Below are positions 1 to 64,000 of a stretch of 64,000 nt of DNA, piece by piece. A program made the position numbers and the translations under genes. The number at the start of each line of letters is the position of its first letter. Positions within the stretch are counted from its first letter, which is position 1. Source of the stretch: a virus (taxonomy: Duplodnaviria; Heunggongvirae; Uroviricota; Caudoviricetes). The stretch lies in the IMG/VR virus record IMGVR_UViG_2693429637_000011; one strand, given 5' to 3'. Under the pieces are notes generated by a model that worked only from the letters and a program-made list of their open reading frames with translations, was not told where the DNA came from and searched no databases.

Positions 1-1107
1 ACTAAATCAGTAAGTTGGCAGCATCACCCGACCCGTGATGGTGTTCGTGGAAAAGAAAAACTGGATGTCCCCATCAAGTTTTTATGGTGCTACGCCAGTA
101 ACACATTGATCAATCAACATGGCGACATCAATCACACCCATGAGGTGCTTCAGGATGACAGCAAGTGCGAGATGATTGTTGGCATTGACCACTTCATGAC
201 GGCCTCGGCTAAGTATTGCGATATCCTGTTGCCCGACCTGATGCCAACAGAGCAAGAAGACCTTATCTCTCATGAATCTGCAGGGAATATGGGCTATGTG
301 ATCCTCGCCCAACCCGCAACCTCAGCAAAATTTGAACGCAAACCCATCTACTGGATGCTGAGTGAAGTCGCCAAACGCTTAGGACCAGACGTTTATCAAA
401 CCTTTACTGAAGGTCGCAGTCAGCATGAATGGATCAAATATCTCCATGCGAAAACGAAGGAACGTAACCCTGAGATGCCCGACTACGAGGAGATGAAAAC
501 GACCGGGATCTTTAAGAAAAAATGCCCGGAAGAACACTACGTCGCTTTCCGCGCATTCCGTGAAGATCCACAGGCAAACCCGTTGAAAACACCTTCGGGG
601 AAAATCGAAATTTATTCTGAACGACTGGCGAAGATTGCGGATACCTGGGAATTGAAAAAAGATGAAGTTATTCATCCCCTTCCTGCGTATACCCCAGGTT
701 TTGATGGCTGGGACGATCCCCTGCGGAAAACCTATCCACTGCAGTTAACGGGCTTCCATTACAAAGCGCGTACCCACTCCAGCTACGGCAATATTGATGT
801 GTTACAGCAGGCCTGCCCACAAGAGGTGTGGATCAACCCCATTGATGCTCAGGCACGCGGTATCCGTCATGGCGATACCGTGCGGGTATTTAACAATAAT
901 GGAGAAATGCTGATTGCCGCAAAAGTGACTCCGCGTATTCTGCCTGGCGTTACCGCCATCGGGCAAGGTGCTTGGCTTAAAGCGGATATGTTTGGTGACC
1001 GGGTCGATCACGGCGGCAGTATCAATATTCTGACCTCTCACCGCCCTTCACCGCTGGCAAAGGGAAACCCGTCGCACAGCAATCTTGTCCAGATCGAAAA
1101 GGTTTAA
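1..1107 (+). CDS. ynfF: Molybdopterin oxidoreductase catalytic subunit (DmsA/YnfE/YnfF family), 3' portion; 5' end lies left of the window
   Basis: Reading frame open from base 1; C-terminus ...PSPLAKGNPSHSNLVQIEKV is typical of DMSO-reductase A subunits; a DmsB-like gene starts 10 bp downstream. Confidence 0.8.
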   Translation, partial: TKSVSWQHHPTRDGVRGKEKLDVPIKFLWCYASNTLINQHGDINHTHEVLQDDSKCEMIVGIDHFMTASAKYCDILLPDLMPTEQEDLISHESAGNMGYVILAQPATSAKFERKPIYWMLSEVAKRLGPDVYQTFTEGRSQHEWIKYLHAKTKERNPEMPDYEEMKTTGIFKKKCPEEHYVAFRAFREDPQANPLKTPSGKIEIYSERLAKIADTWELKKDEVIHPLPAYTPGFDGWDDPLRKTYPLQLTGFHYKARTHSSYGNIDVLQQACPQEVWINPIDAQARGIRHGDTVRVFNNNGEMLIAAKVTPRILPGVTAIGQGAWLKADMFGDRVDHGGSINILTSHRPSPLAKGNPSHSNLVQIEKV

Positions 1108-1117
1108 GGAGTAGCCC

Positions 1118-1231
1118 GTGACCACACAATATGGATTTTTTATCGATTCCAGCCGCTGTACTGGCTGTAAAACCTGCGAACTGGCGTGCAAAGATTTTAA
1201 AGTTGGTTACGTATCGTTTAAAATCAATTAG
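1118..1231 (+). pseudogene. ynfG: 5' fragment of 4Fe-4S subunit gene (DmsB/YnfG family), truncated after ~28 native codons by prophage insertion
   Basis: GTG start after RBS ggag; MTTQYGFFIDSSRCTGCKTCELACKDFK matches YnfG/DmsB N-terminus, then diverges at ~1202 and stops at 1229-1231. Confidence 0.75.
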
Positions 1232-1646
1232 ATAGCCCGTCATTTCTGCGCTCACACGTCCCAACATTGAAAAACATGCAAAGCTTTGTAAGCCGATGCA
1301 AAGCTTTGTGTGTCTCACTTTTGTCCCAATACCAATCCGAATCCACCCTTTGTCATCATTGAGAAATGGCAAGGAAGAAAAGGATGTTACTGCACGATTT
1401 GACAAATCCGCCAGAGCTATCGCATACTGATCGCACTGAACAAATAAGCGGTCTCCGCACCCGATAGCTTTGCGGCTTTTTTATGCCTGCAATTTGGCAT
1501 AGTTACATCCGTACAAAGGTCGGGTGGAGAGGCGTAATACAACACCCGCAAGGGGAATATGCCCAGAGCTTCTTATTTGGCTCAGTTGACACCCGACCGC
1601 CAGCTACTAACTGGCGGTTATAAACTAAACAAATAAGGAGGTCATC

Positions 1647-2285
1647 ATGACCAGTCAACTCATCCCCGTATTCAACGGCACTATCGACAACGAAACAGCC
1701 CTACTCTGCAATGCCCGCGATCTGCATGCTTTTTTAGGCGTGAAAAAAGTGTTTGCGGCATGGATTACAAATCGCATTTCAGAATACGAATTCATTGAAA
1801 ATCAAGACTATATTTTGCTTTCCAATTTGGGAAAGCAAACATCTGGTAGAGGCGGTCACAACCGCAAGGACTACCACCTCACCCTCGACACAGCCAAAGA
1901 GCTTGCGATGGTTGAACGTAACGAAAAAGGCCGCCAGATACGCCGCTACTTCATCGAGTGCGAAAAGAAACTTCGCAACATTCAGCCAGTACAAGCAGAA
2001 CCACAGCCGCAATTCACAGCCGAGGAAATCATCCTCCTTTGCTACATGCAGCTCTGGATGGAAAAAGCCCAGGACCTCAGCAAACACCTGTATCCCATTA
2101 TGAAAGAGCTGAACTCCTCATACACGAACAAGCTGTATGACATTGCGTTTGAGACCATCTACATGGTGACGAAGAACAGAGACGCGCTACTGAGGGAGGT
2201 AACACGTCTCGACATGTCAAGTTCCGTTATCCAGCGGGCCATGCCAATGCTGAAAAGCCTGCGGGCAAGACAATTCGAGTTTTAA
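1647..2285 (+). CDS. Antirepressor-like protein (AntA-type N-domain fused to shared C-terminal module)
   Basis: RBS aaggagg 8 bp upstream of ATG; C-terminal 93 aa nearly identical to ORF 48591..49262 and homologous to C-terminus of 2540..3172. Confidence 0.65.
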   Translation: MTSQLIPVFNGTIDNETALLCNARDLHAFLGVKKVFAAWITNRISEYEFIENQDYILLSNLGKQTSGRGGHNRKDYHLTLDTAKELAMVERNEKGRQIRRYFIECEKKLRNIQPVQAEPQPQFTAEEIILLCYMQLWMEKAQDLSKHLYPIMKELNSSYTNKLYDIAFETIYMVTKNRDALLREVTRLDMSSSVIQRAMPMLKSLRARQFEF

Positions 2286-2539
2286 GGCCAGATTTGACAA
2301 ATCCGCATTAACGGGGATATATTCCGCTCCATGGTGCTGAACACACCTTCGAAAGCGGAAACCGCGCCCGTCAGTCATGCGGATTTTTTATGTCCATTTT
2401 TCAGATATGGTCGGGTAGCGCGTATACCGAAAAACAGCCGCAAGGCTAAGGATGCGGGCCGAACTTTCGACGGTGTTCAAGTACCCGACCGCCCTGCTGA
2501 ACACGGGGTGATCTGAACAAATCGAAAGGACATAAAACT

Positions 2540-3172
2540 ATGAGCACTCAACTTGTATTCCACAATGTTCAATTCCAGACCGTTCAACGAGATGGTCTAC
2601 TGTGGTTGTCTGCCCCCCAAATAGCCAGCGCGTTACAATATGCAGATCAAAGCTCGGTAACACGCATCTATGCCCGTCACGCAGATGAATTCACAAACGG
2701 TATGACAGCCTCGGTCAAATTGACCGATCCTAAAGGGGACAAGCAAGAGACTCGCATCTTCTCATTACGCGGCGCTCACCTAATAGCGATGTTTGCTCGA
2801 ACTCCAATAGCAAAAGAGTTTCGTCGCTGGGTATTGGATATTCTGGACCGTGAAGCTGAAAAAAGCGCTATACCGCCACAACCTCATATTCAGCCTCAAT
2901 TCACAGCAGAAGACATCATCCTGCTCTGCTACGTTCAACTCTGGATGGAAAAAGCACAACAACTCAGTAAACAGCTATACCCCGTCATGAGAGAACTGAA
3001 CTCTGATTACTATGGAAAGCTGTTTGATCTGGCCTACGAAACTCGTCATATAACCAACCGGACTCGCGACACATTGCTCCGCGAAGCAGCAAAACTTGAT
3101 CCCGCCAACTATACGGTGCACAGGGCCAGAAGTATGCTGGCGCAACTAAGAGCAAGACAATTTGAATTCTGA
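2540..3172 (+). CDS. Bro-N domain antirepressor-like protein with the same C-terminal module
   Basis: N-terminal Bro-N-like sequence (LVFHNVQFQTVQRDGLLWLSAPQIASAL...); C-terminal ...QPQFTAEDIILLCYVQLWMEKAQ...RARQFEF homologous to the other two ant paralogs. Confidence 0.65.
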   Translation: MSTQLVFHNVQFQTVQRDGLLWLSAPQIASALQYADQSSVTRIYARHADEFTNGMTASVKLTDPKGDKQETRIFSLRGAHLIAMFARTPIAKEFRRWVLDILDREAEKSAIPPQPHIQPQFTAEDIILLCYVQLWMEKAQQLSKQLYPVMRELNSDYYGKLFDLAYETRHITNRTRDTLLREAAKLDPANYTVHRARSMLAQLRARQFEF

Positions 3173-3219
3173 AACCAAAGGAGCTTCGGCTCCTTTTTTC
3201 ATGCCTGAAGGAAAGGAAA

Positions 3220-3441
3220 ATGGCAGATATCATCGACAATGCCGCTGAAATCGAAGAATTGCAGCGCAATCTCTCCCTGCAAAAATACAAATCCGATAGT
3301 AATGCCCCATCTGCTACTCATTGTTGCGAGTGTGGCGATCCGATAGATGAGCGGCGACGCCTGGCTGTTCGTGGATGCCGAGCTTGCGCCAGTTGCCAGC
3401 AGGATATTGAACTTATCAACAAACAGAGAGGTGTGAAGTGA
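3220..3441 (+). CDS. TraR/DksA-family C4 zinc-finger protein
   Basis: 73 aa, CxxC...CxxC (CCECGDPIDERRRLAVRGCRACASC) typical of phage TraR-like proteins. Confidence 0.65.
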   Translation: MADIIDNAAEIEELQRNLSLQKYKSDSNAPSATHCCECGDPIDERRRLAVRGCRACASCQQDIELINKQRGVK

Positions 3442-3677
3442 ACATCAACACCACGATAACGATCGATACAGCCCTGAACACCGGCCTGGCGCTCCTTGGT
3501 TATTTCTACATCATGTTCTGCAGCGGACGATGGCTGTCACTGTTGTTCATGAAAAAATGGAATAAACGCCGTAAGCAGGAGCAACGCCAGAAGGCAATGG
3601 ATGCATTTTTCGAAGCCTTCGGGATTGACAGCATGGAACCAGGGGATCCAGCTCGCGCAATCAGCAGAGGGGCGTAG
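3438..3677 (+). CDS. Small hypothetical membrane protein
   Basis: GTG start overlapping upstream stop; hydrophobic segment LALLGYFYIMF. Confidence 0.35.
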   Translation: MNINTTITIDTALNTGLALLGYFYIMFCSGRWLSLLFMKKWNKRRKQEQRQKAMDAFFEAFGIDSMEPGDPARAISRGA

Positions 3678-3683
3678 TAATCC

Positions 3684-4010
3684 TTGTATATCGGAGTGAA
3701 GAGAAAAATGACGATCACAAAACAACGTGTAGAAAAAATCATATATCGCCATGAAATGGGACTGAACAGCGATGTCACTGCCGAAGAGGTTTATGACCTG
3801 GCTGTACTGGCGCTGAATTTATCAAATATCGCAAACCTGAAGCGATACGAGCTTGATATGGATGGTTGCGACTCGTGCGGTCAGGATTGTGGCGCGGATA
3901 TGACTGAAGATCCTGATGGTGATTATGTCCTGTTTGATGACGTGGTTAAGTTGTTTGAGCTTGATACATTCGAAAGCCCAGCAAAGGAGGCAACCAGTGA
4001 GCAAGATTGA
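3684..4010 (+). CDS. Hypothetical acidic protein
   Basis: ORF with coding-like composition in operon context; stop overlaps next gene start. Confidence 0.4.
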   Translation: MYIGVKRKMTITKQRVEKIIYRHEMGLNSDVTAEEVYDLAVLALNLSNIANLKRYELDMDGCDSCGQDCGADMTEDPDGDYVLFDDVVKLFELDTFESPAKEATSEQD

Positions 4011-4485
4011 TTATCAAAAGCTTCGTGAAATCGCTGAAAAAACAAAAATTGCTGGTGAAGCACCTGTAATGCCTTTCGATCAGCGAATTAATGCGCTTAA
4101 CGATTTTATGAAGCACTTTTCGCCAGATATCGCGCTGGCATTGTTGGATGAGATCAACGCATTAGAGGAAACGCGTATCAACGATGTTTGCCGTATTGCG
4201 GAACTAACAAAACAACTGGAGTTGGCAAAATCAAAACTCAACGAGCAGCGTGAGTATTACGAGGGCGTTATCTCGGATGGAAGTAAGCGCATAGCAGAGT
4301 TAGAAAGTGATTCTCAGGCACAAAAGTTAGTTGAAGCAATCATTGTTGCGATAGAAAACGAACAGGAACGTCTTTTTGATGAAGATTACCTAATGGATTC
4401 GAAAGAATGCATTGACGTAATTCGTGAAGAAGTAAAGCGATGGAATGATTCCCGCGCCGCTGGCATTCGCATCAAAGGAGAGTGA
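3997..4485 (+). CDS. Ead/Ea22-like protein
   Basis: GTG start after RBS aaggagg; [15 protein letters not shown]... N-terminus resembles lambdoid Ead/Ea22 family; coiled-coil rich. Confidence 0.55.
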
Positions 4486-4486
4486 G

Positions 4487-4810
4487 ATGACCACATCGCA
4501 TTCTGCAATTACCCAGAAAAAAGCCTTCCACATACTCGAACGATTAGAGGCGCTTGCTACGGAGGAGGAGATATCCCCGGAGAAACTGGTTGAGTTCAGC
4601 CGTGTGATATTGCGTCGCAAGAACGATATGGAGCGGCTGACATCTGGCGCTCCATCCTTATCAGTCAGGCGAACACTTTGTTGCAGCTTCTGCAACAAAT
4701 CCCAGTACGCCGTCAAAAAGTTAATTGCTGGGGACGCCGTTTTCATCTGCGACGAGTGTGTGGATGTGTGCAACAGAATTATCCGGGGAGAGAAAGAGGG
4801 ATCAGCATGA
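4487..4810 (+). CDS. ClpX-type zinc-binding-domain-like protein
   Basis: C-terminal [34 protein letters not shown] closely resembles the N-terminal C4 zinc-binding domain of ClpX; RBS aaaggagag upstream. Confidence 0.55.
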
Positions 4811-5337
4811 AATTTTCCAAATTTTCTGAGTTGGTGAATCGTATTTTGTCCAACAACCACAGCCATCGTCGCGATATGGATGTAACGATCGTTGTTCATT
4901 CGCCTGGTCGCATCGGTTCAACACCATCAGTTGAGGTTCAGTCAATTCAGGCGGGTTTTGATTGGGATGCCGGGAAAGTGATGATTTTTCCAGCACAGCC
5001 ACTGACCACGCTAACACCGGAGCAGGTTGCTGATATCACTGATAGTGTGCGCAAAGGTCAGTCTTGGCACGCGTATCAGGAATACAAGAAGCATAAAGAG
5101 CAGTTGGAAAAATTGTCGATGGAGTTGGAAGCCGCTAAACAGCGGGAAAAAGATCTGTTTATGGAAAATGTTCGACTTAAGTCAGGTATAGCCGGTCTGA
5201 TACACCTCGGTATTCGATATGCGGATGTTGAGGTCATGAAAATTGCTGGAGATGCCCAGCTTTCTACTCCATGCACTGACAGCATCATAAACAGCATTGC
5301 AGCAGGCATTTTCACCAAAGAGGGGGCAGCACGATGA
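4807..5337 (+). CDS. Hypothetical protein
   Basis: ATG overlaps upstream stop (ATGA); 176 aa. Confidence 0.45.
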
Positions 5338-5519
5338 GAACACTAGAGGTTCGCGCTGAAGACGTAATCCCTGGTGATGTGCTCATAACATCTAAAGGTC
5401 AACAATGTGCGGTTAAATCTTTTTGGATGGAAAATGACAAAGTGACTCTGTTCGGTACGGATGGTTCCGAAACTGATTATGACTACGACGAATTGCTTGT
5501 TATTGAGAGAGCTGCCTAA
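5334..5519 (+). CDS. Small hypothetical protein
   Basis: ATG overlaps upstream stop; 61 aa. Confidence 0.35.
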   Translation: MRTLEVRAEDVIPGDVLITSKGQQCAVKSFWMENDKVTLFGTDGSETDYDYDELLVIERAA

Positions 5520-6283
5520 TGACCACCTTTACCAAAGAACAGTTAATCTCCCATGCACGCGAAAGCGTTAGTTATCTGGAAAACTTGAAAGGACGTGTTA
5601 GCAAAGAAGGTGCGGACTGCAAAGTTGTTATTGAGATGGTTGCACGAGATCTAAAACTGGCACGGATTGCGCTGGCATCGCTGGAAGCAGATCCAGTTAA
5701 ACGAGTTAACTCAGATCAGATGCGCCGAGTCTGCTTAGAAGCTAATCGCCATTTAGATAAATATGACGCGATGGCGAAAGAGGTAAATAAGTTGCTTGGA
5801 CGCATCGCCCCGCCAGCGCCGGTAGTGCCGGAAGAAGCAACTCCGGAAAACGTAGAAATGCTCTCTGGCTATGTTTCCACGTACAAATTAACTGATAGGG
5901 AGCGCGATATTGCTGCCGAAATATGGAACGCCTGCCGCGCCGCCATGCTTCAGTCCGGAAACTTTCGGGAAAATAAAGATTCGTCAACCAATAATTTTCG
6001 GAAAATCCCGGAAGCGTCAACCAGCTCTCCGGTAACTCCGGATGGTTGGATAAGCTGTAGTGATCGAATGCCAGAAATGGGAGAGCGACAATACTATGTG
6101 TTAGCAGCTGACTTTAAAAACAACTACCCACCAAGCATCCCCAACACTCAGGTCGGCGTATATGGCGACTGGTTTAATGATGGCAATCCCACTTGGGATG
6201 ACGGTGATGGCGAAGACCTGCATCTCAAAGAAGTAACCCACTGGATGCCGCTACCAGAACCGCCGAAGGAGGTACGCCAATGA
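5519..6283 (+). CDS. DUF551-family phage protein
   Basis: C-terminal ...HWMPLPEPPKEVRQ motif shared with second copy at 51852..52436; same MTTFTKEQLISH N-terminus. Confidence 0.55.
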   Translation: MTTFTKEQLISHARESVSYLENLKGRVSKEGADCKVVIEMVARDLKLARIALASLEADPVKRVNSDQMRRVCLEANRHLDKYDAMAKEVNKLLGRIAPPAPVVPEEATPENVEMLSGYVSTYKLTDRERDIAAEIWNACRAAMLQSGNFRENKDSSTNNFRKIPEASTSSPVTPDGWISCSDRMPEMGERQYYVLAADFKNNYPPSIPNTQVGVYGDWFNDGNPTWDDGDGEDLHLKEVTHWMPLPEPPKEVRQ

Positions 6284-6370
6284 CCTAGCCTGAAGCATTT
6301 GCAATTGTAGTGGCTGCCATTTCGATCGCACTGATTGTTTTTGCGATTTTGCCGCTGGGGGTAAAATAGT

Positions 6371-6562
6371 TCACCTGCATGGAGATTTGATGCCGGGGAA
6401 TTGTGGGGGAGCATTCAAACCTCTCCCCTTCCCGGTTAAAGACTCCATTGCTTTGCGGTCAGAGAGATACATCAGCTTCATCAGCTTAATGAAACGCATA
6501 GATCCGCCATGCTTTTTCAGCAAATACGCTGCCATTTGCGCAACTTTTTCTTCATTAAACAT
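6371..6562 (-). pseudogene. Truncated Panacea/DUF4065-like (SocA/GepA-like) gene fragment
   Basis: MFNEEKVAQMAAYLLKKHGGSMRFIKLMKLMYLSDRKA resembles N-terminus of Panacea-domain proteins; ORF ends after 63 aa, well short of the ~150 aa I recall for this family. Confidence 0.35.
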
Positions 6563-6656
6563 AAATCGGCTCTCTGTCTCACATGAAATACTCTTTCTGA
6601 CTATATGTTAATAGCTCCGGTTATTACAGGTTAATGTGTGTTTATTTCTTAATCAG

Positions 6657-6680
6657 CCCCGCACTTCCGTACGGGGCCAT
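6657..6680. terminator. Hairpin at convergence point of plus-strand accessory genes and minus-strand late operon
   Basis: ccccgcacttccgtacgggg inverted repeat immediately downstream of giant gene stop. Confidence 0.35.
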
Positions 6681-6685
6681 TTCTG

Positions 6686-9600
6686 TTAATCCACTCCCAC
6701 TTTTTTGTTGTACTCGCGGTTAAACCGATCCACGGCAACCTTCATATCCCGCTCTACCGATTTCACCATCGCCGCCTGCTGCGCCAGACTGAGAGAACTG
6801 TCGGCATAAATGGCATCGCGCTGTTTGCGCAAATCCTTCAGTCTCTTCCGGGTATCCTGCATAAGCCCGTTCATCAACAATTTTCCGTTGTTCTCGTCAA
6901 TGAACGCCGTTCTTTCTGCACCGGTCAGACTCTTCAGCTCTGCGTGATACTGCGCAACCTCTGTCATCCGGTCGTACATCTTCTGCTGGTCTGCATACGG
7001 CATCACCTCACCCGAAATTTTCCCCAGGAAGGGCACCTGCTGTTCCGGTATATCAATACCATTCAGCGATTTCACCGCCGCATCCGTGGTTTTGGAAATG
7101 AAGCGCCCTGTCCCTCCGGAGATATAGTCAATCCAGAATTTCAGCGATTCCGGTGTGATATCCACCGCGCCGGGACGATACTGGCTGCCACCTGAGAACG
7201 CATTCAGCCAGAATGCAAACGCCTTGTACGCTTCTGGCGTTGAACGTCTTCCCAGCTGGCTGTCAGGTTTTGGTGTACCAAACGGCATGTTCTCCTGGTA
7301 AATCTGCGCCCCCATGAAGTTTTCGTTCATGGCAAGATTCGCAAACGGACGCAGAATTGTCGGTGCTGCATTTTTCAGCAATGCCCCCGACAACGTTTCC
7401 GACGTCTCGCTGCCGATCGGGCTGAATGCCCCCAGGATACCGCCGACAACATTACCGGCAGCACGTGAAGCAGTCAGGTCGCCCGCTGCCACACCTTCAG
7501 CTGTATGACCAAGCAGGAAGAACACGTTGTACCCGTAAGGCAGAGGAATACTCCAGTACTCACCGGCCTTGCCCCCGAACATCGATTTCATGATGACGAG
7601 GTTACGCTCTTTCACATGAGACGGTACTTTGTCGTACCAGTTAACCCCGTCATCATCCTCACCCGCCACACTGCGGTTAAGCGAGCCAAGCAGATAACCC
7701 GCTCCCACAGCTGCAAGCACGATTTTCTGCGGTACATTGAGATTCTTCCAGCGAAGGCGCTCCAGTAACGGTCCGTCGCCATTAAGATGTCCGAGCGTTC
7801 TCACCAGGTTTGCGGTCCCCTGAATGCTGGCGTTGGCAAACATGTACAGCGAGTTCATCAGCATCCCCTGCTCACCACGACGGTTAAAGTTCACCGTCAT
7901 GTTTTTGGCAAGAGACGCCGCCTGCTGGCGTGACAAACCGGCATCACGGGCGTGTTTATAGGCAGAAAGACGCAGAGCGTTTTCAACCGCGCCGTTGGCA
8001 TCCTCGACCAGGTTCAGGAACGAATGCCATGCACCGATACTCTGGCCTTTCCATCCGCCCTTCGCCAGCGACACAAGGCGATCCATTTCCTTCTGCTGGC
8101 CCTCAAGGTCACCCATGTTAAACCAGCCGGTTTTACCTCCGTCCTCAACAAACTCTTTCCACACTTTCTGCCACTGTGCGCCTTTGCCCGTGAGGGTTTT
8201 ACCCCGCAGACTTGCGTATACGGCTGACATGGCGGAACGGCTGTCTTTCACCACAGCCAGCGCGGATAAGTTATCCAGCTCTTTCAGTTTACCGTCGCTC
8301 CTTCCCTGCTCAGCCTTCAGGTTCATCACCGCAGTCTGCACGTCACGGATGAAGTTACTGACCAGAAATTCCGGGTTATACGACGTGTTCACCGTTGCCA
8401 GGAAGCGGTTAACTTTCCCCAGCGTACGGATTACGGCGTTACTGGTTTCCGGCCCCATGTTCTTCATCGCACGCATCAGGCGCGGATCATGAAGTTTAAT
8501 GTAGTAAGTTTTGCCGTCCTTTTTGGTGGTGAAGTAGCGATCCGCCATCATTGCCATCGGCACAGGGCGCTCGACAACTTCGCGAATGGTTTCACCAGTT
8601 TCCTGGTCCTTGCGCTCTGCAATCACACGCATTGTATCCGGTCTGTCATCAGTGAATACCTGCCAGTAATCCTTGTCGGGATTATCCTGTACCAGTTTCA
8701 GGAAGGCGTTACCCACTTCATTTTTGCGATTGCGGATCAGCGATTCACTCAAATCCTGTATCGCCTGAGTGGAAGGAGACTGTGCGCGGGATGCACGCCC
8801 CATGGCCTGCTTACTTTCACGCCCGCCGATGGTGAATCCCTTGCCTGTACGTGGCTGTGACACCACACCGTCAACATCCTGCCCTTTCAGGGGGACGTAG
8901 TAACGGTAGGCTTTCTGCCAGGCATCCACCACGCCGCTCTCTTCCAGTCCTGCCTCACGGATAATCTCACGGCGACGGGCCAGCATATCGTCAATAATCC
9001 CTGCCAGACGGTCATACTGTGCCTGTTTGCCGCTGTTACGCACACGCTGCATGATTTCCGCCGCTTCCGCGTTGGTCATCCCCGAACCGCCGTCCGGCAT
9101 TTTCGGGTTGATTTTCGCAATATGCACGTTACGTTCCGGCGCGTGACGGGCGTAGAGGTACTCATCCAGATCGGCCTGCGCAATTTTGTAGTCCGCCAGC
9201 AATTTGGCCAGCGGCTGAACGTAGCGCTCCTTCATTACGTTCAGGTCGTTTTCCGCCTTCCCGTGGAAGAGTTCTTCAGCCATATAGGCGTTATTGCTGT
9301 CATCTATTTTTCCGCCAGTTTTACGGATATTCTCCTGCACCGCCTTCAGCACCTGGAATTTATCCTGCATCTGGCGAACAAAACGGGATGCAATTGTCTC
9401 TTCCGGCGTCAGACTGCTGGTGCGGGAGTAATACGGCCCCTTGCGAATATCTTCAGGATAGAGTATTTTATCAACAGAGCCGCGATAAGAATGTTCCCCT
9501 TTGGGCAATTGGAGCCCTCTGTGCAGAAGGTTATCGCGGCTTAATTTTTCTCTCCGGTACAACGTTAAACCGGTCATTTCCATACTCTTCAGTTTTTTCC

Positions 9601-12600
9601 CGTTTTCCGTACCGTAAACAGATGCCACCTTGTTGATTTCCAGGCGCGACCGGACAGCCTTCATGTGTACCGCTGACACCACCGGATCACCATTTTTATC
9701 CACGGCATCAAGCAGCATCACAACCGCGTTTCTTTCTGTCGCGGAACGGTAAATTGCATCCGGATCGTGCATCAGTTCCGGTAGTCTCTCGATAACATCC
9801 ATCGGCACCACATGTTTCACACCATTGGTGGCCTTACGCACAGTGTCGCGGGAGATAACCAGCGGCAAATCTGGTGCGCCAAGGTGACGCAATACCGGCG
9901 GCGTACGCCCGATGTTTACCGTTAAATCCGTTGAGCGCAGAGACTTCATCATTCTGGCAAGGTCATCACGATAACGCTCGCCCTCACCTTCCGGCACTTT
10001 GAACGGATCAGGCTTACCGCTACGGGAGTACTGAGACGATGCGTCCGCGCCATCCTCACGCGGCGTGTAACCTTCCCGCACACGCTGGCCTAACGTGCGA
10101 ATAGTTTCGCGAACAAGTCTGATATCGTTCAGTTCCGTCGGCTTCAGTAACCCCGTACGACGCAGTACCCCTTTGACCAGGGCAACAACACGCTCCCATG
10201 CCGCCACGAATTTAATCGGCTGCTTCTCTGCCATATGCGCCAGAAATTCACCCGCCTGCACTTCCGGTGATTCCTTACCATAAGACGCATCAACCTTACG
10301 CCAGGCTTCACGGATGGTGGCGTTATCACTGTCACGGGTTTTCAGCACGGTCTTAATAATCGTCTGATATTCCGCTGGCGTGACTACATGCTCCATTGCA
10401 TGGTGAATAATCTCGTGACGTAACTTCTCGCGAACGGTCCGCCCGTCAGGGATGTTATCCGCCACCAGGACAATTTCACGTTTATCCGGACGATAGAACG
10501 CGTGCACCTTGCCGTAACCGTCGAATGATTCACCCGCCAGTGCTTCAGCCTCTTTCTGTGACTTCACCACGCGGACCTTCAGGTCACTGTCCTTAATGCC
10601 ACTAATCACGCCACGGGCAACAGCTTCAACCTGCGGGACCGGACTGCCTTTGGCTTCCGCACTGCGGTTAACATCCGAAATCAGATTGCCTTCAGGTGTG
10701 CGGGTCACGCCCTTACGGGAATAAAACGCAACTCCCTTGTCCGTCTCACGGGTTTTCAGTGTTCGGAACAAGTGATCGAATGCCTCACGAATACCGCCAT
10801 CCAGTTCTGCATTCGTCGGATAAGCGTAGGTGTCCGGCTGTCCATGGTCATCCGCCTTACGGATATTGACCAGATAATCATTCTCCACGCCAGCCATACG
10901 CGCTTTATCCTGAACATAACGCTCAAAGGCTCGCGCCGCCATTTCAACATCCGTTGACCAGTACGGTTTTGAACGAACGCCATCCAGGCGTTCAGAACGA
11001 CGCAACATGTCACTGCTGTTAATGGCTTTCATCACGCCTTTAAACGCGTCGTAAACCTCCTGACGTACCGGATATTCCGCATCAACATACCTGCCGTCTT
11101 TAAATACGCGCCCGGCACGCTGTGCTTCCGTCATATAGTCGCCACCTGACGTGATCTTCCCGTCAGTGGAAACATCATAACGACCAAAATAATTATCCAG
11201 TGAATGGAACCATTCGTGGGCCAGCGCCCCCGGTCCGTTACCTTTTGTCAGGTTGATTGCCACCTCACCCGGCTCATAGTGTGCCGCCGCCTTACCCTTA
11301 CCACGGGCACCAAAAGCAAGCCCAAGACGACCGTTCAGAGAAAGCGCTTTTGTCGGCACGTTCAGCACGTCAGCCAGGTCATGCAGCGAGTCATAAGCCC
11401 GGTTCAAATCAGCCTGACGACGCGGACTTTCCACATAATTACCAAACTGCACACCACGAAAACCAAACGCATCACTGAACTGCTCCGGCGAAACATCCCC
11501 CTTGCGGCGTTCTGGTCCGGTACGATCGCGGTTGGTGGCGTTACGCTGCTCCTCACGCGAGACTTCACGCAGCGCCTTCACCTGATTAACCAGCTCATCA
11601 CGATGTGTGCGCACATAATCATGTGCATCACGGGCAGACTCAAAACCGCCCTTCAGTTTCTGCCTGTTTTTGCCATAACCGATAAAAATGTCGCCACTGG
11701 CCTTATGCCGGTACACGTCAAAGGTTATTCTGTCATCAGCAGAGGTTGCTGGCGTTTCCCTTTCTCTGGAGCCTTGTTCATCGAAATATGCTTTCGCCTT
11801 TTTCAGTAACTCATCCCGGCTTTCCGAGAAAAAGAGGTCGCGCCCCTTGCTATCACGAAGCGAATACATCATTTGCGGCGGATCGTAACGTTTTCCCCCG
11901 ACAAACGAATAAACACCGGACCTGACACGATAGCCGGATGCTTTATCAATCTGCAATGCAGAAAGCGTACGGAGCAGTTTCCAGGTATCCGACATGCTCC
12001 GTAACCCCGGCTTACTGTCCATCATATCAGCCAGTTTCGCTGCCGGAATTTTCCCCTCCAGCATACCGGCAGTAGCTTCGCGACCGCTTTTAACAATGCT
12101 GATCCATTTCTGCATGTTACGGCTTGTTCTGGTGGGAATTTCACTGCGATACAACGCCATCATTGCCAGCGTGTCACTATCCACACCTTCTTTTTCCAGA
12201 CGGGCATAATCCGGCTTTGGAAACAGTTTGCTCAGTGGTTGTGTCGCGTACTCCCCATCCTCCAGCGTTTTACCCATAGCTTCAGCAAGCTGCGCATAAC
12301 GGTGTTTTGCCGCGCCCTTAATCTCCTCGCCAAAGTCTTCAATTTTCGCACCACGCGCCTGCTGGTGAGTGCTCGGTTTATCTACCGGCACCGGCACCTC
12401 AGTATCCGGAACATCGGTTATGGTCTGGCGATTATCCCCGGTCTGTCTGCGTGCTTCTGCCTGCTGTGCCAGTTCCGGAAGGGAGTCACGAACCATACGA
12501 GGGAGTGATTCAGGCTGTGGCATATCAACCCCACGCTGACTTTCAGGTGCAGGAAGACCTTCACGCACTGGTGCTGTGGCGTTCTGCTCATCCGGTGACG

Positions 12601-15037
12601 GCAGACCACGACGAACTGTTTCGCCCTCCAGTATTTCCCCCTGGCGACCAGCGGCATTTTCCGGTGCCTGCGCACGTCCTTTCTGGAAACTCTGGCCCTT
12701 CACCTCACCGGTTGTGGTAAAACGACCACCACGTCCGGCCTGATTTTCATCCGGCGTACGCGCTACTTCTCCTGGTAACGGATATCCCTGTCCGGGATGA
12801 ATATCGCCGGGAGCGGGAAGGCGTGGACGCTCAGTTAACTCCTGTGCTGTCGGACCGGCATCACCTTCAGCCATCTGGGAACGCACCAGTTCTTCCGCCG
12901 TCGGCGCGTTGCCACGAGCAAGACGGGCCTGCACTTCTGTATCATCCCCCGTAAAACCACGGAATCGCGGGTCACGCATGAACGCGGGCTGTTCCATCGG
13001 ATCAGCATCAGTAATACGCTCTCCGTCAGCCAGAGTGTTAATGGTCTCCGTTGCCACATCTTCAGAGAACGCAGGATTATCCATTTCAACGGCATACTGA
13101 TTCTCGCCTTTCTTCACTACGGACGGTTTCAGGCCGGTGGCGCTGGCATTGCGGAAAACGTCGCTCCCCAGAGCACTTTTTTCATCCGTGAAATAACGGT
13201 TGTCCGGACGCACCTTTTCAATGCGTTCTGCTGGTCTGGACGCACCACTCTCGTTAATTTCAATACGAACTTCATCCGGATCGCGGAACCGCACCGTCGG
13301 GTAAATACTCCCGTCGCCATCATCCGCATTTTCCGGCTGTGGCTGTGCCTCCGGTCTGGCCTCCCGCTGAGGGCGAAGCACATCACGTATTGCCTGTAAC
13401 TGCTGCTCTTCAGTATCAGTACGCCCTTCCTTCTGGCTGAGTTTTCGGTATTCCTCAAGCAGTTCAGGGCGCGGCTTCGCCTTCAGCTCATCCATCACCG
13501 CCTGTCGCTTCGCCTGTTCATCCAGTTCATTCAACAGCTGGCTGGCGGCTTCCCGGCGATGAACGGCAGACGTGTCTCCCTCATGTGCCATATCCGCATC
13601 AGCATACTGTTCCAGAAGCTGCTCGCGATTCATCCCCTGCATAGATTCACGATGCTGTGCCACCGGATCAACCGGTTCGGGTTGCGGAGCCGATTCGTCC
13701 TGAGGAACGCTTTCAGCCTCACGCATGGCTGCTTCATCTGCCGCCTGACGTTTTCCACGATATCCGGCAGCCGCACCGAATGGTGCCCCCATTGCAGCAC
13801 CAAGGGCTGCACCTTCGATCGTTGCGTCAGCCACGCCCTCCCACGGTGACACATCCATTCCGGCGGTCTCACGCAATGCCGTGTTTTCCTGATAGCGTGA
13901 ATAGCCACCCTGCGCCGCATTAATCGTCCCCTGTTCCGTGGCATTTCTGACAATGCCGCTTTTAACGGTCTTCGCCGTGCCCCGCATCGCCAGATTAAGC
14001 AACTGAGCATCGCCCAGTTTTGCCGCCATGGCATTCACAGCCAGCAATTCAGGATCGGTTGCCAGCTGCGCACGCACCTCATCGGCAACACGCTCTTTTG
14101 CCAGGTCCATTTTCTGGCGGTCAGTAAGCTGCGCGTGCTGCGGATCTGCATCAATTGACAAAAAGGTCTGCTGAAATTTCGGTGACTTCGCCAGCTCAGA
14201 ATAATCCGCGTTAAGAACAGCATCTGCCGCTGCCATTGCACTCCGCCCTTGCGCACTGACAGTGGAATGGGTGATCAGGCCTGCCTGGAAAAAATCCGGC
14301 ATTTTTTTATCGACAGCTTCGGCTGCCAGTGCTGTGGCTCTTTCCGGCTGCATCCCTGCCGCGATGTATTTTTTCTCCAGCCCGGCGGTCAGCACTTTTC
14401 GCAGAGTGACATCACCCAGCTTTTTAGTCACACCGCCTGCAACCATATCCGGTACAAGCGCACCAATCAGGTTAACCCCTTTCGCTACCCAGACCGCTGA
14501 ATCATCATATCCTTCAGTCATCGGTGTATTCAGCGCCCGCTGCGCCCCCGGCGACATCTTGCCAGTCAGCCATTCATCCGAGGCTTTAGCGCCGCCACTG
14601 ACGGCCTTGCCTGTGACCTTCAGACCTTTACCGACAGTATCAGTAACCGCATTTTTTCCATCAGGCAGAGTGTCGATGACCTCATCCGCCCCCTTGCTGC
14701 CACCGACAAAAATATCCTGAACAGTTGCGACTCCCGGCAGCCCCATACGGCTGAACTCATTTAAAATACGTACCCCTGTTTTTACCGGGCTCTGAATCAT
14801 CGCATCACCGAGTCCACGGGCCATTTCCCCTGTCCCCCGGACGGACTGGGCGACACCTTTCCCCATAGTTGGCAATACATCGCCCAGGCTGAACGACGTG
14901 CTGTTGTCCTTCCAGCGATTGGGATCGGAGAAAAACACATCATAGCTGTCAGTCTCTCCCGGCTGCTGAATGTTCAGGCTGTTGCGGCTCTGGTTGCCAA
15001 ATTGCGCTTCAGGGCGCTGTTCATCGGAATAAGCCAT
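6686..15037 (-). CDS. Giant (2783 aa) multidomain virion-associated protein, candidate polyvalent/ejection protein with two zincin-like HExxH motifs
   Basis: Single uninterrupted 8.35-kb ORF at the distal end of the morphogenesis operon; HEWFH (~11201-11216) followed by ...EMAARAFE; second HEIIH (~10395-10420). Confidence 0.8.
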   Translation of the reverse strand: MAYSDEQRPEAQFGNQSRNSLNIQQPGETDSYDVFFSDPNRWKDNSTSFSLGDVLPTMGKGVAQSVRGTGEMARGLGDAMIQSPVKTGVRILNEFSRMGLPGVATVQDIFVGGSKGADEVIDTLPDGKNAVTDTVGKGLKVTGKAVSGGAKASDEWLTGKMSPGAQRALNTPMTEGYDDSAVWVAKGVNLIGALVPDMVAGGVTKKLGDVTLRKVLTAGLEKKYIAAGMQPERATALAAEAVDKKMPDFFQAGLITHSTVSAQGRSAMAAADAVLNADYSELAKSPKFQQTFLSIDADPQHAQLTDRQKMDLAKERVADEVRAQLATDPELLAVNAMAAKLGDAQLLNLAMRGTAKTVKSGIVRNATEQGTINAAQGGYSRYQENTALRETAGMDVSPWEGVADATIEGAALGAAMGAPFGAAAGYRGKRQAADEAAMREAESVPQDESAPQPEPVDPVAQHRESMQGMNREQLLEQYADADMAHEGDTSAVHRREAASQLLNELDEQAKRQAVMDELKAKPRPELLEEYRKLSQKEGRTDTEEQQLQAIRDVLRPQREARPEAQPQPENADDGDGSIYPTVRFRDPDEVRIEINESGASRPAERIEKVRPDNRYFTDEKSALGSDVFRNASATGLKPSVVKKGENQYAVEMDNPAFSEDVATETINTLADGERITDADPMEQPAFMRDPRFRGFTGDDTEVQARLARGNAPTAEELVRSQMAEGDAGPTAQELTERPRLPAPGDIHPGQGYPLPGEVARTPDENQAGRGGRFTTTGEVKGQSFQKGRAQAPENAAGRQGEILEGETVRRGLPSPDEQNATAPVREGLPAPESQRGVDMPQPESLPRMVRDSLPELAQQAEARRQTGDNRQTITDVPDTEVPVPVDKPSTHQQARGAKIEDFGEEIKGAAKHRYAQLAEAMGKTLEDGEYATQPLSKLFPKPDYARLEKEGVDSDTLAMMALYRSEIPTRTSRNMQKWISIVKSGREATAGMLEGKIPAAKLADMMDSKPGLRSMSDTWKLLRTLSALQIDKASGYRVRSGVYSFVGGKRYDPPQMMYSLRDSKGRDLFFSESRDELLKKAKAYFDEQGSRERETPATSADDRITFDVYRHKASGDIFIGYGKNRQKLKGGFESARDAHDYVRTHRDELVNQVKALREVSREEQRNATNRDRTGPERRKGDVSPEQFSDAFGFRGVQFGNYVESPRRQADLNRAYDSLHDLADVLNVPTKALSLNGRLGLAFGARGKGKAAAHYEPGEVAINLTKGNGPGALAHEWFHSLDNYFGRYDVSTDGKITSGGDYMTEAQRAGRVFKDGRYVDAEYPVRQEVYDAFKGVMKAINSSDMLRRSERLDGVRSKPYWSTDVEMAARAFERYVQDKARMAGVENDYLVNIRKADDHGQPDTYAYPTNAELDGGIREAFDHLFRTLKTRETDKGVAFYSRKGVTRTPEGNLISDVNRSAEAKGSPVPQVEAVARGVISGIKDSDLKVRVVKSQKEAEALAGESFDGYGKVHAFYRPDKREIVLVADNIPDGRTVREKLRHEIIHHAMEHVVTPAEYQTIIKTVLKTRDSDNATIREAWRKVDASYGKESPEVQAGEFLAHMAEKQPIKFVAAWERVVALVKGVLRRTGLLKPTELNDIRLVRETIRTLGQRVREGYTPREDGADASSQYSRSGKPDPFKVPEGEGERYRDDLARMMKSLRSTDLTVNIGRTPPVLRHLGAPDLPLVISRDTVRKATNGVKHVVPMDVIERLPELMHDPDAIYRSATERNAVVMLLDAVDKNGDPVVSAVHMKAVRSRLEINKVASVYGTENGKKLKSMEMTGLTLYRREKLSRDNLLHRGLQLPKGEHSYRGSVDKILYPEDIRKGPYYSRTSSLTPEETIASRFVRQMQDKFQVLKAVQENIRKTGGKIDDSNNAYMAEELFHGKAENDLNVMKERYVQPLAKLLADYKIAQADLDEYLYARHAPERNVHIAKINPKMPDGGSGMTNAEAAEIMQRVRNSGKQAQYDRLAGIIDDMLARRREIIREAGLEESGVVDAWQKAYRYYVPLKGQDVDGVVSQPRTGKGFTIGGRESKQAMGRASRAQSPSTQAIQDLSESLIRNRKNEVGNAFLKLVQDNPDKDYWQVFTDDRPDTMRVIAERKDQETGETIREVVERPVPMAMMADRYFTTKKDGKTYYIKLHDPRLMRAMKNMGPETSNAVIRTLGKVNRFLATVNTSYNPEFLVSNFIRDVQTAVMNLKAEQGRSDGKLKELDNLSALAVVKDSRSAMSAVYASLRGKTLTGKGAQWQKVWKEFVEDGGKTGWFNMGDLEGQQKEMDRLVSLAKGGWKGQSIGAWHSFLNLVEDANGAVENALRLSAYKHARDAGLSRQQAASLAKNMTVNFNRRGEQGMLMNSLYMFANASIQGTANLVRTLGHLNGDGPLLERLRWKNLNVPQKIVLAAVGAGYLLGSLNRSVAGEDDDGVNWYDKVPSHVKERNLVIMKSMFGGKAGEYWSIPLPYGYNVFFLLGHTAEGVAAGDLTASRAAGNVVGGILGAFSPIGSETSETLSGALLKNAAPTILRPFANLAMNENFMGAQIYQENMPFGTPKPDSQLGRRSTPEAYKAFAFWLNAFSGGSQYRPGAVDITPESLKFWIDYISGGTGRFISKTTDAAVKSLNGIDIPEQQVPFLGKISGEVMPYADQQKMYDRMTEVAQYHAELKSLTGAERTAFIDENNGKLLMNGLMQDTRKRLKDLRKQRDAIYADSSLSLAQQAAMVKSVERDMKVAVDRFNREYNKKVGVD

Positions 15038-15047
15038 ACAGACTCCA

Positions 15048-15074
15048 TAAAAAAACCCGGCACAATGACCGGGT
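15048..15074 (-). terminator. Intrinsic terminator/attenuator just upstream of the giant gene
   Basis: cccgg-N8-ccggg hairpin followed by T-run on minus strand. Confidence 0.45.
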
Positions 15075-15105
15075 ATCAGGAAATAGTATTAACGGGAATG
15101 GTGAA

Positions 15106-16371
15106 TTACTGCGCGTAATTCTGTTTCAGACCACGGATAAACTCAGATGCAGAGGCCGCGCTATCATCCCTGGCCTGTTCCTCCCTGGCCTTTTGAATAC
15201 GGAGAAAATTCGCATACCCGTGTTCCAGCAATTTCTGATTCTGAGGCTCCAGCATTTCTGGCTGACGGGAGGCCACTTCTCTGGCAAATGCCTGCTTATC
15301 CGGATCATCACCCGCCCAACTGGTAATCCCTTGTTGAATTTTTTGCTGCTGAATTTGCTGCTGATACTGCGGCAGTCCCATCGAAGCATAATATTGCGTC
15401 ACTGCTCCCTGCGCATCACCGCCGTCCTGTGCAACCTTTATCGCTACCTGGCTGGCTCCTTTCTGAAGTTGATCCGCAGAAAGTCCCTGCTGCTTCGGCG
15501 TGAAATAGCCGAAATTTTTCGAAATTTCCGCGAATTTACTGCGTTCCCTGACAAGCTCAACAGCCTTATCAACAGGCACCGCCAGCACGGTTTGATCATC
15601 AGGATGTGCACTGCCGTATTCCGTAACGGGTTTATGTGCTGTAGAGCCATCACTGTATGTGAGATCAAGGCCGATAAGTATGTACCCTTCCTGCTGTGCC
15701 GGTACTATACTGCCAATCCTGGCCTCTTTTATCGTCTTTTTCCCGGTTGAATCGGGCATGCCAATACGCTGTTGCAGTTCCGGGCCAAACACCCCGGAAA
15801 GGACATCAAGATTCTCCGGCGTATTAAGTGAAGCGATAGCCCTGTCTGGCTTGTCATCAAAGATTTTTTGCAGGTTGTTCACGGCCTGACCCGCTTTCGC
15901 TACATAGCCATCATTCGCCATCAGCCTCAGCGGATTACCCTCTGACAACTGGCCGTAAAGACGCATTGCTGCATCCCGATCGCCAGCATCCACAGCCTTT
16001 CCAAGCGCCGCCATCACAGGCTGATCGCGCGCCAGCATATCGTTATACTCAAGCCGTCGCTGGTTGTATTTCTGCATCCGGAGTCGCTGCTGCTCCATAC
16101 CCAGCGACGCATTCCGGTAATTCTGGTTGGCGTTAAACTCCCTTTCCTGCAGTGCATAATTACGGTCGTCGACTTTGGCTCTGTAATCAAAGTTCCGCTG
16201 ATCAACGTCTTTATTATGTTCAAACTGCGACTGTGCAAATTCAAAATCGCGCTCGTTATTTTTCTGTTGTTGAGCAAGCTGTGCTTCTCGCAAACCAAGT
16301 TCCTTACGACGGGTCATTGCCTGGTCAACCGTGCTGAATCCGGCAAGTAAACCCTGTGCAAATCCGCTCAT
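15106..16371 (-). CDS. Hypothetical virion/internal protein (Gln-rich)
   Basis: 421-aa ORF in late operon between tail-region genes and the giant gene. Confidence 0.45.
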   Translation of the reverse strand: MSGFAQGLLAGFSTVDQAMTRRKELGLREAQLAQQQKNNERDFEFAQSQFEHNKDVDQRNFDYRAKVDDRNYALQEREFNANQNYRNASLGMEQQRLRMQKYNQRRLEYNDMLARDQPVMAALGKAVDAGDRDAAMRLYGQLSEGNPLRLMANDGYVAKAGQAVNNLQKIFDDKPDRAIASLNTPENLDVLSGVFGPELQQRIGMPDSTGKKTIKEARIGSIVPAQQEGYILIGLDLTYSDGSTAHKPVTEYGSAHPDDQTVLAVPVDKAVELVRERSKFAEISKNFGYFTPKQQGLSADQLQKGASQVAIKVAQDGGDAQGAVTQYYASMGLPQYQQQIQQQKIQQGITSWAGDDPDKQAFAREVASRQPEMLEPQNQKLLEHGYANFLRIQKAREEQARDDSAASASEFIRGLKQNYAQ

Positions 16372-16381
16372 TCACCACTCC

Positions 16382-16633
16382 TTAAAACAAAGAACCAGCA
16401 ATACCACCTATGACAGCACCAATAGCCGCACCGGGGAGACCACCAACAGCAGCGCCCATAGCTGCACCCGTACCAATTCCCGTGCCGATATTCTGTTTGT
16501 TCTGCGCTTTCTGTTGCGCCGCCATCTGTTTGTTCGCGGCCTCAATTTCTTCACGTCGTCTGTCGGCATCACTTATTCCCTGTAATGCCTCACGCCGCGA
16601 CTGATTCGCAATATCCAGTAAACCGTATCCCAT
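16382..16633 (-). CDS. Small glycine-zipper membrane protein
   Basis: C-terminal GTGIGTGAAMGAAVGGLPGAAIGAVIGGIAG. Confidence 0.4.
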   Translation of the reverse strand: MGYGLLDIANQSRREALQGISDADRRREEIEAANKQMAAQQKAQNKQNIGTGIGTGAAMGAAVGGLPGAAIGAVIGGIAGSLF

Positions 16634-16642
16634 ATTGCCCCC

Positions 16643-17095
16643 TTACGCTGACACCAGTTTTCCGCCAACACTCAGTTGTTGTCTTGCAGGTGCAGAAGCC
16701 CCCGTCAGTATGTTCATCTGGCGATCCTGCTCTGCTTCACGGATACCATTTTTCGCGCCAGCAATTGCCAGAGCATTACGCAAACCCAGTGTGTTACTGT
16801 TGGGATTATCCGGGCGGCTTACCCCGTATCTCGCCATCTGGTTATCCTGCGCCATCTGCGCTGTACGGAGACTGGAAGTGGCAAGGCCGCCCACCCGGGC
16901 AAGCTGTGCATTCATCAGGCTGTTGTTCTCGCCAAGGTCAGCCAGCCTTGCCACGCGGGGCAAATATCTGGTTCGCCAGTCGTCGTATTGTTGGCGTGTC
17001 AGCGCTGCTGACGTCTGCCAGTCACCCTGTGGACGGGCAGCTCCGGTATAACCGTATCTCGCAAGTGTTTCGTATTTACCGTACTCCATAATCAC
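16643..17095 (-). CDS. Hypothetical virion protein
   Basis: ORF in operon; stop/start overlap with the upstream gene. Confidence 0.4.
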   Translation of the reverse strand: MIMEYGKYETLARYGYTGAARPQGDWQTSAALTRQQYDDWRTRYLPRVARLADLGENNSLMNAQLARVGGLATSSLRTAQMAQDNQMARYGVSRPDNPNSNTLGLRNALAIAGAKNGIREAEQDRQMNILTGASAPARQQLSVGGKLVSA

Positions 17096-17748
17096 AGTCT
17101 CCAGTTCTGAGCCTGATGCTGAATGGCATTAGCGCCGGTGCCAGGTGTTTTAGCACCGCCACTTCCTCCGCTACCGCCAGCCTTATACATCGCATATGCA
17201 CCTACCGCACCCAAACCAGCGCCAACAAGAGAGGCTCGCCCCTGCTGTTTCGTAAACGCAGCCTGTGCGTCCGATTTAGCTTTTGCCAGACTGCTGTCTG
17301 CCAGCGAGTTAAAACTCTGTAACGCATCCGCCTTTTGACCAGAACCGAGAGCAGCAACATCCTGTAGCCCGGCAACATACTTATCTGCCTGCGATACCTG
17401 CCCCCGTGTGGTTGTGTCAATCTGCCCGGTTACCTGATCACTCTGGTTCGCATTCATTACCGCGTTAAAGCGACCACTGGACGGGTCAACACCGGACTGA
17501 GCAAGATTACCCGCCAGCTCCTTCCGTGCTTCGCCAAACTGTTTCTGATACCCCAGATTTGTGGTGCCAGCAATATTGTCGTACTGCTGCTCACTGTTCA
17601 GGTCATCGACCTTTTCCATGAAGTTATCTTCAGCCGGGCGGAGGATTTTTTGATAATCCTGCCACCCTTTCCAGGCCACTTCTTCCTGTGCTATTTGCGC
17701 TGCTGTTGGTTTTACTTTGGTATCACCACCGCCTTTTTTTCCGCCCAT
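17092..17748 (-). CDS. Hypothetical virion protein (Gly-rich ends)
   Basis: ORF in operon; terminator-like hairpin upstream at ~17765-17789. Confidence 0.4.
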   Translation of the reverse strand: MGGKKGGGDTKVKPTAAQIAQEEVAWKGWQDYQKILRPAEDNFMEKVDDLNSEQQYDNIAGTTNLGYQKQFGEARKELAGNLAQSGVDPSSGRFNAVMNANQSDQVTGQIDTTTRGQVSQADKYVAGLQDVAALGSGQKADALQSFNSLADSSLAKAKSDAQAAFTKQQGRASLVGAGLGAVGAYAMYKAGGSGGSGGAKTPGTGANAIQHQAQNWRL

Positions 17749-17839
17749 TATGGCCCCCTGGATAACAAAAAACCCTGCCGGGGCAGGGTCAGAATGTGAA
17801 TTGCAATTGGTTTACACACGATAATGAATACAGTGGCAG

Positions 17840-18241
17840 TCAGACCGCTATCCTGAACACCATGAAGCCATCCTCATCATCCGGCATTCGCTCAAAGCCC
17901 AGACGTTTTCCCAGCCGGATAAATCCCCGTCTTGCCGTATGAAATTCAGCCCAGCGTCCGCCAGCCAGACGGGTTAATGTCTTCACCTCCGGCAGATAAC
18001 GCTCAACGCTGTTACTCCCCGTACACACGCCCAGCAACACCAAAACATAAGGGATACCATCAGCACTGAGCACAGAACGCAGCACCAGAAAGCCATCAGG
18101 TGCCTCAAAACAAAACGCCTGCTTTTTAAGGCAGGCGTCTTTAACTTCATTCATAAATTCAGGGTTGCGGGAATTTCTCACAACACGCTGCATATACCGG
18201 AGAATTTTGTCGTCCATTCTCTCACCAGAAACGGGTGCCAT
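17840..18241 (-). CDS. Hypothetical protein, possible GNAT-like acetyltransferase
   Basis: 133 aa; RRGFIRLGKRLGF loosely resembles a GNAT motif; weak. Confidence 0.3.
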   Translation of the reverse strand: MAPVSGERMDDKILRYMQRVVRNSRNPEFMNEVKDACLKKQAFCFEAPDGFLVLRSVLSADGIPYVLVLLGVCTGSNSVERYLPEVKTLTRLAGGRWAEFHTARRGFIRLGKRLGFERMPDDEDGFMVFRIAV

Positions 18242-18622
18242 ATCGGCTGAACCTCAGCAACCAGTTGACGGGGACTTTCGTCCCCGTCGCGGTTTTCCTA
18301 CTGCTTACACTGTAAGAACGCCGCAAACTCCGCTCCCCACAAATTCAGCCGGAACTCACACAACGAGCCGTGTAACATCCAGATGGTGAAGATTACCGTC
18401 ATACAAATTGTGACGGTGATGAGCGATTTTTGCGACATAGCGCTTGCCTCCTGAGTGGAGAGGCGCTAACCTTCTACTTGCTTAAGGTATGATGGTTAGG
18501 GCCTCGGGTTAAACAAAATGTTTGACTCGGGGCCTTTCCACATCAGGCCTTCAGGTTCACCTTCCAGCCATCAGCCGAAAGACACCCGCGCATAATCTAC
18601 GATTTTTGCCCTGCACGGGCAA

Positions 18623-18647
18623 CAAAAAACCCGCCATCACAGCGGGT
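18623..18647 (-). terminator. Intrinsic terminator downstream of lom-like gene
   Basis: cccgc-N8-gcggg hairpin plus T-run on minus strand. Confidence 0.5.
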
Positions 18648-18670
18648 TATGACATGTTGTCGGGTATTAC

Positions 18671-19408
18671 TCAGAATTTCAGGCCAATGCCTGCAAATAA
18701 ACCATCAGTTTTCCAGTCGCCAGAGCCTGAGCTTTCATAAGTGACGTCCATAGTAACACTTTCATTGAAGTTAAATTGCGCGCCGACAGACCATGCAATA
18801 GACGTTTTTTTGGTGCTGTTACTTTCAGAAAAACTACCTACACCACCATTAAGATTGTCGTTAACTTTCAAATCATAAGTTACTTTTGCAACCGCAACAC
18901 CTGCCATTGAATACACACTGAGGTATTCATTAAACCGCCACGAAGGACCGGATAGTAGACTCCAGTAATTAGCCCTGATATCAGTTCTCGCTGAAGCTGC
19001 CGGTTTTTTTACCTCTCGTGATGGATCGGAAGGCTTAACATCAATGAATGCCTGTGCATTAGTCATGGATCGAGCCCATGCAAAAGAGGTTATAACACCG
19101 ATCTCATCCGTAATCTCATAACGATACTTAATGTTCATTCCCAAGGGACTTTTCTCTTTACCATCATGGCCCCGGACAAACGCATCGTCATATTCTCCAG
19201 GTGAATTGAAATAGTTTTCATTCACAAAATTGTTAAAGGTATCAAGGTTATGAAGACTTAAATCCTTAACAAAATTATTCAGCCCGGATAGCTGAAGGTG
19301 AGCGAATCCAAGGGATACGGTACTATCACCAGATGCAGCATGTGCCTGTGCAGTTAATCCACCTAAGCCCAGAGTTGCGCACACAAGAAATTTTGTGATA
19401 CTTTTCAT
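18671..19408 (-). CDS. lom: Lom/Ail/OmpX-family outer-membrane beta-barrel protein
   Basis: Signal peptide; C-terminal ...YESSGSGDWKTDGLFAGIGLKF matches the Lom family ending; AT-rich flanks. Confidence 0.7.
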   Translation of the reverse strand: MKSITKFLVCATLGLGGLTAQAHAASGDSTVSLGFAHLQLSGLNNFVKDLSLHNLDTFNNFVNENYFNSPGEYDDAFVRGHDGKEKSPLGMNIKYRYEITDEIGVITSFAWARSMTNAQAFIDVKPSDPSREVKKPAASARTDIRANYWSLLSGPSWRFNEYLSVYSMAGVAVAKVTYDLKVNDNLNGGVGSFSESNSTKKTSIAWSVGAQFNFNESVTMDVTYESSGSGDWKTDGLFAGIGLKF

Positions 19409-19534
19409 TTTAAGAATCTTCCTATATTAAAAACATTGTTCTCTCTGTCCTTTCCACATTTTTGATTATTTACCATCCTGCCTGGAAATAAAAAATAAAA
19501 ATTTTTCTTAAAATGATTGATAAATTTTATTGTG

Positions 19535-20161
19535 CTAATCATACATTGAAGTATTAATAACAAGAACTTTGTCTACATAAGGCTTTCGAATATCCCATGT
19601 TGCACCACCTGAATAATGCTCACAGGAATATATTTTATTTCCTGTAGCGCCAGTGGATGTGGTATAAATCGGTCGATCATAAGGAGTTCTTTTCCAGTTA
19701 TAATACCCGACCAGTGCAGGCATAATTGCGCATGGATATCCAAGGTCCTTTTCAAATTTGATATCAACAGGTATTAACTTCGCGTCAAGCAGCATCATTT
19801 CGCCATGGTAAATCATCTCACCCAACGGATTATACATGGCGATACCATACTCAGAAGGTTGAGTAACCATATTCGCAAAAGCATAAACAGTCGTAACACC
19901 AGGATTCGTTCCCCTGACAATTTGATGAAGCCTTAAGGCATGATATCCATCAATCTGTTCATGCGTGTACATGACATCGGCCTTCTTCTCTGTTCTGATA
20001 AAGAAAAAACAACTTTTTCCTGACGGAATTGACGTTTTAAAAAAAGCCTTCTCAGTCGCCGGAATAGTTCCCTTATTGATCAGACACTGAGGCGTAAACC
20101 CCGGGCTTATCCACAAGCTGCCATCTGGTTTCGTAATGCTTAAACCATACATACAACTCAC
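19535..20161 (-). CDS. Hypothetical protein (low-GC accessory gene)
   Basis: 208-aa ORF, AT-rich, overlaps next gene by 4 nt. Confidence 0.4.
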   Translation of the reverse strand: MSCMYGLSITKPDGSLWISPGFTPQCLINKGTIPATEKAFFKTSIPSGKSCFFFIRTEKKADVMYTHEQIDGYHALRLHQIVRGTNPGVTTVYAFANMVTQPSEYGIAMYNPLGEMIYHGEMMLLDAKLIPVDIKFEKDLGYPCAIMPALVGYYNWKRTPYDRPIYTTSTGATGNKIYSCEHYSGGATWDIRKPYVDKVLVINTSMYD

Positions 20162-20436
20162 CCCCAGAATGTATAAATATATGACCCCATCCCCTGCTCA
20201 AGATTTGACCACATCACCGTATTGCCATTAATGGTTATCTTCGGTACTTTCCGGTCCTTAAATACATTATTCCACGGAAATAATGAACAGACTGCCTGCA
20301 ATGTTTTCCCTTCTGGTTTATTCGTATACGTTTTTGATCCCGACTCCGCCGTAAACCTGTCCAGGAAAAATATGGGAGTAAGCACGCCCGTAACATTAAC
20401 GTTATTTCTGTTATAAATGGCAAAACCGTATTCCAA
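20158..20436 (-). CDS. Hypothetical protein (low-GC accessory gene)
   Basis: 92-aa ORF translationally coupled to downstream gene. Confidence 0.35.
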   Translation of the reverse strand: MEYGFAIYNRNNVNVTGVLTPIFFLDRFTAESGSKTYTNKPEGKTLQAVCSLFPWNNVFKDRKVPKITINGNTVMWSNLEQGMGSYIYTFWG

Positions 20437-20450
20437 TACTCACCTCCTGA

Positions 20451-21725
20451 TCAGCGTAATCTGCCTATGCGAACAGCCAGTCGTCCATTCTGATCATAAA
20501 CCTCAATTTTATCATTGCGGATCACCAGTCCTACATTCTGATTAGAGTAACGAATTGTCAGTTGCCCTTGTGACGTAACACTGAAAAGGCCTCCAATATT
20601 CAGGTTACCCTGAGAATCAACCTGAAAGTTTCCGTTCTGAATAACGGCACTCCGGATAACTGGCGAAGTGATACTTACCCCGGCTTTTACCTCATCCGCC
20701 ACAACCTTCCGCGACACCAGTGTTTCAATCACCGCGTCATAAATCATCGCTTTCGGGATCACTACCTTGCCACCTGATACCGCAAACGGATAGGCGGTGT
20801 TATCCGGATTATTCGGGTCAAAGACAAACAGCTGTGACGCAGAAATTGCAACCTGACTTACAGGCCTGCCTTCACTGTCTTTTCCGGCGACAATCCCGAT
20901 CCCCGCAGTGATGCCATCAACTCCCGCTTTTTTTGACCACATCGCAAGGAAGGCCTCACCGCCTTCTTTATCCAGTTTAGTGATGCGCTTGTCGACCTCA
21001 TTAAGCGATTCACTGGTTGACGAATCCAGTGTGGTTATGCGGGTTTCAATACCACCAATCGTTCTTGTCGTTTCCTCCCTGAGAGCCCCCACAACTTCGG
21101 TTGTCTTAATTGCCGCATCCTTTACAGCCTGCCCCTGCGCGTTTTTTATTTCCTTGCGAAGCTCTTCTATGACGGGAGACTTCGCCGCCTCTTCTTTTAT
21201 CTGGTCAATCACCGCCTGAACTGATATCTGTGTCTGTGCTGCCACGCCTGCCACTGCGTGCCACGGCCCCTTCACTCCCGCTGCATTGACAAAGCGTATC
21301 CAGTAAAATCCCGACCAACCCGGGTCAACCGGATCACCATAAACCTGCCCCGGTGTCGTGGCAACCAGCACAGCATCTGAAAGGTCGTCCTTCGTTCCCC
21401 GCCAGATTTCTGTCAGTGAATGCCCCCGATAATTGGCCACATCCCATTCCAGAAGAACTGAACCAAATCCTCCGGTCGCCTTAAAATTCAGTGGTTTTGT
21501 GGGAAAATCAACAGCCATTAAGGTGCTGTCAATGTCAACTCCTGGATTCAGTGCATATGAGGTACCCGCACCACCCTGTGTACGACGTCGGGCAAGTTTA
21601 AGGCCAACCAGCTCTTCACGGGTCACAAAAGCATGACGACCGTCGCCACGCTGCCCGGTGCCAATTTCCATATTTTCCACAACAGCGGATAAATCCTTCC
21701 CCGCCCGCCACGGTTTTTTGCTCAT
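20451..21725 (-). CDS. Tail fibre/host-specificity-like protein
   Basis: 424 aa in tail module; beta-rich, possible FN3-like segment; position by synteny. Confidence 0.4.
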   Translation of the reverse strand: MSKKPWRAGKDLSAVVENMEIGTGQRGDGRHAFVTREELVGLKLARRRTQGGAGTSYALNPGVDIDSTLMAVDFPTKPLNFKATGGFGSVLLEWDVANYRGHSLTEIWRGTKDDLSDAVLVATTPGQVYGDPVDPGWSGFYWIRFVNAAGVKGPWHAVAGVAAQTQISVQAVIDQIKEEAAKSPVIEELRKEIKNAQGQAVKDAAIKTTEVVGALREETTRTIGGIETRITTLDSSTSESLNEVDKRITKLDKEGGEAFLAMWSKKAGVDGITAGIGIVAGKDSEGRPVSQVAISASQLFVFDPNNPDNTAYPFAVSGGKVVIPKAMIYDAVIETLVSRKVVADEVKAGVSITSPVIRSAVIQNGNFQVDSQGNLNIGGLFSVTSQGQLTIRYSNQNVGLVIRNDKIEVYDQNGRLAVRIGRLR

Positions 21726-23347
21726 ATCGGTAACTCCGACATCGATGTACTCAGGGTTATTCGTTCCACCTGCCCAAATCCGGATACCATCACCTGCCAG
21801 TTTTGCCCGGTTGCTGCCGGAAGTCTCACCACACTTCCCTTAAACGTACCCGGCGCAAAATGAATAACAGGAACATCATCAGCCATAACGGTGATCCCCA
21901 CCCGCTCAGGTGCTGGAGATTTCACCCTGATACAGGAAAAAGAGGTTCTTTCAGGCAATGAAAAAATTTTTGAATGCCACCTTATCGTGGACGGCAGAGA
22001 GCCCCCAGCAAGCACTGACATTTTGTCTCCTGTCACCACGCGCATCATATCTTTTGCGAGATCAACCCATGCGCAGTCAAACGGTGTACTGAGATAGCGG
22101 ATATCCATGTTCACCGGGCTGAAGACAAACACATCCTGCTTACCATCAGGTTTCGTGTAACAGGCAATGTACTCACCACGCCATGAGTAAGCCACAATGG
22201 ACGACGGATTAAACTGACTCTGCCACTGTTCTGGTGAAATGATTTTTTCCGTTACCACGGCTGTACTGCCGCCTGCATCAACCGATACCAGGCCATTTGT
22301 TCCTGCATACAGCACGAATCCCTCCATCGCCACCATACTTCTTCGGCTCAGGCATGCCTGCATGGAAGGGATTTTGGAACCAGAAATTGTGGACGGTGAT
22401 ACCCCACTGAACAAATAAGGCTCCCCCTTTGTCGCCACCACCAGTGACGTTCCCAGCGGACAGATAGCTACAATATCTTCTGCCGTCGTGTGACGATTCA
22501 CTTCCGGCCATGCATACGGCAGATACGCTTCCGAAAACATCACTTCATTACCGGCAAACCCGGCGGCAATACCGTTAGCCATCAGGCAAAGGCCTGTCAT
22601 ATTCTCTGGCGGCGGCAGGTAATCCCATGTTGCCAGGGAAGGCCCAAGGTTTTTCGCCGGTATTTTGTCCGTGTAACTGAGCACGGATGCATCCAGTTCA
22701 GCCACAAGTAAAAAATCCGCCTCCCCTCCACCTGATGCAGAGCGATAAATCCGGCGACGTTTAATACTGGCATTCTGCAATGGCACCGGAGCCAGCGTCA
22801 GTTGTACCGCAGTTCCCGGAGTACGGAGTGTTACCTCCAGAGACGCCGGACCTGGCGGACCTTCTTCACCATAATCTGAGACAAAGGTTTCCGTATAAAA
22901 CCGGGTTTCATCATCATTCGGGTTATCGTCAGAAACATCACCGCCCTGCTGAACAGTACAGACAGGAGCTGTCGTCGGCGCGGGGATCCCAAGACGATAC
23001 GATGATGTCGGGTGATTCCCGTCCCCTTTTGTGGCAATGGTCGCATCCGTCACTTTAGGAAAACGCCCGTCAGTGTAGTAAATACGCCCGTGGGGGTCCT
23101 GAGCGATCGGACTGCGGATCACATCCACCACATCCGGCCATGCAAACCAAAAATCGTCATGGTAATGAAAAATTGTTTTTGGCTTAATTGTGAATGTTTT
23201 CTCAACCTCTGACATCTCGTGTTCAGGCGTGATCACGCCATAGCGAAAATGACAGTTTTCTGCCAGTACAGCAGAATTATCAGGAAGCATAGATGCAATA
23301 ACGCCTGGCATCATCCCGCGCATAGTGGTTATATCGATATAAGGCAT
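21722..23347 (-). CDS. Tail structural protein
   Basis: 541-aa ORF overlapping downstream gene start; position in tail module. Confidence 0.4.
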   Translation of the reverse strand: MPYIDITTMRGMMPGVIASMLPDNSAVLAENCHFRYGVITPEHEMSEVEKTFTIKPKTIFHYHDDFWFAWPDVVDVIRSPIAQDPHGRIYYTDGRFPKVTDATIATKGDGNHPTSSYRLGIPAPTTAPVCTVQQGGDVSDDNPNDDETRFYTETFVSDYGEEGPPGPASLEVTLRTPGTAVQLTLAPVPLQNASIKRRRIYRSASGGGEADFLLVAELDASVLSYTDKIPAKNLGPSLATWDYLPPPENMTGLCLMANGIAAGFAGNEVMFSEAYLPYAWPEVNRHTTAEDIVAICPLGTSLVVATKGEPYLFSGVSPSTISGSKIPSMQACLSRRSMVAMEGFVLYAGTNGLVSVDAGGSTAVVTEKIISPEQWQSQFNPSSIVAYSWRGEYIACYTKPDGKQDVFVFSPVNMDIRYLSTPFDCAWVDLAKDMMRVVTGDKMSVLAGGSLPSTIRWHSKIFSLPERTSFSCIRVKSPAPERVGITVMADDVPVIHFAPGTFKGSVVRLPAATGQNWQVMVSGFGQVERITLSTSMSELPI

Positions 23348-23689
23348 GGTTATCTGGTATCCGAAAATTTGAATGGCAGACGAGGTGGAATAATTAATCC
23401 CGGCACAATTTCACGACGTCAACCCGTACAGGAGTCGCTCTTACCGCCCGTCCACATGCAGGGAATTCGCAATGTCCGGCGAAAATGGCATCGTAAATGA
23501 AGCATGTAATCGCGCACGGGAAAAATATGGATTTCCAAAAATCTGAATATTCTCCGCCGTGCAAAAATGCGAACAACATCACTTCACTAATCAGCCTGAT
23601 ATGGCATACTTAGCACGCTAACTATGATAACAAACTAATACCCTAAAACTCATTACATCGGGACTGGCCGTGGTCCCGTTTTTTTTTAT

Positions 23690-23902
23690 TCAGCCAGCAG
23701 GCCATCCGACAACATAACTGCGGATCGCCTTCAGGTCTGTCAGCGCCTCAACCTCGGCTTTCATCTGCAACTGCCGTGTATTAATCTCCACTCCCTTCGC
23801 AAACATCGCTAGCTCTGTCGCTTCACTCAGTGCCATCAATGATGCTGCCGTCATTGGCACATCATTATTATCAGCATCCGTCCGGAAAAATTTCTCTGGC
23901 AA
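23690..23902 (-). CDS. Small hypothetical tail-module protein
   Basis: 70-aa ORF. Confidence 0.3.
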   Translation of the reverse strand: MPEKFFRTDADNNDVPMTAASLMALSEATELAMFAKGVEINTRQLQMKAEVEALTDLKAIRSYVVGWPAG

Positions 23903-23977
23903 CTTAAAACAATATCCTATATATCCGGCGTCTCCGGTATGTAGAACGTGAAGTTTTTAAAATTATTCATTTACCAT

Positions 23978-24535
23978 TTAACTAATTTTTAGATCCTGGG
24001 GTACTCCCGTCTTTTTCATTGCCTCCACGAAAGCGGAACTAACAGAACCTGACCAGTAATACTGGAACCCACTAACAACGCCCTGATAAATCATGGTTTG
24101 TGTAGCACCACCTACGTTTACGGTGATGTTACCTGCTTTACCACCGGCTAAATAAACAGCAGCTGTCGGTGTAGAGTTCGTCAAAAAGTGAGAAAGTGTA
24201 ACGACAGCCCCTACCAGCCTCCCTGATCCGCAGCTTGCGGCGTTTGTAATTGTACCTTTACTTTTTTCTTCTAAAGGCCAGTCAGCGCCAACTGCGCCCC
24301 AGTTATCAACCTTGTCAGAGGATTTCCATTTATAGTACTCAGTTGCAATTTTACAGCCCATAGTTCGCCCAACCATTTGGCTCATCATAAAAGGTTTACT
24401 CAGTCCCAGTTTGGTTCCGGCGGCTCCCATCCACTGCTCACCTGTTTCGCTCTTAGCCGAAGAGCCTACCCATCCCGATGTTACCCCCATCTCATCTCCC
24501 CCTTCTGAATGCGTGGGGTGAGTGTCACCCCACAA
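23978..24535 (-). CDS. Hypothetical tail-associated protein
   Basis: 185-aa ORF downstream of tail fibre gene. Confidence 0.4.
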   Translation of the reverse strand: MWGDTHPTHSEGGDEMGVTSGWVGSSAKSETGEQWMGAAGTKLGLSKPFMMSQMVGRTMGCKIATEYYKWKSSDKVDNWGAVGADWPLEEKSKGTITNAASCGSGRLVGAVVTLSHFLTNSTPTAAVYLAGGKAGNITVNVGGATQTMIYQGVVSGFQYYWSGSVSSAFVEAMKKTGVPQDLKIS

Positions 24536-24575
24536 TTTAAATTCAGTAGAAACCAGAAACTACAACAGCTGTCGT

Positions 24576-26546
24576 TTACTTCTCCCGGAGTTCTTTAATC
24601 TCATGACGAAGTGTTTTAAAGCCCTCGACTAACAATGCAATTATGCCGTTGTAGTTAAGACGCAGACGTTTTTCACCAGATATAACGTCTGCGTCTTCAG
24701 TTACCAGTTCAGGCAATGCTTTTTGTGCATCCTGAGCAATTAAACCAACCGACGTTTGCCAACCGTCGGCAGAGTACTGTATCTCGTAAAGATAACCAGT
24801 AAGTGCCTCCAGACGATCTAACGCATTATCCAGTTTTACCAGATTTCGCTTGTTGCGTTTATCCGAACGGATCTGAACATCGTTAAATGAGCCGTTTCCG
24901 GTCACCGTCAAATTGCCATTAATACCACCATTAAAAGTTTGTGCCTGAGTCCATGTATTGGCAGTAGTAAGCAGTTCTGTTCCTTGCCCGGGGGCTCCAG
25001 TGTCTCCCTTCGGTCCCTGTGGCCCCGCCGGACCTGCTGGTCCAGCCACTCCCGGATCACCTTTATCGCCTTTCGACCCCGGCGCACCTGCCGGACCTGC
25101 TGGTCCAGCCACCCCCGGATCGCCTTTGTCACCTTTTGGCCCCTGTGCGCCTGCCGGGCCTGCGGCTCCCGTATCCCCTTTCGGTCCCTGTGGGCCTGCC
25201 GGACCCGTATCGCCCTTGTCTCCCTTCGGGCCGGGAACGCCACCACCTGCAGCAACCTCTTCTGCCTTCTGTCTCGCCGCCTTGGCCTCATCCATTGCCG
25301 CCTTCACAGCCTTCGACGTGGCAGCCTTTGTTTCGTCATTACTGGCAGTATCACTACTTAGCTGCACAATTCCCTTCTGTGCCGTCGTCGCGTCCACCAC
25401 ATTTGCTGCGCTGCCCGCCGGACCAGGCTCCCCGCGGGGGCCCTCAGGCCCAGCTTCGCCTCGTTCACCTTTCGGACCTGCCGGACCTGTCGCACCGGCA
25501 TCTCCTTTCGGTCCCTGCGGCCCCGCCGGGCCTCTCTCTCCTGCAGGTCCGCGTAGCCCCTGCTCTCCCTGAGGCCCTCGTTCTCCCGGCTCACCTTTTT
25601 CACCTGCGGGACCGGCTGGTCCGGTGTCACCTTTAGGTCCCGCATCACCTTTCGGCCCGGGTGGTCCCCCCGGGTCTCCGGGGGCTCCTTTTTCACCTCT
25701 GGCCCCGGTTTCACCTCGTGGACCAGCAGGCCCCTGAATCCCCCGCTCTCCTTGCGGCCCCACCGGTCCTGTTTCACCGCGTGGTCCTTGTGCGCCTTGT
25801 GGACCTGTTTCTCCACGAGGGCCTGCATCACCTTTCGGTCCGGTATCACCTTTAGGGCCTCTGGCATTCTCTGCCATACGCCTGGCCTCTTCAGCACTAA
25901 CCGTAGCAGCCTCAGCACGTTTAAGAACGTCTCCGGCGGCCTCATGAGCCACTCTGGCGGTTTCAGCATGTTGTCTGGCATCATTCGCGTCTGCTGCCGC
26001 GGCCTTTTCAGACTCGCATGCCCGGGTCGCTGCTTCTGCAGCTTCACTGGCTTTTTGTCCGGCTTCAGCCGCCCTGCTGGTTGCCGTCTTTGCACTGTCA
26101 GATGCACTCTTCGCACTGGCTGCTGCACTGTCTTTTGACTGTGTGGCCTGAGTGTTTTTTGTCGCCGTGTCTTCATTCAGGCGACGAATAGTGGCAAGGT
26201 CATCAGCCACATTATTCTGTATCTGCCGGAAATCTGTCAGCAGTTCTCCGGGTATGCTCACCTCAACAAGACTGCGGCGTAACAGCATATTGAGCGTCAC
26301 CGTACTTTCGGTCCCCTCAATACGCACACGTCCGTAGACAGCAGTCTTCCCTTTCACCGTCACCGAAACCGCATACTCCCCCGGTTCCATCGTCATTCCG
26401 TAATATCCACCTTCACGGGTCACTGCCGACGCACTGGTGCCGCTGAGCGCATCCGGTGAAACTGTCAGCGCCGTCAGGGTAATATTTGCTCCTGATATCG
26501 CCTCACCATCAGGAGATTTCAGCGTCCCCGAAACAACAACACTCAC
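24576..26546 (-). CDS. Tail fibre with collagen-like Gly-X-Y repeats and C-terminal intramolecular-chaperone (endosialidase-type autoproteolytic) domain
   Basis: Two long GPxGxxGPxG repeat tracts; C-terminus ...[28 protein letters not shown]...[26 protein letters not shown]. Confidence 0.75.
25000..25875. repeat. Collagen-like triplet repeats within tail fibre gene
   Basis: Many consecutive Gly-X-Y codon triplets (ggN ccN ...), high GC. Confidence 0.7.
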
Positions 26547-27193
26547 ACTCCACCTCCGTTAAACACTTTTTTACGGGCAGACAATGCACTGTCTGCCCCC
26601 TGTTTGATCCCAAGTTGCTCAACAAAACTCTGATAATGCTGCGCAGCCAGCCCCGATTCTGCGCCACCGGCAGCATCCTTACTGAAAGCGCGAAACAACA
26701 TCCAGTCCACCAGTGGGTTAACATAAGCATCTTCCAGTGGAACTGGCGTATCATCGTCCTGCGTCAGAACATACACTGCCTCCGGTATCCGGCTTACCAC
26801 TGCATCAATACTTATCTCTTTGTCAGGAGCAGGAAACAGCCAGAATACGCGCGGGGACAGGTCGTTGCTGATAAAACATTCAGGAATGCCCTTCATTGTG
26901 AGCCACTCAGGATACTGCGCATCCAGCACCTCCCGGGATAATGGTCTGACTGCACTACCGTCACTGAGGCATATCACGTCAAGAAGTTGTATTACACCAT
27001 CGGGCAAAACCTGACGGGCGCCCGGAACACAACTGATTGTTTCCAGGCTTGCGCCAGCATCCGGTCTCGCCAGAATCACTGCCCTCACAGCATCATTGTA
27101 ATAATCGCACAATTCCTGCAGGGGCCAGCGAACCATCATCGGGTCAACCAGTTGTGTATTCACACGTCCGATGATTTCTGTAATCGTCGTCAT
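26543..27193 (-). CDS. Hypothetical virion protein
   Basis: 216-aa ORF, ATGA overlap with tail fibre gene. Confidence 0.4.
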
Positions 27194-27756
27194 CAGTAAA
27201 ACCTTTGTCTGCGGACAGGATTGCGGTATGAGGAGTACGGACTTGTCGCCAGTGTGTCGCGATATGCCCGACGGATACCCTCAGAAAACAGCACAGAGAA
27301 ATACTGTGCGCGCGACGGGTCTGACCATGAAACCCCGGTCTGCATGAACAACCGTTCAAGCGCCCCTGCTGCCACTTCTTCAGACCATGCCCGCAGTTCA
27401 TCCTGCACCTGACGGCTCCCTGCTTTCGGAGCAACGGCATAAAGCACACTCACCTCTCCGGGCGAACAGGCAAAATGCATTACCCGCCCCGGGCGGATTT
27501 CTACATCATGACCGGCAAAAAGCTCACGCCCGTCAGCGAGGATACGAATAATATGTACGCACTCTTCATTCTCCGCGTCATATGGCAACACACAGTCCTC
27601 TCCGGCTGACGGTGACAGCGTGACTTCACGGCGGCACAACAGGGACTGACGGCAGAATGCCACTGTCGACATGGATAACGCATCCGTCATCATAATGTTC
27701 AGCGGACCACTGATATGGCGACGAACATACGGTAAAAAATCAGTCAGTTCCGCCAT
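27193..27756 (-). CDS. Hypothetical virion protein
   Basis: Start set at ATG 27756 (RBS ggag ~10 bp upstream); longer ORF would overlap upstream gene. Confidence 0.4.
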   Translation of the reverse strand: MAELTDFLPYVRRHISGPLNIMMTDALSMSTVAFCRQSLLCRREVTLSPSAGEDCVLPYDAENEECVHIIRILADGRELFAGHDVEIRPGRVMHFACSPGEVSVLYAVAPKAGSRQVQDELRAWSEEVAAGALERLFMQTGVSWSDPSRAQYFSVLFSEGIRRAYRDTLATSPYSSYRNPVRRQRFY

Positions 27757-28201
27757 GCTGTTCAGTCTCCGCAACACGACGGCGAAATGCCTCACGCACA
27801 CGGATACGGAATGCATCAGCCGTTTCTTTCGGGTCTTTGTGAATATTCAGCTCTTCTGCCTCACACAACGTTGCCAGCCGTGCGGACGTGAGTTTGCTCA
27901 AATCCACATCCTGACCACCAACGCTAACCACAAAACTGTTCTCCGCTTCTGCAAGAGCAACCTGTTCTCTTTCCTGCGCCTGCTGTGCCTGCCGCAACTG
28001 CTCATCCTGTTGTTGCTTTTTCAGTACGCCATCAAGCTCTTCATGACGAACCCAGACGTCAGAAAAGGCCAGCAACTGCCAGGCAAGCGCACTGTCAACA
28101 TGCACCGGCTCAAGACGCGGAAACAGTGTACGACTCCCGGTAAGGGTATCCTTTTTCACAGGTTTGGGGCCGATATAGACAACGGCAATTTTTTCGCTCA
28201 T
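27740..28201 (-). CDS. Hypothetical virion protein (Gln/Glu-rich)
   Basis: 153-aa ORF, RBS gggga upstream. Confidence 0.4.
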   Translation of the reverse strand: MSEKIAVVYIGPKPVKKDTLTGSRTLFPRLEPVHVDSALAWQLLAFSDVWVRHEELDGVLKKQQQDEQLRQAQQAQEREQVALAEAENSFVVSVGGQDVDLSKLTSARLATLCEAEELNIHKDPKETADAFRIRVREAFRRRVAETEQHGGTD

Positions 28202-28213
28202 ATAATTCCCCGG

Positions 28214-28239
28214 GTAAAAAAGCCCGCATGACGCGGGCC
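28214..28239 (-). terminator. Intrinsic terminator after capsid-proximal gene
   Basis: gcccgc-N5-gcgggc hairpin plus T-run on minus strand. Confidence 0.45.
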
Positions 28240-28251
28240 GGAAGGTTTATA

Positions 28252-28641
28252 TCAGTAACCCACCACGGTATAACGCAGCAGAACATTCAGGGTGCCGGTT
28301 GCAGCGGCAGTCTTAATGGTGACAGTAACCAGCTCCCCGTCACGCAGTGTGGTGTACGGCTCCACGGGCACATATCTGGCAAATTTTGCAGAAACAGCTT
28401 CGCTGTTATCGATGAGAACATGCTCACCGGACTTAATGCTGACGGTTGCAGTACCCAGACCGCCCGTTGAAACCAGTTGCAGTGAGTTGATACGGATACC
28501 AACTGGCAGTGAAAGAAGATGAATAACACTGTCCGCTTCCGCAGCGTTCACTGTAAACACACCTTCTGCCACCGACTCATTACCGTGCGTACCTGAATAA
28601 ATCCGCTCACTCAGTGATGGAGCAAGGATAGTCTTTGCCAT
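28252..28641 (-). CDS. Hypothetical head-associated protein
   Basis: 129-aa ORF directly downstream of capsid gene, followed by terminator. Confidence 0.4.
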   Translation of the reverse strand: MAKTILAPSLSERIYSGTHGNESVAEGVFTVNAAEADSVIHLLSLPVGIRINSLQLVSTGGLGTATVSIKSGEHVLIDNSEAVSAKFARYVPVEPYTTLRDGELVTVTIKTAAATGTLNVLLRYTVVGY

Positions 28642-28695
28642 AATTAATGACTCCTGAAAAAGCCGGGCGATAACCCGGCATGGGGAAAGGAAAAA

Positions 28696-29910
28696 TCAGA
28701 GCTTCACTGCGGTATCAACGGCAATAACGCCGTGATCCTGCATCTTGCCGCTCTTCTCGGGGAAACGGATTTTTTTCAGACCGTTGATCCAGCTGATTGC
28801 TATCTCAGTACGGTTATCCATATCCGTTTTCTTCTCAACCATGTTGAAGTGACCGCCGCCCTTCTGACCGTACGCATTCGCCAGCGCCTGAGCCCCCAGC
28901 AGCATGGCACGGTCGATGTTGGTTGCAGCAGCCTTTTCTGCCATCGTTGCCGTAAGGTCATTGTTCGACACCATAACCTTTGACCCCTGATAGAAACGGA
29001 TCGGCATCCCCGCATACTTACGGACCAGAATATTGCGCCACATCGCACATTCGCCTTTGAACAGCGGATGGTTAAAACCTTTTGAGCGGTTTACGGCACG
29101 CGTCATCATCTGGTTCCAGTCCTTGCCGGACGTGGAGGTGTACCAGTCATTCCACTGACGCGGCGTGACGTAGAGGACGTAATACGGATCTTCGCCATAC
29201 AATTCATCACCGGACAGACGTACCGGTTGTAACGGATGAGCCATCTCGTCAATAAACAACGAGAGATTATCGACCAGCGCAAGGGTGAACAGGTCAGACT
29301 GGTCAATACTCTCAAAACTCGTCGCATCCCCACCGAAAAAATGACGATCATGCGTCGGCGGCAGTACGTCGTTGATCATGATTTTTTTGAATTCAGGGTG
29401 ATCTGCCGTTGGCAGAATGGTGTCATCAGCAACAAAATCACCGCGGGCACCGGCAAGATGCACTATCGCACACTGGTCTTGCAGGTCGTTAAAGTACGTA
29501 CCCAGCAGCGTTCTGGCAGAGGATGCCAGGTTGAACTTCGTACGCTGCTGGCTCATACGTCCGCCCGCATCCACCAGGTGACGGCCCTGATTAATTTTCA
29601 GGGAAAAATCAGCATGGCTGAGGTCTTCACCACGGCCTTCAACGCGCTCATCCCCCATCGTCGGACGTTTAGAGAGTTTGTGCATGATGCTGAACGTCAC
29701 TTCATCACCGGCCTGTTTGTTGAGGTCCGTGATTCGCACAACCGGTGCACCTGCACTGGTCTGCTTCGTGCTTTTCTTGTCAGGCGAAACTGCTTTTGGT
29801 GCATCCTGCTGTTCAGTGAGAATATTCACCATCGAGCGGTTTCGGTTGGCAGCCGTGAAAAGCGCCACCTGATACAGCTTATTCGCCTGGGCTGTTGTTA
29901 CTGTGGTCAT
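28696..29910 (-). CDS. Putative major capsid protein
   Basis: 404-aa ORF after scaffold-like gene; assigned by size and order terminase-portal-scaffold-capsid. Confidence 0.55.
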   Translation of the reverse strand: MTTVTTAQANKLYQVALFTAANRNRSMVNILTEQQDAPKAVSPDKKSTKQTSAGAPVVRITDLNKQAGDEVTFSIMHKLSKRPTMGDERVEGRGEDLSHADFSLKINQGRHLVDAGGRMSQQRTKFNLASSARTLLGTYFNDLQDQCAIVHLAGARGDFVADDTILPTADHPEFKKIMINDVLPPTHDRHFFGGDATSFESIDQSDLFTLALVDNLSLFIDEMAHPLQPVRLSGDELYGEDPYYVLYVTPRQWNDWYTSTSGKDWNQMMTRAVNRSKGFNHPLFKGECAMWRNILVRKYAGMPIRFYQGSKVMVSNNDLTATMAEKAAATNIDRAMLLGAQALANAYGQKGGGHFNMVEKKTDMDNRTEIAISWINGLKKIRFPEKSGKMQDHGVIAVDTAVKL

Positions 29911-29932
29911 TACGTCAGTACTCCTTCAGTGG

Positions 29933-30940
29933 TTACCCGAGTTTTTCCAGAATCGCGTCAATTTCAGCGTCCGTCATGCCTCGCATGGCTGCTTCAATTT
30001 CGGTATGGGAAGCACCAAGTAACCGTTCAAAATTATCACCGGTTCCGACGGAAGCCGTGTTGCCAAGCTCTGACGGGGAAGCAGGCACTGCCATCTCCCG
30101 TTCAGCGGCTTTCACTTTTTCTTCCGCCGTTTTCCGGATATCCGTGTTGTCTGCCTTGTCATCAGAAGGCGGCTCACTGGCTTCACCGAAAGCGAGCTGC
30201 GTACGGCGGGCCACTTCGGCGAAACGTTCAGTGAGCGGTTTGTCTTTCCATACGGGGTCATTCTGGAGCTTCCCGTCGATGGATACGGCAACCGAGAAGC
30301 GATCCGGATCGGAGTTCTGCCACGTTTTCAGCACCGGCACGTCATTCATTGCATCAAGAACCGGTGATAAATCCTCACCACCATGACCTTCTGCCTGCTG
30401 TGCTGATTGCTGAACACGGGACTGGAGATAGTTATTTTTACGGATAAGCGAAGCCACCGCGTCACCAATTTCCGGATACATCTCCCTGATACGGGCAATC
30501 TTCTCATCAGAGATTTTTTCGTTTTCCGGTAACGGTGCGGGTTTCATACCGGCCTGGTGAATCTGAGACGTCAGCAGTTCAACCAGGCGTTTTTCTTCGG
30601 CTATCTGTCCCCGAAGAAGTGCGGCTTCCTGTTCGGCCCGCTGCTTACCGGAACGTTCAGCCTCAAGGACTTCATAGGGAATGACGTGTTTACCATCGCG
30701 GGTGAGCACACCCTTCGCCTCCGGCTCCTTCACGTCCTGCGTCTGCTCAGCACTGGCATCCGGCGTCGGTGCCGCAGTGTTATCGCCCGTCTGTGTCTGT
30801 GCTGCCTCATCCGCATGATTTTCTGTGGCGGCCTCTGTCACGCCGTCCTGTTCGTGACCGTCAATATCCACATCCCCAAGTCCTTCCAGCATTTTTTCCA
30901 GTTGTTCCGGGGTTTCTTCACCCGTAAATTCAAAATCCAT
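29933..30940 (-). CDS. Putative scaffolding protein
   Basis: Acidic, coiled-coil-rich 335-aa protein between portal and capsid genes. Confidence 0.45.
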   Translation of the reverse strand: MDFEFTGEETPEQLEKMLEGLGDVDIDGHEQDGVTEAATENHADEAAQTQTGDNTAAPTPDASAEQTQDVKEPEAKGVLTRDGKHVIPYEVLEAERSGKQRAEQEAALLRGQIAEEKRLVELLTSQIHQAGMKPAPLPENEKISDEKIARIREMYPEIGDAVASLIRKNNYLQSRVQQSAQQAEGHGGEDLSPVLDAMNDVPVLKTWQNSDPDRFSVAVSIDGKLQNDPVWKDKPLTERFAEVARRTQLAFGEASEPPSDDKADNTDIRKTAEEKVKAAEREMAVPASPSELGNTASVGTGDNFERLLGASHTEIEAAMRGMTDAEIDAILEKLG

Positions 30941-31097
30941 AAATAACTCCGCATGGTCTGTTTATCGGACAGATCCGAATGGTTGAGTAAATAAGGCTTA
31001 TCGCTGCCCCCGCGAATAAGCGCACCGCTCCCGGGACGCTTATCTCCGGAAACAAAAAACCCCGTACGATGACGGGGTTCCGTTAAGTTCAGGATAT

Positions 31098-33242
31098 TCA
31101 TAGCGGCAATTCATGCATCCGCTGTTGTAGTGTATGTAGCATCTGTTGCTGAAGAGCTTCCTGCTCCTGTTCAATATTCTGTATGCCGGTAATGATTTCT
31201 GCCGTATGCGCCTGGTTGAGCGCATCCACATAACGCTGTCCCTGTGCCGCGGCGACATCCCGTTGTGCGCCAGCATTATCCCGTTGCGCAGCTGCCTGTG
31301 CCCTGGCAGCTTCTGCTTCCAGTTTAGCCACCCGGCCTGCCATTTCGCGCATCTGCAGTTCCTGTTGTTGCTGCTCCTGGGCCTGTTGCTGCTGAGCGGC
31401 CTGCTGCTCTTCCGGGGTCATCTCATCCGGTGATTTTGGTGTCCCCAGCGCCGCACGAATACGTTCGACAAATTCCTGTTTCTGCGGCACATCCAGAAGG
31501 TTAACCCACAGGTCGAGCACGACGGCCTGCACCTGAGGTGGCAGCCCCTGAATAACCTCTGACATTCGCTGTGCAAGCTGTGCCTTAAACGCCGGTGTCT
31601 GCTGAACAGGAGCCAGCGCAATATGTGTATTTAACCTTGAAATATCATTGGTCAGTTCACCATTATCACCTTCAGCATTGAGAACAATGGTCTGGCGACG
31701 CTGGCGATCATCACGATTAATCACCACCGCATGATTACGCCGCTTTTTCAGGCCATCGAGAAGATAAGCGAGCAACAGCCTTCCCACCTGCTGGCAGGCA
31801 AACTGGTAGTTATCGTTGATTTCGGCAAGGGTTGTGGCTCCCTGCTCCACCAGGTTGCTGATCGCCACGCCGGACGATGCATTTGAATCCTGCCCGAGAA
31901 ATGCGGAATAAACCCCCATCGTGTCCTGGATAAGTTTTTCCGACTCCTGCATGACCTGAAACTGCTGGCTGGCAACCTGAAAATCCTGTTCAACCCGGAA
32001 AACATCAGCAACGCTTTTCTGATTTTTTCGGGCCGGATTCAGTTTAATAATGCCATCCGGACGCTCGATCTGCTCCATCAGCTCGTTGTCTGACAACTGG
32101 GTGGCATCCTCGTCCATAATCACGCGTTTGGCCTGAAGCAACCACGTCAGTTTTATACGACGAAAATTCACCTCATCCTGTGCCGGAATGGCCCGGGAAA
32201 TCAGCCCGTAAGGCTCCCCGGTTTTATCCTTCCGGTATCCCCAGAAGGGAACCAGCGGGAACATCCCCTGCGGCGCACTGCAGGGGCGATCCACAATAAA
32301 GTGCGGTCCCACAAACCAGGCTTCACGAATACGACTTACCCGCCCGACTCTCACCTGCACCCGCCCGGATGCCACAGCCACCGCATGCATCAGATTATTT
32401 TTATCAAAGGCCACCACCCGTCCATTACTGAGTTCAATCACCGGAAGACGCTCGAATGTACGGTAATAAACCACCTGAAGCAGCACACGACGGCGTTCAC
32501 GCTGAAGCCATTCGTTCTCCTTACGATCCCATGACTGATACTCTTCCCATGCACTCATCAACGGACTGGGCTGGCCTTCAGTAACCGTGGTATCGACAAA
32601 ACCACGCCAGTCATCAATGGCATAATCGATAACCTGAGCCATTCCCGGGAATGTGGCTTTTGCCTCATCGGTATCCATCCAGCGGCGGCGCATCAGCCAG
32701 CGGCAGTCACTTAAATCAGCTTCCCGGCTGAGCCAGTCCCAGAACACTTCTTTCCGGCTGACAGTAGACACCTTAAACTCAGGCCCGAACGGATCGCTGT
32801 TCCGTCTGACCTCCACCCAGCTGAGCCCCGCCTTGATTTGTTCCGCATAGGCATCAGAGCGGGCTTTATTCATATTGCCAAGGCGGCATGCATCGGCAAA
32901 TTCAGCATTAATAGCTTCAGCCAGTTTTTCAGTTTCATCATCTGGTTCGTCTGACATCACCACCAGATCAGTCCGTGTTTTGGCCTCCATTCCCAGAACA
33001 CCATCAACGGTAGGCGCGATGAGGTTATGGATAGTCATCGGCTGACCGCGATCTTTCAGTACCTGAAGAACTTCTGGTGGCAACTGGTCACCATCGTAAT
33101 ACGCACAGGCCTTGTTTGCGGCATCGCGCCATTTAGGCTGACTGTCAATATCAGAACAAAGCGCCTGTAACTGGCGCTGAGAAAAACGCGGCGTGGCTCC
33201 GTTGTCGTTTTTCGTCGCCATGGTATTAGTTTCATTTTTCAT
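31098..33242 (-). CDS. Portal protein
   Basis: 714-aa ORF immediately downstream of terminase large subunit; Gln/Ala-rich coiled-coil C-terminus. Confidence 0.6.
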   Translation of the reverse strand: MKNETNTMATKNDNGATPRFSQRQLQALCSDIDSQPKWRDAANKACAYYDGDQLPPEVLQVLKDRGQPMTIHNLIAPTVDGVLGMEAKTRTDLVVMSDEPDDETEKLAEAINAEFADACRLGNMNKARSDAYAEQIKAGLSWVEVRRNSDPFGPEFKVSTVSRKEVFWDWLSREADLSDCRWLMRRRWMDTDEAKATFPGMAQVIDYAIDDWRGFVDTTVTEGQPSPLMSAWEEYQSWDRKENEWLQRERRRVLLQVVYYRTFERLPVIELSNGRVVAFDKNNLMHAVAVASGRVQVRVGRVSRIREAWFVGPHFIVDRPCSAPQGMFPLVPFWGYRKDKTGEPYGLISRAIPAQDEVNFRRIKLTWLLQAKRVIMDEDATQLSDNELMEQIERPDGIIKLNPARKNQKSVADVFRVEQDFQVASQQFQVMQESEKLIQDTMGVYSAFLGQDSNASSGVAISNLVEQGATTLAEINDNYQFACQQVGRLLLAYLLDGLKKRRNHAVVINRDDRQRRQTIVLNAEGDNGELTNDISRLNTHIALAPVQQTPAFKAQLAQRMSEVIQGLPPQVQAVVLDLWVNLLDVPQKQEFVERIRAALGTPKSPDEMTPEEQQAAQQQQAQEQQQQELQMREMAGRVAKLEAEAARAQAAAQRDNAGAQRDVAAAQGQRYVDALNQAHTAEIITGIQNIEQEQEALQQQMLHTLQQRMHELPL

Positions 33243-34948
33243 CAGTGAGCCATCCAGTGTGTGGTTCTGCGTTTATCCGTTTTCTGTCTTACCCTCACCG
33301 GCATTCTGGCGCGCATCTCCTGGGCAATCATGTAGCTCATAAGCTGATCATCAAAACAGCCTTCCTGTGCATTCATGGAGCCTTTCGCGTCATAAACGTA
33401 GGTGTTCATTTCTGATAATGTGCCCGTCCAGCGGATCCCCGACAGGCCGTTATTCAGCAGCGTTTTCATTCCCTCAGTCAGGACCGGTTTACTCTGGCGG
33501 GTTGTCAGCCAGCCAAGACGGGGCGTATCGTCGTCATATGCCTGGTCAAGGTGCTGTTCGTTGTAGATATAACGCGTCGGATAGAGTTCCCGGAGTTTCA
33601 GGATAACGGCATGTCCGTGATTGTTACGCTCCGGCCCCACAAACGCGTTGTTGTACATACGGCAGACCTGCGCAATGAGATGAGCGAAAAGCTCCGCATC
33701 GAGATGACCAAACCAGTGGGCTACCTGCTCACCATTACTACATCTGATGATATCCAGCGATGAGCGGTCTCCGTGCTCCAGCCCCTCAGCAGTATCCGCT
33801 CCGCATACATACTCTTCATCCGGATCCGGTAGCTCCCAGACCAGCAGATAATTCATCAGCGTCCGGTGCTGTTCGGCTTTATTCCCGTCACGCAGAGACT
33901 GCGCTTTGGTCTTCGTTCCTGTAACCGGTTCAATGTCATAAACAATCAGCGGTGGCGAACAGAATGACTCTGCCTGCAGCGTGCTTTCCGCACTGAACAC
34001 CCGTCGTCCGGACGTCAGAAACGCCTCCTGTGGTGTTGAGGGAAACTCCTGCTTCATTTCCTCACGCTGTTCAGTTTCCTTGCAGATGTACCAGTGTTTC
34101 TGCTCATCGGTAAGCGTGATGTTCATTGCTTTTTCAACCGCAGAAAAATACGCTGTTTTTTCCCGTGACAGCTTAAGTCCGCTTTCCGGCACTCTGGCGC
34201 TGTATTTGAGATCCTGCCACCAGGCGTAAAAATGGAATTTATAATCCTGTGGCGTCAGCGCCAGCCCTGATGCAGTGATTTCCTGTGCCCGGTTACTCAT
34301 CTCGTAAAAATCGCCACCCACACCTTCAGCAGTGGATTCATCAAAAATAATGCACTCATCAGAGACGGCATTAAGTGTACCGGTTCGCAGCTCTTTCGCC
34401 TTAGCCGGATATTTTGCGCAAATTTTGCCGTGCTCTGAGATATGCAGGCGCTGCACCGTACCTGAACGGAATGAGGTTGCCACCTGGATACTCGAGCCGT
34501 GCCCAAACAGGATATAGCCACCGCTGGCTCCGCTACGACGTTCAACGATGGTGAATGAGGCTCTCAGCCAGTCAGGAAGATGATCAAACGGTACAGCAAT
34601 TTTGGTGCGGAAAATTTCACTGGCAGCCTGTTTATCCTGAGCGACAATCCCGCATTTGAGATGCGGTATGAATAATGCCTGGTCGAGAAGATAAATATCA
34701 ATGGCCGTGGAAAACCCCAGCTGGCGTGCTTTCAGGATAATATTTTTATTGTGCATGCTCCGGAACAACTGGCGCTGCGCCGGTCGCATTCTGAAGGTGA
34801 CCAGCTCACCTTTTTCGTTCTGTATCTTGTAGAGATGATTGAGCCGCCACCAGGGATTGCTCAGTTTAGTCATGATGAACAGACGTTGTTCGGCCTCTGT
34901 CATTTCTGACGGTTCATCACATCGCGGTTCATTCTTCCGGAATGTCAT
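33242..34948 (-). CDS. Terminase large subunit
   Basis: 568 aa; ATPase-like motif KARQLGFSTAIDIYLLD; overlaps small-subunit gene. Confidence 0.7.
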   Translation of the reverse strand: MTFRKNEPRCDEPSEMTEAEQRLFIMTKLSNPWWRLNHLYKIQNEKGELVTFRMRPAQRQLFRSMHNKNIILKARQLGFSTAIDIYLLDQALFIPHLKCGIVAQDKQAASEIFRTKIAVPFDHLPDWLRASFTIVERRSGASGGYILFGHGSSIQVATSFRSGTVQRLHISEHGKICAKYPAKAKELRTGTLNAVSDECIIFDESTAEGVGGDFYEMSNRAQEITASGLALTPQDYKFHFYAWWQDLKYSARVPESGLKLSREKTAYFSAVEKAMNITLTDEQKHWYICKETEQREEMKQEFPSTPQEAFLTSGRRVFSAESTLQAESFCSPPLIVYDIEPVTGTKTKAQSLRDGNKAEQHRTLMNYLLVWELPDPDEEYVCGADTAEGLEHGDRSSLDIIRCSNGEQVAHWFGHLDAELFAHLIAQVCRMYNNAFVGPERNNHGHAVILKLRELYPTRYIYNEQHLDQAYDDDTPRLGWLTTRQSKPVLTEGMKTLLNNGLSGIRWTGTLSEMNTYVYDAKGSMNAQEGCFDDQLMSYMIAQEMRARMPVRVRQKTDKRRTTHWMAH

Positions 34949-35744
34949 CCAGTCTCCCCGAATTACTCATTTCATGCAGCGATGACACGATGTCACTGAC
35001 AGGCGTAACAACGCCCCGACGCTGGCTGGTCAGAATATCGGTTTCCGCTCTGAGTTTATCTCTGGCAGCGTTGGTTCTTTCCCGGTCAGCACGAAGTTTT
35101 GGTGCTGTTTCAGCCAGAACGTCCAGCGTCAGCAATGAGCGTTCAATTGACTCGATACGGGCAATATTCCGGTCAAGAGCCTGTTCAGCTTTGAGTATTT
35201 TGTCGTACAGAGCAACGCGGGTTTCCACGTCAGCCGCCTCTTTCAGGTCGGCGAACATTTTTTTCAGTGTTCCTGTTACTGAAAGTGCGCGGGCCCGGGT
35301 AAACACCAGTTCATCGGCAAGTTCCATTCCGACTGCATCATCTATGAGGTTATCTGCCTCGAGATACTTCGCGTATCCACGGTGTCTGACGGCGTGGGTG
35401 TTACGCTGAGAAAAAGCATTTGAAGGTGGCAAAAGTCTGGAACCACGAGTCCGTTTCGTTTCTGCCAAATTTGCGCATTTTTCATCACAACCATCATCGC
35501 CTGAAGGCTCGTCATGACTGGAGTTGCCGTCAGATTTCTGCGCACTTTTTTGATCATCAATTTGCGCATTTTTCTGCGCACTTTTCTCTGTATTTCTGGG
35601 GGAGTGTTTGCGCAGTTTAATGTACCGCCGAGCCGTGTCATAACTGATATTGTTCTGACGGCACCAGTCCTGAAGCTTTATGCCGGTTTTGACATGTTCG
35701 CGTCGAAATGCCTGCTCCAGCTTTTTCCAGTCCAGCTTTGCCAT
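34929..35744 (-). CDS. Terminase small subunit
   Basis: 271 aa with N-terminal HTH-like LQDWCRQNNISYDTARRYIK; first gene of the packaging operon. Confidence 0.5.
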   Translation of the reverse strand: MAKLDWKKLEQAFRREHVKTGIKLQDWCRQNNISYDTARRYIKLRKHSPRNTEKSAQKNAQIDDQKSAQKSDGNSSHDEPSGDDGCDEKCANLAETKRTRGSRLLPPSNAFSQRNTHAVRHRGYAKYLEADNLIDDAVGMELADELVFTRARALSVTGTLKKMFADLKEAADVETRVALYDKILKAEQALDRNIARIESIERSLLTLDVLAETAPKLRADRERTNAARDKLRAETDILTSQRRGVVTPVSDIVSSLHEMSNSGRLDDIPEE

Positions 35745-36346
35745 GTCACCTTCTGACGTTCTCTGTTAAAAACTGATGCACAATGACTGCTGTAAATTTT
35801 CAGATTTCACACAGCAGAGCCATGTCTGATTAATGTTTAACCTTATTTAGGTTATATCCGCTTCATTCCACTACAGCACCAGATAGGCTGCCTCGCGGAT
35901 AAATGCCAAAGTCTCCTGATATAGAAACCCGTCGCCACATCGAGCGCTGATCAACATTTGTATATTCACTGCGACAGAAAGAATTTATTTTATTGAATAG
36001 TTAGAAATACAGAATTGCATGCTTTATAAGCATTGACGCACACTTCATTTTTAGCAATATATTCTGTTCTCATAGACGATCAGCCCTGCATGCACTGCCG
36101 GACACCGTCGGCAATTTTACAGACCTAAGAGGCAATACCAAAAAGCTAACGCGCTTTATCAAGACTTGAACAACCAACCAATAAAAAAAGCACCAGTACC
36201 GCTACCAATGCCCATTTCGTCGTTGTTCACAGCATTCTGTGTACCCACTGTATTTCGCGTCATATCACCACGTCAGACAATCCTTAAGGATTACATAAGA
36301 TTTACGCATAATAATGCCCATTTTCAACACAGACAAGGGAATTTAT

Positions 36347-36928
36347 ATGTTAAATCAAACGCTAACAAAATCTCTTCTTATATTTTTACTTGTCATAATC
36401 GTTTCTGTATCCATCATATACATTGTAAGAACTCCAGTCAGACTTGATGTGAACGATGTCACTGAGATTAACCAGAAACATCCCATTATTTTTCTCATCC
36501 GGCATGGGGAAAGATGCGATCGCTCCCAAAGAATATGTCTTTCAGCACATGAGGGAATCACAGTAAACGGAGCTAACAAAGCTCAACAATATGGAGATAA
36601 ATTCAGAAGAATGTTTCCATACTACAGTCTCTATTCTACAGACACACTCCGAACAATGCAGACAGCCACTTTTTTTTCGGGAGGTAAGACAGCAACTATT
36701 CCGGACATATCGACATGTGATGATAACGCAGTAAATAATATCCTTAAAATATCAAAATCAGATCATGTTACTGTGATTTTCACACATAATCACTGTCTGT
36801 CCAGAATTGCAAAAAAAATGAATGGATGGAGATTTAAACCTGATTATATGGGCACACTGGTTCTGCATCGGGAAAATCACAATCTGATTCTCGACGGACA
36901 TTTAAAACCAAACGAGCTTACCCAGTGA
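36347..36928 (+). CDS. Ais/PmrG-like histidine phosphatase (putative LPS core heptose(II)-phosphate phosphatase), moron in bor position
   Basis: N-terminal membrane anchor; IRHGERCDRS and FTHNHCL motifs resembling E. coli Ais/PmrG as recalled; AT-rich, opposite strand to late genes; start set at ATG 36347 after aaggga. Confidence 0.65.
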   Translation: MLNQTLTKSLLIFLLVIIVSVSIIYIVRTPVRLDVNDVTEINQKHPIIFLIRHGERCDRSQRICLSAHEGITVNGANKAQQYGDKFRRMFPYYSLYSTDTLRTMQTATFFSGGKTATIPDISTCDDNAVNNILKISKSDHVTVIFTHNHCLSRIAKKMNGWRFKPDYMGTLVLHRENHNLILDGHLKPNELTQ

Positions 36929-37008
36929 TCCATTTGTTGATAATGCACTGGCATTGATTCAGGTTATATCTCTCCTCATAAAAAAGGCCAGCGATTGAGC
37001 TGGCTCTG

Positions 37009-37467
37009 TTAATCGAGGCATTGCATCCTGATGTACTCCTGCAGGTAGTTAACCTGCGCGGTTATCTTGTCGATTCCACTTCGGAGACGGTAATAATTGA
37101 GTTCAGCATCTGCTGTAAGTCCTGGGCTTTCTCCATCGCCCATGCCGCTGGCTCCGGTCGTTGACTTTGCACAGGTGGCGGCGACTTGCAGGCGCTTACG
37201 CCCAGCAGAAACATCAGCACGGAGACTTTCAATAGTCGCGTTAGCATCAGCAAGCTCCCTGGTGTATCTGGCATCGAGTGCAGCAACATCACGCTGGCGC
37301 TGCTGTATGTCAGCAATGGTGGCGTTCGCCTGGCTGAGTTTTGTCTTCGCATCATCTCGCTGCTCTTTGTAGGTGATGGCGTTATCACGGTAATGGTCTG
37401 TTGCCAGCCACAGCGATCCACAACCAAGCAGCAGGACAATAAGCACGCCATACAGCACACGATTCAT
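37009..37467 (-). CDS. Rz: Rz i-spanin
   Basis: 152 aa, N-terminal transmembrane segment then coiled coil; immediately downstream of endolysin region; embedded Rz1. Confidence 0.7.
   Translation of the reverse strand: MNRVLYGVLIVLLLGCGSLWLATDHYRDNAITYKEQRDDAKTKLSQANATIADIQQRQRDVAALDARYTRELADANATIESLRADVSAGRKRLQVAATCAKSTTGASGMGDGESPGLTADAELNYYRLRSGIDKITAQVNYLQEYIRMQCLD
37062..37247 (-). CDS. Rz1: Rz1 o-spanin lipoprotein (embedded in Rz, +1 frame)
   Basis: MLTRLLKVSVLMFLLGVSAC lipobox signal followed by Pro-rich segment. Confidence 0.6.
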   Translation of the reverse strand: MLTRLLKVSVLMFLLGVSACKSPPPVQSQRPEPAAWAMEKAQDLQQMLNSIITVSEVESTR

Positions 37468-37468
37468 A

Positions 37469-37582
37469 TCACCACCAACGGATTGCCCAGACCAGAACAG
37501 CAATTGCCACAATACGAATGGCAAAAGCTGCCGCTCTTGTTAAATCCAGACTTGCTGGCGTCTCCACCTCAATGCCTTTCAT
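37469..37582 (-). CDS. Small (37 aa) membrane protein between endolysin and Rz
   Basis: MKGIEVETPASLDLTRAAAFAIRIVAIAVLVWAIRWW; stop 2 nt before Rz ATG; preceded by hairpin terminator; not in the ORF track. Confidence 0.3.
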   Translation of the reverse strand: MKGIEVETPASLDLTRAAAFAIRIVAIAVLVWAIRWW

Positions 37583-37802
37583 AATGGACAACCTCAGAAA
37601 GAATCTTTTATACTTCCTCACAGGGAAAGAACCTCCCTACCCATAATTTCTCCCTTGCCTTATTCAAGGTCAGAAACACAAAACCCCGCTTGCTGCCAAC
37701 AAACGGGGTTTTTACTTTTACTCACTTAAATTTTGCCAGTTCGCAGGATTTCGTGTTATCCGTTCGCGTTGGTCAACGGCATTTTTCAGCAGAATATTCT
37801 GC

Positions 37803-38336
37803 TTATCTGTCGATACTCCAGCACGCCAGCGCGCTCTCCTGGTCACGCCGCGATACCTGCCCGTAACAGTTATTTGAGCGGTTCCGACAGTCCCTGCCGC
37901 CGTCATATATCCATCGGCGGATTTCAGCACATGCACCTTTCCGGTCTCCTGCGTTCAGTTTCCGGTAAAACGTTGAGGTGAAGCATTTCGAAGGCCCGAT
38001 GTTGTACGGACAGAATGACGCGATGCCCGCTTTCTGCGGTTCGGTCAGTGGCACTCTGATGTTTTTCTCCACCCATGCCAGCGCCTTATCACGCTCAATG
38101 GCGTTAACCCGGTCGCATTTTTCCTTCGACAACTTCATGCCCGGAACGACAGGTTTGCCATCCACCAGGATGGCACCGCGGCAGATAGTCCAGATACCCG
38201 CACCATCACGGTATGCCGTGGTGTGGTTACCTTCTTTTTCGTCAAGAAACTGGTCGAGGATTTCAGGCGCAGAAGCGCCCGCAGCAATCAGCGCCAGAAC
38301 GACCGCTGATAAACCATAGCGGAATTTCCTGCTCAT
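37803..38336 (-). CDS. R: SAR endolysin (GH24 T4-lysozyme-like)
   Basis: N-terminal signal-anchor-release-like segment; catalytic Glu-Asp-Thr spacing (EGNHTTAYRDGAGIWT) as in T4 lysozyme. Confidence 0.8.
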   Translation of the reverse strand: MSRKFRYGLSAVVLALIAAGASAPEILDQFLDEKEGNHTTAYRDGAGIWTICRGAILVDGKPVVPGMKLSKEKCDRVNAIERDKALAWVEKNIRVPLTEPQKAGIASFCPYNIGPSKCFTSTFYRKLNAGDRKGACAEIRRWIYDGGRDCRNRSNNCYGQVSRRDQESALACWSIDR

Positions 38337-38340
38337 CAGC

Positions 38341-38556
38341 TTACTCTCCCCGCGCCGCCTTACGCCGGTCCTCTTTGATTTTGAAATACAGGTTAGTCAG
38401 GTACGTCAGCAGCCCAAACAGCAGACTCCCCAGCACGCCTATTGCCGCCCACTGAGACGGGGAAACCCTGTCCAGCAACTGCAGGAACCAGTAGCCCGTT
38501 CCCACCGCTGACGTGGTGTATGACACACCTGTTGTGATTTTTTCCATCTGGTACAT
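38341..38556 (-). CDS. S: Pinholin (phage 21 S-like)
   Basis: [11 protein letters not shown]...[24 protein letters not shown]...[15 protein letters not shown] closely matches S21; dual-start M..M motif. Confidence 0.8.
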
Positions 38557-38632
38557 ACCCCGTCTCCCGCAATCCGGAAGCTCACAACAATATAAAGACC
38601 ACCGGCACACACCGATGGTCCCTTGCGCATGC

Positions 38633-38878
38633 TTACATCATCATGTCGCTGTCAGGTGTAGGTTCACCGCCATCTGAAGCACTCCCGTCACCCGCGATAC
38701 CTTCCGGCTCAGGAACCGCTGGTACGCCCAGCAGCTCATCCAGAATGGCATCCACTTCTGCATCAAGACGCGACTCAAGGTTCTGGCGAAGTTTCTGTTT
38801 CAGTGCGCTCCGGACTTCTTCAGAGCGCAGGACTTCCTTCACTGCCTCTGCAGTGACCAGGGATGTGATTTCTGACAT
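38633..38878 (-). CDS. Hypothetical acidic protein upstream of holin
   Basis: 81-aa ORF from ATG 38878. Confidence 0.3.
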
Positions 38879-38903
38879 GGGATTTTCTCGCTGAAAGGGG
38901 TTG

Positions 38904-39086
38904 TTAAGGAGTAACGGGCTCTTCGGGTTTGCTTCCGGCTGACTGACTGGCGCTGATTTTCTCAGCGGCCCTTTTATCAATCTGCCTGCACCAGAAATCG
39001 CGCACAGCCCTGTACCCACCCGAAAGAAGATACAGCACACAGACCGCCGTACAGAAGTACAGCATCACCTGATGAATAAATGTCAT
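38904..39086 (-). CDS. Small hypothetical membrane protein
   Basis: 60 aa, hydrophobic N-terminus. Confidence 0.3.
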   Translation of the reverse strand: MTFIHQVMLYFCTAVCVLYLLSGGYRAVRDFWCRQIDKRAAEKISASQSAGSKPEEPVTP

Positions 39087-39224
39087 AATTTCTTACCGTT
39101 ATGGTTGACAATGAGAATTGTTTTCATTTAAAAACCAATGTACGAAAGCATCTTTTCTTTACATTCTCCATTGGGATTACCTCCGCCAGCTTCCATTCCT
39201 GCCGCTGGCGGCTTTTTTTAGCAA

Positions 39225-41135
39225 TTATGCGGCTGCTCCAGCTTTGTTTGCTTTAACTTCCACCGTATCAATAAGTACAGGGTAGGTTTCTGCACTACCT
39301 GTAATATCCGTAATGACAAACCTGTTGAGTCCATTAGCAGTATTGGCCCATTTCACCAGGTCAAACGCCTGTCCATCCACACCATCGAGCACCGGAGTAA
39401 CATTAATGCTGTTACTGCCCTTAAATTTAAATGCAAGCGTATGCCAGTCATGGTCGAATGCGCCAAACGTGCCAAGTTCTTTTTGTTGATTAACTGTATG
39501 ATGGTATGCAACATTAATACTGGCTTTATCTGTCTGGACAAAGAAAGAACTCAGATGGCCTTCACCACCCTCACCCGGCCATTCCGCTATTCGCCAGTAC
39601 AAACCAAAGGCATACTTGTTTCTGGTTGTCTCAAGATTGACGTTTTCGGGGATTTTAAACCGGACAGCAATTTCTCCGCCTTTTTCCAGTAAAAGTTTTG
39701 CCTTGTCTGCAGCAATATCACAGTACATTGACCAGGATTTCGCGCTGTTATTTTTCTCAATTCGCAGAGCTTTATTGCCGCTGTCATCAACCAGTGTGCG
39801 CCTGCCATACACACCGTCCCAGCCATAGGGTTTCAGCTGATTGTCTGTAGCTTTTTTGGCATCGTAAAAAATTACAGACTCTGAGGTGGTAACCGGTCTG
39901 TCTGGAACAACCACCCCGGCAGTACCATTAACAAACGCAGAAGACTTACCCGCGCAGCTCAGAATCGCAGTTGCCAGACGGTCGGAAATAATCCCACGGC
40001 GAGCCCATGAACTGAAATGGCTCGCCCTGTCCTGTGACGTCCAGGTGGCTGAGCTGTCACGCCATTTCGAACCGTAATAACCGATACCCGGAATGTCCGG
40101 GTCTTCTTCCGGTTTGTTCGTCGGCACATTCACCCCGTTCTCATCGGTCATGAACGGTACGAAATGGATATTCTTTTCCGTTTTATTTTTATAGCTGCCG
40201 TACACCGTCTGGTACGTGGATTCGTTCTTCTGCTTCCAGAAATACGTCGTGTCCCCGCATATCCAGGGAACACCGCCAGCAGAGCCACCGACGCACTGGC
40301 CTGCCATATCCGCCAGGTCTGCACGGAATTTATCAACCAGCGCACCAAACTGTGCGGCATGATTTGCCGGCGTACCGCCAAAATCAAATTCCCCCTGCAT
40401 CCACACCACGGCAAACAGCACATTTTTCGGGTTCTTCTCCAGTGCCGCTTTTGTTCGACCGATAAGGTCCTTATACAGCGGCTTGTCCACACCCCAGCGG
40501 GTTGAATTCTCCGAGGCGCCACTCGCGTCACTGTATGTGCCATCAGCTCCGGTGGTGAACGCTGAACCACCACGACAGCACGGAACCAGCAGAATGCCCG
40601 CATTCGCCGGTATAAACGGCAGCAGTTTTTTGGCGATATGCAGCCCCTGCCCCACGGTTCCGTACTGCCCCTTTGACAGGTCCGCTTTCGGATGGTTAAG
40701 ACGGCTCATGTCCTGCACATCATGCAGACAATGGTCCGCCGGAATGATGTCGTTATATTTGCATGCTGCACCGCCCGGTGTCACCGTACTGCGACGCGCT
40801 AACTGTTTAATACGTGGATCAGGGCTGTCGAATGTATCCGGTAATGGCAGTCCCTCACCGTATGACATACCATTGGACTGACCAGCAAGCGCGATCACAT
40901 AGTAATATTCTGGCGCAACAGAAGGCGCTGAGGTCGTCGGACGGTTGCCTGGCTCCTCTGGTGATGAGATGCTCCCCTCACTCACAACTGGCTGGATGAA
41001 CTCCGCACCATAACCAGCTGTCGAAATCAGCGCACTACCATAAGGCTGCCACCCTTCCTTCAGTTTTTGAGTTATTCGTTTCGCAAGGTCTGACGGCGAC
41101 GCCGCCCTGACAACATCATAGTGTTTAAATGCCAT
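39225..41135 (-). CDS. nanS-p: Sialate O-acetylesterase, prophage NanS-p-like (copy 1)
   Basis: 636 aa; GQSN catalytic motif of the SASA/SGNH esterase family; conserved N-terminal MAFKHYDVVRAASPSDLAK...KEGWQP domain. Confidence 0.7.
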   Translation of the reverse strand: MAFKHYDVVRAASPSDLAKRITQKLKEGWQPYGSALISTAGYGAEFIQPVVSEGSISSPEEPGNRPTTSAPSVAPEYYYVIALAGQSNGMSYGEGLPLPDTFDSPDPRIKQLARRSTVTPGGAACKYNDIIPADHCLHDVQDMSRLNHPKADLSKGQYGTVGQGLHIAKKLLPFIPANAGILLVPCCRGGSAFTTGADGTYSDASGASENSTRWGVDKPLYKDLIGRTKAALEKNPKNVLFAVVWMQGEFDFGGTPANHAAQFGALVDKFRADLADMAGQCVGGSAGGVPWICGDTTYFWKQKNESTYQTVYGSYKNKTEKNIHFVPFMTDENGVNVPTNKPEEDPDIPGIGYYGSKWRDSSATWTSQDRASHFSSWARRGIISDRLATAILSCAGKSSAFVNGTAGVVVPDRPVTTSESVIFYDAKKATDNQLKPYGWDGVYGRRTLVDDSGNKALRIEKNNSAKSWSMYCDIAADKAKLLLEKGGEIAVRFKIPENVNLETTRNKYAFGLYWRIAEWPGEGGEGHLSSFFVQTDKASINVAYHHTVNQQKELGTFGAFDHDWHTLAFKFKGSNSINVTPVLDGVDGQAFDLVKWANTANGLNRFVITDITGSAETYPVLIDTVEVKANKAGAAA

Positions 41136-41557
41136 GAATCCTCCCGGCCGGGATAATATTGTGAGTAAAATAAGGAGCGGGCTGAAGTCCGGAAGTTACA
41201 GGACAATGGCAGAAGGGAGACTACAGCCCGCAATTCGAAAAAGGTCGCGCAGTTGCGCAGAGTGATTACTATGGGGTATTATTCGCCAGCTGAAATATTA
41301 CTTCACGTTTCATTGTTCATTCCTTGCCGCCCGCGTCTCCCAGCGCGGGCTTTTTTGTCCATAAGAAAGCCCCTCCGGAGAGGGGCTGGAGAGTGGCGCT
41401 ATGTGCCATTGCATGGTGCCGGGTGCCTCCCGGTGAGTTCAGCCCGGTGCCACTAAACCCGCGTCATTCTCGTTTTGATAATCAGAGATTATACCGTCAC
41501 CAGTCGCCCCTCCGCTCAGGGGGATTCACCATGCAGTTTTTTCTAACAAATTCTCAT
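41050..41557. repeat. Repeat A copy 1 (nanS-p 5' end plus ~400-bp upstream element)
   Basis: Near-identical to 45250..45742 and, in part, 46000..46300; contains hairpin cccgcg-N8-cgcggg plus T-run and a perfect TATAAT on the minus strand. Confidence 0.6.
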
Positions 41558-42596
41558 CAGCGCGGGTTTGATTACCGTATCCCTTCATTGGTCGGTTATT
41601 CATGTCCGTCAGCAACTCCCGAAGGCGTGCATTCAGCGCCCTGAGCGTGTGGAAGGTTTCATTACGGATGCGGGCAAGAAGCCATCGCTCGACGATGAGG
41701 ACGCCGTTTTCTGCTTTTGGTTTATCTTTAGGTTTGCGCGGGCGGGCCGGGATAATAACCGTGCCATAGTGCTCAGCCAGCGCCTGATAACTGTCGTTGA
41801 TGACAGGCTCATAGCGATCGGCTTTTTTCACTGCGCTTCTGAGGTTATCGGGGATGAGCAGCTTCGGTACGCCGCCCAGGAAGGTCAGGCAACGGCTGTG
41901 GGCATTTAACCATGACATCATGTCCTGACCTTCGCACGCTTCAACATAGGTATAGTTGGACGCCCCCATTACAGCCACGAAGATTGCCACGCGGCGTATC
42001 TCTCCGGTGTCCGGATTAATAACAGGGACCGTAGGACCACAGAAGTCGATAAAGAGCTTTTCGCCAGCACGATGCTCCTGTCGCATGGAGAGGCGTCGCG
42101 TTTTTTTCCACTTCCGGTAGCAACGGCAGAAGTGTGAGTATCCCATCGCTTTGTCACCCGCCTGTGCCTTGTATTCCATCCACAACAGTTGGCGCGTCAC
42201 GCCAGGTTTTCTCATTTCCGTATCGAAGTACAGCATGTCAGGCATAACAAGCTCTGACGCAGAGGTGTCTTTGGGCGGGAAAATGAGTTTCTCCAGCGTG
42301 TCATGGGATATATCCGCAGGTAATGGCCATGACAGAGAAGAGGCTTTGAAGCGGGCAAGAACCTCAAAAACGGTTGAGGCGCTGATGTGTAACGTCAGTC
42401 CGATACAACGGTTAGTCAGCTTCTTATCGAACTTGAGCTGAAGGATCTTAAAACAAGTTTCCATAGTGCTCCTGGATTTTCTCTTTTTGGACATTGACGT
42501 CTCCACTGGTTTAAACACGGCAATGGAGACTGTGGTGAAAAGAGTTAATTCCCGGAGTGACTGGCGAATTCCAATCAATGATCGGAAGTATGCCAA
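41526..42596 (-). CDS. IstA-like DDE transposase, probably truncated
   Basis: HTH N-terminus and FIDFCGPTV...VAIFVAV...YTYVE core; last codons read into repeat A. Confidence 0.5.
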   Translation of the reverse strand: MAYFRSLIGIRQSLRELTLFTTVSIAVFKPVETSMSKKRKSRSTMETCFKILQLKFDKKLTNRCIGLTLHISASTVFEVLARFKASSLSWPLPADISHDTLEKLIFPPKDTSASELVMPDMLYFDTEMRKPGVTRQLLWMEYKAQAGDKAMGYSHFCRCYRKWKKTRRLSMRQEHRAGEKLFIDFCGPTVPVINPDTGEIRRVAIFVAVMGASNYTYVEACEGQDMMSWLNAHSRCLTFLGGVPKLLIPDNLRSAVKKADRYEPVINDSYQALAEHYGTVIIPARPRKPKDKPKAENGVLIVERWLLARIRNETFHTLRALNARLRELLTDMNNRPMKGYGNQTRADENLLEKTAW

Positions 42597-42720
42597 ATCG
42601 TGATCGATTGTGATGCCAAACTGTGATCGGAGATGGATGCCAAATCATGATCGATTCGAATGCCAAACTGCGATCGATTCAGATGCCATTTTGCAATCAG
42701 CGCCAGAACAGCAGCTGACA
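41526..42720 (-). mobile_element. IS21-family-like element remnant (IstA-like transposase, no IstB)
   Basis: DDE transposase-like ORF; left end carries multiple atgccaaa(c/t)(c/t)gtgatcg terminal repeats (42540-42700); 3' end abuts repeat A. Confidence 0.5.
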
Positions 42721-42800
42721 GGCCGTATTTGATTTTTGCGCTCATGGATATTTATCAGGATGCTACCAATGAAAGATACTGGAAAGCCAACTGCAAAAAG

Positions 42801-43115
42801 CTAACAACCCGTAATCGAGTTATCAGAACTGTTAATTTTTATGGTATACCGCGCCTCTGAACAGGGGCGCGTTTCTGGCAACAGCTCGTCCCCTTCACAT
42901 AACCCGGCAGCAACATCCAGGAAGACCTGTCTGATGCTCCTTCTGGCTGCTGCCTCATAAAACTCCAGCGCGGCACCTTCAACACGGTCCAGCGAGATGT
43001 CCAGGTCAAAAATTTCACCGTCAAAGCGTTTTTTGTCCCGTAACGCTAAAGTTACCGTAACTTTATTCTCAAAATTGCGGATCCCTTTCACAATCAGTTC
43101 ATAGTTTTGAGTCAT
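42801..43115 (-). CDS. DUF1327-family protein (YdfO/YbcV-like)
   Basis: MTQNYELIVKGIRNFENKVTVTLALRDKKRFDGEIFDLD... resembles E. coli cryptic-prophage DUF1327 proteins. Confidence 0.55.
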   Translation of the reverse strand: MTQNYELIVKGIRNFENKVTVTLALRDKKRFDGEIFDLDISLDRVEGAALEFYEAAARRSIRQVFLDVAAGLCEGDELLPETRPCSEARYTIKINSSDNSITGC

Positions 43116-43119
43116 TGAA

Positions 43120-43335
43120 TTACTCTCCCCGTGCAGCCTTACGACGGTCCTCTCTGATTTTGAAATACAGGTTAGTCAGATATGTCAGCAGCCCAAACAG
43201 CAGACTCCCCAGCACGCCTATTGCCGCCCACTGAGACGGGGAAACCCTGTCCAGCAACTGCAGGAACCAGTAGCCCGTTCCCACCGCTGACGTGGTGTAT
43301 GACACACCTGTTGTGATTTTTTCCATCTGGTACAT
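43120..43335 (-). CDS. Pinholin, second (orphan) copy
   Basis: 71 aa, 1 aa different from holin at 38341..38556; no adjacent endolysin or spanin. Confidence 0.75.
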
Positions 43336-43485
43336 ACCCCGTCTCCCGTTATCCGGAAGCTGACAACAATAAAAAAAGCCACCAGTTAAGTACTGATGGC
43401 TCTGATAACTCATGCAGGCATCTCAGACGACCCACTGACACTACCGGTGAGTTTAACGATACCTTCCATTTGGCTGGCTCACTTT

Positions 43486-45339
43486 TTATGATGATGCCGG
43501 TGCATTTATCTCCAGCACCAGACTTTCTATCTCAACGCCATACGCTGCATTTTTGGTAATATCCGTCAGCGTCAGCGCATTCAGCCCCAGTGTCAGACTG
43601 TCTTTTATGACCTGGAATGCCGGGCCAGCCACTCCATTCAGTTTCGGAGTAACCGTGGCACTGCCGGCGGTGAACACCAGCTCCAGCGTCAGCCAGTCGT
43701 TACTGTAATTCCCGAACTCGCCCAACTTTGTGTTTCCTGCTTTCTTGTGATGCATCAGATTCAGTTTGCCGTCTGTGGTCTGGGTGAAGAACGACATCAG
43801 GAACGGGTTACCAGTCCCGGTCATCGCCACGACGTCAGGTAACGCTACATCGGTATACAGATAAATTCCCAGACCGAACTGGTTGTTGGTCAGTGCGCCT
43901 GACAGTCGAAACTTACAGCTCAGTCTGCCACCCCGTGTCAGCAGGGAGACTGCGTCATCCACCGGGCGCGTCAGGGACCAGGCTTTATTGCTCTGCTTGG
44001 TGATCTTAAATACACCATCTGACAACTGAACTCCGCCATTCTTAATGCTCCAGCCCTGCGCAGCAGCGTCTCCGGCTGTCGGCAACAGGGAGATTGTGCG
44101 TATGGATGCATCTTCAGACGGCCCCGATGGCGTGTCGCCGCCGGGCGAGGGTTTGATTTCCGGTGCCTTACCACTAATGAAGGCTAAGGTGCGACCGGCT
44201 ACGTTCAGAATAGCAGTTGCCATACGATCGGGAATAATGCCACGACGCGCCCATGAGCTGAAATGCGTCGGGCGATTTGATGATACCCAGTTTTTGTTCG
44301 TTCGGGATGCCGAACCGTAATAACCAGACCCGGCAATATCAGGATCTTCTGACGGGTTGTTTGTCGGTGTATTAACTCCGCTACCATCGGTCATAAAGGG
44401 AACAAAATAAATCTGCTGGGATTCTTTACCTTTATATGCACCATATACCACTTCATATTGCGTACCGTGTTCTTGTTTCCACGCGTATGTCGTGTCGCCA
44501 CAAATCCAGGGGACTGATGCCGGACTTCCACCGTGACACTGCGCCGCCAGCCCGGCAAGGTCAGCACGGAACTGCTGTACCATTGCAAGAAATGCTGCTG
44601 GCTGCTGGGCGTAACTGGCATTCGTCATATCGAATTCCCCCTGCATCCAGCATATCGCCAGCAAAACGTTTTTCGGGTTTTTCTGCAATGCTGCCTTCGT
44701 GCGGAAAAGCAGATCCTGATATAACGGCTTACCCACTCCCCAGCGAGCCGAATCCTGACTGGCCCCCGTGGACTCGCTGAATGTCCCCTCCGTGCCCTGG
44801 GTGAATGCCGAACCACCACGACAGCATGGTACCAGCAGGATCCCCGCATTATTAGGGATATACGGAAGCAGTTTTTTGGCAATATGTAAGCCCTGTCCGA
44901 CACAGCCGTACTGCCCTTTGCTCAGGTCAGCCCGGGGATGGTTAATCGTACTCATATCCTGAACATCATGCAGACAATGGTCAGCAGGAATGATGTCGTT
45001 AAATACGCATACTTCACCACCGGGAGTCACTGTGTTACGACGGGCCAGTTGCTTAATGCGCGGATGGGGCGCATCGTATGAATCCGGAAGCGGAAGACCT
45101 TCACCGTAAGCCATGGCATTGGATTGCCCGGCCAGTACGATGACGTAGTACCACTCCGGCTCAGTTGCACCACTGACGACCACATCACCTTCTGCTGCAA
45201 TCGCCTGCATCAGGGTATAAGGGGTTATGGCCACCGGACTACCAAACGGCTGCCAGCCCTCCTTCAGTTTTTGTGTCAGTCGTTTCGCAAGGTCTGACGG
45301 CGATGCCGCCCTGACCACGTCATAGTGTTTAAATGCCAT
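43486..45339 (-). CDS. nanS-p: Sialate O-acetylesterase, NanS-p-like (copy 2, diverged paralog)
   Basis: 617 aa; GQSN motif; N-terminus identical to copy 1, remainder diverged. Confidence 0.7.
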   Translation of the reverse strand: MAFKHYDVVRAASPSDLAKRLTQKLKEGWQPFGSPVAITPYTLMQAIAAEGDVVVSGATEPEWYYVIVLAGQSNAMAYGEGLPLPDSYDAPHPRIKQLARRNTVTPGGEVCVFNDIIPADHCLHDVQDMSTINHPRADLSKGQYGCVGQGLHIAKKLLPYIPNNAGILLVPCCRGGSAFTQGTEGTFSESTGASQDSARWGVGKPLYQDLLFRTKAALQKNPKNVLLAICWMQGEFDMTNASYAQQPAAFLAMVQQFRADLAGLAAQCHGGSPASVPWICGDTTYAWKQEHGTQYEVVYGAYKGKESQQIYFVPFMTDGSGVNTPTNNPSEDPDIAGSGYYGSASRTNKNWVSSNRPTHFSSWARRGIIPDRMATAILNVAGRTLAFISGKAPEIKPSPGGDTPSGPSEDASIRTISLLPTAGDAAAQGWSIKNGGVQLSDGVFKITKQSNKAWSLTRPVDDAVSLLTRGGRLSCKFRLSGALTNNQFGLGIYLYTDVALPDVVAMTGTGNPFLMSFFTQTTDGKLNLMHHKKAGNTKLGEFGNYSNDWLTLELVFTAGSATVTPKLNGVAGPAFQVIKDSLTLGLNALTLTDITKNAAYGVEIESLVLEINAPASS

Positions 45340-45742
45340 GAATCCTCCCGGCCGGGATAATATTGTGAGTAAAATAAGGAGCGGGCTGAAGTCCGGAAGT
45401 TACAGGACAATGGCAGAAGAGAGACGACAGCCCGCAATTCGAAAAAGACCGCGCAGTTGCGCAGAGTGATTACTATGGGGTATTATTCGCCAGCTGAAAT
45501 ATTACTTCACGTTTTATTGTTTATTCCTTGCCGCCCGCGTCTCCCAGCGCGGGCTTTTTTTGCCCACAAGAAAACCCCTCCGGAGAGGGGCTAAAGCCGC
45601 GTATCTGTATCATCATGCACATGGTGCCGGGTGCCTCCCGGTGAGTTCAGCCCGGTGCCACTAAACCCGCGTCATTCTCGTTTTGATAATCAGAGATTAT
45701 ACCGTCACCAGTCGCCCCTCCGCTCAGGGGGATTCACCATGC
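45250..45742. repeat. Repeat A copy 2
   Basis: Near-identical to 41050..41534, with small indels. Confidence 0.6.
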
Positions 45743-45837
45743 GAAATTTTTTTAACAAATGCCCAGTCTGACAGGCAACTGTCAACTTACTGAATTGTGA
45801 GCAACATAGCATTTAACGGGGAACCTGTTTTCTGCAG

Positions 45838-45866
45838 TAAAAAGGCCCACCGGAGCGGATGGGCCT
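45838..45866 (-). terminator. Intrinsic terminator upstream of repeat A copy 2
   Basis: ggccca-N10-tgggcc hairpin plus T-run on minus strand. Confidence 0.45.
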
Positions 45867-45873
45867 GGAAGGA

Positions 45874-45999
45874 TGAGGTAGCCTGAGTTTAACGGACACT
45901 CCTTCCTGAAATAGAATGGCATCAGAAGGAGCTAATAATGAGCAGAAAAACCCAACGTTACTCTAAAGAGTTCAAAGCCGAAGCTGTCAGAACGGTTCA
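45874..45999 (+). mobile_element. IS3-family insertion sequence left-end fragment
   Basis: Begins TGAGG...; RBS plus orfA start MSRKTQRYSKEFKAEAVRTV then abrupt junction into repeat A copy 3. Confidence 0.55.
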
Positions 46000-46300
46000 G
46001 CAGAGTGATTACTATGGGGTATTATTCGCCAGCTGAAATATTACTTCACGTTTCATTGTTCATTCCTTGCCGCCCGCGTCTCCCAGCGCGGGCTTTTTTG
46101 TCCATAAGAAAGCCCCTCCGGAGAGGGGCTGGAGAGTGGCGCTATGTGCCATTGCATGGTGCCGGGTGCCTCCCGGTGAGTTCAGCCCGGTGCCACTAAA
46201 CCCGCGTCATTCTCGTTTTGATAATCAGAGATTATACCGTCACCAGTCGCCCCTCCGCTCAGGGGGATTCACCATGCAGTTTTTTCTAACAAATTCTCAT
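46000..46300. repeat. Repeat A copy 3 (partial, lacks nanS-p)
   Basis: Matches the upstream portion of copies 1 and 2. Confidence 0.6.
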
Positions 46301-46362
46301 CCGGGCAGACAACATTCAACTGACTTAATTGTGAGGTATGTAACATTCCCGTTGAACGGATA

Positions 46363-46393
46363 CAAAAAAAGCCAGCCACCAGGGGAGGCTGGC
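46363..46393 (-). terminator. Intrinsic terminator in late leader
   Basis: gccagcc-N10-ggctggc hairpin plus T7 on minus strand. Confidence 0.5.
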
Positions 46394-46572
46394 AAACTCG
46401 TAGAGCAAAATGCTGTTACGCAAACTTCGTTACAGGGTTATCCTGCAATACTTAAAATATACAATATTTAGAAAACTAATAGTGCCATATGAGATTTTTA
46501 AGATTTTGTTATTAATTGCGGTCGTACCTTCCTTTCTGTGTACTTTCCGTATAGCTCACAGGATTCTGGGTA

Positions 46573-46597
46573 CAAAAAAACCCGCGCATCGGCGGGT
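46573..46597 (-). terminator. Candidate tR' terminator ~45 nt downstream of Q
   Basis: cccgc-N5-gcggg hairpin plus T7 on minus strand. Confidence 0.5.
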
Positions 46598-46643
46598 TCG
46601 GCTGCGTGGCAATGTAACCACTCTTATCATGATATGCAGATTT

Positions 46644-47078
46644 TTACGATCGTAAACTATTTTTTCGCTGATAAAATACAGAGCTTCTCCCTCCCGGCAA
46701 TTCACGCTCAACATACCGATCCATCTCAAGCCTCACTCCCAGCATCATCAGCATGCCTTCAACAATCCCCTCCGCTTTGTGAAGGCGTTTACCTATACAG
46801 GTGTCAGAGCACCCATGTTTCCGTGCCAGCGCCATGAACGTCTCCCCCAACACGTAGTAATCAACCAGCAAGTCATGCAGATCGCGATTGTTCCGGTAAA
46901 GGCGGGCTATGCACCCGCATATCACCATCGCATCATCGTCACAGCACTGTGGACGTGATTTTACTTTTTCGGGGATCAGTCCCTTAAATCCGGCAGCAAT
47001 GGGCGACCATGTAACATCCTCATAGTTATTTACCGCCCATGCCCCCCAGCGCTCAAGAACCTGCCGGATATCACGCAT
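46644..47078 (-). CDS. Q: Late antiterminator Q (Stx-phage/933W-type)
   Basis: 144 aa; [25 protein letters not shown]...[11 protein letters not shown]... resembles 933W/H-19B Q; start overlaps NinH stop. Confidence 0.75.
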
Positions 47079-47268
47079 CAGTATCTTTACCCCATCCGCG
47101 ATGAACCATAAGGACGCCATTGACGACGGCGTGCTTTTTCGCATCTTTATCATCAATGTATTTTCTGACTGTAGCACGATTGCAGTTCAGTATTCTGGCG
47201 ACTTCTGTCTGATTTCCCCTGGTGCAGATCAGTAATTCAGGTATCGTTTGAATTTTAGCATTCATCAA
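47071..47268 (-). CDS. ninH: NinH-like protein
   Basis: [25 protein letters not shown]...VLMVHRGW resembles lambda NinH. Confidence 0.6.
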
Positions 47269-47627
47269 ATGTTCTCCAGTTCGGTGATTTTTATCCCCAC
47301 TCTACCGCCAGGCACTTTCACGCCGCGAATTACGCGAATGTCATCGAATTGCTCGTCGTCTTCCGCAAATCCGGCGTGGATAAGAGAGTCGAGTAAACCT
47401 TTCAGGATGTTATCGAGGTCGCGACGGCGGGAATCTGGTGGTTCAGCAATAATTGTGATGCGAAGTCGTGATTTAGTGAAAATGTCTAATCTGAGTTGCC
47501 GGATGATTTGCTGTACGTCTTTTCGGTATTTCTGGCCTTTATCGCTGATGTAGTACTGGCTTCCCCGTCTTCGCCAGTAGGTATTCACCGTCGGCGGCCA
47601 GGGAAGCACAAACTCATATTCATTCAT
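47265..47627 (-). CDS. rusA: RusA-family Holliday junction resolvase
   Basis: LPWPPTVNTYWRRRG...RRRDLDN... matches RusA motifs. Confidence 0.8.
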   Translation of the reverse strand: MNEYEFVLPWPPTVNTYWRRRGSQYYISDKGQKYRKDVQQIIRQLRLDIFTKSRLRITIIAEPPDSRRRDLDNILKGLLDSLIHAGFAEDDEQFDDIRVIRGVKVPGGRVGIKITELENI

Positions 47628-47917
47628 GACTTAATCTTCCCCTCCTTCAGCAATATCGCCTGCGTCCTGATCACGCCTTCCAGGTGGTAAAGTCTGGCGT
47701 CGTTGTTGTCGAGAATTCGGGTGCGTCGGTCGATCTCCGCGTGGCAGTCACTACAAGCCCATGCACCGATCAGGTCGTCAGGCTTCATTCCCGTTCCGCA
47801 AATTCCAGCCATCCGGTAATGTGCCAGAACTGTCGTTTCAGGATTGCCATTGCATACGCCGTAAATCCGTACCTGGCATTCTCTGCCGCGCGCTTCTTTG
47901 CGTAGGTTTGCCATCAT
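47624..47917 (-). CDS. DUF1364 (YbcO-like) protein
   Basis: ARGRECQVRIYGVCNGNPETTVLAH...CSDCHAEIDRR resembles DLP12 YbcO. Confidence 0.6.
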   Translation of the reverse strand: MMANLRKEARGRECQVRIYGVCNGNPETTVLAHYRMAGICGTGMKPDDLIGAWACSDCHAEIDRRTRILDNNDARLYHLEGVIRTQAILLKEGKIKS

Positions 47918-47937
47918 CTTATTCCTCGTACATTGAA

Positions 47938-48129
47938 CTATCCGGAGTGACTATTAAATCTTGCACGACGTCTGAGCCACCGGACATCCCACAGGTGAGA
48001 CGTATAATTGAAGGTTTTTACATCAGATTCGTTGGGGATTGGCCTGGGTTTATTTCGGGAGCGTTTCGTTGGAAGGTAATTGCAGTTTTCACAGACTATA
48101 TCGGTAATGCTTCGTCGCTGTCGTCTCAT
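47938..48129 (-). CDS. Small Cys-containing nin-region protein (possibly NinD-like)
   Basis: 63 aa; ATGA coupling to NinB stop. Confidence 0.3.
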
Positions 48130-48536
48130 TCATACCTCCTGTCGGTAAATCTGACACCCTGCTCCACAGCCCAGGAAGTTGTGTACTCAATCAGGCTTGC
48201 CATACGCTTCACGCTCATCTGCGCACTGCTTTCGCGGATATTGACGTATTCACCTTCAAGACCTGGCAAAACATCAGCTTCCTGTTTTGTAGCCACGGCA
48301 TGACCGCTGATTAACAAAACTTTCCACTGTTCTGGTTTTAGCCATCTGCCGCACCACTGAACCTGTCGGGAGATATCAGCGACCATTGCGTGAAATTTGG
48401 CATTTTGATCGAGATTCCGCTTGTAATCGGTGATGCGGATCGTAACGGGTTTGTCTTTATCGAGAGTTGTTGCAAGGATGGCGTTAATGGCGAATTGTTG
48501 CTGCTGCTTACTTCGGAGGAAGATAGTCTGGTTCAT
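48126..48536 (-). CDS. ninB: NinB-like recombination protein
   Basis: ...[32 protein letters not shown]... resembles lambda NinB. Confidence 0.65.
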
Positions 48537-48590
48537 TATTCCCTCTCACTGGATTTTCCCAACAAAAAAGGAGCCGAAGCTCCTTTAGTT

Positions 48591-49262
48591 TCAGAATTCA
48601 AATTGTCTTGCCCGCAGGCTTTTCAGCATTGGCATGGCCCGCTGGATAACGGAACTTGACATGTCGAGACGTGTTACCTCCCTCAGTAGCGCGTCTCTGT
48701 TCTTCGTCACCATGTAGATGGTCTCAAACGCAATGTCATACAGCTTGTTCGTGTATGAGGAGTTCAGCTCTTTCATAATGGGATACAGGTGTTTGCTGAG
48801 GTCCTGGGCTTTTTCCATCCAGAGCTGCATGTAGCAAAGGAGGATGATTTCTTCGGCTGTGAATTGTGGCTGAATCTGCGGCTGCTGTTCGGTTGGTGCT
48901 GTTTTTCCCTGGCTGAAATAGCAGTCTTCCAGTTTTTCGAATACCTCCCACGCCTGATCAGTTTCGAGCATTTTTGCGTGACGGGCTGCGCCGCGTTCTG
49001 TCCATAGGATGAGGGAGCGAACGTTACGGGCAATTTTCACAGAGTAGTTAAAAGCTACTCTGTGCTTGAACTCACGTAAAGTTTCACCTTCAAGTTTGAA
49101 GAAGTGTTTTTCCTCAATGAAACGACCTTTGTTTTCGTGGTGATTCTGGCGAATACGAATAGCTTCTGTGCCGTAAAGGTGCGCCAAAAGTTCGGTAGTG
49201 ATAACGGGGATCTGCTTGTAAGTAATCGTGGAGAGTGTTTCAACAGAAACTTGAGTTGTCAT
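48591..49262 (-). CDS. Antirepressor-like protein (third paralog, distinct N-domain plus shared C-terminal module)
   Basis: C-terminal 93 aa identical in protein to 1647..2285; terminator and structured leader upstream. Confidence 0.65.
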   Translation of the reverse strand: MTTQVSVETLSTITYKQIPVITTELLAHLYGTEAIRIRQNHHENKGRFIEEKHFFKLEGETLREFKHRVAFNYSVKIARNVRSLILWTERGAARHAKMLETDQAWEVFEKLEDCYFSQGKTAPTEQQPQIQPQFTAEEIILLCYMQLWMEKAQDLSKHLYPIMKELNSSYTNKLYDIAFETIYMVTKNRDALLREVTRLDMSSSVIQRAMPMLKSLRARQFEF

Positions 49263-49606
49263 AATGACGCCCTCGAGTGGTTTCTAAACTATCACCACCG
49301 TCAGGTTCCTAATCATCGGGTGGCGAGACGTACAGGGTTAGGAACTACCGGGAAACCAACCGGCGAGCTTTTCAGCTCCCCTATACGCCCCACCATAATT
49401 CAGATGTGCGTGTGCATACGACAATAAAAAACACGCTCGCGGCGTGTCTCTGTCGCGGTTTCTATCCGGGGTTCCTAATCCCGACGCCAGATTTTGCTGG
49501 CGTGCGATGAATATAATCCCGGATACGCGACGTTGTCAAACTGATGGCATTGCAGATCCCTACGCAATGTAACACTATGTGTTATACATTAATAACGGAA
49601 CAAAAA

Positions 49607-49915
49607 ATGCGCATTTTTAAAAACGCCTGGTTTGAGCGATTTGCACGCAAAAACAAAATATCCGACCAGTCACTGCGCGAAATTGTTAAACAGGCTGATA
49701 ACGGGCTTATCTCAGCAAACCTGGGTAACGGCGTTATCAAGCAACGTCTGCCACGAGTCGGTGGCGGCAAATCTGGCGGTTATCGCACAATCATTTTCTA
49801 TCGCGTCGGCACAACGGCCTTTTTCGTATATGCATACGCAAAAAATGAACGTGAAAATATAACCGCTACTGAGGAAAGTGCATTTCGGAAGGGGCTCCTC
49901 ACGTACTCAATCTAA
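49607..49915 (+). CDS. higB: RelE/HigB-family toxin-like protein
   Basis: ~100 aa; ...RLPRVGGGKSGGYRTIIFYRVGTTAFFVYAYAKNERENIT; toxin-first order with HTH gene downstream. Confidence 0.6.
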   Translation: MRIFKNAWFERFARKNKISDQSLREIVKQADNGLISANLGNGVIKQRLPRVGGGKSGGYRTIIFYRVGTTAFFVYAYAKNERENITATEESAFRKGLLTYSI

Positions 49916-49969
49916 CAGATGAACAACTGGCACAACTGATTCTACAGGGTCAGTTTACGGAGGTACCCA

Positions 49970-50287
49970 ATGAGTAAAAATTACCGCAGTGATGCGCTTG
50001 CATCCGTACATGAAATGATGGAATCGCTTCATGATATCGGCGCAGTAACGAAACAGACTATGCGAGAATTCGATGAAACTTGTCTCCAGCCAGCGCCGGT
50101 AATGTCTCCGGAAAGGATCCGTGCACTGCGCGAACGAGAGCATCTGTCTCAACCTGTTTTTGCCAGATACCTCAACGTCAGTAAAAACCTGATATCAGAC
50201 TGGGAACGTGGTGTAAAACGGCCGGGAGGTGCCGCTCTTCGCCTTCTTTCAGTCGTAGAGAAAAACGGAATCCAGGTAATATCATGA
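49970..50287 (+). CDS. higA: HigA-like XRE-family HTH antitoxin
   Basis: 105 aa, C-terminal HTH (LSQPVFARYLNVSKNLISDWERG). Confidence 0.6.
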   Translation: MSKNYRSDALASVHEMMESLHDIGAVTKQTMREFDETCLQPAPVMSPERIRALREREHLSQPVFARYLNVSKNLISDWERGVKRPGGAALRLLSVVEKNGIQVIS

Positions 50288-50337
50288 TACTCCAATACAA
50301 CAAAACCCGCCGAAGCGGGTTTTCATTAGAAGCACCT

Positions 50338-50832
50338 TTAGTTTTGCTGTTCTATTTTAAGCTTGATAGTTTCATACAAAACAATAGTTGCGCCTGTTTT
50401 ACATAATTCCCGGCTGTCATACGCACGAGACCAATAACACAACCAGTTCTCGAGATCTTCTCGAGTATAGGTTTTGCAGGCCAGTCCCTCTGCCATTTCC
50501 ACGATTTCATCGCCTGGTGCTGTTAACTCATAGCCATTCAACAACAAGAAGACATAACCAGCCATCATAGCTGTTCGTTTGTTTGCATTAGCAAATGGAT
50601 GATTCTGAATCAGACTTTCAATCAATACTGATGCCAGTACAAACATGTCATTAGTCTGTTCATACCATCGAACCATGCTGGGACGAGACTGAGAAGAACT
50701 TAAATTATCAACACTCAGCACACTAACAGGTTCATCTGGTGTTTGAAGCTCAATTAAAAGGCGATTAATTTCGGTAAGATCATCAAACGAAAGGTAGTGC
50801 ACTCCTTCAACAATCTCAGCCATAGAGCACAA
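50338..50832 (-). CDS. Doc/Fic-family toxin-like protein
   Basis: HPFANANKRTAMMAGYVFLLLNGY matches the Doc motif. Confidence 0.65.
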   Translation of the reverse strand: MCSMAEIVEGVHYLSFDDLTEINRLLIELQTPDEPVSVLSVDNLSSSQSRPSMVRWYEQTNDMFVLASVLIESLIQNHPFANANKRTAMMAGYVFLLLNGYELTAPGDEIVEMAEGLACKTYTREDLENWLCYWSRAYDSRELCKTGATIVLYETIKLKIEQQN

Positions 50833-50841
50833 TACCCATCA

Positions 50842-51066
50842 TTACACTTTTGAAAGTTCTTCCATTGCCTTCTCGTAACGAGAAAAACCGAAATCGAAAG
50901 CATTTTTCACCTGCTCACGATGAGTGCAATTTTCATCGATAGCCGGGCGCGGAGCTGCCACAACGCTTTTATCGCGAGGGGGAATAGTCAATCGCGGGTG
51001 TTTTTTTAGTGCGTAGCTCATTGGGTGTACCCTTACTTCTCCGTCCTGTTCTTTAACAAAAATCAA
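50842..51066 (-). CDS. Candidate antitoxin for the Doc-like protein
   Basis: 74-aa ORF directly upstream, 10-bp gap; no recognisable Phd similarity. Confidence 0.35.
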   Translation of the reverse strand: MIFVKEQDGEVRVHPMSYALKKHPRLTIPPRDKSVVAAPRPAIDENCTHREQVKNAFDFGFSRYEKAMEELSKV

Positions 51067-51230
51067 GTCAATACAAAATTAGTCAGGCTAATGTTGTTAG
51101 CATAGCCTAATACCGATCGTATTCACAACCACAGTACGTGAAAAAACCCGCCGAAGCGGGTTAAGTGCGGGTGCGTTGAGGATGCCTGACACATCAGAGG
51201 TGGCGAGGGATTTCTCCCTCGCCTGGTCTC

Positions 51231-51386
51231 TTACTCCTCAGGTTCGTAAGCTGTGAAGACAGTGACCTCCGTCTGACCGGTTCGGATTCGTACCTCGCAG
51301 AGGTCTTTCCTCGTTACCAGTGCCGTCACAATGACGGTAATACAGATGACGATCAGGGCGACTAACATCGCCTTTTGCTGCTTCAT
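51231..51386 (-). CDS. hok: Hok/Gef-family type I toxin (within overlapping mok frame 51231..51443)
   Basis: MKQQKAMLVALIVICITVIVTALVTRKDLCEVRIRTGQTEVTVFTAYEPEE nearly identical to HokD-type toxins; RBS aaggag. Confidence 0.8.
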   Translation of the reverse strand: MKQQKAMLVALIVICITVIVTALVTRKDLCEVRIRTGQTEVTVFTAYEPEE

Positions 51387-51851
51387 AGCCTGCTTCTCCT
51401 TGCCTTTCGGCGCGTAAGAGGCTAACCTACATGTGTCTAGCATGAAATTGGCCTCAGATTAATGTTAGGCGTCTTGCAGGACGCGTAATGTTAACTGGGG
51501 CTTTTCTCTGTCTGCCTTACGGTGGCATGCCCGAGGCAGACAGCCTCAAGCACCCGCAGCAATTCTACTTAACTCTCGCTTTACCGCAAACCGTTTTTAC
51601 CCGATATGGGAATTCCCATATCGTAATGAATTCAGTTCCCTAGTCGATCCATCAAAAACACAACCAGGCAGTAAACGCCCACAACAGCAATAACAGCCAG
51701 CGCACCTTCCATTGCCAGTGATATATCATCCGACATATTCCCTCCTTTGGTGTTAATCCCGGCGAACGTTTTTACCCCCACCGACAAATAACATATACTA
51801 AAAAATCAATAGCTATAGCAACGCCTGTAATTGCAAAGGCTTCAAGCCAGA

Positions 51852-52436
51852 TCATTGGCGCACCTCCAGCGGCGGTTCTGGTAGCGGCATCCAGTCGGTT
51901 ACATTGCGGCTCGGTGTTTCGAAAAATTCATCACCATCACGGACTACATCAAAAAACTCACCGTCTCGATATTGCGCATAAAGAACGAATGCGCCATCAC
52001 ATAAAATAATTACGTGCTGACCGTCATCCGGCATTCGCTCACTACAGCTTATCCAACCATCCAGAGTTACCGGATGGTTGGTTGACGTTTCCGAGATTTC
52101 CCGAAAATTATTGGTTGACGAACCCTTCTTTTCCCGAAAGTTTCCAGCCTGAAGCATGGCGGCGCTGTCTGGCGGGGCAGCATATAGCGGCACGTATATT
52201 TCCGGTTCCTTATCAGCACCAGGTTGCTCTTCCAGTGAGAATGTCTTTCCGGTAAATCGATTCATATAAAGCACGGGCTCTGCTTCCAGCGAAGCCTGAG
52301 CAACAAGGGCCAGTGCTAAATCCAACTCAATTGCCTCGAGAGAATTTTTGAATGCTGTCTGTTTTACTGCAAATTTCATCGCCTTTACATTTTCACTAAC
52401 ATGACTGATTAACTGCTCTTTTGTAAAAGTGGTCAT
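51852..52436 (-). CDS. DUF551-family phage protein (second copy)
   Basis: Same N- and C-terminal motifs as 5519..6283 (MTTFTKEQLISH..., ...DWMPLPEPPLEVRQ). Confidence 0.5.
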   Translation of the reverse strand: MTTFTKEQLISHVSENVKAMKFAVKQTAFKNSLEAIELDLALALVAQASLEAEPVLYMNRFTGKTFSLEEQPGADKEPEIYVPLYAAPPDSAAMLQAGNFREKKGSSTNNFREISETSTNHPVTLDGWISCSERMPDDGQHVIILCDGAFVLYAQYRDGEFFDVVRDGDEFFETPSRNVTDWMPLPEPPLEVRQ

Positions 52437-52492
52437 CTCATTCTCCTTTGATGCGAATGCCAGCGACAATTGAAGCCTGATAGCTAATTTAC

Positions 52493-52810
52493 TCACAGTA
52501 CCGCCTCCTGAAAATTCCCCTGATAGAAAGCCAGCACGCGCTGCATAACTTCACTATTCCGGCACTCGCGACAGATTATGTTCAGGCGTCTATCGTAGCG
52601 GCGAATTTCTCCGTCTGGTAACTTTCGAATCAATGTCTGGTCAGTTGTTTTCTCCGGTGTCTTACGCCATACGCGATACACCTGTTCTGATGCAAAAACA
52701 CCGTATTTACCGGACATGTATAAATCGCCACAAGCCAGTACATCCACAAGGCAACGTCTGACTGAATGCCAGCCTGCTCCCGTCGCTCTCTCCAGTTGCG
52801 ATATCGTCAT
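52493..52810 (-). CDS. Hypothetical nin-region protein
   Basis: 105-aa ORF. Confidence 0.4.
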   Translation of the reverse strand: MTISQLERATGAGWHSVRRCLVDVLACGDLYMSGKYGVFASEQVYRVWRKTPEKTTDQTLIRKLPDGEIRRYDRRLNIICRECRNSEVMQRVLAFYQGNFQEAVL

Positions 52811-52904
52811 GCGTTCATTTTTTGCGTACCAATCCGATAATTCGTGCCTTCAGTTCTTCCCGCTGTTCGTGTGTAAAAGGTTTCGCCATAAGCGCCTCCG
52901 GCAA

Positions 52905-53675
52905 TCACTTTTCCGACACAATACGACCGGATGAATCGACAATCTGTCGAACAATATCCCGGTGCTTGTTCAGCTCCCGCAGCGCGGCGCAGACTCGCTC
53001 CCACTTCTGGACCTGTTTTTTGGCGCGACGAAGTTCTCGACTGGCAGCATGCAGCGATGGAAGCATCACCGAACTGGCAGATTTTTCGGTGAATGATGGA
53101 ACTTCTCGGATAAACTCATCTGTACTGGCCTTTGCCGTGCTCTCTGATGCCAACGGAAAACGATTCATTTCATCGCCTGCCACGCTGTTTTCTGCGTCAT
53201 GGTGTGATTGCTTATTCTGCGATGATAAAGCGCTCAAATCGCCGTTTTCGACATCAGGCATTTTGTAACGGAATTTTCCGTTGCTGATCTCGCGTACCAG
53301 GCGTCTCGTTGCTGTTACCACCGCCAACGTGGAAGCAACCTTACGAGTGCTGACACCGAACTTCCCCGCCAGTTCCTCACACGTTTTAGCCCCATCCTGA
53401 TCGATAAACTCAATCATCATGTCTGCGGTAACTTTTGGAGCGACCTCTTCGGTTACCACATCCGGCGCTTCAGGTTGTAGTGCCTGCCCTTCGGTTACCC
53501 CGGCTTCACCTTCGACAGCCAGAAACCAGGTGTGACCCGTTTTATCAACAACGCCATTTTTTTTGAGCTCCCACAGTTCGTTGAGAACTTCTTCACGGCT
53601 GATATCAAGCCGCGCCGCCAGTTCAACAGAATTGGCTTTTCCCATCGCTTTCAGTGCATGCAATACGGTTTCCAT
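52905..53675 (-). CDS. Hypothetical protein with winged-helix-like N-terminus
   Basis: 256-aa ORF downstream of DnaC-like gene. Confidence 0.4.
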   Translation of the reverse strand: METVLHALKAMGKANSVELAARLDISREEVLNELWELKKNGVVDKTGHTWFLAVEGEAGVTEGQALQPEAPDVVTEEVAPKVTADMMIEFIDQDGAKTCEELAGKFGVSTRKVASTLAVVTATRRLVREISNGKFRYKMPDVENGDLSALSSQNKQSHHDAENSVAGDEMNRFPLASESTAKASTDEFIREVPSFTEKSASSVMLPSLHAASRELRRAKKQVQKWERVCAALRELNKHRDIVRQIVDSSGRIVSEK

Positions 53676-53700
53676 CGAAAATTTACCTCGTCAAAAATTC

Positions 53701-54441
53701 TCACATACCCTGACGTCCAACGTTTGACCGCCAGCTCTCCCAGTTAAAATTCACCCAACGACCACCGTTCATGGTCATCCGGTCCATAATCCTCTCACCA
53801 AGAAGCGTGCTCATTGCGGCATGATTCAGGTTTGTCAGCATCCCGACACTGCGCAGTGATGCCGTCCGGCGGTCAACAATCTGGTGCAGTACCACCTGCT
53901 CGTTTTTCGTCTCACGCTGGATGCCAATTTCGTCAAGAACCAGGAGGTCCACTTCGCACAGTTCACGCAAAAATTTTTCTCCTGACAGTCCGTCGTCATA
54001 GCTGGCATGTAACGCGCTCATCACATCCGCCACGGTGACCACTATCACGGATTTACCGGCCTTCAGCAGACGATTACCCACAGCCGCCGCCAGATGATTT
54101 TTTCCGGTTCCCGGATTCCCGCTGAACACGAAGTTTGTATAACCGGTCATCAATTCATCGACAATGGATTTCGCCTGGCTCAGAGCATGGCGCTGACCGT
54201 CGTTCTGCACCCGGTAGTTCCCGAATGAGCACTTCCTGTGAAGCGGCTGGATGCCCGCACGGTTCAGGATTTTTTCAACCCGCGCCTGATGATTCAGGCG
54301 GTTAATTTCCTCGCTGCGCTTACGGCCCTCAGCCAGTTGCCATTTCCGCCATTCGTCGGTCGTCCGGAACGGTGCTGCCACGTGCGGTGGTGCCAGACGG
54401 CGCACCCGTTCAAGAATCCCTCCTGTCGAAATGTTTTTCAT
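53701..54441 (-). CDS. DnaC-like replicative helicase loader
   Basis: Walker A GNPGTGKNHLAAAVG and DEIG Walker B as in DnaC. Confidence 0.7.
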   Translation of the reverse strand: MKNISTGGILERVRRLAPPHVAAPFRTTDEWRKWQLAEGRKRSEEINRLNHQARVEKILNRAGIQPLHRKCSFGNYRVQNDGQRHALSQAKSIVDELMTGYTNFVFSGNPGTGKNHLAAAVGNRLLKAGKSVIVVTVADVMSALHASYDDGLSGEKFLRELCEVDLLVLDEIGIQRETKNEQVVLHQIVDRRTASLRSVGMLTNLNHAAMSTLLGERIMDRMTMNGGRWVNFNWESWRSNVGRQGM

Positions 54442-54447
54442 GGCTGA

Positions 54448-55530
54448 TTACCCCCTGAAACCCGGCGGAATTTCGGTGTCCGGTTCAGAAATGTGATTCA
54501 CGCAACGCAGGCTGACTGCGCCAGCCTTCGGCAGCGACCACGGATTTTCGAAATTCCTGTTCGGGCCAAAAAACGTCGATGCCTGCTGAACAAATTCAGT
54601 TCCCGCTTTCCCGGTAGCCTCCAGGTATCTTGCGTAACGCCTCACGCCATCCAGCACGACATCCGGTGACACCCCTTCGCGTAATCTGGCCCTCCAGGCA
54701 TTGAACGCGGATTTCTTCGGGTTTGACCCTGCCCGATGCGGATATTCACGCCAGACCCGTTCGAACACGTCAGGATAATCAACTCGTCCCGCAGACGGTC
54801 CCGGCATCGCCCGGGTTAACCCAATCGGCTTCCCGCTCATCGCGGAATCGGCTTCAGGCTGCTGCGGTTGGCGTTGTTGCTCCGGTTCGACGATCAGCAC
54901 CTGCTGCACACAACGCCCGGAATCTGCTTCCGGTGTCGTGCCATCTGGTCCTGGACGTTCAGTCAGAACAGGACAAAAATCCCCCTGTGGGTCCGTGGCG
55001 ATTTTTTCGCCATGGACCAGAAGGGTTTTATCCCTTTCCTGTTCCTGTTCCTGTTCCTGTTCTTGGCTTGAAAGGGGCTCTGAAGGGGCTTCAATTTTCC
55101 GACATGATTCACGTCTGACATCCAGGTGGAAATCATCCTTATATCTATCATAAAATGATGATAAAAAAGGATTTTCCAGCAACGCGGAATATTCATTTCT
55201 TACCCCAGCACAACGGTTATCGCCAGGTTTCAGCGATTCACCAACCTGCCATGCTGCCATTTCATGCACCCATACAACCTCAGAATCATGGTCATAGCTG
55301 CAAAAACCAGCCTCGCAAGCCATTTGAAGCCCCTTAGAAGCCCCTTCAGGAGCAAGTCCGGTTTCGTGAGCAATGTACAAAACAGGCAGGTAATAAAGGC
55401 CCAGCATATTGGAATGAGGCGAGGTCATCATATACAACGCCACTACCATACATTCCGGACCAGACTTCCTTAGTTTTCGCCCTGTATCGCCTAACCAGAA
55501 CTGAGGTGAAATTGTTGCGTAATTACGCAT
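54448..55530 (-). CDS. O-like replication initiation protein
   Basis: 360 aa upstream of DnaC-like gene; internal (ttcctg)4 tract encoding EQEQEQEQ; synteny cII-O-P. Confidence 0.5.
   Translation of the reverse strand: MRNYATISPQFWLGDTGRKLRKSGPECMVVALYMMTSPHSNMLGLYYLPVLYIAHETGLAPEGASKGLQMACEAGFCSYDHDSEVVWVHEMAAWQVGESLKPGDNRCAGVRNEYSALLENPFLSSFYDRYKDDFHLDVRRESCRKIEAPSEPLSSQEQEQEQEQERDKTLLVHGEKIATDPQGDFCPVLTERPGPDGTTPEADSGRCVQQVLIVEPEQQRQPQQPEADSAMSGKPIGLTRAMPGPSAGRVDYPDVFERVWREYPHRAGSNPKKSAFNAWRARLREGVSPDVVLDGVRRYARYLEATGKAGTEFVQQASTFFGPNRNFENPWSLPKAGAVSLRCVNHISEPDTEIPPGFRG
55026..55052. repeat. Hexanucleotide tandem repeat inside O-like gene (possible ori-associated)
   Basis: ttcctg repeated four times in tandem. 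Confidence 0.5.
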
Positions 55531-55550
55531 AGTCCCCTCGCATACAAGAT

Positions 55551-55740
55551 TTACTCCATACCGCAGACGGTCCCGGTATCTCCCGGGTTAACCCAATCGG
55601 CTTCAGGCTGCTGCGGTTGGTGTGACTGCACATTGGTGTGACTGCACATCTTCACAGACGGTCCCGGTATCTCCGGGTTAACCCAATCGGCTTCAGGCTG
55701 CTGCGGTTGGTGTTGTTGCTGGCGAAATTCTTCCAGATGT
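55551..55740. repeat. Two tandem ~45-bp direct repeats upstream of O-like gene that also match an internal O segment (~54780-54880)
   Basis: cagacggtcccggtatctcccgggttaacccaatcggcttcaggctgctgcggttggtgt occurs twice, and once with variation inside O. Confidence 0.55.
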
Positions 55741-55783
55741 GGCAGAATTATTCCCGTGTATTGCTCCATGCCCTGCCTGAATA

Positions 55784-56080
55784 TCAGATATTCATCAGGA
55801 TTTGCTCAGAACGTCCGGCCCCAACCGGACGTTTTTTATTTGCATGAACGTTAATGGCATGCTGGAAAGCCCGGCTGATCGGACTGATATCAGATGCCAT
55901 CTGGAACGCGCATAAAATCGCCGCGATGTATCGCCAGTCGGTACGACTGACCTTCGATTCATGGCAGCCAATCATCTTCGCCAGTCCCCTTTGCGTCAGA
56001 GCTGACAGGTTGATAAGTAAATCCGTTTCAGCGCGATCGATATCGCGCTGTGACAGTTTGCTGTAACTTGTTTGTGACAT
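55784..56080 (-). CDS. cII: CII-like transcriptional activator
   Basis: 98 aa; C-terminal ...KKRPVGAGRSEQILMNI resembles lambda CII. Confidence 0.65.
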   Translation of the reverse strand: MSQTSYSKLSQRDIDRAETDLLINLSALTQRGLAKMIGCHESKVSRTDWRYIAAILCAFQMASDISPISRAFQHAINVHANKKRPVGAGRSEQILMNI

Positions 56081-56196
56081 TTGTTAATTTTCCTATATTG
56101 ATATGGGGTTAAGCGGCAATCCCCAATGGGTTTGCCACTGATGTTTGCTCACCCTGTTAGAGGTGAACGACCAGCAATGTTAAAGAGCGGTGTTAC

Positions 56197-56421
56197 TTAT
56201 TCAGCCTGGTTCGGATGAGGAAACAGGTGCGGTAAGTCCGGGCGAATTTCGTAAGCCTTAACCTGACCATTGGTGGCATTAACGATAGCGAAAACTTTTT
56301 CAGGAGAAACTTTTCCGCCTCGCAACCATTTATGAACAGCGGGCTGTGATACGCCGCAATCAGCTGCAAGTCGTTTTTGACTGCCAACAATATTCAAGGC
56401 TCGCTGAATCACTAAATTCAT
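56197..56421 (-). CDS. cro: Cro-like HTH repressor
   Basis: 74 aa from ATG 56421 (RBS gagg); HTH QKRLAADCGVSQPAVHKW; divergent from cI. Confidence 0.6.
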   Translation of the reverse strand: MNLVIQRALNIVGSQKRLAADCGVSQPAVHKWLRGGKVSPEKVFAIVNATNGQVKAYEIRPDLPHLFPHPNQAE

Positions 56422-56531
56422 GAGCATACCTCTACAGCAAATAAAGCATAACCAAAAATAACATGAGTTATACACCAGGGCAATAACAATTGTTGTTTTA
56501 CTTTTGATAACCGTGGTTATAGATTACAGGT
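56422..56531. promoter_or_regulatory. OR operator/promoter region between cro and cI
   Basis: Palindrome ataaccgtggttat (56507-56520) matching OL palindrome ataacttaggttat; divergent genes flank. Confidence 0.5.
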
Positions 56532-57239
56532 ATGAAAACATTCGCAGAAAGACTAAATGCCGCCATGAGTTCAGCCGGGTTGTCACAAGCACAACTTGCA
56601 GACATGGTGGGGGTATCACAACCAGCCATACAAAAGATGTCATCTGGTAAAACAACCGGATCACGTAAAATGGTCGAATTAGCCAACGCGTTAAGAGTTC
56701 GCCCTGAATGGCTAAGCTCTGGTATAGGGTCAATGAGACCACAGAGCGCAGAAGAGCCATCTAATGCTCGGGAATCATCTTTAAAAGCTATCGCCTGGGA
56801 TGATCATCAAAATGATAATGAAGAATTTGTTGCGCTCCCCCTTCTAAATATTTCACTTTCAGCTGGCGGAGGAAGTTGTGCATTGGAGGAGTCCGCAGAA
56901 TTCTCTCTAGTTTTTAGGCGCTATTACCTGAAAAAAATGGGAGTTCCAGAAAAAGCGGCAAAGTTGGTCAGGGTTGTTGGGCAAAGCATGGAGCCAACAC
57001 TCCATGATGGTGATGTGGTGGGGGTAAACACGCAAGATACGAGCATCAGGGATGGTAAAACATATGCAATTTGCCAAGCTGATTTGTTAAGGGTAAAAAC
57101 GCTCATAGCCACGCCAACATCGGTAATTATCAGATCGATAAACCGCGAAGAGTATCCTGATGAAGTAATGAACAGAGAAGAATTCTACAAAAACGTAAGA
57201 ATCATAGGGCGAGTGTTCTGGTCATCACATAGCTGGTAA
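56532..57239 (+). CDS. cI: CI-like prophage repressor (HTH plus S24 LexA-like peptidase domain)
   Basis: N-terminal HTH; C-terminal ...VGQSMEPTLHDGDVV... and conserved Lys region. Confidence 0.85.
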   Translation: MKTFAERLNAAMSSAGLSQAQLADMVGVSQPAIQKMSSGKTTGSRKMVELANALRVRPEWLSSGIGSMRPQSAEEPSNARESSLKAIAWDDHQNDNEEFVALPLLNISLSAGGGSCALEESAEFSLVFRRYYLKKMGVPEKAAKLVRVVGQSMEPTLHDGDVVGVNTQDTSIRDGKTYAICQADLLRVKTLIATPTSVIIRSINREEYPDEVMNREEFYKNVRIIGRVFWSSHSW

Positions 57240-57392
57240 TCAGACTCCAACTGAACTTTTGCTATAAGAACACTCACGAAGAACGGCCTTTTATTGTGCT
57301 CAATACCACCGATGGTAAACCATTCGCCAAGTAGCCAATTCATAAAATGCCATTTCTAAATCCCCCCGGCTCCAGTGCCGGGTTTTATTTAC

Positions 57393-57659
57393 TTAATTAC
57401 ACAGTCGCATATCCTGAAGTAACACATCTATAGCTAACTTCACAGCGAGATCATCCAATTCATCATGGTGAAGCACTCGGATCATTCCCGCAATAGCATC
57501 TGCTGAAATAGCTTCCCCAGTAGCAATAACCTCAAGCAACGACACCCCTAGAATTTCGACTACCCGCTGGTGCAACACACCAAATTCCCCTTCGATTAAC
57601 ATGCAATCACCCATAACAATCAGCCTTTCCCCCTTGAAAATATCACGCGGATACCACAA
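57393..57659 (-). CDS. Hypothetical protein between cI and N, opposite strand
   Basis: 88-aa ORF; start abuts OL region. Confidence 0.3.
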   Translation of the reverse strand: MWYPRDIFKGERLIVMGDCMLIEGEFGVLHQRVVEILGVSLLEVIATGEAISADAIAGMIRVLHHDELDDLAVKLAIDVLLQDMRLCN

Positions 57660-57780
57660 AAAATAAAATATTTTTGTTATCAGTCATTTATAACGTTTTT
57701 CATAAAATGATAAATATAGTTATTGCACAACCAGATAACTTAGGTTATCTTCAATTCAACAGCAGGACGCTGGAAGCCAA
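57660..57780. promoter_or_regulatory. OL/pL operator-promoter region
   Basis: AT-rich; palindrome ataacttaggttat at 57735-57748. Confidence 0.45.
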
Positions 57781-57795
57781 ACGGAACAGATTGGC

Positions 57796-57837
57796 CGGCT
57801 CTTTAACATTGATGGACTCTCAACCTAACCGTTGAGA
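57796..57837 (+). promoter_or_regulatory. Candidate nutL (boxA-like plus boxB-like hairpin)
   Basis: cggctctttaaca then tctcaac-ctaacc-gttgaga hairpin upstream of N. Confidence 0.4.
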
Positions 57838-57947
57838 CCAAAATCTAAGTGGTTTTGGGGATGACGCGAATTTCAGTTGCAAGGCCGCGATCGAGAAGAA
57901 AAACACCTCGACGCGTCATACACCAAAGCCACTTAAAGGAGACCATC

Positions 57948-58253
57948 ATGGTAACCATAATCTGGAAAGAATCCAAAGGTACGGCAAAAAGCCGCTATAA
58001 AGCTCGCAGGGAAGAACTTATTGCAGAGCGGCGCAGTAGTGAAAGACTGACACGGAAGATTGCGCTAAAGATCTCTGGTTGCGTCGGAGCAGACAAAGCA
58101 GTATCACTCGGAAGCCTTCGCTGCAAGAAGGCAGAAGAAGTCGAGAGTAAACAGAACCGTATTTACTACCGCAAACCACGCAGTGAAATGGGTGTGACTT
58201 GCTCAGGCCGCCAGAAACAACGCGGAAAATCAATTCCGGCTTATTACGATTGA
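57948..58253 (+). CDS. N: N-like antitermination protein
   Basis: Arg-rich N-terminus (AKSRYKARREELIAERR); C-terminus ...GVTCSGRQKQRGKSIP resembles lambda N; RBS aaaggag. Confidence 0.7.
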   Translation: MVTIIWKESKGTAKSRYKARREELIAERRSSERLTRKIALKISGCVGADKAVSLGSLRCKKAEEVESKQNRIYYRKPRSEMGVTCSGRQKQRGKSIPAYYD

Positions 58254-58258
58254 GGTTA

Positions 58259-58543
58259 ATGATGAAGTTCAAATTGAACGATGAAGTTAAATGGTCAAGC
58301 TCATCAAACGGTGTAACGAAGGTAAAAATCGGGTTTATCGTCGAGGTGATTCCTCCTGGTGTCAACGTAAAAAAATTCGAACTAGGCCGTCTGCTAGATG
58401 CACCTGGCCTTCCGAGGAAAGAAGAGAGCTATATAGTTTGTGTAGGTTCAAGACCCGGATCTCGTGCCAAGCCAAAATATTACTGGCCGCGAGTTAATAA
58501 CCTGCGTCGATTACAACAAAAAACTTGCGCCCTTAAAACTTGA
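58259..58543 (+). CDS. Hypothetical early protein
   Basis: 94-aa ORF, RBS gagg, directly after N. Confidence 0.4.
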   Translation: MMKFKLNDEVKWSSSSNGVTKVKIGFIVEVIPPGVNVKKFELGRLLDAPGLPRKEESYIVCVGSRPGSRAKPKYYWPRVNNLRRLQQKTCALKT

Positions 58544-58680
58544 AATTCTTCAGGCCGCCGGAAAAATGCAGCTTAAACTGGACGAATTCATCGACTGTAT
58601 GGATGAAATGAATAAAGCAGTTCAGAAGCTTAAAGAGCTGACCGCCTGATATTAATAAATTGCAACTACCGGAGTTAACT

Positions 58681-59040
58681 ATGAATGAAACAGAACTGAA
58701 GCACATTATCGCCCTGCTTCTGGAAGATGCCAGACAGGTTTATCGACTTAGCCCAAATTCCGCAACGCAGGAACGCATCCGGATAGCGGAAACAGCACTG
58801 AAACAGGACAATGGAAACGGCATATCCAAATTTAGCGCCGCCAGTGAAAATGAAGTAATAGAAATAAACAGCAATATCAGCGACAGTTGCGTCGCTTACA
58901 GCCACCAAATAATTCGTGTAAGTGCAAGAATAATGGAAGTGATGGCAAGTGAGCTTGAAAAGAACAACATCAAGCCCACTGATTGTTGTTTAAGAACCGT
59001 AATGAACGTTATTTATTACTCGATGTTCCGAAGTCGCTAA
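58681..59040 (+). CDS. Hypothetical early protein
   Basis: ATG after RBS ggag; 119 aa. Confidence 0.4.
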   Translation: MNETELKHIIALLLEDARQVYRLSPNSATQERIRIAETALKQDNGNGISKFSAASENEVIEINSNISDSCVAYSHQIIRVSARIMEVMASELEKNNIKPTDCCLRTVMNVIYYSMFRSR

Positions 59041-59218
59041 CAGCGTCGAGTTTTTCATTAAAAAATGATTCAAATGCATCGTAAAATACGGCAATAGCAC
59101 CGCCCTTATCTACCGCGGCAGGAACTGCCTTTTGAGGTATATCTTTCTCCGTAAATTGTGTGTTGTAAGTATCGACAGCCAGCCGCATCAGAAACATCAC
59201 TTTTTCTTCTTGTGTCAT
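59009..59218 (-). CDS. Hypothetical protein on opposite strand within pL operon
   Basis: 69-aa ORF convergent with 58681..59040 (32-bp overlap). Confidence 0.3.
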   Translation of the reverse strand: MTQEEKVMFLMRLAVDTYNTQFTEKDIPQKAVPAAVDKGGAIAVFYDAFESFFNEKLDAVSDFGTSSNK

Positions 59219-59674
59219 AAATTCACTCTCCTTACGGGGTTTGTAGTTGAGGAGTTCTCCACGGGTGAGGTGGAGATCGTGCGCCGGACACGGGTGAGTT
59301 CCTGCACTCTCAGTTTACTGAACAGACATTACCCTGAAAGCCAGGGTACTACACGAAAGCGCGAGGCGAAGACTCTTTCCCATAGAAGGATTGTCGTTAG
59401 ATTTCTTCGACCGTGCGCTTCCGGTTGTGAATAACAACATTGCTGTGTGTAACCCTTGGCGGATATCGGTTTGCCGATTGCTGATGTCCGCCCTTTTTAA
59501 AGTGAATTTTGTGATGCGGTGAATGCGGCTCAGCGCACGCGGAACAGTTAAACCGACAGGATGTCACGGAAAGTCATCGTCCCCTGACCCGGCGTTAATT
59601 GTTAACTGGTTAACGCCACCTGGAGGCACCAGGCACCGCATCAACAAAGTTCATTTGTGAAAATGGAGATAATT

Positions 59675-59896
59675 ATGATTGCTCATCACTTCGGAACTGA
59701 TGAAATACCACGTCAGTGCGTGACGCCTGGCGATTATGTTCTTCATGAAGGTCGGACATATATCGCTTCAGCAAACAATATTGAAAAGAGAAAACTCTAT
59801 ATTCGTAACTTCACAACAAAAACATGCATTACCGACTGCATGATTAAAGTTTTCATCGGGCGCGATGGCTTACCCGTAAAAGCAGCGTCGTTGTGA
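59675..59896 (+). CDS. Hypothetical protein (AT-rich cargo)
   Basis: ATG with ggag 8 bp upstream; 73 aa. Confidence 0.35.
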
Positions 59897-59979
59897 CGAG
59901 TAATAAAATACACCTTCCATATCTGTAACAGACAAGCCGAAATAAAACCGCATTAATTATCAATCACGGAAAAATCAAA

Positions 59980-60366
59980 ATGAAAGAACTTGCGCAAAAT
60001 GAAATATTTTCCAAAACCAGTCCTGATGCAATAAATGAACTCAAAGAAATTGCAGAACGCATCAGTAAAATATGCAAAGAATACAAAATCGACTTTGTAT
60101 TTTCTTTTTCAGTGCTTACAGAAGTTGGAAATAACGAATATAAGGACAGTCGTTTTGTTTTATGTGGGTTAAATGGCAAAACACCAAGCCCATATATTCA
60201 TGCTGCACGTGAAGTTGTCAGAAGCAACATTGGAGTACAACAAATCCATACACTTGCACAGGCTCTTGAGTTTGCAAGAGAAAATTCTGAGTGCGACTGC
60301 CCTGAATGCCAGCACGAAAAGGGAAAAACAACTCACAAAACAGCAAACCAGGCAACCTTCCACTGA
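59980..60366 (+). CDS. Hypothetical protein with C-terminal CxC...CxxC motif (AT-rich cargo)
   Basis: 128-aa ORF; ECDCPECQH motif. Confidence 0.4.
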   Translation: MKELAQNEIFSKTSPDAINELKEIAERISKICKEYKIDFVFSFSVLTEVGNNEYKDSRFVLCGLNGKTPSPYIHAAREVVRSNIGVQQIHTLAQALEFARENSECDCPECQHEKGKTTHKTANQATFH

Positions 60367-60473
60367 AATAAAAATCCGGCAGCGCAGGCTACCGGATTTC
60401 TCCCTGCGTCACCGTATTCGGAGAAATCAGACAAAGGGCCGCTAATTCTAATCCAGCCAGAGGTTTAAATACA

Positions 60474-62546
60474 ATGAGCGCTGATAAACAGACTTTTGCA
60501 CTACACTGCGAAGCAAAAAACGATAAAGTCAGAAAACGCCTTGGCATCAAAGGCGGTTTTTTCTGGACCGAGGCCAGAAAACTTTCTGTCGCAGTTTCCC
60601 GCTGCATTGCAGCCATGGACGATGCAGGCTACGACGAGGATGATTTCAAAAAACCCGTTCGCGTAAATTTCCCCGTCGTGAATGACCTTCCACCGGAAGG
60701 CGTGTTTGATACTGAATTCTGCAACCGCTATGAAAAAGGCGGTAACGATGGCATCACCATGATGGCTATCCCCTTCGATGACAACATCAACGGTGAAGAT
60801 GCCACAACTGCTGGCGATGACAACGATAACCTGGACGGAACTATTCCGGATGATGTGGAGAAAAGCGAATCCCCGGACAGCAACGATGACTGTTCTGAGT
60901 GTGAAATTCCCGTCGCCACTCTGAGCCTTACTCATCGCTTCCTTCACCTCTTCTTATTCAGCAAAGATGAAGATGGAAAATACCGGCATCATGCCACACC
61001 AGAACAACGCAATAACGTGATCCGTATGGAGATGGACACAGAGGACAGTTACCTTCAGAGCCTGCTTACTGCTGTGCGCGCCGCGCATCATGAACTGGAT
61101 AAACTGACGAACTATCACCTTAGTCGCCTGGCTGAATCTGTAGGGAAAGCATTCCCCCACTCTGCAAATCATCGCATCAGCCCGGCTGAATTCGACAAGT
61201 TCATTTCCACCTGGATGAAAACTGACTACCTTGATCAGGGCCTGCTGACAAAAGAATGGCAGAACGGAAATTATGTTTCAGGCATTACCCGTACGCCTTC
61301 CGGTGCTAACGCTGGCGGCGGAAATATTACCGATCGTGGTGAAGGATTCAAACATGATAAGACATCACTCGCACGAGATGTAGCCACCGGCGTTCTGGCC
61401 CGTTCAATGGATGTGGATATTTATAACCTGCACCCAGCACACGCAAAACGCGTTGAAGAAATCGTGTCAGAGAATAAGCCGCCCTTTTCTGTTTTTCGCG
61501 ACAAATTTATCGCCATGCCCGGTGGGCTGGATTATTCCCGCGCCATTGTGGTGGCTTCCGTGAAAGAAGCACCAATCGGCATTGAGGCCATCCCGGCACG
61601 CGTGACTGAATATCTCAACAAAGTGTTGACCGAAACCGATCACGCTAACCCGGATCCGGAAATCGTGGAAATTGCCTGCGGTCGCTCATCAGCACCGATG
61701 CCGCAGCGCGGAACAGCAGAAGGAAAACATGGCGATGAAGAAAAGCAACAAACATCGGACACAATGGCTAATGAACAGGCAGCGCCTGAATCAGTGGAAG
61801 AAATTCCAGTTAAACATAATGAGGACACGCAATCACTGGAAAATGTCTCATCTGTAGAAACGAAATACCAGGAACTGAGGGAGGAACTCAATAAAGCCAG
61901 GGAAAACATCCCCCCAAAAAATCCAGTCGATGCCGACAAATTACTGGCTGCCTCGCGTGGAGAATTCGTTGAAGGCATCAGTAACCCTGCTGATCCGAAG
62001 TGGGTGAAGGGGATCCAGACTCGCGACACTGAGGACCAGAATCAGCCCAAAGTGGAACAAATTGCCCCAGAAGCGGGACAAAACAGCCCGGATACGCAAC
62101 AAAACGGGCCAGAAGAGCAACAGCCAGGGCCAGTAATGCAACAGGAAGTGGAAAAGGTTTGCACCACATGCAGTCAGAACGGTGGCGGCCATTGCCCTGA
62201 CTGTGGTCCAGTAATGGGAGATGAAACTTACGCTGAAACTTTTGGAGAAAATGACGCCGCTGATGGAGAAGACTCAGCACAAACTGAGGAGAAGATCATT
62301 CAGGAAAACTCTGTTGATGCCGCTCAGGAGGGCGAAACCGTTGTTCAGAACGAGCCAGGCAGTGATACGTCCGGCGATGACGCCAATTCTGAGCCAGTAA
62401 CTCTCGACTGGAAAAGACAGCTCGTGATTGCCGCCGTCTATGGTTTGTGCGCCAACCCCGCATGTATAGCCACAGCGCCAGCAATCCCTGATATCGCCAT
62501 CATGATTGCCAACAGGCTTGAAAATTTCGAAGGTGATAAATCATGA
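60474..62546 (+). CDS. Large acidic protein (690 aa) of unknown function immediately upstream of gam
   Basis: RBS agagg; long acidic low-complexity tracts; [15 protein letters not shown] cluster; hydrophobic C-terminus; stop overlaps gam start. Confidence 0.55.
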
Positions 62547-62839
62547 ATGCCTGGCTTATCCCCGATCGCATTGAAGAGCAGTCATGGGCACGACACTACC
62601 AGCAAATTGCCCGTGAAGAAACTGAAGCTGAGCTGGCAGACGACCTGGAAAAAGGTCTGCCCCAACACCTGTTTGAATCGCTATGCATCGATAATCTGCA
62701 ACGTCACGGGGCCAGCAAAAAAGCTATTTCCCGTGCATTTGATGACGATGTCGATTTTCAGGAACGCATGGCAGAACACATCCGCTACATGGCTGAAACC
62801 ATCGCCCGTCACCAAATTAATATTGATTCAGAGGTATAA
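62543..62839 (+). CDS. gam: Gam (RecBCD inhibitor)
   Basis: [26 protein letters not shown]...[20 protein letters not shown] near-identical to lambda Gam short form. Confidence 0.85.
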
Positions 62840-62844
62840 AACGG

Positions 62845-63630
62845 ATGAGTACAGCACTCGCAACGCTGGCAGGGAAGCTGGCTGAACGTGTCGGCATGGA
62901 TTCTGTCGACCCACAGGAACTAATCACCACTCTTCGCCAGACGGCATTTAAAGGTGATGCCAGCGATGCGCAATTTATCGCATTGTTGATCGTCGCCAAC
63001 CAGTACGGCCTTAATCCCTGGACGAAAGAAATTTACGCCTTCCCTGACAAGCAGAACGGCATCGTTCCGGTGGTTGGCGTTGATGGCTGGTCCCGCATTA
63101 TCAATGAAAACCAGCAGTTTGATGGCATGGACTTTGAGCAGGACAATGAGTCCTGTACATGCCGGATTTACCGCAAAGATCGCAATCACCCGATCTGCGT
63201 TACCGAGTGGATGGATGAATGTCGCCGCGCACCATTCAAAACCCGCGAAGGCAGAGAAATCACCGGACCGTGGCAGTCGCATCCCAAACGGATGTTACGG
63301 CACAAAGCCATGATTCAGTGTGCTCGCCTGGCCTTCGGATTTGCTGGCATCTATGACAAGGATGAAGCCGAGCGTATTGTCGAAAATACTGCATATACTA
63401 CAGAACGTCAGCCGGAACGCGACATCACCCCGGTTAACGAAGAAACCATGTCGGAAATTAACGCCCTTCTTACTTCCATGGAAAAAACGTGGGATGACGA
63501 CCTGTTGCCGCTCTGTTCCCAGATTTTTCGCCGCAACATTTACACATCTTCAGAACTAACACAGGCTGAAGCTGTGAAGGTTCTTGGATTCCTGAAACAG
63601 AAAGTCACAGAGCAGAAGGTAGCAGCATGA
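62845..63630 (+). CDS. bet: Bet (Red-beta single-strand annealing protein)
   Basis: 261 aa, near-identical to lambda Bet as recalled. Confidence 0.9.
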
Positions 63631-64000
63631 CACCGGACATTATCCTGCAACGTACAGGGATCGACGTGAGAGCTGTCGAACAGGGGGATGATGCGTGGCA
63701 CAAATTACGGCTCGGCGTCATCACCGCTTCAGAAGTTCACAACGTGATAGCAAAACCCCGCTCAGGAAAGAAATGGCCTGACATGAAAATGTCCTACTTC
63801 CACACCCTGCTGGCTGAGGTTTGCACCGGTGTGGCTCCGGAAGTTAACGCTAAAGCGCTGGCCTGGGGAAAACAGTACGAGAACGACGCCAGAGCCCTCT
63901 TTGAGTTCACTTCCGGCGTGAATGTTACTGAATCCCCGATCATCTATCGCGACGAAAGTATGCGCACCGCTTGCTCTCCCGATGGTTTATGCAGTGACGG
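63627..64000 (+). CDS. exo: Exo (Red-alpha exonuclease), 5' portion; continues beyond window
   Basis: [65 protein letters not shown]... matches lambda Exo N-terminus. Confidence 0.85.

Follow-up and report, generated by a model that had tools for sequence, protein, structure and literature searches.

The locus considered here raises a simple question: what is the 2783-residue protein whose gene closes the virion operon of a tailed phage, and what might it do at infection? We analyzed it within a 64,000-nucleotide stretch of phage DNA (the window), of which a preliminary description had been made from the letters alone. The answer developed below, to which we assign a probability of about 0.7, is that a short-tailed prophage of the 933W/phi24B type (Traversvirus-like) encodes it as an internal protein of the virion, and that it is a member of the phage 'polyvalent protein' class, that is, a carrier of cargo packaged in the capsid and ejected from it.

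The giant gene and its place in the virion operon

The coding sequence, the signals at its start, and the genes immediately upstream are arranged as follows:

6686..15037, minus strand: complete coding sequence of the giant protein (2783 aa plus stop), 8352 nt without interruption, from ORF calling
15043..15046, minus strand: GGAG ribosome-binding site, 5 nt ahead of the ATG at 15037
15048..15074, minus strand: hairpin with a run of seven T, upstream of the giant gene; 7-bp stem with 5 G-C pairs
15106..17748, minus strand: four genes 5' of the giant gene, with cysteine-free products of 218, 150, 83, and 421 aa

The single uninterrupted frame at the end of the virion operon and the hairpin terminator of its own, both proposed in the preliminary description, were thus recovered. 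The minus-strand late operon encodes terminase, portal, an N4-gp56-family capsid protein, adaptor, fibres, Lom, and several small proteins in this order, and its last member is the giant gene, after which a 63-aa ORF stands alone before the strand switch. The terminator-like hairpin ACCCGGTCATTGTGCCGGGT with its T7 run (15074..15055 on the minus strand) lies directly 5' of the giant gene; it separates the preceding gene, whose stop is at 15106, from the GGAG-N5-ATG start. Hairpin, T-run, GGAG, and ATG are all kept in phages 933W and phi24B, in the deposited records of which the giant protein begins 13 codons further upstream, within the hairpin.

The products of the four upstream genes are candidate fellow internal or ejection proteins; the phi24B homologs of three of them (421, 150, and 218 aa) have been found in virions (phi24B bioRxiv preprint, April 2026). 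A cassette with similar gene sizes and order stands ahead of the giant gene in Vibrio phage 1.205.O.

Orthologs in Shiga toxin-converting phages and packaging in the virion

Megablast matched the whole giant gene in 186 phage records at 90-96% identity, nearly all of them Stx-converting short-tailed phages, including 933W. Comparison with 933W and phi24B identifies the element that carries the gene as a podovirus of their type, in agreement with the short-tailed virion expected from the preliminary description. Among 5426 complete E. coli genomes, 427 have the gene (with 100% identity in NZ_AP045820), and PGAP names its product there 'LPD5 domain-containing protein' or 'LPD38 domain-containing protein'. 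In the most common type of Shiga-toxin-converting phage it accounts for about 13% of the genome. The orthologs are NP_049532.1 (ST933Wp72) in 933W and ADN68472.1 (gp47; GenBank vb_24B_48) in phi24B, the latter being 90% identical and colinear. PHROG 616, a family of unknown function, matches the protein end to end.

The fate of the protein was approached through the phi24B ortholog. The 2811-aa gp47 is abundant in purified virions and missing from the cryo-EM density, and its role as proposed by the authors of the preprint (bioRxiv, April 2026) is that of an ejection protein carried in the capsid. Their supplementary table lists 10,962 PSMs for it, a number exceeded only by that of the capsid protein (17,998); 62% of its gel-slice PSMs fall in the four slices above the peak slice of the 724-aa portal, and its identified peptides run from aa 133 to aa 2701. 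It follows from the peptide span and the gel-slice distribution that the particle contains the complete chain, for the most part as very large species. The head packaging surmised in the preliminary description has thereby been demonstrated for a 90%-identical ortholog, from which, by similarity, it would extend to the protein of the window.

A further property of the chain is the lack of cysteine, with none among the 2783 residues (P ~1e-10 if cysteine were as frequent as in the other late-operon proteins, 0.82%). Cysteine is likewise absent from 121 of 150 family representatives, and 147 of the 150 have at most two; the virion RNA polymerase of phage N4 has none in 3500 aa. A possible reason is that disulfide bonds forming while the unfolded chain passes the tail and the periplasm are selected against.

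Domain architecture

The protein could be divided into the following regions, all on the minus strand, from the N-terminus to the C-terminus:

13688..15037, minus strand: N-terminal Ala/Gly-rich region (aa 1-450), without known domain, common to 8 of 150 family representatives
12368..13687, minus strand: charged Pro/Glu/Gln/Arg-rich region (aa 451-890) of low conservation, present in 2 of 150 relatives, without a Pfam match
11525..12367, minus strand: conserved 'IEDFGE...' region and LPD5 (aa 891-1171); Pfam LPD5 E 4.5e-43, alignment consensus, confident model
10718..11524, minus strand: zincin 1 (aa 1172-1440), HEWFH and the helix Y1359...E1365MAARAFE1372, from conservation, Pfam, and fold
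9938..10717, minus strand: zincin 2 (aa 1441-1700, probable), HEIIHH at nt 10400-10417 and a downstream Glu at aa 1592; no library family covers the region
9551..9820, minus strand: MuF_C (aa 1740-1829), Pfam E 1.4e-17, 64.1 bits against a cutoff of 27.6
6689..9409, minus strand: constant C-terminal module (aa ~1877-2783), LPD38 and a conserved hydrophobic segment, from HMMER, Pfam, and PHROG
7667-7723, minus strand: moderately hydrophobic conserved segment (aa 2439-2457), the single such segment in the module
7025-7642, minus strand: LPD38 within the module (aa 2466-2671), from Pfam

Four Pfam families, LPD5 (aa 1047-1190), LPD1 (aa 1351-1430), MuF_C, and LPD38, match the protein well above their cutoffs, and all four are hallmark domains of the polyvalent-protein survey of Iyer, Burroughs, Anand, de Souza, and Aravind (2017; PMC5512222). 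The same search on ten tiles of the protein gave no further domain, with matches to the Gly-zipper, WXG100, and Peptidase_M76 families far under cutoffs, and comparison of the whole sequence with the PDB returned nothing below E 0.6. Several effector and LPD domains in one very large chain, location among the late virion genes (933W and phi24B being arranged alike), and a zincin-like MPTase domain, recognized in zincin 1 by residue conservation and fold and probable in zincin 2, place the protein in the polyvalent class. The preliminary description had preferred this class to the tape-measure proteins, and the domain search supports that choice.

The two regions that precede LPD5 are less informative. 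PHROG 37568 matches aa 170-452, and the composition of aa 451-890 suggests that this part is probably a disordered linker. The 'IEDFGE...'/LPD5 region always accompanies zincin 1.

Two predicted metallopeptidases and an RNase-like domain

The composition of the giant protein predicts 0.04 HExxH motifs by chance, and two are observed, which is more than chance would give. The first, HEWFH (aa 1274-1278, nt 11204-11218), and the downstream EMAARAFE (aa 1365-1372, nt 10922-10945) both lie where the preliminary description had placed them. Their spacing had been underestimated there: EMAARAFE starts 87 aa, not about 60, after the second His of HEWFH. Residues H1274, E1275, H1278, D1281, Y1359, E1365, R1369, and E1372 are 100% conserved among 75 homologs less than 70% identical, in which AH-x-E of AHYE (aa 1252-1255) is also invariant. 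Structure prediction gave a confident model with a zincin fold, in which HEWFH falls in helix 233-250, and Y1359, E1365, R1369, and E1372 lie at or within helix 324-342. The nearest folds are those of substrate-specific protein endopeptidases, namely anthrax lethal factor, MtfA (M90), and Pro-Pro endopeptidases (M34). Sequence identity to them is 9-14%, and zincin 1 differs from them in the longer spacer between HExxH and the Glu helix and in its fusion to LPD5.

The invariant residues and the lethal-factor/MtfA-like fold bear out the earlier zincin-like reading, and HEWFH is the active-site helix of a predicted lethal-factor/MtfA-like gluzincin. The Pfam LPD1 match is the C-terminal helical half of the same domain, bearing the putative third zinc ligand. 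The only NCBIfam match, CLCA_X (NF041907), scores 153.8 bits over aa 1172-1427, under the curated cutoff of 260; judged by this score, the region is a domain homologous to that of CLCA_X, but not a member of the family.

The second motif, HEIIH (aa 1541-1545, nt 10403-10417), was also confirmed at its previously noted place. A word-indexed search with aa 1441-1700 found only close E. coli and Salmonella fragments, and distant homologs were reached only by a profile query. Conservation in the alignment of these distant homologs reaches 90% or more for H1541, E1542, H1545, and a Glu some 50 residues further on (aa 1592). Several closer relatives read HExxxH, and HEIIHH of the query is compatible with either spacing. 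A large clade reads WHEAFH...EEMLADAFAD, which echoes HEWFH...EMAARAFE of zincin 1. The model of the region is confident and globular; Foldseek of this model against the PDB found nothing, and the Peptidase_M76 match mentioned above, which falls here, is weak. Taken together, aa 1441-1700 are a probable minimal zincin.

MuF-C has been described as a BECR-fold, metal-independent RNase-like 'PBECR' domain, the first helix of which carries a His and a late strand a Ser/Thr (PMC5512222). In agreement with this description, 12 of the 13 diverse homologs compared retain H1742 and the Ser of ASVYG, and these residues, together with the profile score, assign aa 1740-1829 to the MuF_C/PBECR family. The phi24B preprint (bioRxiv, April 2026) labels MuF-C a metallopeptidase that possibly digests peptidoglycan. 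This label has to be corrected, as the metallopeptidase is the region of LPD1 and HEWFH, not MuF-C. A head-morphogenesis protein of the MuF/SPP1 gp7 type was considered and rejected, since Pfam detects MuF_C only and the N-terminal Phage_Mu_F domain is missing.

The constant C-terminal module and its variable partners

HMMER, run exhaustively with the C-terminal 950 aa as query, collected 8557 clusters (50% identity) at E<=1e-3 and 4735 at E<=1e-30. In the best 150 of these 8557 clusters the proteins are 555-5181 aa long, and the match always spans approximately aa 1877-2778 of the query. In about 140 of the 150 representatives only 0-5 residues follow the match before the protein ends. The same 150 sequences share 121 positions with a residue at least 90% conserved, and the module also has Gly-rich stretches. 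What precedes it varies: zincin 2 was found upstream in 41 of the best 150 relatives, zincin 1 in 32, and MuF_C and the N-terminal region in 8 each. Sampled relatives have ART-PolyVal, or InPase with LPD1 and a Strawberry-notch helicase, or no cargo. The pattern suggests a constant delivery or packaging core behind interchangeable cargo.

Zincin 2 holds a particular position in this scheme. Its distance to the C-terminal module is at most 68 aa in 21 and at most 300 aa in 33 of the 41 best relatives that have it, and the median distance for zincin 1 is 549 aa. Because of this closeness, zincin 2 may be a processing protease associated with the module, the other N-terminal parts being cargo.

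Among annotated phages, the module was identified in Vibrio phages (40% identity), GP4-like Ralstonia and Bcep22-like Burkholderia phages (28%), and Bacillus Pagevirus podophages (22%); tblastn identities of 22-40% extend over 50-99% of the module in these giants. Of the large virion-module genes in the Vibrio and Bacillus phages examined, the one with the C-terminal module comes last, and the giant gene has the same position in Bcep22-like phages (JC1 paper).

Proposed mechanism and alternative explanations

The observations above can be combined into the following scheme. The giant protein is made late from the virion operon and, as established for the phi24B ortholog, would be packed whole into the capsid. 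The C-terminal module of about 900 aa, being strictly C-terminal behind interchangeable cargo, may drive capsid entry, exit via the tail and the envelope at infection, or both. The protein would leave the capsid unfolded, with the DNA or ahead of it, and the lack of cysteine would avert disulfide trapping in the periplasm. The N-terminal two thirds would be the cargo, consisting of LPD5 with a lethal-factor/MtfA-like zinc endopeptidase, a second small zincin, and the MuF_C RNase-like domain. Zincin 2, which mostly stands directly before the module, probably cuts the cargo free in cis, and the cargo could have host proteins or RNA as its targets at an early stage of infection. Action against host defences, raised in the preliminary description, is speculation.

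A broader version of this scheme is offered as a conjecture, which we hold to be less likely than not. In it, a very large and mostly undescribed group of short-tailed phages, infecting Gram-negative as well as Gram-positive hosts, would all use the module of about 900 aa to load the capsid and to cross the envelope. The effector cargo at the N-terminal side would be exchangeable, and the system would be the phage equivalent of polymorphic-toxin delivery, in which the adjacent small zincin frees the cargo after ejection and strict cysteine avoidance is needed for passage of the periplasm.

If the cargo-carrier reading is true, two proteases and an RNase-like domain are injected by these phages into every new E. 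coli host, with a possible bearing on the spread of stx and on host-range barriers. The practical gains are modest: an annotation is corrected, catalytic residues to be mutated are named, and searches for related ejected proteins can make use of the constant module and of the cysteine-free rule.

The alternative that survives best, although we do not favor it, leaves the chain uncut or cut by host proteases and makes the zincins host-directed toxins or anti-defence proteases resembling lethal factor, with no part in polyprotein processing. It agrees with the substrate specificity of the endopeptidases whose folds are nearest to zincin 1, with the mostly high molecular weight of the giant protein in virions (phi24B preprint supplement), and with the occurrence of the LPD5-zincin 1 unit in proteins of about 870 aa as well, where no MuF_C or LPD38 was recorded in a scan outside which the C-terminal module fell. 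However, most architectures that have zincin 2 have it directly before the module, as cis release would require, and Iyer et al. argue for processing by MPTase domains (PMC5512222).

The phi24B preprint itself proposes a purely structural ejection protein, a trans-periplasmic conduit whose metallopeptidase digests peptidoglycan and which has no effector role in the cytoplasm. Its authors argue from abundance and invisibility in the cryo-EM map; podoviruses do need a conduit, and the moderately hydrophobic segment and Gly-rich stretches of the module would suit one. Nevertheless we regard this explanation as unlikely, for the metallopeptidase of the preprint is MuF-C, which Pfam and Iyer et al. 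class as BECR RNase-like (PMC5512222), and zincin 1 resembles protein endopeptidases, not cell-wall hydrolases. Pfam searches of the whole protein and its tiles found no lysozyme, transglycosylase, or amidase domain, and the ART, helicase, and pyrophosphatase cargo of the relatives has known cytoplasmic targets.

An antirestriction protein of the DarB type, the annotation carried by the Burkholderia relatives, is very improbable. PHROG 10089 ('DarB-like antirestriction') matches aa 2344-2671, and tblastn aligns 83% of the C-terminal query with the Bcep22-like 'DarB-like' proteins (28% identity), but this similarity is limited to the C-terminal module, PADLOC gave no match for the giant protein, and the methyltransferase and helicase domains that define P1 DarB are both absent according to Pfam searches of the whole protein and of the tiles. 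A tape-measure or other tail-length-determining protein, to which only the great length and the late position in the virion operon point, can be excluded with near certainty, as the phage type is a podovirus with a short tail of solved structure, the protein is missing from the tail density (phi24B preprint), its globular enzyme-like domains give confident models, and neither Pfam nor PHROG returned a tape-measure match.

Comparison with known systems

The virion RNA polymerase gp50 of phage N4 resembles the protein of the window in being giant (3500 aa) and free of cysteine and in being encoded last in an operon with an N4-gp56-family capsid protein; according to the literature, it is packaged and injected. 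HMM and HH comparisons of gp50 with the C-terminal module and with either zincin gave no significant similarity, so the two proteins are alike in working and gene order without belonging to one family. An N4-like virion RNA polymerase was accordingly rejected as an identity of the giant protein, in which Pfam detects no polymerase domain.

The giants of GP4-like Ralstonia, Vibrio, and Bacillus Pagevirus phages share the C-terminal module with this protein and differ in cargo. The same is true for the Bcep22-like giants, JC1 gp69 and Bcep22 gp75 (79% identical to each other; JC1 paper), which stand last in the virion module and, unlike the protein considered here, bear cargo of the helicase/methylase type; the giant proteins of DC1, BcepIL02, and BcepMigl share the module as well. 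The 4515-aa 'DarB-like' gp69 of JC1 is virion-associated by MS, and the portal, capsid, and head-closure proteins of this phage are related to those of 933W (JC1 paper).

The closest counterparts are the orthologous giant proteins of 933W and phi24B, from which this one has only allelic differences, chiefly in aa 840-1170; in phi24B the motifs, the operon position, and the upstream hairpin are the same. At the level of the class, the proteins of Iyer et al. (2017) are likewise giant and multidomain, have a virion gene context, and combine LPD5, LPD1, LPD38, MuF-C (PBECR), and zincin-like MPTase domains (PMC5512222). That survey leaves LPD1, LPD5, and LPD38 unassigned, and two of the three, LPD1 and LPD38, are placed here in larger units.

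Both the gene and its class have already been described: the class in 2017 (PMC5512222), and the phi24B ortholog as a polyvalent-type virion protein. An interpretation much like that of the preliminary description is given by Iyer et al. and by the 2026 phi24B preprint. Added here are the reassignment of LPD1 and HEWFH, the probable second zincin beside the C-terminal module, the correction concerning MuF-C, the extent and C-terminal position of the module, and the family-wide lack of cysteine. These additions sharpen the hypotheses and leave the category of the protein unchanged, that of the giant polyvalent proteins of phages.

Cysteine exclusion in the giant protein family and its neighbors

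The C-module family as a whole demonstrates a near-total exclusion of cysteine, which is absent from 121 of the 150 representatives sharing the constant C-terminal module of the giant protein (P0195-P0344; median length 2633 aa). The virion RNA polymerase of phage N4 (gp50, L005:14524-25026, minus strand), a protein of 3500 aa, likewise contains no cysteine. The same feature extends to the immediate neighborhood of the giant gene:

15106-17748, minus strand: four genes (218, 150, 83, and 421 aa) that directly precede the giant gene
16382-16633, minus strand: within this stretch, an 83-aa ORF whose C-terminus resembles a Gly-zipper or class II bacteriocin; called 'bacteriocin' in the 933W annotation

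Whereas the mean cysteine content of the remaining late proteins is 0.82%, these four proteins have none, and three have phi24B homologues that were found in virions. Together with the giant gene, the four genes may form a candidate cassette of proteins exiting the capsid during infection. The phi24B counterpart of the 83-aa ORF yielded just 13 PSMs in virion preparations and was taken as a contaminant by the authors of the phi24B preprint (2026).

Start codon and domain borders of the giant protein

The start regions of the giant gene were compared between the window (15037-15074), 933W (L002:3385-3490), and phi24B (L003:24100-24205). In the deposited records of both phages the start is placed 13 codons upstream, within a conserved terminator-like hairpin. 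Directly past the T-run of this hairpin there is a GGAG-N5-ATG sequence, conserved in all three phages, which looks like the preferable start of the gene in each of them.

Two features mark the region ahead of the C-module:

9551-9820, minus strand: MuF_C domain (aa 1740-1829)
~9500-9520, minus strand: 'LQLP' motif (GLQLP, aa 1841-1845), conserved in diverse homologues

The same preprint presents MuF-C as a metallopeptidase domain, possibly degrading peptidoglycan; by the definition of Pfam and Iyer et al. 2017 (PMC5512222) it is a BECR-fold RNase-like domain, and the zincin domains of the giant protein are located outside it. The 'LQLP' motif, immediately past MuF_C and approximately 30 residues ahead of the C-module start, could represent the domain end, or else a linker or cleavage site that has been conserved.

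Esterase region and comparison with related phages

The window (~41000-47000) was compared with the NZ_AP045820 prophage (L004). The esterase region (39225-45339) contains the following genes:

39225-41135 and 43486-45339, minus strand: two NanS-like SASA carbohydrate esterase genes
41526-42596, minus strand: ORF of an rve-domain insertion-sequence transposase, between the esterase genes

A DUF1327 gene also lies between the two esterase genes (39225-45339, minus strand). The otherwise matching NZ_AP045820 has a single esterase at this place, and thus the window differs in strain or arrangement. Since its interval from the Q antiterminator to the esterase contains no annotated gene, NZ_AP045820 is, by annotation, a Stx-phage-like prophage without stx. 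By size only, none of the window ORFs that reach 100 aa or more between coordinates 15000 and 64000 matches the Stx A subunit.

The same C-module occurs in a 3130-aa protein of Vibrio phage 1.205.O (L006:5314-14706) and a 1679-aa protein of the Gram-positive podovirus Bacillus phage Pavlov (L007:6172-11211). Both genes, like the giant gene, are the last in the virion module, and in 1.205.O the small upstream genes resemble those of the window in size and order.

Follow-up and report, generated by a model that had tools for sequence, protein, structure and literature searches.

Salmonella PmrG dephosphorylates heptose II, and its role in LPS came to light in a study of resistance to Fe(III) and Al(III) (Nishino 2006, as presented in PMC8129183). 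In E. coli WD101, deletion of pmrG left polymyxin B resistance unchanged (PMC8129183), and the chromosomal ais gene is bound and activated by BasR (PMC12419081). A mobile-element member of the same subfamily, TraG of IncI1 and IncI-gamma plasmids, is present in 1,440 plasmid records and proved unnecessary for conjugation when screened by TnSeq (PMC4288162). Here we describe a gene of this kind in the window, the whole stretch of 64,000 nucleotides of DNA that was analyzed, which derives from a Shiga-toxin-type E. coli prophage.

A phosphatase gene in the bor slot of the late region

The gene for an Ais/PmrG-like histidine phosphatase lies at 36347..36928 (+ strand, 193 aa, stop included), antisense to the late operon and between Rz and the small terminase gene; its assignment draws on the open reading frame, HMMs, selection and an AlphaFold model. 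On one side are Rz (37009-37467, - strand, Pfam Phage_lysis) and lysozyme (37803-38336, - strand), and on the other is an ORF at 34929-35744 (- strand) that RefSeq names terminase in identical genomes and that had no Pfam match. The preliminary description had proposed an AT-rich gene at 36300-36960, opposite the late operon in the slot where lambda carries bor. The gene proved real, with an intact 193-aa frame, its GC content is 0.375 versus 0.52 in the flanking late genes, and related O157:H7 933W-like prophages indeed carry bor in the same slot and on the same relative strand.

The open reading frame spans 36314-36928 on the + strand and is longer than the coding part from ATG 36347, which we take to be the true start of the 193-aa protein. 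This ATG is preceded at a distance of 6 nt by a probable Shine-Dalgarno sequence, AAGGGA (36335..36340, + strand), read from the sequence, and is also the RefSeq start of an identical gene, WP_000934362.1. The upstream ATG at 36314 was considered as a start and rejected, as it is without a Shine-Dalgarno sequence and inside the predicted promoter. Outbreak genomes of E. coli O104:H4 carry WP_000934362.1 as an annotated gene, whose existence was thus already known; in the 2011 outbreak lineage it sits in a 933W-like prophage that is stx-less. The Stx1 phage GER2 has the phosphatase gene with one amino-acid change. A frameshift in GER2, suggested by its short annotation, was discarded after alignment, which showed the gene to be intact and the record mis-annotated.

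Comparison with bor-carrying relatives delimits the insert. Homology to the prophage of O157:H7 PA20 (L024), which has bor at this place, ends at 35898 and restarts at 37172, and the segment 35899..37171 that differs from the bor-carrying 933W-like prophages is a swapped moron cassette. The terminase-side flanks of the bor-carrying O157 933W-like prophages are ~89% identical, and positions 35911-37395 of the window share 78.7% with an unrelated lambdoid prophage (L004). The full arrangement was found in 40 genomes, the flanks alone being common to thousands. Six other lambdoid prophages have a diverged copy of the gene at this place; these same-slot copies have 67-82% nucleotide identity, lie on the opposite strand and occur in prophages whose lysis and terminase modules differ. 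The phosphatase gene is a moron: it is an exchanged insert between phage genes, on the opposite strand and with deviant GC, and has its own predicted promoter and a downstream hairpin. In slot, orientation, antisense position to late transcription and type (an AT-rich, lysogen-expressed moron) it resembles bor of lambda and 933W, the gene of a serum-resistance lipoprotein. It differs in its product, as Bor is an unrelated 97-aa outer-membrane lipoprotein and no enzyme.

Two further features were seen in the cassette. Rz and the phosphatase gene converge, and a GC-rich hairpin (36987..37004) separates their 3' ends. On the - strand it reads GCCAGC-tcaatc-GCTGGC followed by T6 and is terminator-like, so that it may function as a terminator in that direction; on the + strand the stem is without a T-run. 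RNA folding of the phosphatase 3' region on the + strand gave no significant structure (z = -0.63), and an Rfam search of 35000-38000 gave nothing relevant. Divergent from the phosphatase gene is a decayed small lipoprotein gene of the phrog_7528 family (36080..36262, - strand), which lacks a start codon in frame and is interrupted by two in-frame TAG stops. The lipoprotein is intact in two other loci (L006 and L007), where it has 60 aa and the lipobox LLVGC.

Active site, fold and putative membrane anchor of the predicted enzyme

The protein matched NCBIfam NF011945, the Ais/PmrG subfamily, with 201.9 bits (E = 7e-60; cut-off 142), and Pfam His_Phos_1 (PF00300) with 28.7 bits (cut-off 21.7). 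Its identity to K-12 Ais and Salmonella PmrG is 37-39%. Searches of PHROGs gave no family for the phosphatase and a sequence search of the PDB gave no match. The PmrG equivalog NF052369 (113.2 bits, below the cut-off of 170) was dropped as a non-discriminating test of membership, because authentic Ais and PmrG score below its cut-off as well (145.8 bits for K-12 Ais and 146.1 for Salmonella PmrG).

Two motifs mark the predicted active site, both of them quoted in the preliminary description and both conserved across the family. RHGERCDRS (36500..36526, + strand) forms residues 52-60 and contains His53, the predicted nucleophile, and FTHNHCL (36779..36799, + strand) forms residues 145-151 and contains His147, the predicted second catalytic His. 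Among 48 family sequences, H53, R56, C57, D58, R59, S60, H147 and C150 were invariant, and R52, E55, F145, T146, N148, H149, L151 and R102 (in LRTMQTA) were at least 90% conserved. By analogy with SixA and PGM, R102 would be the second catalytic Arg and H147 the second catalytic His. The alignment was inspected for loss of the catalytic His and Arg residues; they are conserved, and the computation shows the catalytic core of Arg52-His53, Arg56/Arg59, Arg102 and His147 to be complete. When RH[GA]ERCDRS and FTHNHCL were used as a joint query, they retrieved 262 species genomes.

The AlphaFold model of the phosphatase (pLDDT 90.7, pTM 0.84) agrees with this assignment. The top 50 Foldseek matches were all His_Phos_1 enzymes with a probability of 1.00, including phosphoserine phosphatases and SixA (target TM 0.70), and the model gives, with confidence, a SixA-like fold of histidine phosphatase branch 1. 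The resemblance to SixA (1ujb) is one of compact fold, with a TM of 0.70 normalised on SixA, whereas sequence identity is ~12%. SixA itself is cytoplasmic and its substrate is the phospho-histidine of ArcB. Together, NF011945, His_Phos_1, the alignment and the fold bear out the earlier proposal of a histidine phosphatase of the Ais/PmrG type.

The N-terminus had been described as a membrane anchor, and what we found fits that description. The hydrophobic segment SLLIFLLVIIVSVSIIYIV (codons 9-27; 36371..36427, + strand) has 19 residues with a mean Kyte-Doolittle hydropathy of 3.06 and is followed by RTP, and inspection for an AxA-type or small-x-small cleavage motif after the segment found none. 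The helix in the AlphaFold model spans residues 2-27. Based on hydrophobicity and motif inspection, we infer that the segment is an uncleaved signal anchor. The N-terminal hydrophobic helix accompanies cysteines that are conserved among the 48 family sequences.

Comparison with the chromosomal enzymes shows both likeness and difference. Like them, the prophage protein scores above the NF011945 cut-off, has the RHxERCDRS and FTHNHCL motifs, the conserved cysteines and a similar size, is predicted to have an exported N-terminus, and has a link, also predicted, to PmrA/BasR. In contrast, the chromosomal proteins have RHA where the prophage protein has RHG, and their N-termini, as well as those of IncI TraG, are shorter and signal-peptide-like, whereas the prophage protein has a long, uncleaved-looking anchor. 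TraG has 45.6% identity to the prophage protein over residues 40-184, but its gene is inside the tra operon and has no BasR box upstream. Other plasmid relatives are the copies on adhesin-linked virulence plasmids, which belong to the same clade (64-70% identity) but are IS-flanked, adjoin F4-type fimbriae or AIDA-I and lie outside any prophage. Two of these plasmid copies have intact upstream DNA, and both show the same anchor and the same promoter of box, 10-nt spacing and -10 hexamer.

These comparisons leave room for a protein with the same fold and chemistry and another substrate or role, such as a different core or lipid A phosphate, a lipid carrier or the expression of a surface adhesin, rather than a duplicate of Ais. 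The prophage clade scores ~200 bits on NF011945, about half the 366-390 bits of true chromosomal Ais/PmrG (389.6 for K-12 Ais and 366.1 for Salmonella PmrG; IncI TraG has 295.1), so the same substrate is not guaranteed. Identity between the prophage/plasmid clade and chromosomal Ais/PmrG is 37-44%, and the N-termini are dissimilar, as described above. In addition, O104:H4 already has a chromosomal ais and an IncI TraG, the latter on pESBL, so that a third identical activity would seem redundant. Relatives of the gene adjoin F4-type fimbriae, AIDA-I, CS1/Tcf-type fimbriae, EAL-domain genes and a SPATE autotransporter, and a truncated relative in porcine ETEC UMNF18 is annotated as 'transcriptional activator AfrS' by one source; these neighbours and this name point to roles besides core dephosphorylation. 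However, the prophage protein and Ais/PmrG share every motif residue near the predicted active site (RHxERCDRS, GIT, RTxQTA, FTHNHCL and KPDY), the predicted BasR-type promoter would place the gene in the LPS-remodelling regulon, and we found no evidence for any of the alternatives. We consider a different substrate or role somewhat unlikely, and the strongest competitor to core dephosphorylation.

A putative BasR box upstream of the gene

A generic sigma-70 scan gave no convincing promoter, and the one proposed here was found only by comparing the upstream regions of homologues. It consists of a putative PmrA/BasR box, CTTAAG-gatta-CATAAG (36283..36299, + strand), which is conserved in the aligned promoters and resembles published boxes, and a predicted -10-like hexamer, AATAAT (36310..36315, + strand), 10 nt 3' of the box. 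Transcription would be expected to begin at ~36321-36324. Known boxes have the forms CTTAAG-N5-NTTAAT and CTTAAT-N5-CCTAAG, with half-site 1 coinciding with the -35 element in pbgP (PMC3973317; PMC4660055). The box, the 10-nt spacer and the -10 hexamer are kept in nine aligned homologous promoters from five lineages. The half-sites scored 4.3/5 for conservation and the -10 scored 4.2/5, compared with 2.6-2.7/5 for spacer and flank, and the flanks of the box are unalignable among the nine promoters. The box motif was seen in 12 of the 12 IMG/VR loci that have upstream DNA (13 loci examined). What is new here is this putative PmrA/BasR-type box with its 10-nt spacing and -10 hexamer at every close copy.

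The same 10-nt spacing occurs in K-12 arnB (-10 TAAAAT) and eptA (-10 GAGCAT). Based on this geometry, the gene looks wired into the host BasSR regulon, as far as a prediction from promoter sequences can tell. The arrangement at chromosomal ais, which is located beside arnB, is different: most copies scanned have a box 150-210 nt upstream in reverse orientation. Where a box was found near chromosomal ais or pmrG in Escherichia, Salmonella and Citrobacter, it is the arnB box read backwards, at 150-210 nt in all but one genome. The possibility that the prophage promoter was simply inherited from ais was rejected, since the ais box is distant and reversed in these three genera. Outside the close copies, no box was found upstream of IncI traG or within 130 nt upstream of two more distant paralogues (L012 and L018), and a Salmonella-named copy (L015) has an IS element in place of the box.

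The direct repeat might instead be the site of another OmpR-family regulator, for example the PmrA paralogue QseB, or have some other cause. The second half-site of the window clade, CATAAG, is one mismatch off the YTTAAK consensus, a loose box alone turns up by chance ~3 times per 64 kb, and chromosomal ais has its different arrangement. Against this, conservation covers the half-sites and the -10 but does not extend to the spacer and flanks, arnB and eptA have exactly this spacing, and the repeat of one homologue (L007) is perfect (CTTAAG-N5-CTTAAG). Moreover, the composite motif occurred only 12 times in the 416 kb scanned, at the nine phosphatase promoters, K-12 arnB, K-12 eptA and one other site, which is the single match left unexplained. 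A regulator or cause other than BasR is unlikely in our view.

Proposed role in the lysogen and its possible advantage

On balance we think it probable that this prophage moron is functional and that its product, a small histidine phosphatase belonging to the Ais/PmrG subfamily, acts on the LPS core under host control. Its uncleaved 19-residue segment would hold the catalytic domain on the periplasmic side of the inner membrane, in the path of LPS that has been flipped. In this position the enzyme would strip the LPS inner core of a phosphate, most probably the one on heptose(II), which is the substrate of Salmonella PmrG, and so make the core less negatively charged. In the lysogen the gene would be transcribed from its own promoter and activated by host BasR (PmrA), as the BasR-type direct repeat stands where a -35 region would be, just as it does in arnB and eptA, and the prophage gene would be switched on together with the LPS-remodelling programme of the host. 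Of the phenotypes proposed, altered polymyxin resistance appears the least likely, because deletion of pmrG in WD101 had no effect on polymyxin B resistance. Literature searches on phage-encoded core phosphatases, AfrS and the prophage copy, including its accession and locus tag, brought up nothing of relevance, and we met no experimental work, in the literature searched, on the protein or any close relative.

If the enzyme is active, lysogens would gain extra, possibly stronger or differently localised, stripping of core charge when BasSR is on. The predicted, conserved BasR-type promoter offers a clean and testable case of a moron plugged into a host two-component regulon. If the gene merely duplicates chromosomal Ais, it would be an ordinary accessory paralogue. 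The recurrence of the same clade on prophages, IncI plasmids and adhesin plasmids suggests that editing of core phosphate is useful to mobile elements generally, a use on which we found no study in the literature searched. BasSR responds to gut signals such as iron and mild acid. We speculate, as a doubtful extension, that the mobile elements of E. coli (lambdoid prophages and IncI and adhesin plasmids) share a dedicated, membrane-anchored Ais-type clade whose prophage and adhesin-plasmid copies are BasR-activated. The core would then respond to iron and acid beyond the means of the chromosome, and the pay-off could be exclusion of core-reading phages and plasmids or fitness in the inflamed gut. 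If this speculation is correct, the gene would be the first prophage moron to edit LPS core phosphorylation under host two-component control.

Exclusion might by itself be the selected benefit, with an altered core charge making the lysogen a poorer target for inner-core phages and a poorer IncI recipient; this would be a consequence of the chemistry already proposed and involves no separate one. In IncI-type conjugation the thin pilus binds LPS (R64 PilV). The family is almost wholly found on mobile elements that interact with the surface (prophages and, as TraG, IncI plasmids), TraG is not needed for transfer itself (PMC4288162), and slots of the bor/cor/lom type often hold surface-modifying morons. 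However, the PADLOC defence models gave no match at E <= 0.01, and the promoter seems to be of a stress-inducible and not a constitutive type, which would be an odd design for exclusion. Selection for exclusion is improbable on this evidence.

The gene is rare, being present in 43 of 5,426 complete E. coli genomes, and its frame is intact in all 43 of these as well as in phage GER2. Among prophage and plasmid copies, dN/dS was 0.13-0.25 at dS 0.4-1.0. That it is now without function, a passenger that is silent or in decay, as its rarity, the pseudogene state of the lipoprotein gene in the same cassette and the IS element at the box position of L015 might suggest, is very improbable given these intact frames, dN/dS values that stay low at dS up to ~1, and the conserved promoter elements. 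The computation thus shows a reading frame that is intact and under purifying selection.

Gene structure and position of the phosphatase moron

The listing of open reading frames (ORFs) in the window placed a plus-strand frame at 36314-36928, and all of its long neighbours were late phage genes on the minus strand. Of these, Rz (37009-37467), lysozyme (37803-38336) and the holin had Pfam support; the portal (31098-33242), large terminase (33242-34948) and small terminase (34929-35744) take their names from RefSeq records for identical genomes, with no Pfam match for either terminase. The functional start of the phosphatase gene is the ATG at 36347, which lies 6 nt 3' of a Shine-Dalgarno sequence (AAGGGA) and gives a product of 193 residues. 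The RefSeq gene WP_000934362.1 of E. coli O104:H4 2011C-3493, which is 100% identical, has the same start, and most homologues have 191-194 residues. The ORF listing, this start and the RefSeq match bore out the coordinates and strand of the Ais/PmrG-like gene in the preliminary description, as did a GC content of 0.375, versus 0.52 in the flanking late genes, for its AT-richness; the two motifs named there, RHGERCDRS and FTHNHCL, were also correct.

O157:H7 933W-like prophages, which are ~89% identical to the window on the terminase side and 78-85% on the lysis side, have bor between those flanks on the same relative strand. Homology to such a prophage ends at window 35898 and restarts at 37172. 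The segment 35911-37395 is shared at 78.7% with L004, a lambdoid prophage with a different terminase and lysozyme. In six prophages other than that of the window, copies (67-82% nucleotide identity) occupy the same position, flanked by the lysis cassette and small terminase and on the opposite strand. The lysis modules of these six are of the RrrD, M15 peptidase or GH108 kind and their terminases lambda-type or DUF1441-type. Computation shows the anatomy of the locus to be that of a moron, and the phosphatase gene occupies the bor slot.

Divergent from the phosphatase gene, and moving with it in the shared cassette, is a gene for a 60-residue lipoprotein (36080-36262, minus strand; lipobox LLVGC; phrog_7528, a family of unknown function). 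The window copy is a pseudogene that has two in-frame TAG stops and no in-frame start; the gene is intact in the homologous loci L006 (4545-4727, minus strand) and L007. A GC-rich hairpin (36987-37004) lies directly after Rz, where Rz and the phosphatase gene converge. With T6 behind it on the late strand, it resembles an intrinsic terminator within the late operon. If it is one, late transcription would have to pass through it before crossing the moron in antisense.

Two paralogous SASA/DUF1737/DUF6645 genes (39225-41135 and 43486-45339, minus strand), of the kind named SASA family carbohydrate esterase in RefSeq, lie downstream of antiterminator Q (46644-47177), and an ORF with an rve integrase-core domain (41526-42596, minus strand) sits between them. 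Between Q and the esterases the late strand has no ORF of at least 120 residues, so that an intact gene the size of stxA was not observed in that interval. L002, an stx-less O104:H4 prophage, has only one esterase in this region.

Family, fold and N-terminus of the protein

The window protein scored 201.9 bits against the Ais/PmrG subfamily model (cut-off 142), was assigned by Pfam to His_Phos_1, and has 37% identity with K-12 Ais and 39% with Salmonella PmrG. An alignment of 48 sequences had H53, R56, C57, D58, R59, S60, C64, Q105, H147 and C150 invariant, with R52, E55, R102 and most of FTHNHCL at least 90% conserved. The AlphaFold model was confident (pLDDT 90.7, pTM 0.84), and Foldseek paired it exclusively with histidine phosphatases of branch 1, the minimal enzyme SixA among them. 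Relative to six diverged prophage and plasmid copies, dN/dS was 0.13-0.25 at dS 0.4-1.0 (Nei-Gojobori), and therefore selection maintains the reading frame. At the level of sequence, these computations show a real and selected gene whose product is predicted to be a catalytically complete Ais-family enzyme. The PmrG equivalog model, for which the protein scored 113 bits (cut-off 170), was uninformative as a membership test because genuine Ais and PmrG also fail it.

The clade formed by the prophage and adhesin-plasmid copies has a 19-residue N-terminal segment (mean hydropathy 2.2-3.1), followed by a conserved R-T-P without a small-x-small site. In contrast, chromosomal Ais/PmrG and IncI TraG have shorter cores of 16-17 residues that lead into sites of the HA-W or KA-K type. 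Residues 2-27 of the window protein form one helix in the AlphaFold model. These features suggest an uncleaved signal anchor, which would hold the catalytic domain at the periplasmic face of the inner membrane.

A conserved promoter block and its candidate regulator

When the upstream regions (200 nt) of nine homologues were aligned, one conserved block, NTTAAK-N5-N[T/A]TAAK, 10 nt and a -10 hexamer, emerged in otherwise unalignable DNA; the box begins 64-71 nt before the ATG. The window has CTTAAG-gatta-CATAAG (36283-36299), the spacer atttacgcat and AATAAT (36310-36315). The mean majority count per column, out of five lineages, was 4.3 for each half-site, 4.2 for the -10 hexamer, 2.6 for the 5-nt spacer and 2.7 for the upstream flank. 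The box is perfect in L007 (CTTAAG-N5-CTTAAG) and the -10 in L006 (TATAAT). Of 13 IMG/VR loci examined, 12 extend upstream of the gene, and each of these 12 has the block.

Published PmrA boxes are similar: CTTAAG-N5-NTTAAT in Salmonella and CTTAAT-N5-CCTAAG at Klebsiella pbgP (PMC3973317). At pbgP the first half-site holds the -35 element (PMC4660055), and a 17-nt spacer would likewise put the window -35 there. K-12 arnB (CTTAAG-gttaa-GTTAAT, 10 nt, TAAAAT) and eptA (CTTAAG-gttgg-CTTAAT, 10 nt, GAGCAT) have the same spacing. Chromosomal ais is laid out differently: what it has is the arnB box in reverse, and in every chromosomal copy with a box except one this lies 150-210 nt upstream. No box was found upstream of IncI traG. 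On both strands of the 416 kb of DNA scanned, the composite pattern occurred 12 times: at nine ais-like promoters, at arnB and eptA, and at one unexplained site.

These likenesses suggest that BasR probably activates the moron together with host LPS-modification genes. It is possible that the PmrA paralogue QseB acts at the block instead, or possibly no regulator at all. As the loose box by itself is not rare (5 in the window, 3 expected), it is conservation and geometry that carry the argument. For BasR itself, binding and activation of ais have been reported (PMC12419081). The putative BasR/PmrA-type promoter is new in this analysis.

In L015 (4604-5000; GCA_010127125.1; cluster P0007), an IS3-family element ends ~67 nt before the phosphatase start, exactly at the box position, replacing the box and leaving the -10 and leader. 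This natural promoter swap could uncouple the gene from BasR. Palindromic CTTAAT-N5-ATTAAT sites between the lysis and tRNA genes of the prophages L005 (7573-7589) and L009 (7765-7781) matched the loose box on both strands, with no -10 at the right spacing. In L004 and L005 the putative GTG start of the lipoprotein gene is about a dozen nt from the BasR-type box.

Possible function and distribution

PmrG dephosphorylates heptose II, according to a passage of PMC8129183 citing Nishino 2006. The moron product, as an inner-membrane-anchored enzyme with a periplasmic domain and induced through BasSR, would remove from the LPS core the Hep(II) phosphate or one of the phosphates next to it. Deletion of pmrG in E. 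coli WD101 left polymyxin B resistance unchanged (PMC8129183), and therefore effects on metal tolerance or surface recognition would be likelier phenotypes than polymyxin resistance. That mobile elements use a dedicated core-phosphatase clade for conditional surface editing or exclusion seems to us rather unlikely.

The existence and family of the gene are already known, as RefSeq names it by subfamily HMM; the limited literature searched contained no paper on the prophage copy or on its clade or promoter. It is distinguished by its mobile-element carriage, predicted membrane anchor and putative arnB/eptA-type BasR promoter. As a whole the family is small and its members are largely mobile: HMMER, run exhaustively over 1.84 billion representatives, gave only 115 clusters with E <= 0.001 and 9 with E <= 1e-30. 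The two motifs are present together in 262 species genomes, the best 80 loci listed being mostly from Escherichia, Salmonella and Citrobacter, with many from Pseudomonas. No species-representative genome exceeded 44% identity to the window protein, which places the window clade in the accessory genome. IncI TraG, which is dispensable for transfer (PMC4288162), is in 1,440 plasmid records. IS-flanked copies adjoin AIDA-I and F4-type fimbriae, and another, whose protein cluster is source-named Salmonella enterica, adjoins a CS1/Tcf-type fimbrial operon. More distant paralogues (42-48% identity; L012 5001-5582, L018 5001-5585) have no BasR-type box within 130 nt 5' of the gene. Each lies just 3' of an EAL-domain (c-di-GMP phosphodiesterase-type) gene, beside a SPATE autotransporter or chaperone-usher fimbrial operon.

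A near-identical gene is present, always on the chromosome, in 43 of 5,426 complete E. coli genomes, many of the O104:H4 lineage and others including bovine isolates and ML35. ML35, a non-pathogenic laboratory strain widely used in antimicrobial-peptide permeabilisation assays, has an identical gene (NZ_CP025747.1, 2188222-2188803). The gene is also in 22 IMG/VR viral contigs, and only Stx1 phage GER2 (L001, MG710528.1) was positive among 50,697 phage records. The full 193-residue frame is intact in GER2 (8598-9179), with one substitution, V27A; its GenBank record annotates the phosphatase only as a 273-nt (90-residue) fragment, together with a spurious antisense ORF.

Follow-up and report, generated by a model that had tools for sequence, protein, structure and literature searches.

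A repeated element upstream of nanS-p in a lambdoid, Stx-phage-like prophage is probably a pair of convergent small RNA genes followed by a conserved leader

Dyads of convergent, Hfq-bound small RNAs (sRNAs) have been described in eight prophages of Escherichia coli O157:H7 Sakai, where they are located between PR' or a moron and a conserved ORF (PMC4104026; PMC7873438). Hfq cross-linking and Northern evidence is published for loci orthologous to the one studied here (PMC4104026, PMC7873438, PMC5331693). In the Sakai prophage Sp4, the Hfq cross-link cluster EcOnc08 lies on the convergent strand and occupies exactly the 73 nt next to the terminator, and EcOnc05 lies on the copy of STnc100 (PMC4104026). 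The STnc100 family is also known under the names EcOnc27/sRNA103 and EcOnc04/05/06, and PasD is related to it. In strain EDL933, transcriptome reads were reported for 11 of 11 annotated STnc100 copies, one of them being Northern-positive (PMC5331693). The position of STnc100 downstream of stx2 (PMC12370729, PMC12711010) and the link of STnc100-type RNAs to esterase genes (bioRxiv 10.64898/2026.05.13.724894) are published as well. PasD, an STnc100 relative adjoining an esterase gene, is Hfq-dependent and has many RIL-seq partners. Effects of STnc100-type RNAs on fimZ and espA, as well as an 11-nt match to stxB, were published without a mechanism. Upstream of the dyad in prophage Sp5, the start of PR' was mapped 22 nt after Q and the 3'-end of tR' 258 nt later, the transcript being the sRNA StxS (PMC7547250).

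Here we analyzed the window, a 64,000-nt stretch of viral DNA, which contains three copies of an element termed Repeat A, copy 1 being located at positions 41136–41557. We consider it probable that Repeat A comprises two convergent, separately terminated sRNA genes and a conserved nanS-p 5' leader, and that it occupies the moron site of a lambdoid (Stx-phage-like) prophage, downstream of the Q-dependent late promoter and ahead of the first late genes. The repeat itself is real: segment 41252–41551 is 99% identical to 45995–46294, and segment 41028–41327 is 94% identical to 45232–45531. A three-way alignment displays the block shared by the copies and the indels that distinguish them, which had been noticed earlier and which fall between the 3' strand of helix P1 and the terminator. 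The similarity is beyond chance, as the E-values of the Rfam matches range from 1e-36 to 8e-38. The element had been described as preceding each nanS-p gene; two copies indeed lie directly upstream of nanS-p, but there are three copies and only two such genes. The copy at 46.0–46.3 kb is followed by an IS600 remnant and then by the next copy, and it lacks a downstream nanS-p because of this remnant. The element was also said to contain no consistent ORF, and we agree. The sole recurring candidate is a 43-aa antisense ORF (41134–41265), which is kept in close relatives only; since its changes are mostly non-synonymous and one variant is frameshifted, protein coding was ruled out. No tRNA or tmRNA genes were found in the 64,000-nt window.

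The original prediction offered a small-RNA locus as one reading of the element and suggested an Rfam scan as a check. This reading is supported, as two convergent small-RNA genes are recognized, STnc100 (RF02076) on the late strand and an EcOnc08-type gene on the plus strand. The Rfam 15 scan yielded three full-length matches to RF02076 (STnc100, 'Gammaproteobacterial sRNA') with scores of 161–165 bits, the gathering score of the model being 47 bits, and model positions 1–206 of 206 were covered in all three copies. The matches are on the minus strand, which is the late strand of the window, and span positions 41562 to 41357 in copy 1 (cmscan, 160.7 bits, E 1e-36), 45771–45562 in copy 2 (161.0 bits) and 46305–46100 in copy 3 (165.1 bits), the latter being directly downstream of tR'. 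Together with the upstream box, copy 2 occupies 45801–45562, with CTCACAATTCAG at 45801–45790, TTGACA at 45785–45780 and the terminator at 45592–45566. Copy 3 with its box occupies 46335–46100 (box 46335–46324, TTGAAT 46319–46314, terminator 46130–46104).

In copy 1, the terminator scan placed an intrinsic terminator on the minus strand at 41387 to 41361, consisting of AGCCCCTCTCCGGAGGGGCT followed by TTCTTAT, with 8 pairs in the stem, 6 of them G-C. It corresponds to model positions ~178–206. This terminator lies inside the element, ends the 206-nt structured RNA, and had been overlooked. A different late-strand terminator, one preceding the element, had been proposed instead. Such terminators exist upstream of copies 2 and 3 (terminator scan; 45866 to 45843 and 46395 to 46376, respectively), but not upstream of copy 1, which is abutted by an IS21-like istA fragment. 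According to the three-way alignment, this fragment truncates copy 1 at the 5' side at 41558/41559; homology to the other copies begins at 41558, and the first ~5 model positions of the copy 1 match are IS-derived sequence. The late-strand RNA is thus a member of the STnc100 family, with a pseudoknotted multi-helix core and an intrinsic terminator of its own.

The structured core of copy 1 was delimited at 41534–41411 on the minus strand by motif coordinates and the Rfam consensus structure. The consensus fold includes the closing helix P1 (GCAUGGUG/CACCAUGC; 41534–41527 with 41418–41411), the P2 hairpin (CCCCU/AGGGG; 41523–41507), the P4 hairpin (41460–41435), the P5 hairpin (CCGGG-AGGCA-CCCGG; 41433–41419), a linker and the terminator. 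The minimum-free-energy fold of copy 1 reproduced P1, P2, P4, P5 and the terminator (z = -2.9). The pseudoknot, which in copy 1 pairs CTGGTG (41503–41498) with CACCGG in the P4 loop (41449–41444), is missing from the structure line of the cmscan output. Throughout the family, the segment 3' of P2 co-varies with the P4 loop in at least 27 distinct sequence pairs, for example CUGGUG/CACCGG, CCAGUC/GACUGG, AUCAGC/GCUGAU and GCUAGGC/GUCUAGC. Pair counting on a MAFFT alignment was dropped, since helix registers differ by 1–2 nt between subtypes. Instead, a per-sequence duplex test with mismatched-partner controls was applied to 38 distinct sequence combinations, and at least six contiguous pairs were formed in 79% of true pairs versus 16% of mismatched controls. 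The exact 22-mer CACCGGGAGGCACCCGGCACCA, formed by P5 and the 3' strand of P1, was found in more than 120 viral contigs and also in 110 DNA stretches from species-representative genomes across Enterobacteriaceae and Erwiniaceae (Escherichia, Shigella, Enterobacter, Klebsiella, Citrobacter, Kosakonia, Raoultella, Buttiauxella, Pantoea, Erwinia and other genera). The strong covariation of the pseudoknot and the invariance of the 22-mer in these families are a new, if modest, result. The combination of a pseudoknotted core and an invariant 22-mer is unusual for a plain base-pairing sRNA.

The late region around the element resembles that of Sp5. Antitermination gene Q is located at 47177–46644 on the minus strand (Pfam PF06530), and the promoter scan identified PR' at 46656–46629 (TTTACG, 16-nt spacer, TATCAT). 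The PR'–tR' RNA, that is StxS, spans 46622–46365 and ends at terminator tR' (46395–46365, terminator scan), all on the minus strand. Hence the order of elements on the late strand is Q, PR', tR', STnc100 and then nanS-p. From the end of Q to position 46365 the sequence shares ~98% identity with Sp5, the Stx2 prophage of E. coli O157:H7 Sakai. Sp5 carries its tRNA genes and stx2AB precisely at the junction of tR' with the conserved box (C)TCACAATT upstream of STnc100. In the window, as in strain FORC_069 with its 100% identical element, STnc100 comes straight after tR'. Given the insertion in Sp5, the STnc100 module is a separate unit and does not belong to the 3' UTR of any particular gene. 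We also considered STnc100 as the PR'–tR' leader RNA of this phage type, analogous to the 6S RNA of lambda. This was rejected, as PR', StxS and tR' are all found upstream, conserved with Sp5, and the moron of stx and tRNA genes is inserted between tR' and STnc100. Like STnc100, StxS is a small RNA of the late-operon leader made in lysogens, and in the window it is directly upstream. The difference is that StxS is a separate transcription unit that arises as a by-product when the PR' transcript terminates and is processed by RNase E; STnc100, unlike StxS, has module boundaries of its own and is retained where stx and tRNA genes have come to separate the two.

The 135 occurrences of the RNA follow one rule: it always comes after Q or a moron (stxB, a DNA methylase gene, tRNAs) and before nanS-p or holin. 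Matches to the 422-bp element were obtained in 2514 of 5426 complete E. coli genomes, in up to 11 places per genome, and these places are mostly unannotated. Tandem pairs of STnc100 are found in unrelated viral contigs as well. In the window, the three copies are the product of a rearranged late region. An istA-only fragment of an IS21-like element of the ISSso4 family (41557–42695, minus strand; 99.9% to annotated istA in megablast) joins a truncated start of the lysozyme gene (42693–42745) to copy 1, the box and the upstream promoter region having been removed. The IS ORF (42596 to 41526) runs into the sRNA and stops at 41526. With its upstream promoter region lost to this fragment, copy 1 is probably expressed poorly or aberrantly. 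The left-end remnant of IS600 (IS3 family; 45865–45998, plus strand; megablast 99.3%) is located between copies 3 and 2. Thus IS remnants damage two of the three copies in the window.

The second gene of the dyad is on the plus strand. A GC-rich hairpin with a T-run had been noticed there, and we find it at 41329–41350, with TTTTTT extending to 41356, and again at 45533–45554 and 46072–46093. In copy 1 the convergent gene, of the EcOnc08/21/42 type, was placed at 41253–41356 by the terminator scan and promoter conservation. Its promoter consists of the −35 box TTGCGC (41253–41258), an 18-nt spacer and the −10 box TATTAT (41277–41282), and its terminator (41326–41356) comprises the hairpin 41329–41350 and T6. 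The gene of copy 2 spans 45457–45561 (−35 box 45457–45462, −10 box 45481–45486, terminator 45530–45561) and is 97% identical to Sakai Sp4. The gene of copy 3 spans 46020–46099 (−10 box 46020–46025, terminator 46069–46099), the −35 box being replaced by the IS600 remnant. Among 13 unique variants, TTGCGC is kept in 12 and TATTAT in all 13, and the 18-nt spacer varies; the only variant without TTGCGC is copy 3 of the window itself. Invariant hexamers with a drifting spacer, in the same geometry as those of AsxR, led us to predict a ~67-nt RNA starting at ~41289–41290 and ending at 41356, in which an unpaired 5' part precedes the terminator hairpin (z = -3.2). The two terminators of the dyad are back to back, the minus-strand RNA ending at 41361 and the plus-strand RNA at 41356, that is 4–5 nt apart, and the same arrangement is seen in copies 2 and 3. 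These features show the anatomy of the plus-strand gene, and its expression is presumed.

Comparison with the published dyads supports this arrangement. In Sp5, STnc100 (208 bits) lies 75 nt after stx2B and is immediately followed on the opposite strand by AsxR (RF02703, 88 bits), terminator against terminator. The flanks of the AsxR slot align between the window and Sp5, and within the slot the window carries a different cassette. The mapped start of AsxR has the geometry TTGCGC, 18 nt, TAAAAT and occupies the same slot as the convergent promoter of the window. Like the dyads EcOnc27/AsxR and EcOnc06/AgvB (PMC4104026), the element has convergent genes with back-to-back terminators, TTGCGC in a conserved block with an 18-nt spacer, and STnc100 and the nanS-p leader as flanks. 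Unlike AsxR and AgvB, its short RNA has no Rfam match at E <= 10, and the local alignment to the AsxR slot covers 18 nt only. The models of AsxR (RF02703) and AgvB (RF02702) gave no match at E <= 10 in 41100–41600, the score of 88 bits in Sakai Sp5 serving as the positive control for the AsxR model, and the conserved ~42-nt 3' domain of AsxR/AgvB (GCCCGAACCCAYTCGGGC) was not found in the window copies. Identification of the plus-strand RNA as AsxR or AgvB was rejected on both grounds. Weak matches of this RNA to OmrA-B and anti-hemB (E 0.04–0.5) were discarded too, as the terminator alone accounts for them.

A much closer relative is EcOnc08. The EcOnc08/21/42 family (Sakai Sp4; Sp15 3' of stx1B) shares with the window 94–97% identity over the predicted RNA, the promoter hexamers and the terminator. 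It differs in the published size, ~271 nt against ~67 nt predicted here, and the family is not in Rfam. The convergent gene region as a whole is 93–97% identical to Sakai Sp4; the respective values for the predicted convergent RNA, the nanS-p leader and STnc100 are 94–97%, 96% and 80%. The Northern probe for EcOnc08 matches the window at 28 of 31 aligned positions. Probe sequences place EcOnc05 and EcOnc08 unambiguously in Sp4, and the published Sp4 coordinates are consistent with the.2 record without offset. As for the late strand, the window copies agree with RF02076 and with EcOnc27/EcOnc04/05/06 in the full-length match, the helices, the terminator, the late-strand position after PR' or a moron and the location before nanS-p. 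They differ from EcOnc27 (Sp5) and EcOnc05 (Sp4) in being only 74–80% identical overall and in having their own hypervariable insert with TATAAT, and copy 1 is in addition truncated at the 5' side. PasD1 and PasD2 of EPEC E2348/69 are reported to be Hfq-dependent structural relatives of STnc100 that adjoin Q and the sialic-acid esterase gene; their seed regions are reported to be different from those of STnc100.

The regulated-promoter reading of the element relied on the minus-strand hexamer TATAAT, seen as an activator-dependent promoter without a −35 box that drives nanS-p in the lysogen. The hexamer is indeed perfect in three of three window copies (41493 to 41488, 45701 to 45696 and 46236 to 46231), ~350 nt upstream of nanS-p, and we confirm that no usable −35 box accompanies it. 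Nevertheless, such a role is highly improbable. The hexamer lacks a TGn extension as well, and it is located inside a folded RNA, in the hypervariable insert that separates P4 from the pseudoknot strand, the most variable part of the STnc100 family. It occurs in just 7 of 114 unique family variants and is absent from the orthologues in Sakai Sp4 and Sp5 despite the same nanS-p leader, and a transcript starting from it would reach the STnc100 terminator after ~100 nt. We therefore reject TATAAT as a promoter.

For the actual start of STnc100 in the subtype of the window there are two candidates, a conserved CTCACAATT box that precedes the Rfam model by ~30 nt and an A-rich tract that precedes P1 by 7 nt. 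In variants from other genera, 22 of 45 unique upstream segments contain a canonical σ70 promoter whose −10 box ends 8–9 nt before GGTGAAT, so that transcription would begin at P1. Most variants of the subtype found in the window have no canonical σ70 site upstream of STnc100; in this subtype the A-rich tract TTTGTTARAAAAA occupies the place of the promoter of other genera, and the box, in the form CTCACAATT-N7-TTGACA, is found further upstream, preceded by TAAAT-like or TGn −10-like sequences. Published Northern sizes are ~177 nt for EcOnc06, ~222 nt for the Sp4 copy and 235/247 nt for the Sp5 copy. The first agrees with the proximal start, and the Sp4 and Sp5 sizes agree with the start at the box; the 13-nt difference between Sp4 and Sp5 matches the 15-nt difference of the inserts in these copies.

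Both nanS-p genes of the window (41135 to 39225, with the ATG at 41135–41133, and 45339 to 43486; minus strand) encode DUF1737, SASA esterase and DUF6645 domains (Pfam scan), and each is followed by holin genes. The 5' leader of copy 1 (41260–41136, minus strand) is 96–97% identical to Sakai Sp4 and Sp5, and alignments place that of copy 2 at 45464–45340. The terminator scan found a small terminator-like hairpin with a T5 run at 41260–41236 of the copy 1 leader. The leader also contains a long-range stem GCGGGCTG/CAGCCCGC and the CCCGGCCGGG hairpin, which adjoins the Shine-Dalgarno sequence, but its fold is unexceptional (z = -1.4). Control of nanS-p by the element is possible. The same RNA is present upstream of holin genes in other phages, and hence it is not peculiar to nanS-p.

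Antisense action on the nanS-p leader by the convergent RNA, or by a longer version of it, is conceivable. The published EcOnc08 probe, which detected a band of ~271 nt (Tree et al., PMC4104026), sits over the promoter, upstream of the start of the predicted ~67-nt RNA. From the probe position and the band size, either a longer convergent transcript also exists or the predicted start is wrong, and a longer transcript would be antisense to the start of nanS-p. One could go further and suppose that the plus-strand RNA regulates nanS-p in cis as an antisense RNA, either in its short form or in a longer one beginning near or within the nanS-p start, with the late strand as its target. A ~271-nt RNA detected by the EcOnc08 probe would extend to the nanS-p start codon, a plus-strand promoter-like sequence ATGCCA-17-GATAAT is located at 41129–41157, and the leader is conserved at 96–97%. 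On the other hand, the Hfq cross-link cluster is confined to the terminator-proximal 73 nt, AsxR and AgvB in the same slot work in trans as sRNA sponges, and the band of 271 nt does not fit the ~193 nt expected from the predicted promoter. On balance we regard a cis-antisense regulator as unlikely.

Two convergent sRNA genes acting in trans thus remain our preferred reading. By analogy with the orthologues, for which Hfq binding, discrete RNAs in uninduced cultures and, in the same slot, the sponge activity of AsxR and AgvB are published, both RNAs would be transcribed in the lysogen from their own σ70 promoters and stop at their own terminators, bind Hfq, and act in trans on mRNAs or sRNAs of the host or the prophage. 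After induction, Q-modified RNA polymerase starting at PR' would ignore both tR' and the STnc100 terminator and go on to transcribe nanS-p and the lysis genes; without Q read-through, the terminators would insulate nanS-p from upstream transcription. The convergent transcript would be antisense to any read-through nanS-p leader and may damp it. Spot 42, which represses the chromosomal nanC-nanM-nanS operon, has an exact 11-mer in common with the convergent RNA; 0 of 3000 shuffles reached 11 nt, a result uncorrected for the many sRNAs available for comparison. More speculatively, the 11-mer might connect the function of the dyad with sialic-acid catabolism and nanS-p. A link via nanC is not supported, as the nanC leader pairs with the 5'-end of Spot 42 and lacks the ACGUGAAGUAA site.

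A competing reading for the late strand makes the STnc100 core mainly a cis-acting leader, riboswitch- or attenuator-like or effecting put-like antitermination, which would control whether transcription from its own promoter continues into nanS-p or the lysis genes; in that case the discrete RNA would arise as a side product, much as StxS does at PR'/tR'. The core is compact, pseudoknotted and multi-helical with strong covariation, its 22-mer is invariant in many genera, and the RNA always heads the late operon directly before nanS-p or holin. Furthermore, in 76 of 114 variants the terminator begins at a median of 29 nt past the core, as an expression platform would, and outside E. coli the best σ70-like site gives a start exactly at P1 in 22 of 45 unique upstream segments. 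Against this, no terminator was found by the scan in the other 38 of the 114 variants, and the same core carries terminators of quite different sequence. Inspection by eye revealed no conserved alternative pairing between the core and the 5' arm of the terminator; in the subtype of the window alone, the 3' strand of P2 is able to pair with this arm. Besides, none of the riboswitch and leader families in Rfam matches, the late genes are already under the control of Q, and the orthologues were recovered as discrete Hfq-bound RNAs with many trans partners. We therefore consider a mainly cis-acting role of the structured core improbable, a minority possibility. A broader proposal, which is speculative and which we hold rather doubtful, is that the core is a conserved pseudoknotted module of lambdoid phages that binds a protein or a ligand or acts in cis on late transcription. 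It draws on the invariant 22-mer and the GGUGAAUCC motif across Enterobacteriaceae and Erwiniaceae and on the constant position at the head of the late/lysis operon; the hypervariable insert and the 3' linker would then be exchangeable seeds.

Overall, the repeat is an sRNA pair common to many Shiga-toxin-type prophages, real but ordinary. It is already known in its essentials, the RNA family being in Rfam and the dyad arrangement having been published in 2014 (PMC4104026). Its value for annotation is small, although in PGAP and phage records such loci are either unannotated or overlaid with spurious 'hypothetical proteins'. The residual interest is in the STnc100 core, with its well-supported pseudoknot and an extreme conservation that the published functions leave unexplained. 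Variants of STnc100/EcOnc27 downstream of stx2 are statistically linked to HUS outcome (PMC12711010), and this association makes a mechanistic understanding of STnc100 clinically relevant.

The STnc100 RNA (Rfam RF02076), encoded on the late (minus) strand, has a pseudoknot in its core, in which the strand 3' of helix P2 pairs with the loop of helix P4; in the window an example is the pairing of 41498–41503 with 41444–41449. The pseudoknot is supported by many compensatory variants from several genera; the Rfam structure line as printed by cmscan does not draw it. Variants from other genera (e.g. loci L009, L030, L064 and L116 of our family survey) have a canonical promoter of the TTGACN-17/18-TAAATT type, its −10 box ending 8–9 nt 5' of helix P1. 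Approximately 24 more sequences contain the invariant 22-mer of the family (P5 and the 3' strand of P1) without the GGTGAAT motif at P1, and may form a divergent subgroup.

A complete PR'-StxS-tR' module (46365–46656, minus strand) is approximately 98% identical to that of Sp5, the Stx2 prophage of E. coli O157:H7 Sakai. In Sp5, tR' is followed by the tRNA and stx2 moron, whereas in the window STnc100 lies directly 3' of tR' at the same point; despite the complete module, the window has no stx or tRNA genes.

A truncated IS21-like (ISSso4) istA fragment (41557–42695) joins the start of a truncated lysozyme gene (42693–42745) to a 5'-truncated STnc100 copy, and its ORF, running from 42596 to 41526, extends approximately 30 nt into the sRNA. 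This fusion of a lysozyme start with STnc100 via istA indicates that the window includes two joined late regions, which together contain two nanS-p (sialic-acid esterase) genes and two holins. An IS600 left-end remnant (45865–45998, plus strand, 99% identity) is located between STnc100 copies 3 and 2 and has replaced the −35 box in copy 3's convergent RNA gene. The tandem STnc100 copies of the window are spaced by 535 nt; since tandem copies, spaced by 484 nt, are also present in unrelated viral contigs (L019, L036, L050 and L070), this arrangement is not unique to the window.

Other Rfam matches above the gathering score were C4 antisense RNA, isrK, sok and two copies of sRNA-Xcc1, jointly covering 49316–49503 and 51381–51555 (minus strand) and 1518–1606 and 2409–2498 (plus strand). 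Opposite the start and leader of nanS-p, in antisense orientation, lies a 43-aa ORF (41134–41265, plus strand) that close relatives have kept. Non-synonymous changes predominate in it and one variant carries a frameshift, which makes a coding function unlikely.

In the core genome, nanS-p has its counterpart in nanS of the chromosomal nanC-nanM-nanS operon, in which nanC is repressed by Spot 42. The predicted plus-strand convergent RNA shares the exact 11-mer TTACTTCACGT (41298–41308) with Spot 42 (nt 40–50), and the 11-mer recurs in convergent RNA copies 2 and 3. None of 3000 dinucleotide shuffles reached an 11-nt identity with Spot 42. The late strand therefore offers Spot 42 a perfectly complementary stretch of 11 nt, a site that the nanC leader itself does not have.

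What the first reader, a model, noticed from the sequence alone, without database searches (positions are those of the whole stretch)
49544..51500. Cluster of three toxin-antitoxin-like modules in the nin region
Within 2 kb lie a RelE/HigB-like toxin with downstream HTH antitoxin (49607-50287, plus strand), a Doc-motif protein (HPFANANKRTA) with an unassigned 74-aa upstream partner (50338-51066), and a hok/mok locus (51231-51443) where a sok antisense RNA would be expected on the plus strand near 51420-51500. The Doc partner has no Phd similarity, so that pairing is the least characterised part and could act as an abortive-infection or prophage-maintenance module.
Basis: partly seen in the sequence, partly recalled or inferred. 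Interest (0 to 1): 0.6.

Follow-up and report, generated by a model that had tools for sequence, protein, structure and literature searches.

The report
Three toxin-antitoxin cassettes in a prophage
A 2-kb stretch of an E. coli lambda-like prophage holds three separately acquired toxin-antitoxin cassettes; two are well-known kinds (one with a broken toxin gene), and the third pairs a Doc kinase toxin with a 59-residue partner from a family nobody has described.

Summary
All three modules are real and sit between the replication genes and ninB of a lambdoid prophage that is 99.5% identical to one in E. coli O104:H4.

1. hok/mok/sok is complete. It has Hok (51 aa), Mok, the full leader, 5'-3' pairing in the mRNA, and a Sok RNA placed by homology at about 51435-51511 (+).

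2. The Doc gene has an intact HxFxNANKR motif. It is preceded by a 59-aa gene, not 74 aa. That partner matches no Pfam, NCBIfam or PDB entry and shows no Phd similarity. It is predicted to be disordered apart from one C-terminal helix. The two genes were adjacent in every related locus checked: 129/129 and 79/79 viral contigs, and 22/22 genome and assembly loci. The pair is an 841-bp insertion bracketed by a 20-bp direct repeat.

3. The RelE-like gene is a HigB2-type toxin (PF06296), but a 1-nt deletion removes its last 27 residues. Sister prophages carry this or another frameshift. The HigA2-like antitoxin is intact.

The partner is most likely a minimal antitoxin with a Phd-C-like helix. That is an inference, not a demonstration. 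A few phages carry solo copies of the partner. Overall this is mostly ordinary biology with one uncharacterised antitoxin family.

The parts
49607..49977 (+). HigB2-type (PF06296 RelE) toxin gene, frameshifted. The present ORF 49607-49915 gives 102 aa. The ancestral frame resumes after a 1-nt deletion at about 49892 and ends at TAA 49975-49977.
   Evidence: Pfam E=4.6e-38 but only model positions 1-95 of 120. A one-base repair gives 1-120/120 and 153.9 bits. Intact 123-aa homologues exist in L037, L038 and L039. Indel survey. Best PDB relatives are V. cholerae HigB-2, E=0.014 or 0.003 for the intact homologue.
49970..50287 (+). HigA2-type antitoxin, 105 aa, with a C-terminal HTH (residues about 45-99). 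Intact.
   Evidence: HTH_3 E=1e-7. PDB V. cholerae HigA-2 E=7.9e-8 over residues 45-99. phrog_2104 E=3e-43. Same protein accession WP_000042397.1 in O104:H4, ML35, NCCP15648, cM8a and AST198.
50302..50321 (.). Copy 1 of the 20-bp direct repeat AAAACCCGCCGAAGCGGGTT. It is a G+C hairpin that serves as a bidirectional terminator between higA2 and doc.
   Evidence: Repeat family D2, 100% identical copies 841 bp apart. Terminator-like hit on the minus strand.
50338..50823 (-). Doc-family Fic kinase toxin, 161 aa, motif HPFANANKR intact.
   Evidence: TIGR01550 E=1.4e-35. phrog_577 'Doc-like toxin' E=1.1e-50. PDB 9vzc (E. faecalis Doc) E=1e-12 and P1 Doc E=1e-4. H75, F77, N79, N81, K82 and R83 are invariant in 35 homologues. 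Top fold hits are P1 Doc, from a low-confidence model.
50842..51021 (-). 59-aa partner of Doc (candidate antitoxin). The family is undescribed. It has an N-terminal disordered segment with the motif RLxIPxRDK and a C-terminal amphipathic helix (residues 34-57).
   Evidence: phrog_2208 (unknown function) E=6e-42. No Pfam, NCBIfam or PDB match, alone or as a profile. AF2 gives one helix with pLDDT >90. dN/dS about 0.1. Always directly upstream of Doc.
50322..51162 (.). 841-bp Doc cassette: the insert plus one repeat copy.
   Evidence: E. coli O157:H7 PV15-279 has higA2, a single hairpin, then hokD with nothing between them. The window has the cassette flanked by the duplicated hairpin. Other prophages carry hokD-partner-Doc without higBA.
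51143..51162 (.). Copy 2 of the 20-bp direct repeat. It forms the terminator hairpin at the 3' end of the hok mRNA.
51231..51386 (-). hok (HokD/HokW-like), 51 aa.
   Evidence: HOK_GEF E=2.9e-22. phrog_251 MokW-like E=1.5e-31. RefSeq annotates hokD at the same place.
51231..51443 (-). mok reading frame (70 aa) overlapping hok.
   Evidence: ORF list. Same arrangement as the annotated mokC/hokC of K-12.
51143..51555 (-). Predicted full-length hok mRNA, about 413 nt. Its 5' end (GGGUGCUUGAGG) pairs with a 3' element (CCUCAACGCACCC).
   Evidence: The Rfam RF01794 match defines the leader from 51555 to the hok AUG. The MFE fold shows 5'-3' pairing, z=-7.7.
51435..51511 (+). Predicted Sok antisense RNA: 5' tail, long hairpin, U tract. 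Promoter-like TTGCCT (51400-51405), 17 nt, TAACCT (51423-51428).
   Evidence: Alignment to the annotated K-12 sokC. Fold -34.3 kcal/mol, z=-5.5. No transcript data.

Best explanation
The region is a mosaic 'moron' island in the nin region of a lambdoid prophage. It is built from three independently acquired toxin-antitoxin cassettes.

(1) A complete type I hok/mok/sok locus. Hok is a membrane toxin translated only through mok. Sok RNA, transcribed from the opposite strand across the mok start, blocks that translation. A 5'-3' fold-back keeps the full-length mRNA inert.

(2) A type II Doc module. Doc is inferred to phosphorylate EF-Tu like P1 Doc, because it has the Doc-type HxFxNANKR motif. 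It is inferred to be neutralised by the 59-aa protein encoded 18 nt upstream. That protein has no Phd, MazE or RHH DNA-binding domain. It is a disordered N-terminal segment followed by one amphipathic helix, and the helix most likely lies in the Doc groove the way the C-terminal 'Phd-C' helix of Phd does. The pair entered as an 841-bp cassette at the shared terminator hairpin between higA2 and hok.

(3) A HigB2/HigA2-type module with the toxin first and an antitoxin carrying a C-terminal HTH. Here the toxin gene has lost its last 27 codons to a 1-nt deletion, while the antitoxin stays intact.

Shown: gene content, family membership, frameshifts, cassette boundaries, strict partner-Doc linkage, and the RNA elements. 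Inferred: toxicity, neutralisation by the partner helix, and the biological role (prophage retention and/or phage exclusion).
For: Family assignments are.

hok/sok. The full Rfam leader match scores 116.9 bits. The mRNA fold pairs the 5' end with the 3' end, z=-7.7. Sok is placed against the annotated sokC and folds as tail, hairpin and U tract. A closely related prophage locus, hokW-sokW of Sp5, is an experimentally working type I TA (PMC8621323).

Doc pair linkage. The partner is 6-22 nt upstream of Doc in 22/22 genome and assembly loci across Salmonella, Providencia, Serratia, Yersinia pestis and others. One of these is a non-phage site between topA and sodC. Linkage held in 129/129 viral contigs found by searching with the partner and in 79/79 found by searching with Doc. 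A 36%-identical partner precedes Doc in Pseudomonas phage Sirocco.

Partner as a real gene. It is under purifying selection, with pN 0.13-0.25 against pS 0.67-0.95.

Partner structure. AF2 gives residues 1-33 essentially unstructured (one 3-residue helical turn) and helix 34-57 at pLDDT >90. Hydrophobic positions 38, 42, 46, 49, 53 and 56 are the most conserved in the helix. At an ungapped offset of 14 they fall on Phd 52, 56, 60, 63, 67 and 70. Five of those six (56, 60, 63, 67, 70) are among the six measured hot spots of Salmonella Phd, and the gatekeepers F56 and L70 map to F42 and the invariant L56 (PMC9207808).

Precedent. A Phd-C element alone, fused to SUMO, is enough to neutralise a Doc toxin (PMC10440598). 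E. faecalis Doc is bound by the C-terminal helix of a MazE-type antitoxin (PMC13034048).

HigB2 frameshift. Repair by one base extends the Pfam match from 1-95 to 1-120 of 120 positions. Intact 123-aa homologues overlap the antitoxin start by 8 nt. Seven of seven close relatives carry one or both of two different 1-nt deletions.
Against: No experiment or complex model supports the partner-Doc contact.

Profile comparison finds no homology between the partner and Phd. The hot-spot match is the spacing that any amphipathic helix would give.

Promoter regions of the pair carry palindromes. In Providencia and Morganella loci a 22-bp palindrome lies between -35 and -10 and shows a symmetric double substitution. 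This implies a sequence-specific dimeric DNA binder, which sits uneasily with a partner that has no DNA-binding fold.

No convincing sigma-70 promoter was found upstream of the partner in the window.

The truncated HigB2-like protein keeps the residues that align with the VcHigB2 catalytic Arg64, Tyr82 and Lys84, so it may retain activity.

The Doc AF2 model is of low confidence, pLDDT 61.
Confidence: 0.7

Rival explanations
1. The 59-aa partner is a conventional two-function antitoxin. Its conserved N-terminal RLxIPxRDK segment forms a DNA-binding element, for example a beta-ribbon in a dimer or in the complex with Doc, and autorepresses the operon. It would then be a cryptic two-domain antitoxin, not a neutralising helix alone.
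For: I13, P14 and R16 are nearly invariant across 39 family members. Promoter-proximal palindromes occur in most loci. In Providencia and Morganella the palindrome TAATGAAAGTT/AGCTTTCATTA sits between TTGACT and the -10 element and changes symmetrically to TAATGT../..ACATTA. No other regulator gene travels with the pair.
Against: AF2 predicts essentially no secondary structure in residues 1-33. The segment is proline-rich and too short for RHH, AbrB or Phd/YefM folds. A family profile has no Pfam or PDB hit. The monomer prediction cannot see a dimeric ribbon, so this is absence of evidence only.
Confidence: 0.3
2. The island is mainly a graveyard of decaying selfish cassettes with no present benefit to phage or host. 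The modules persist only through their own addictive properties and are being inactivated.
For: The HigB2-type toxin is frameshifted in the window and in all 7 close relatives examined, by two different deletions. The three-module arrangement is rare, in 34 of 5426 E. coli genomes. Cassette combinations vary between prophages.
Against: Doc, its partner, Hok, Mok, the Sok elements and HigA2 are all intact and conserved. The partner is under strong purifying selection. The Doc catalytic residues are invariant. The related hokW-sokW locus halves phage release when deleted (PMC8621323).
Confidence: 0.2
3. The Doc pair, and perhaps hok/sok, acts chiefly as an abortive-infection or exclusion system against other phages. 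The solo partner genes in other phages would be counter-defence antitoxins.
For: The location is a prophage moron site. Partner homologues without any Doc within 3 kb lie between Q (or an endonuclease gene) and the holin gene in four lambdoid phage lineages, and next to an integrase in a fifth. Orphan antitoxin counter-defence is documented for DarTG1 (PMC11825919).
Against: There is no PADLOC match for the partner and only a weak one for Doc. No solo copy was found among 129 IMG/VR loci. No phage-challenge data exist. Solo genes could be remnants left after Doc was lost.
Confidence: 0.25
4. The small upstream gene is not an antitoxin at all. It could be a leader peptide or an unrelated phage protein, with this Doc regulated in another way or not toxic.
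For: There is no homology to any known antitoxin and no direct evidence of interaction.
Against: Adjacency is strict in both directions in more than 200 loci, including non-phage chromosomal sites. The gap is 6-22 nt. The protein sequence is conserved while synonymous sites are saturated. The architecture and size are typical of type II antitoxins.
Confidence: 0.08

Closest known systems
Phd/Doc of bacteriophage P1 and of Salmonella (type II TA; Doc phosphorylates EF-Tu)
   Same: The toxin belongs to the Doc family (TIGR01550, E=1.4e-35) and has the Doc-type motif HxFx(D/N)(A/G)NKR. The small antitoxin-like gene lies directly upstream. The partner has a C-terminal amphipathic helix whose conserved hydrophobic positions have the same spacing as the Phd hot spots.
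   Different: The partner has no Phd/YefM N-terminal domain and no detectable sequence homology to Phd. Doc is 161 aa against 126 aa, with an extra C-terminal tail. The conditional-cooperativity autoregulation known for Phd cannot be assumed here.
E. faecalis Phd(MazE-like)-Doc (PDB 9VZC) and C. doosanense Doc:PanA with a Phd-C domain
   Same: Both show that Doc toxins are neutralised by a portable C-terminal helical element attached to unrelated N-terminal domains (PMC13034048, PMC10440598). 9VZC Doc is the closest solved relative of the window Doc, E=1e-12.
   Different: Here the helix is attached only to a 33-residue disordered segment, not to a MazE-like or Panacea domain.
VbhA/VbhT and other FicTA modules (class I Fic, small antitoxin supplying an inhibitory helix)
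   Same: A small antitoxin of about 60 aa lies upstream of a Fic-fold toxin.
   Different: The partner lacks the (S/T)xxxE(G/N) inhibitory motif, by reading of the sequence. The toxin has the Doc NKR motif, not the AMPylating GNGR motif.
Vibrio cholerae HigB2/HigA2
   Same: The toxin comes before the antitoxin. The antitoxin is about 105 aa with an N-terminal toxin-binding region and a C-terminal HTH (E=7.9e-8). The toxin aligns over the GGxR and YxKNE core that carries Arg64, Tyr82 and Lys84.
   Different: Similarity of the toxin is weak (E=0.003-0.014). The family is 123 aa against 110 aa. The window copy is frameshifted after residue 96.
hokW-sokW of Stx prophage Sp5; hok/sok of plasmid R1; hokC/sokC and hokD of E. 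coli K-12
   Same: It has Hok of 51 aa, an overlapping mok, an antisense Sok over the mok start, the full leader, and 5'-3' fold-back pairing. It sits at the same kind of prophage location as hokW.
   Different: The Sok hairpin is 18 nt longer than in sokC. Expression was not tested.

Membership tests
Doc (death-on-curing) Fic-fold kinase toxins | Sequence membership in the TIGR01550 / PF02661 family | tested here: met
   TIGR01550 scores 122.1 bits against a cut-off of 38.65, E=1.4e-35. PF02661 E=3.1e-11.
Doc (death-on-curing) Fic-fold kinase toxins | Doc-type catalytic motif HxFx(D/N)(A/G)NKR, with K in place of the second G of AMPylating Fic proteins | tested here: met
   HPFANANKR at residues 75-83. 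H75, F77, N79, N81, K82 and R83 are invariant in 35 homologues. The motif definition comes from established knowledge (Castro-Roa et al. 2013, cited in PMC10440598).
Doc (death-on-curing) Fic-fold kinase toxins | Phosphorylation of EF-Tu and growth arrest | not testable with these tools
   Needs a toxicity assay and EF-Tu phospho-mapping.
Phd/YefM antitoxins | Phd/YefM N-terminal DNA-binding and dimerisation domain, or sequence homology to Phd | tested here: not met
   No Pfam hit for 39 members. hhalign against verified P1 Phd gives probability 1.4%. AF2 shows no folded N-terminal domain.
Type II antitoxin (generic) | Small gene co-directional with, and tightly linked to, the toxin gene across lineages and genomic contexts | tested here: met
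   22/22, 129/129 and 79/79 loci, with a gap of 6-22 nt, including a chromosomal topA-sodC site.
Type II antitoxin (generic) | Direct binding to the toxin and neutralisation of it | not testable with these tools
The claim is inferred only from the helix pattern.
HigB2/RelE (PF06296) - HigA2 module | Full-length toxin of the PF06296 family | tested here: not met
   The window ORF covers model positions 1-95 of 120. A 1-nt deletion removes the last 27 residues.
HigB2/RelE (PF06296) - HigA2 module | Toxin-first order, with a downstream antitoxin carrying a C-terminal HTH and overlapping the toxin stop | tested here: met
   HTH_3 at residues 50-94. HigA-2 PDB match E=7.9e-8. The ancestral toxin stop overlaps the antitoxin ATG by 8 nt.
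hok/sok type I TA | Hok peptide of the HOK_GEF family with an overlapping mok frame | tested here: met
   PF01848 E=2.9e-22. mok is 70 aa and overlaps hok.
hok/sok type I TA | Conserved hok mRNA leader and long-range 5'-3' (tac/fbi-type) pairing | tested here: met
   RF01794 scores 116.9 bits over the full model 1-157. The MFE structure pairs nt 1-13 with the 3' CCUCAACGCACCC, z=-7.7.
hok/sok type I TA | Antisense Sok RNA transcribed across the mok translation start | tested here: inconclusive
   Sequence homology to the annotated sokC, the same promoter geometry and a Sok-like fold. There is no transcript evidence.

The most novel reading that the evidence does not exclude
The 59-aa proteins form an undescribed family of minimal, single-helix Doc antitoxins: a 'Phd-C-only' element with a conserved disordered RLxIPxRDK head. 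Some temperate phages have captured solo copies and express them from late-operon or integrase-adjacent moron sites. Those copies would disarm Doc toxins of resident prophages or hosts, as an anti-addiction or counter-defence device comparable to orphan DarG-like antitoxins.
Probability: 0.15. Interest if true: 0.6.

Novelty: new variant of a known kind. Interest (0 to 1): 0.35.

Why it matters
The hok/sok and HigB2/HigA2 cassettes add nothing new in kind.

The Doc cassette is different. It would add one more antitoxin type to the known set of Doc partners (Phd/YefM, MazE-like, PanA), and the smallest so far. It would be a natural case of the 'neutralising element alone' that was shown to work only as an engineered SUMO fusion.

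The module is present in the 2011 outbreak lineage E. coli O104:H4, in 125 of 5426 complete E. coli genomes, and across Enterobacterales including Yersinia pestis. In all of these its partner is annotated only as hypothetical.

The repeated, independent frameshifts in the neighbouring HigB2-type toxin, next to a fully conserved antitoxin, give a clean example of toxin loss with antitoxin retention inside a prophage.

The duplicated terminator hairpin shows exactly how one cassette was inserted.

Tried and rejected
1. I tried to predict the partner-Doc complex by translating through both genes (they are in the same frame) and by a glycine-serine fusion.

2. I looked for homology of the partner to any known antitoxin. 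Single-sequence and 39-member profile searches of PDB and Pfam, NCBIfam and PADLOC gave nothing beyond chance. The best hit was ribosomal protein S25 at E=0.025. hhalign against P1 Phd was negative.

3. I considered the class I Fic inhibitory-helix model (VbhA-like) and rejected it. The (S/T)xxxE(G/N) motif is absent and the toxin has the Doc NKR motif.

4. I considered that the frameshift might be a sequencing error. I rejected this because the same deletion is in many independently finished O104:H4 genomes.

5. The AF2 model of Doc from 35 homologues was poor (pLDDT 61). Fold search still ranked P1 Doc first, but with E of only about 0.02. I give it little weight.

6. The simple promoter scan found no sigma-70 promoter for the partner-Doc operon in the window. 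The TGGTATTA element shared by some loci is only a candidate extended -10.

7. I searched IMG/VR for solo partner genes and found none among 129 loci. Solo copies are therefore rare.

8. A literature search for the protein accessions and the PHROG number returned nothing.

9. The dN/dS estimate between two solo copies is not valid, because an indel misaligns the codons. I discarded it.
Full report
CONTEXT. The window region is part of a lambdoid prophage whose early-right operon runs on the minus strand. NinB (48126-48536, Pfam E=1.2e-53), an ORF6N/P22_AR_C antirepressor (48591-49262) and a DUF551 protein (51852-52496) flank the finding. The 2.5 kb around it is 99.5% identical to a prophage of E. 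coli O104:H4. In that genome the gene order is cII, replication genes, DUF551, hokD, hypothetical, Doc, HTH, RelE/ParE, ORF6N, NinB, NinE, RusA, NinH, Q. Only 34 of 5426 complete E. coli genomes hold the whole arrangement. 'Nin region' is therefore correct.

CHECK OF THE OBSERVATION. All three modules are present, and their family scores exclude chance:
- PF06296 RelE, E=4.6e-38.
- HTH_3, E=1e-7.
- Fic, E=3.1e-11, and TIGR01550 DOC_P1, E=1.4e-35.
- HOK_GEF, E=2.9e-22.
- Rfam sok, 116.9 bits against a gathering score of 59.

PHROGs gives phrog_577 'Doc-like toxin', phrog_251 'MokW-like host killing', and three families of unknown function for the RelE-like protein, the HTH protein and the Doc partner.

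MODULE 1, HigB2/HigA2 TYPE, WITH A BROKEN TOXIN. The only meaningful solved relatives are V. cholerae HigB-2 for the toxin and HigA-2 for the antitoxin. The toxin match is weak (E=0.014, or 0.003 for an intact homologue). It covers the GGxR and YxKNE core. The antitoxin match is E=7.9e-8 over the C-terminal HTH. The gene order and the antitoxin layout match the published HigBA2 description: toxin first, and an antitoxin with an N-terminal disordered neutralising segment and a C-terminal HTH (PMC5416850).

The 102-aa ORF matches only positions 1-95 of the 120-position Pfam model. A different frame continues with LNLTDEQLAQLILQGQFTEVPNE and stops 8 nt inside the antitoxin gene. Adding one base restores a 123-aa protein that matches the model end to end, at 153.9 against 130.6 bits. 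Full-length homologues of about 123 aa are common on plasmids and in other E. coli prophages, always with the 8-nt overlap.

Against an intact reference, the close relatives carry the following deletions:
- The window has one 1-nt deletion, near gene nt 283.
- ML35, NCCP15648 and phage PhiR12_3 have a different one, near gene nt 43.
- O104:H4, cM8a and AST198 have both.

The toxin is thus disrupted in all seven close relatives examined, while the antitoxin protein is identical in all five close relatives for which an annotation was retrieved. The shared deletion in many finished genomes rules out a sequencing error. The truncated protein keeps the residues that align with the VcHigB2 catalytic residues, so loss of activity is likely but not proven.

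MODULE 2, DOC WITH AN UNDESCRIBED PARTNER. Doc (161 aa from ATG 50823) has the Doc-type motif HPFANANKR, invariant in 35 homologues. Its closest solved relative is E. faecalis Doc (9VZC, E=1e-12), followed by P1 Doc.

The partner starts at ATG 51021 and is 59 aa. It matches nothing in Pfam, NCBIfam, PADLOC or the PDB, alone or as a 39-member profile. It shows no similarity to P1 Phd: hhalign probability is 1.4%, and the Phd sequence was first verified against the PDB. The family is small, with 39 clusters at 50% identity and 72 at 90%, and almost all members are 44-66 aa.

It is a genuine gene. Synonymous sites are saturated (pS 0.67-0.95) while pN is 0.13-0.25.

Linkage to Doc is strict:
- 22/22 loci from genomes and assemblies, with a gap of 6-22 nt.
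- 129/129 IMG/VR contigs found by searching with the partner.
- 79/79 IMG/VR contigs found by searching with Doc.
- Pseudomonas phage Sirocco, where the partner is only 36% identical.

Contexts range from prophage tail and Bro/Rha regions to a chromosomal site between topA and sodC in Providencia. The two genes therefore travel as a self-contained unit.

AF2 predicts residues 1-33 essentially unstructured (one 3-residue helical turn) and a single helix at 34-57 with pLDDT above 90. The most conserved features are the N-terminal motif RLxIPxRDK and the hydrophobic face of the helix, at V38, A41, F42, F46, Y49, M53, L56 and V59.

HOW THE DOC PAIR PROBABLY WORKS. Published work shows three relevant things. 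Doc toxins are neutralised by a C-terminal helical element of otherwise unrelated antitoxins. That element fused to SUMO suffices (PMC10440598; PMC13034048). In Salmonella Phd the hot spots are F56, I59, M60, H63, L67 and L70, with F56 and L70 acting as gatekeepers (PMC9207808).

An ungapped offset of 14 puts partner F42, F46, Y49, M53 and L56 on Phd 56, 60, 63, 67 and 70. Partner L56 is invariant. This is compatible with a Phd-C-like mode of binding. It is also what any amphipathic helix would show, so I treat it as inference. A complex model could not be run.

One observation does not fit a helix-only antitoxin. The promoters of the pair carry palindromes. In Providencia and Morganella a 22-bp palindrome lies between TTGACT and the -10 element. 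It changes symmetrically on both halves in three loci, as an operator for a dimeric protein would. Which protein binds it is unresolved.

ORIGIN OF THE DOC CASSETTE. An identical 20-bp hairpin sequence, AAAACCCGCCGAAGCGGGTT, occurs at 50302-50321 and at 51143-51162. In E. coli O157:H7 PV15-279 the HigA2 gene is followed by one such hairpin and then directly by the 3' end of hokD. In the window, 841 bp carrying the partner and Doc lie between two copies. A Citrobacter Doc locus ends with the same hairpin.

Other E. coli prophages carry hokD-partner-Doc without the HigBA pair. The Doc cassette is in 125 of the 5426 genomes and the HigBA pair in 217, all on chromosomes. The three modules are independent cassettes assembled in different combinations.

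MODULE 3, hok/mok/sok, COMPLETE. Hok is 51 aa (51231-51386) and Mok 70 aa (to 51443). The Rfam model, which lies on the sense strand and ends at the hok AUG, matches over its full length from 51555. The predicted 413-nt mRNA folds with its 5' end paired to a 3' element just before the terminator hairpin (z=-7.7). That is the fold-back arrangement known for hok mRNAs.

Alignment to K-12 hokC/sokC, where sokC is annotated, places Sok at about 51435-51511 on the plus strand, with the same promoter geometry (TTGCCT, 17 nt, TAACCT). It folds into a 5' tail, a long hairpin and a U tract (z=-5.5). The related hokW-sokW locus of Stx prophage Sp5 has been shown to be a working type I TA that aids phage release (PMC8621323). 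Transcription here is not shown.

SOLO PARTNER GENES. Among the more distant family members looked up, two were again paired with Doc (L028, L032). Five were alone. Four of those lie between Q, or an endonuclease gene, and the holin gene of lambdoid phages. One lies next to an integrase. None has Doc similarity within 3 kb. No solo copy was present in IMG/VR, so they are rare. They may be remnants or captured anti-Doc genes. The second reading parallels the orphan antitoxins described for DarTG1 (PMC11825919) but is speculative.

VERDICT. There are three TA-type cassettes, but one has a disabled toxin, and they are independent insertions. The hok/sok and HigBA2 parts are already known kinds. 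The Doc partner is an uncharacterised antitoxin candidate, so the module is a new variant of a known kind. Interest is moderate to low.

Noticed in passing
window 48591-49539 (minus strand): Directly beside the finding lies a P1/P7-immI-like or Gifsy-1-like antirepressor unit. It has a strong promoter-like site (TTGACA-18-TATATT, 49539 to 49510) and a near-threshold match to the a1/b1 target of C4 (49463-49516, 44 bits, just under the 46.7-bit gathering score). These are followed by isrK (49426-49503, 69 bits), C4 antisense RNA (49316-49400, 66 bits) and the Ant gene (phrog_377, E=1.6e-85). It is transcribed divergently from the HigB2-like gene.
   Followed up: partly
window 41357-41562, 45562-45771, 46100-46305 (minus strand): Three full-length copies of the sRNA family STnc100 (161-165 bits) lie downstream of the Q antiterminator gene, in the late-operon leader region.
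   Followed up: no
window 1518-1606 and 2409-2498 (plus strand): Two matches to Rfam sRNA-Xcc1 (69 and 67.5 bits, above the gathering score) lie about 900 nt apart near the start of the window.
   Followed up: no
window 51632-51736 and 51772-51855 (minus strand): Two tiny hydrophobic ORFs lie just upstream of the hok locus. One is 34 aa (MSDDISLAMEGALAVIAVVGVYCLVVFLMDRLGN), annotated in RefSeq as hypothetical WP_001278450.1. The other is 27 aa (MIWLEAFAITGVAIAIDFLVYVICRWG). Each looks like a single membrane helix. Neither has a convincing PHROG match; the best is phrog_38566 at E=0.0073 for the 27-aa ORF.
   Followed up: partly
L023/L024, L025/L026, L027, L033/L034 (between Q or Endonuclease_1 and holin); L030/L031 (next to integrase): Solo homologues of the Doc partner (39-48% identical, with the motifs kept) have no Doc gene within 3 kb, in metagenome-assembled lambdoid phages. 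None was found in IMG/VR.
   Followed up: partly
L005, L022, L015, L018, L019, L020 (about 100 to 65 nt upstream of the partner start codon): In chromosomal Providencia and Morganella copies of the Doc pair, a 22-bp palindrome sits between a TTGACT -35 and the -10 element. It shows a symmetric double substitution, TAATGA..TCATTA to TAATGT..ACATTA, which is operator-like. Yet the partner has no recognisable DNA-binding fold.
   Followed up: partly
window 49649 and about 49892; L001, L035, L036, L044-L046: Two different 1-nt deletions disrupt the HigB2-type toxin in sister prophages, singly or together. This needs at least two events plus either a third event or recombination. The antitoxin protein is unchanged in all the sister E. 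coli prophages.
   Followed up: yes
L032:529-1920: In one metagenomic contig the partner-Doc pair is followed directly by a second, longer Fic-domain protein of 242 aa.
   Followed up: no
window 51141-51222 (minus strand): A sub-threshold isrK-like match (31 bits against a gathering score of 50) overlaps the hok 3' end and terminator. It probably reflects only the shared hairpin-plus-U-tract shape.
   Followed up: no
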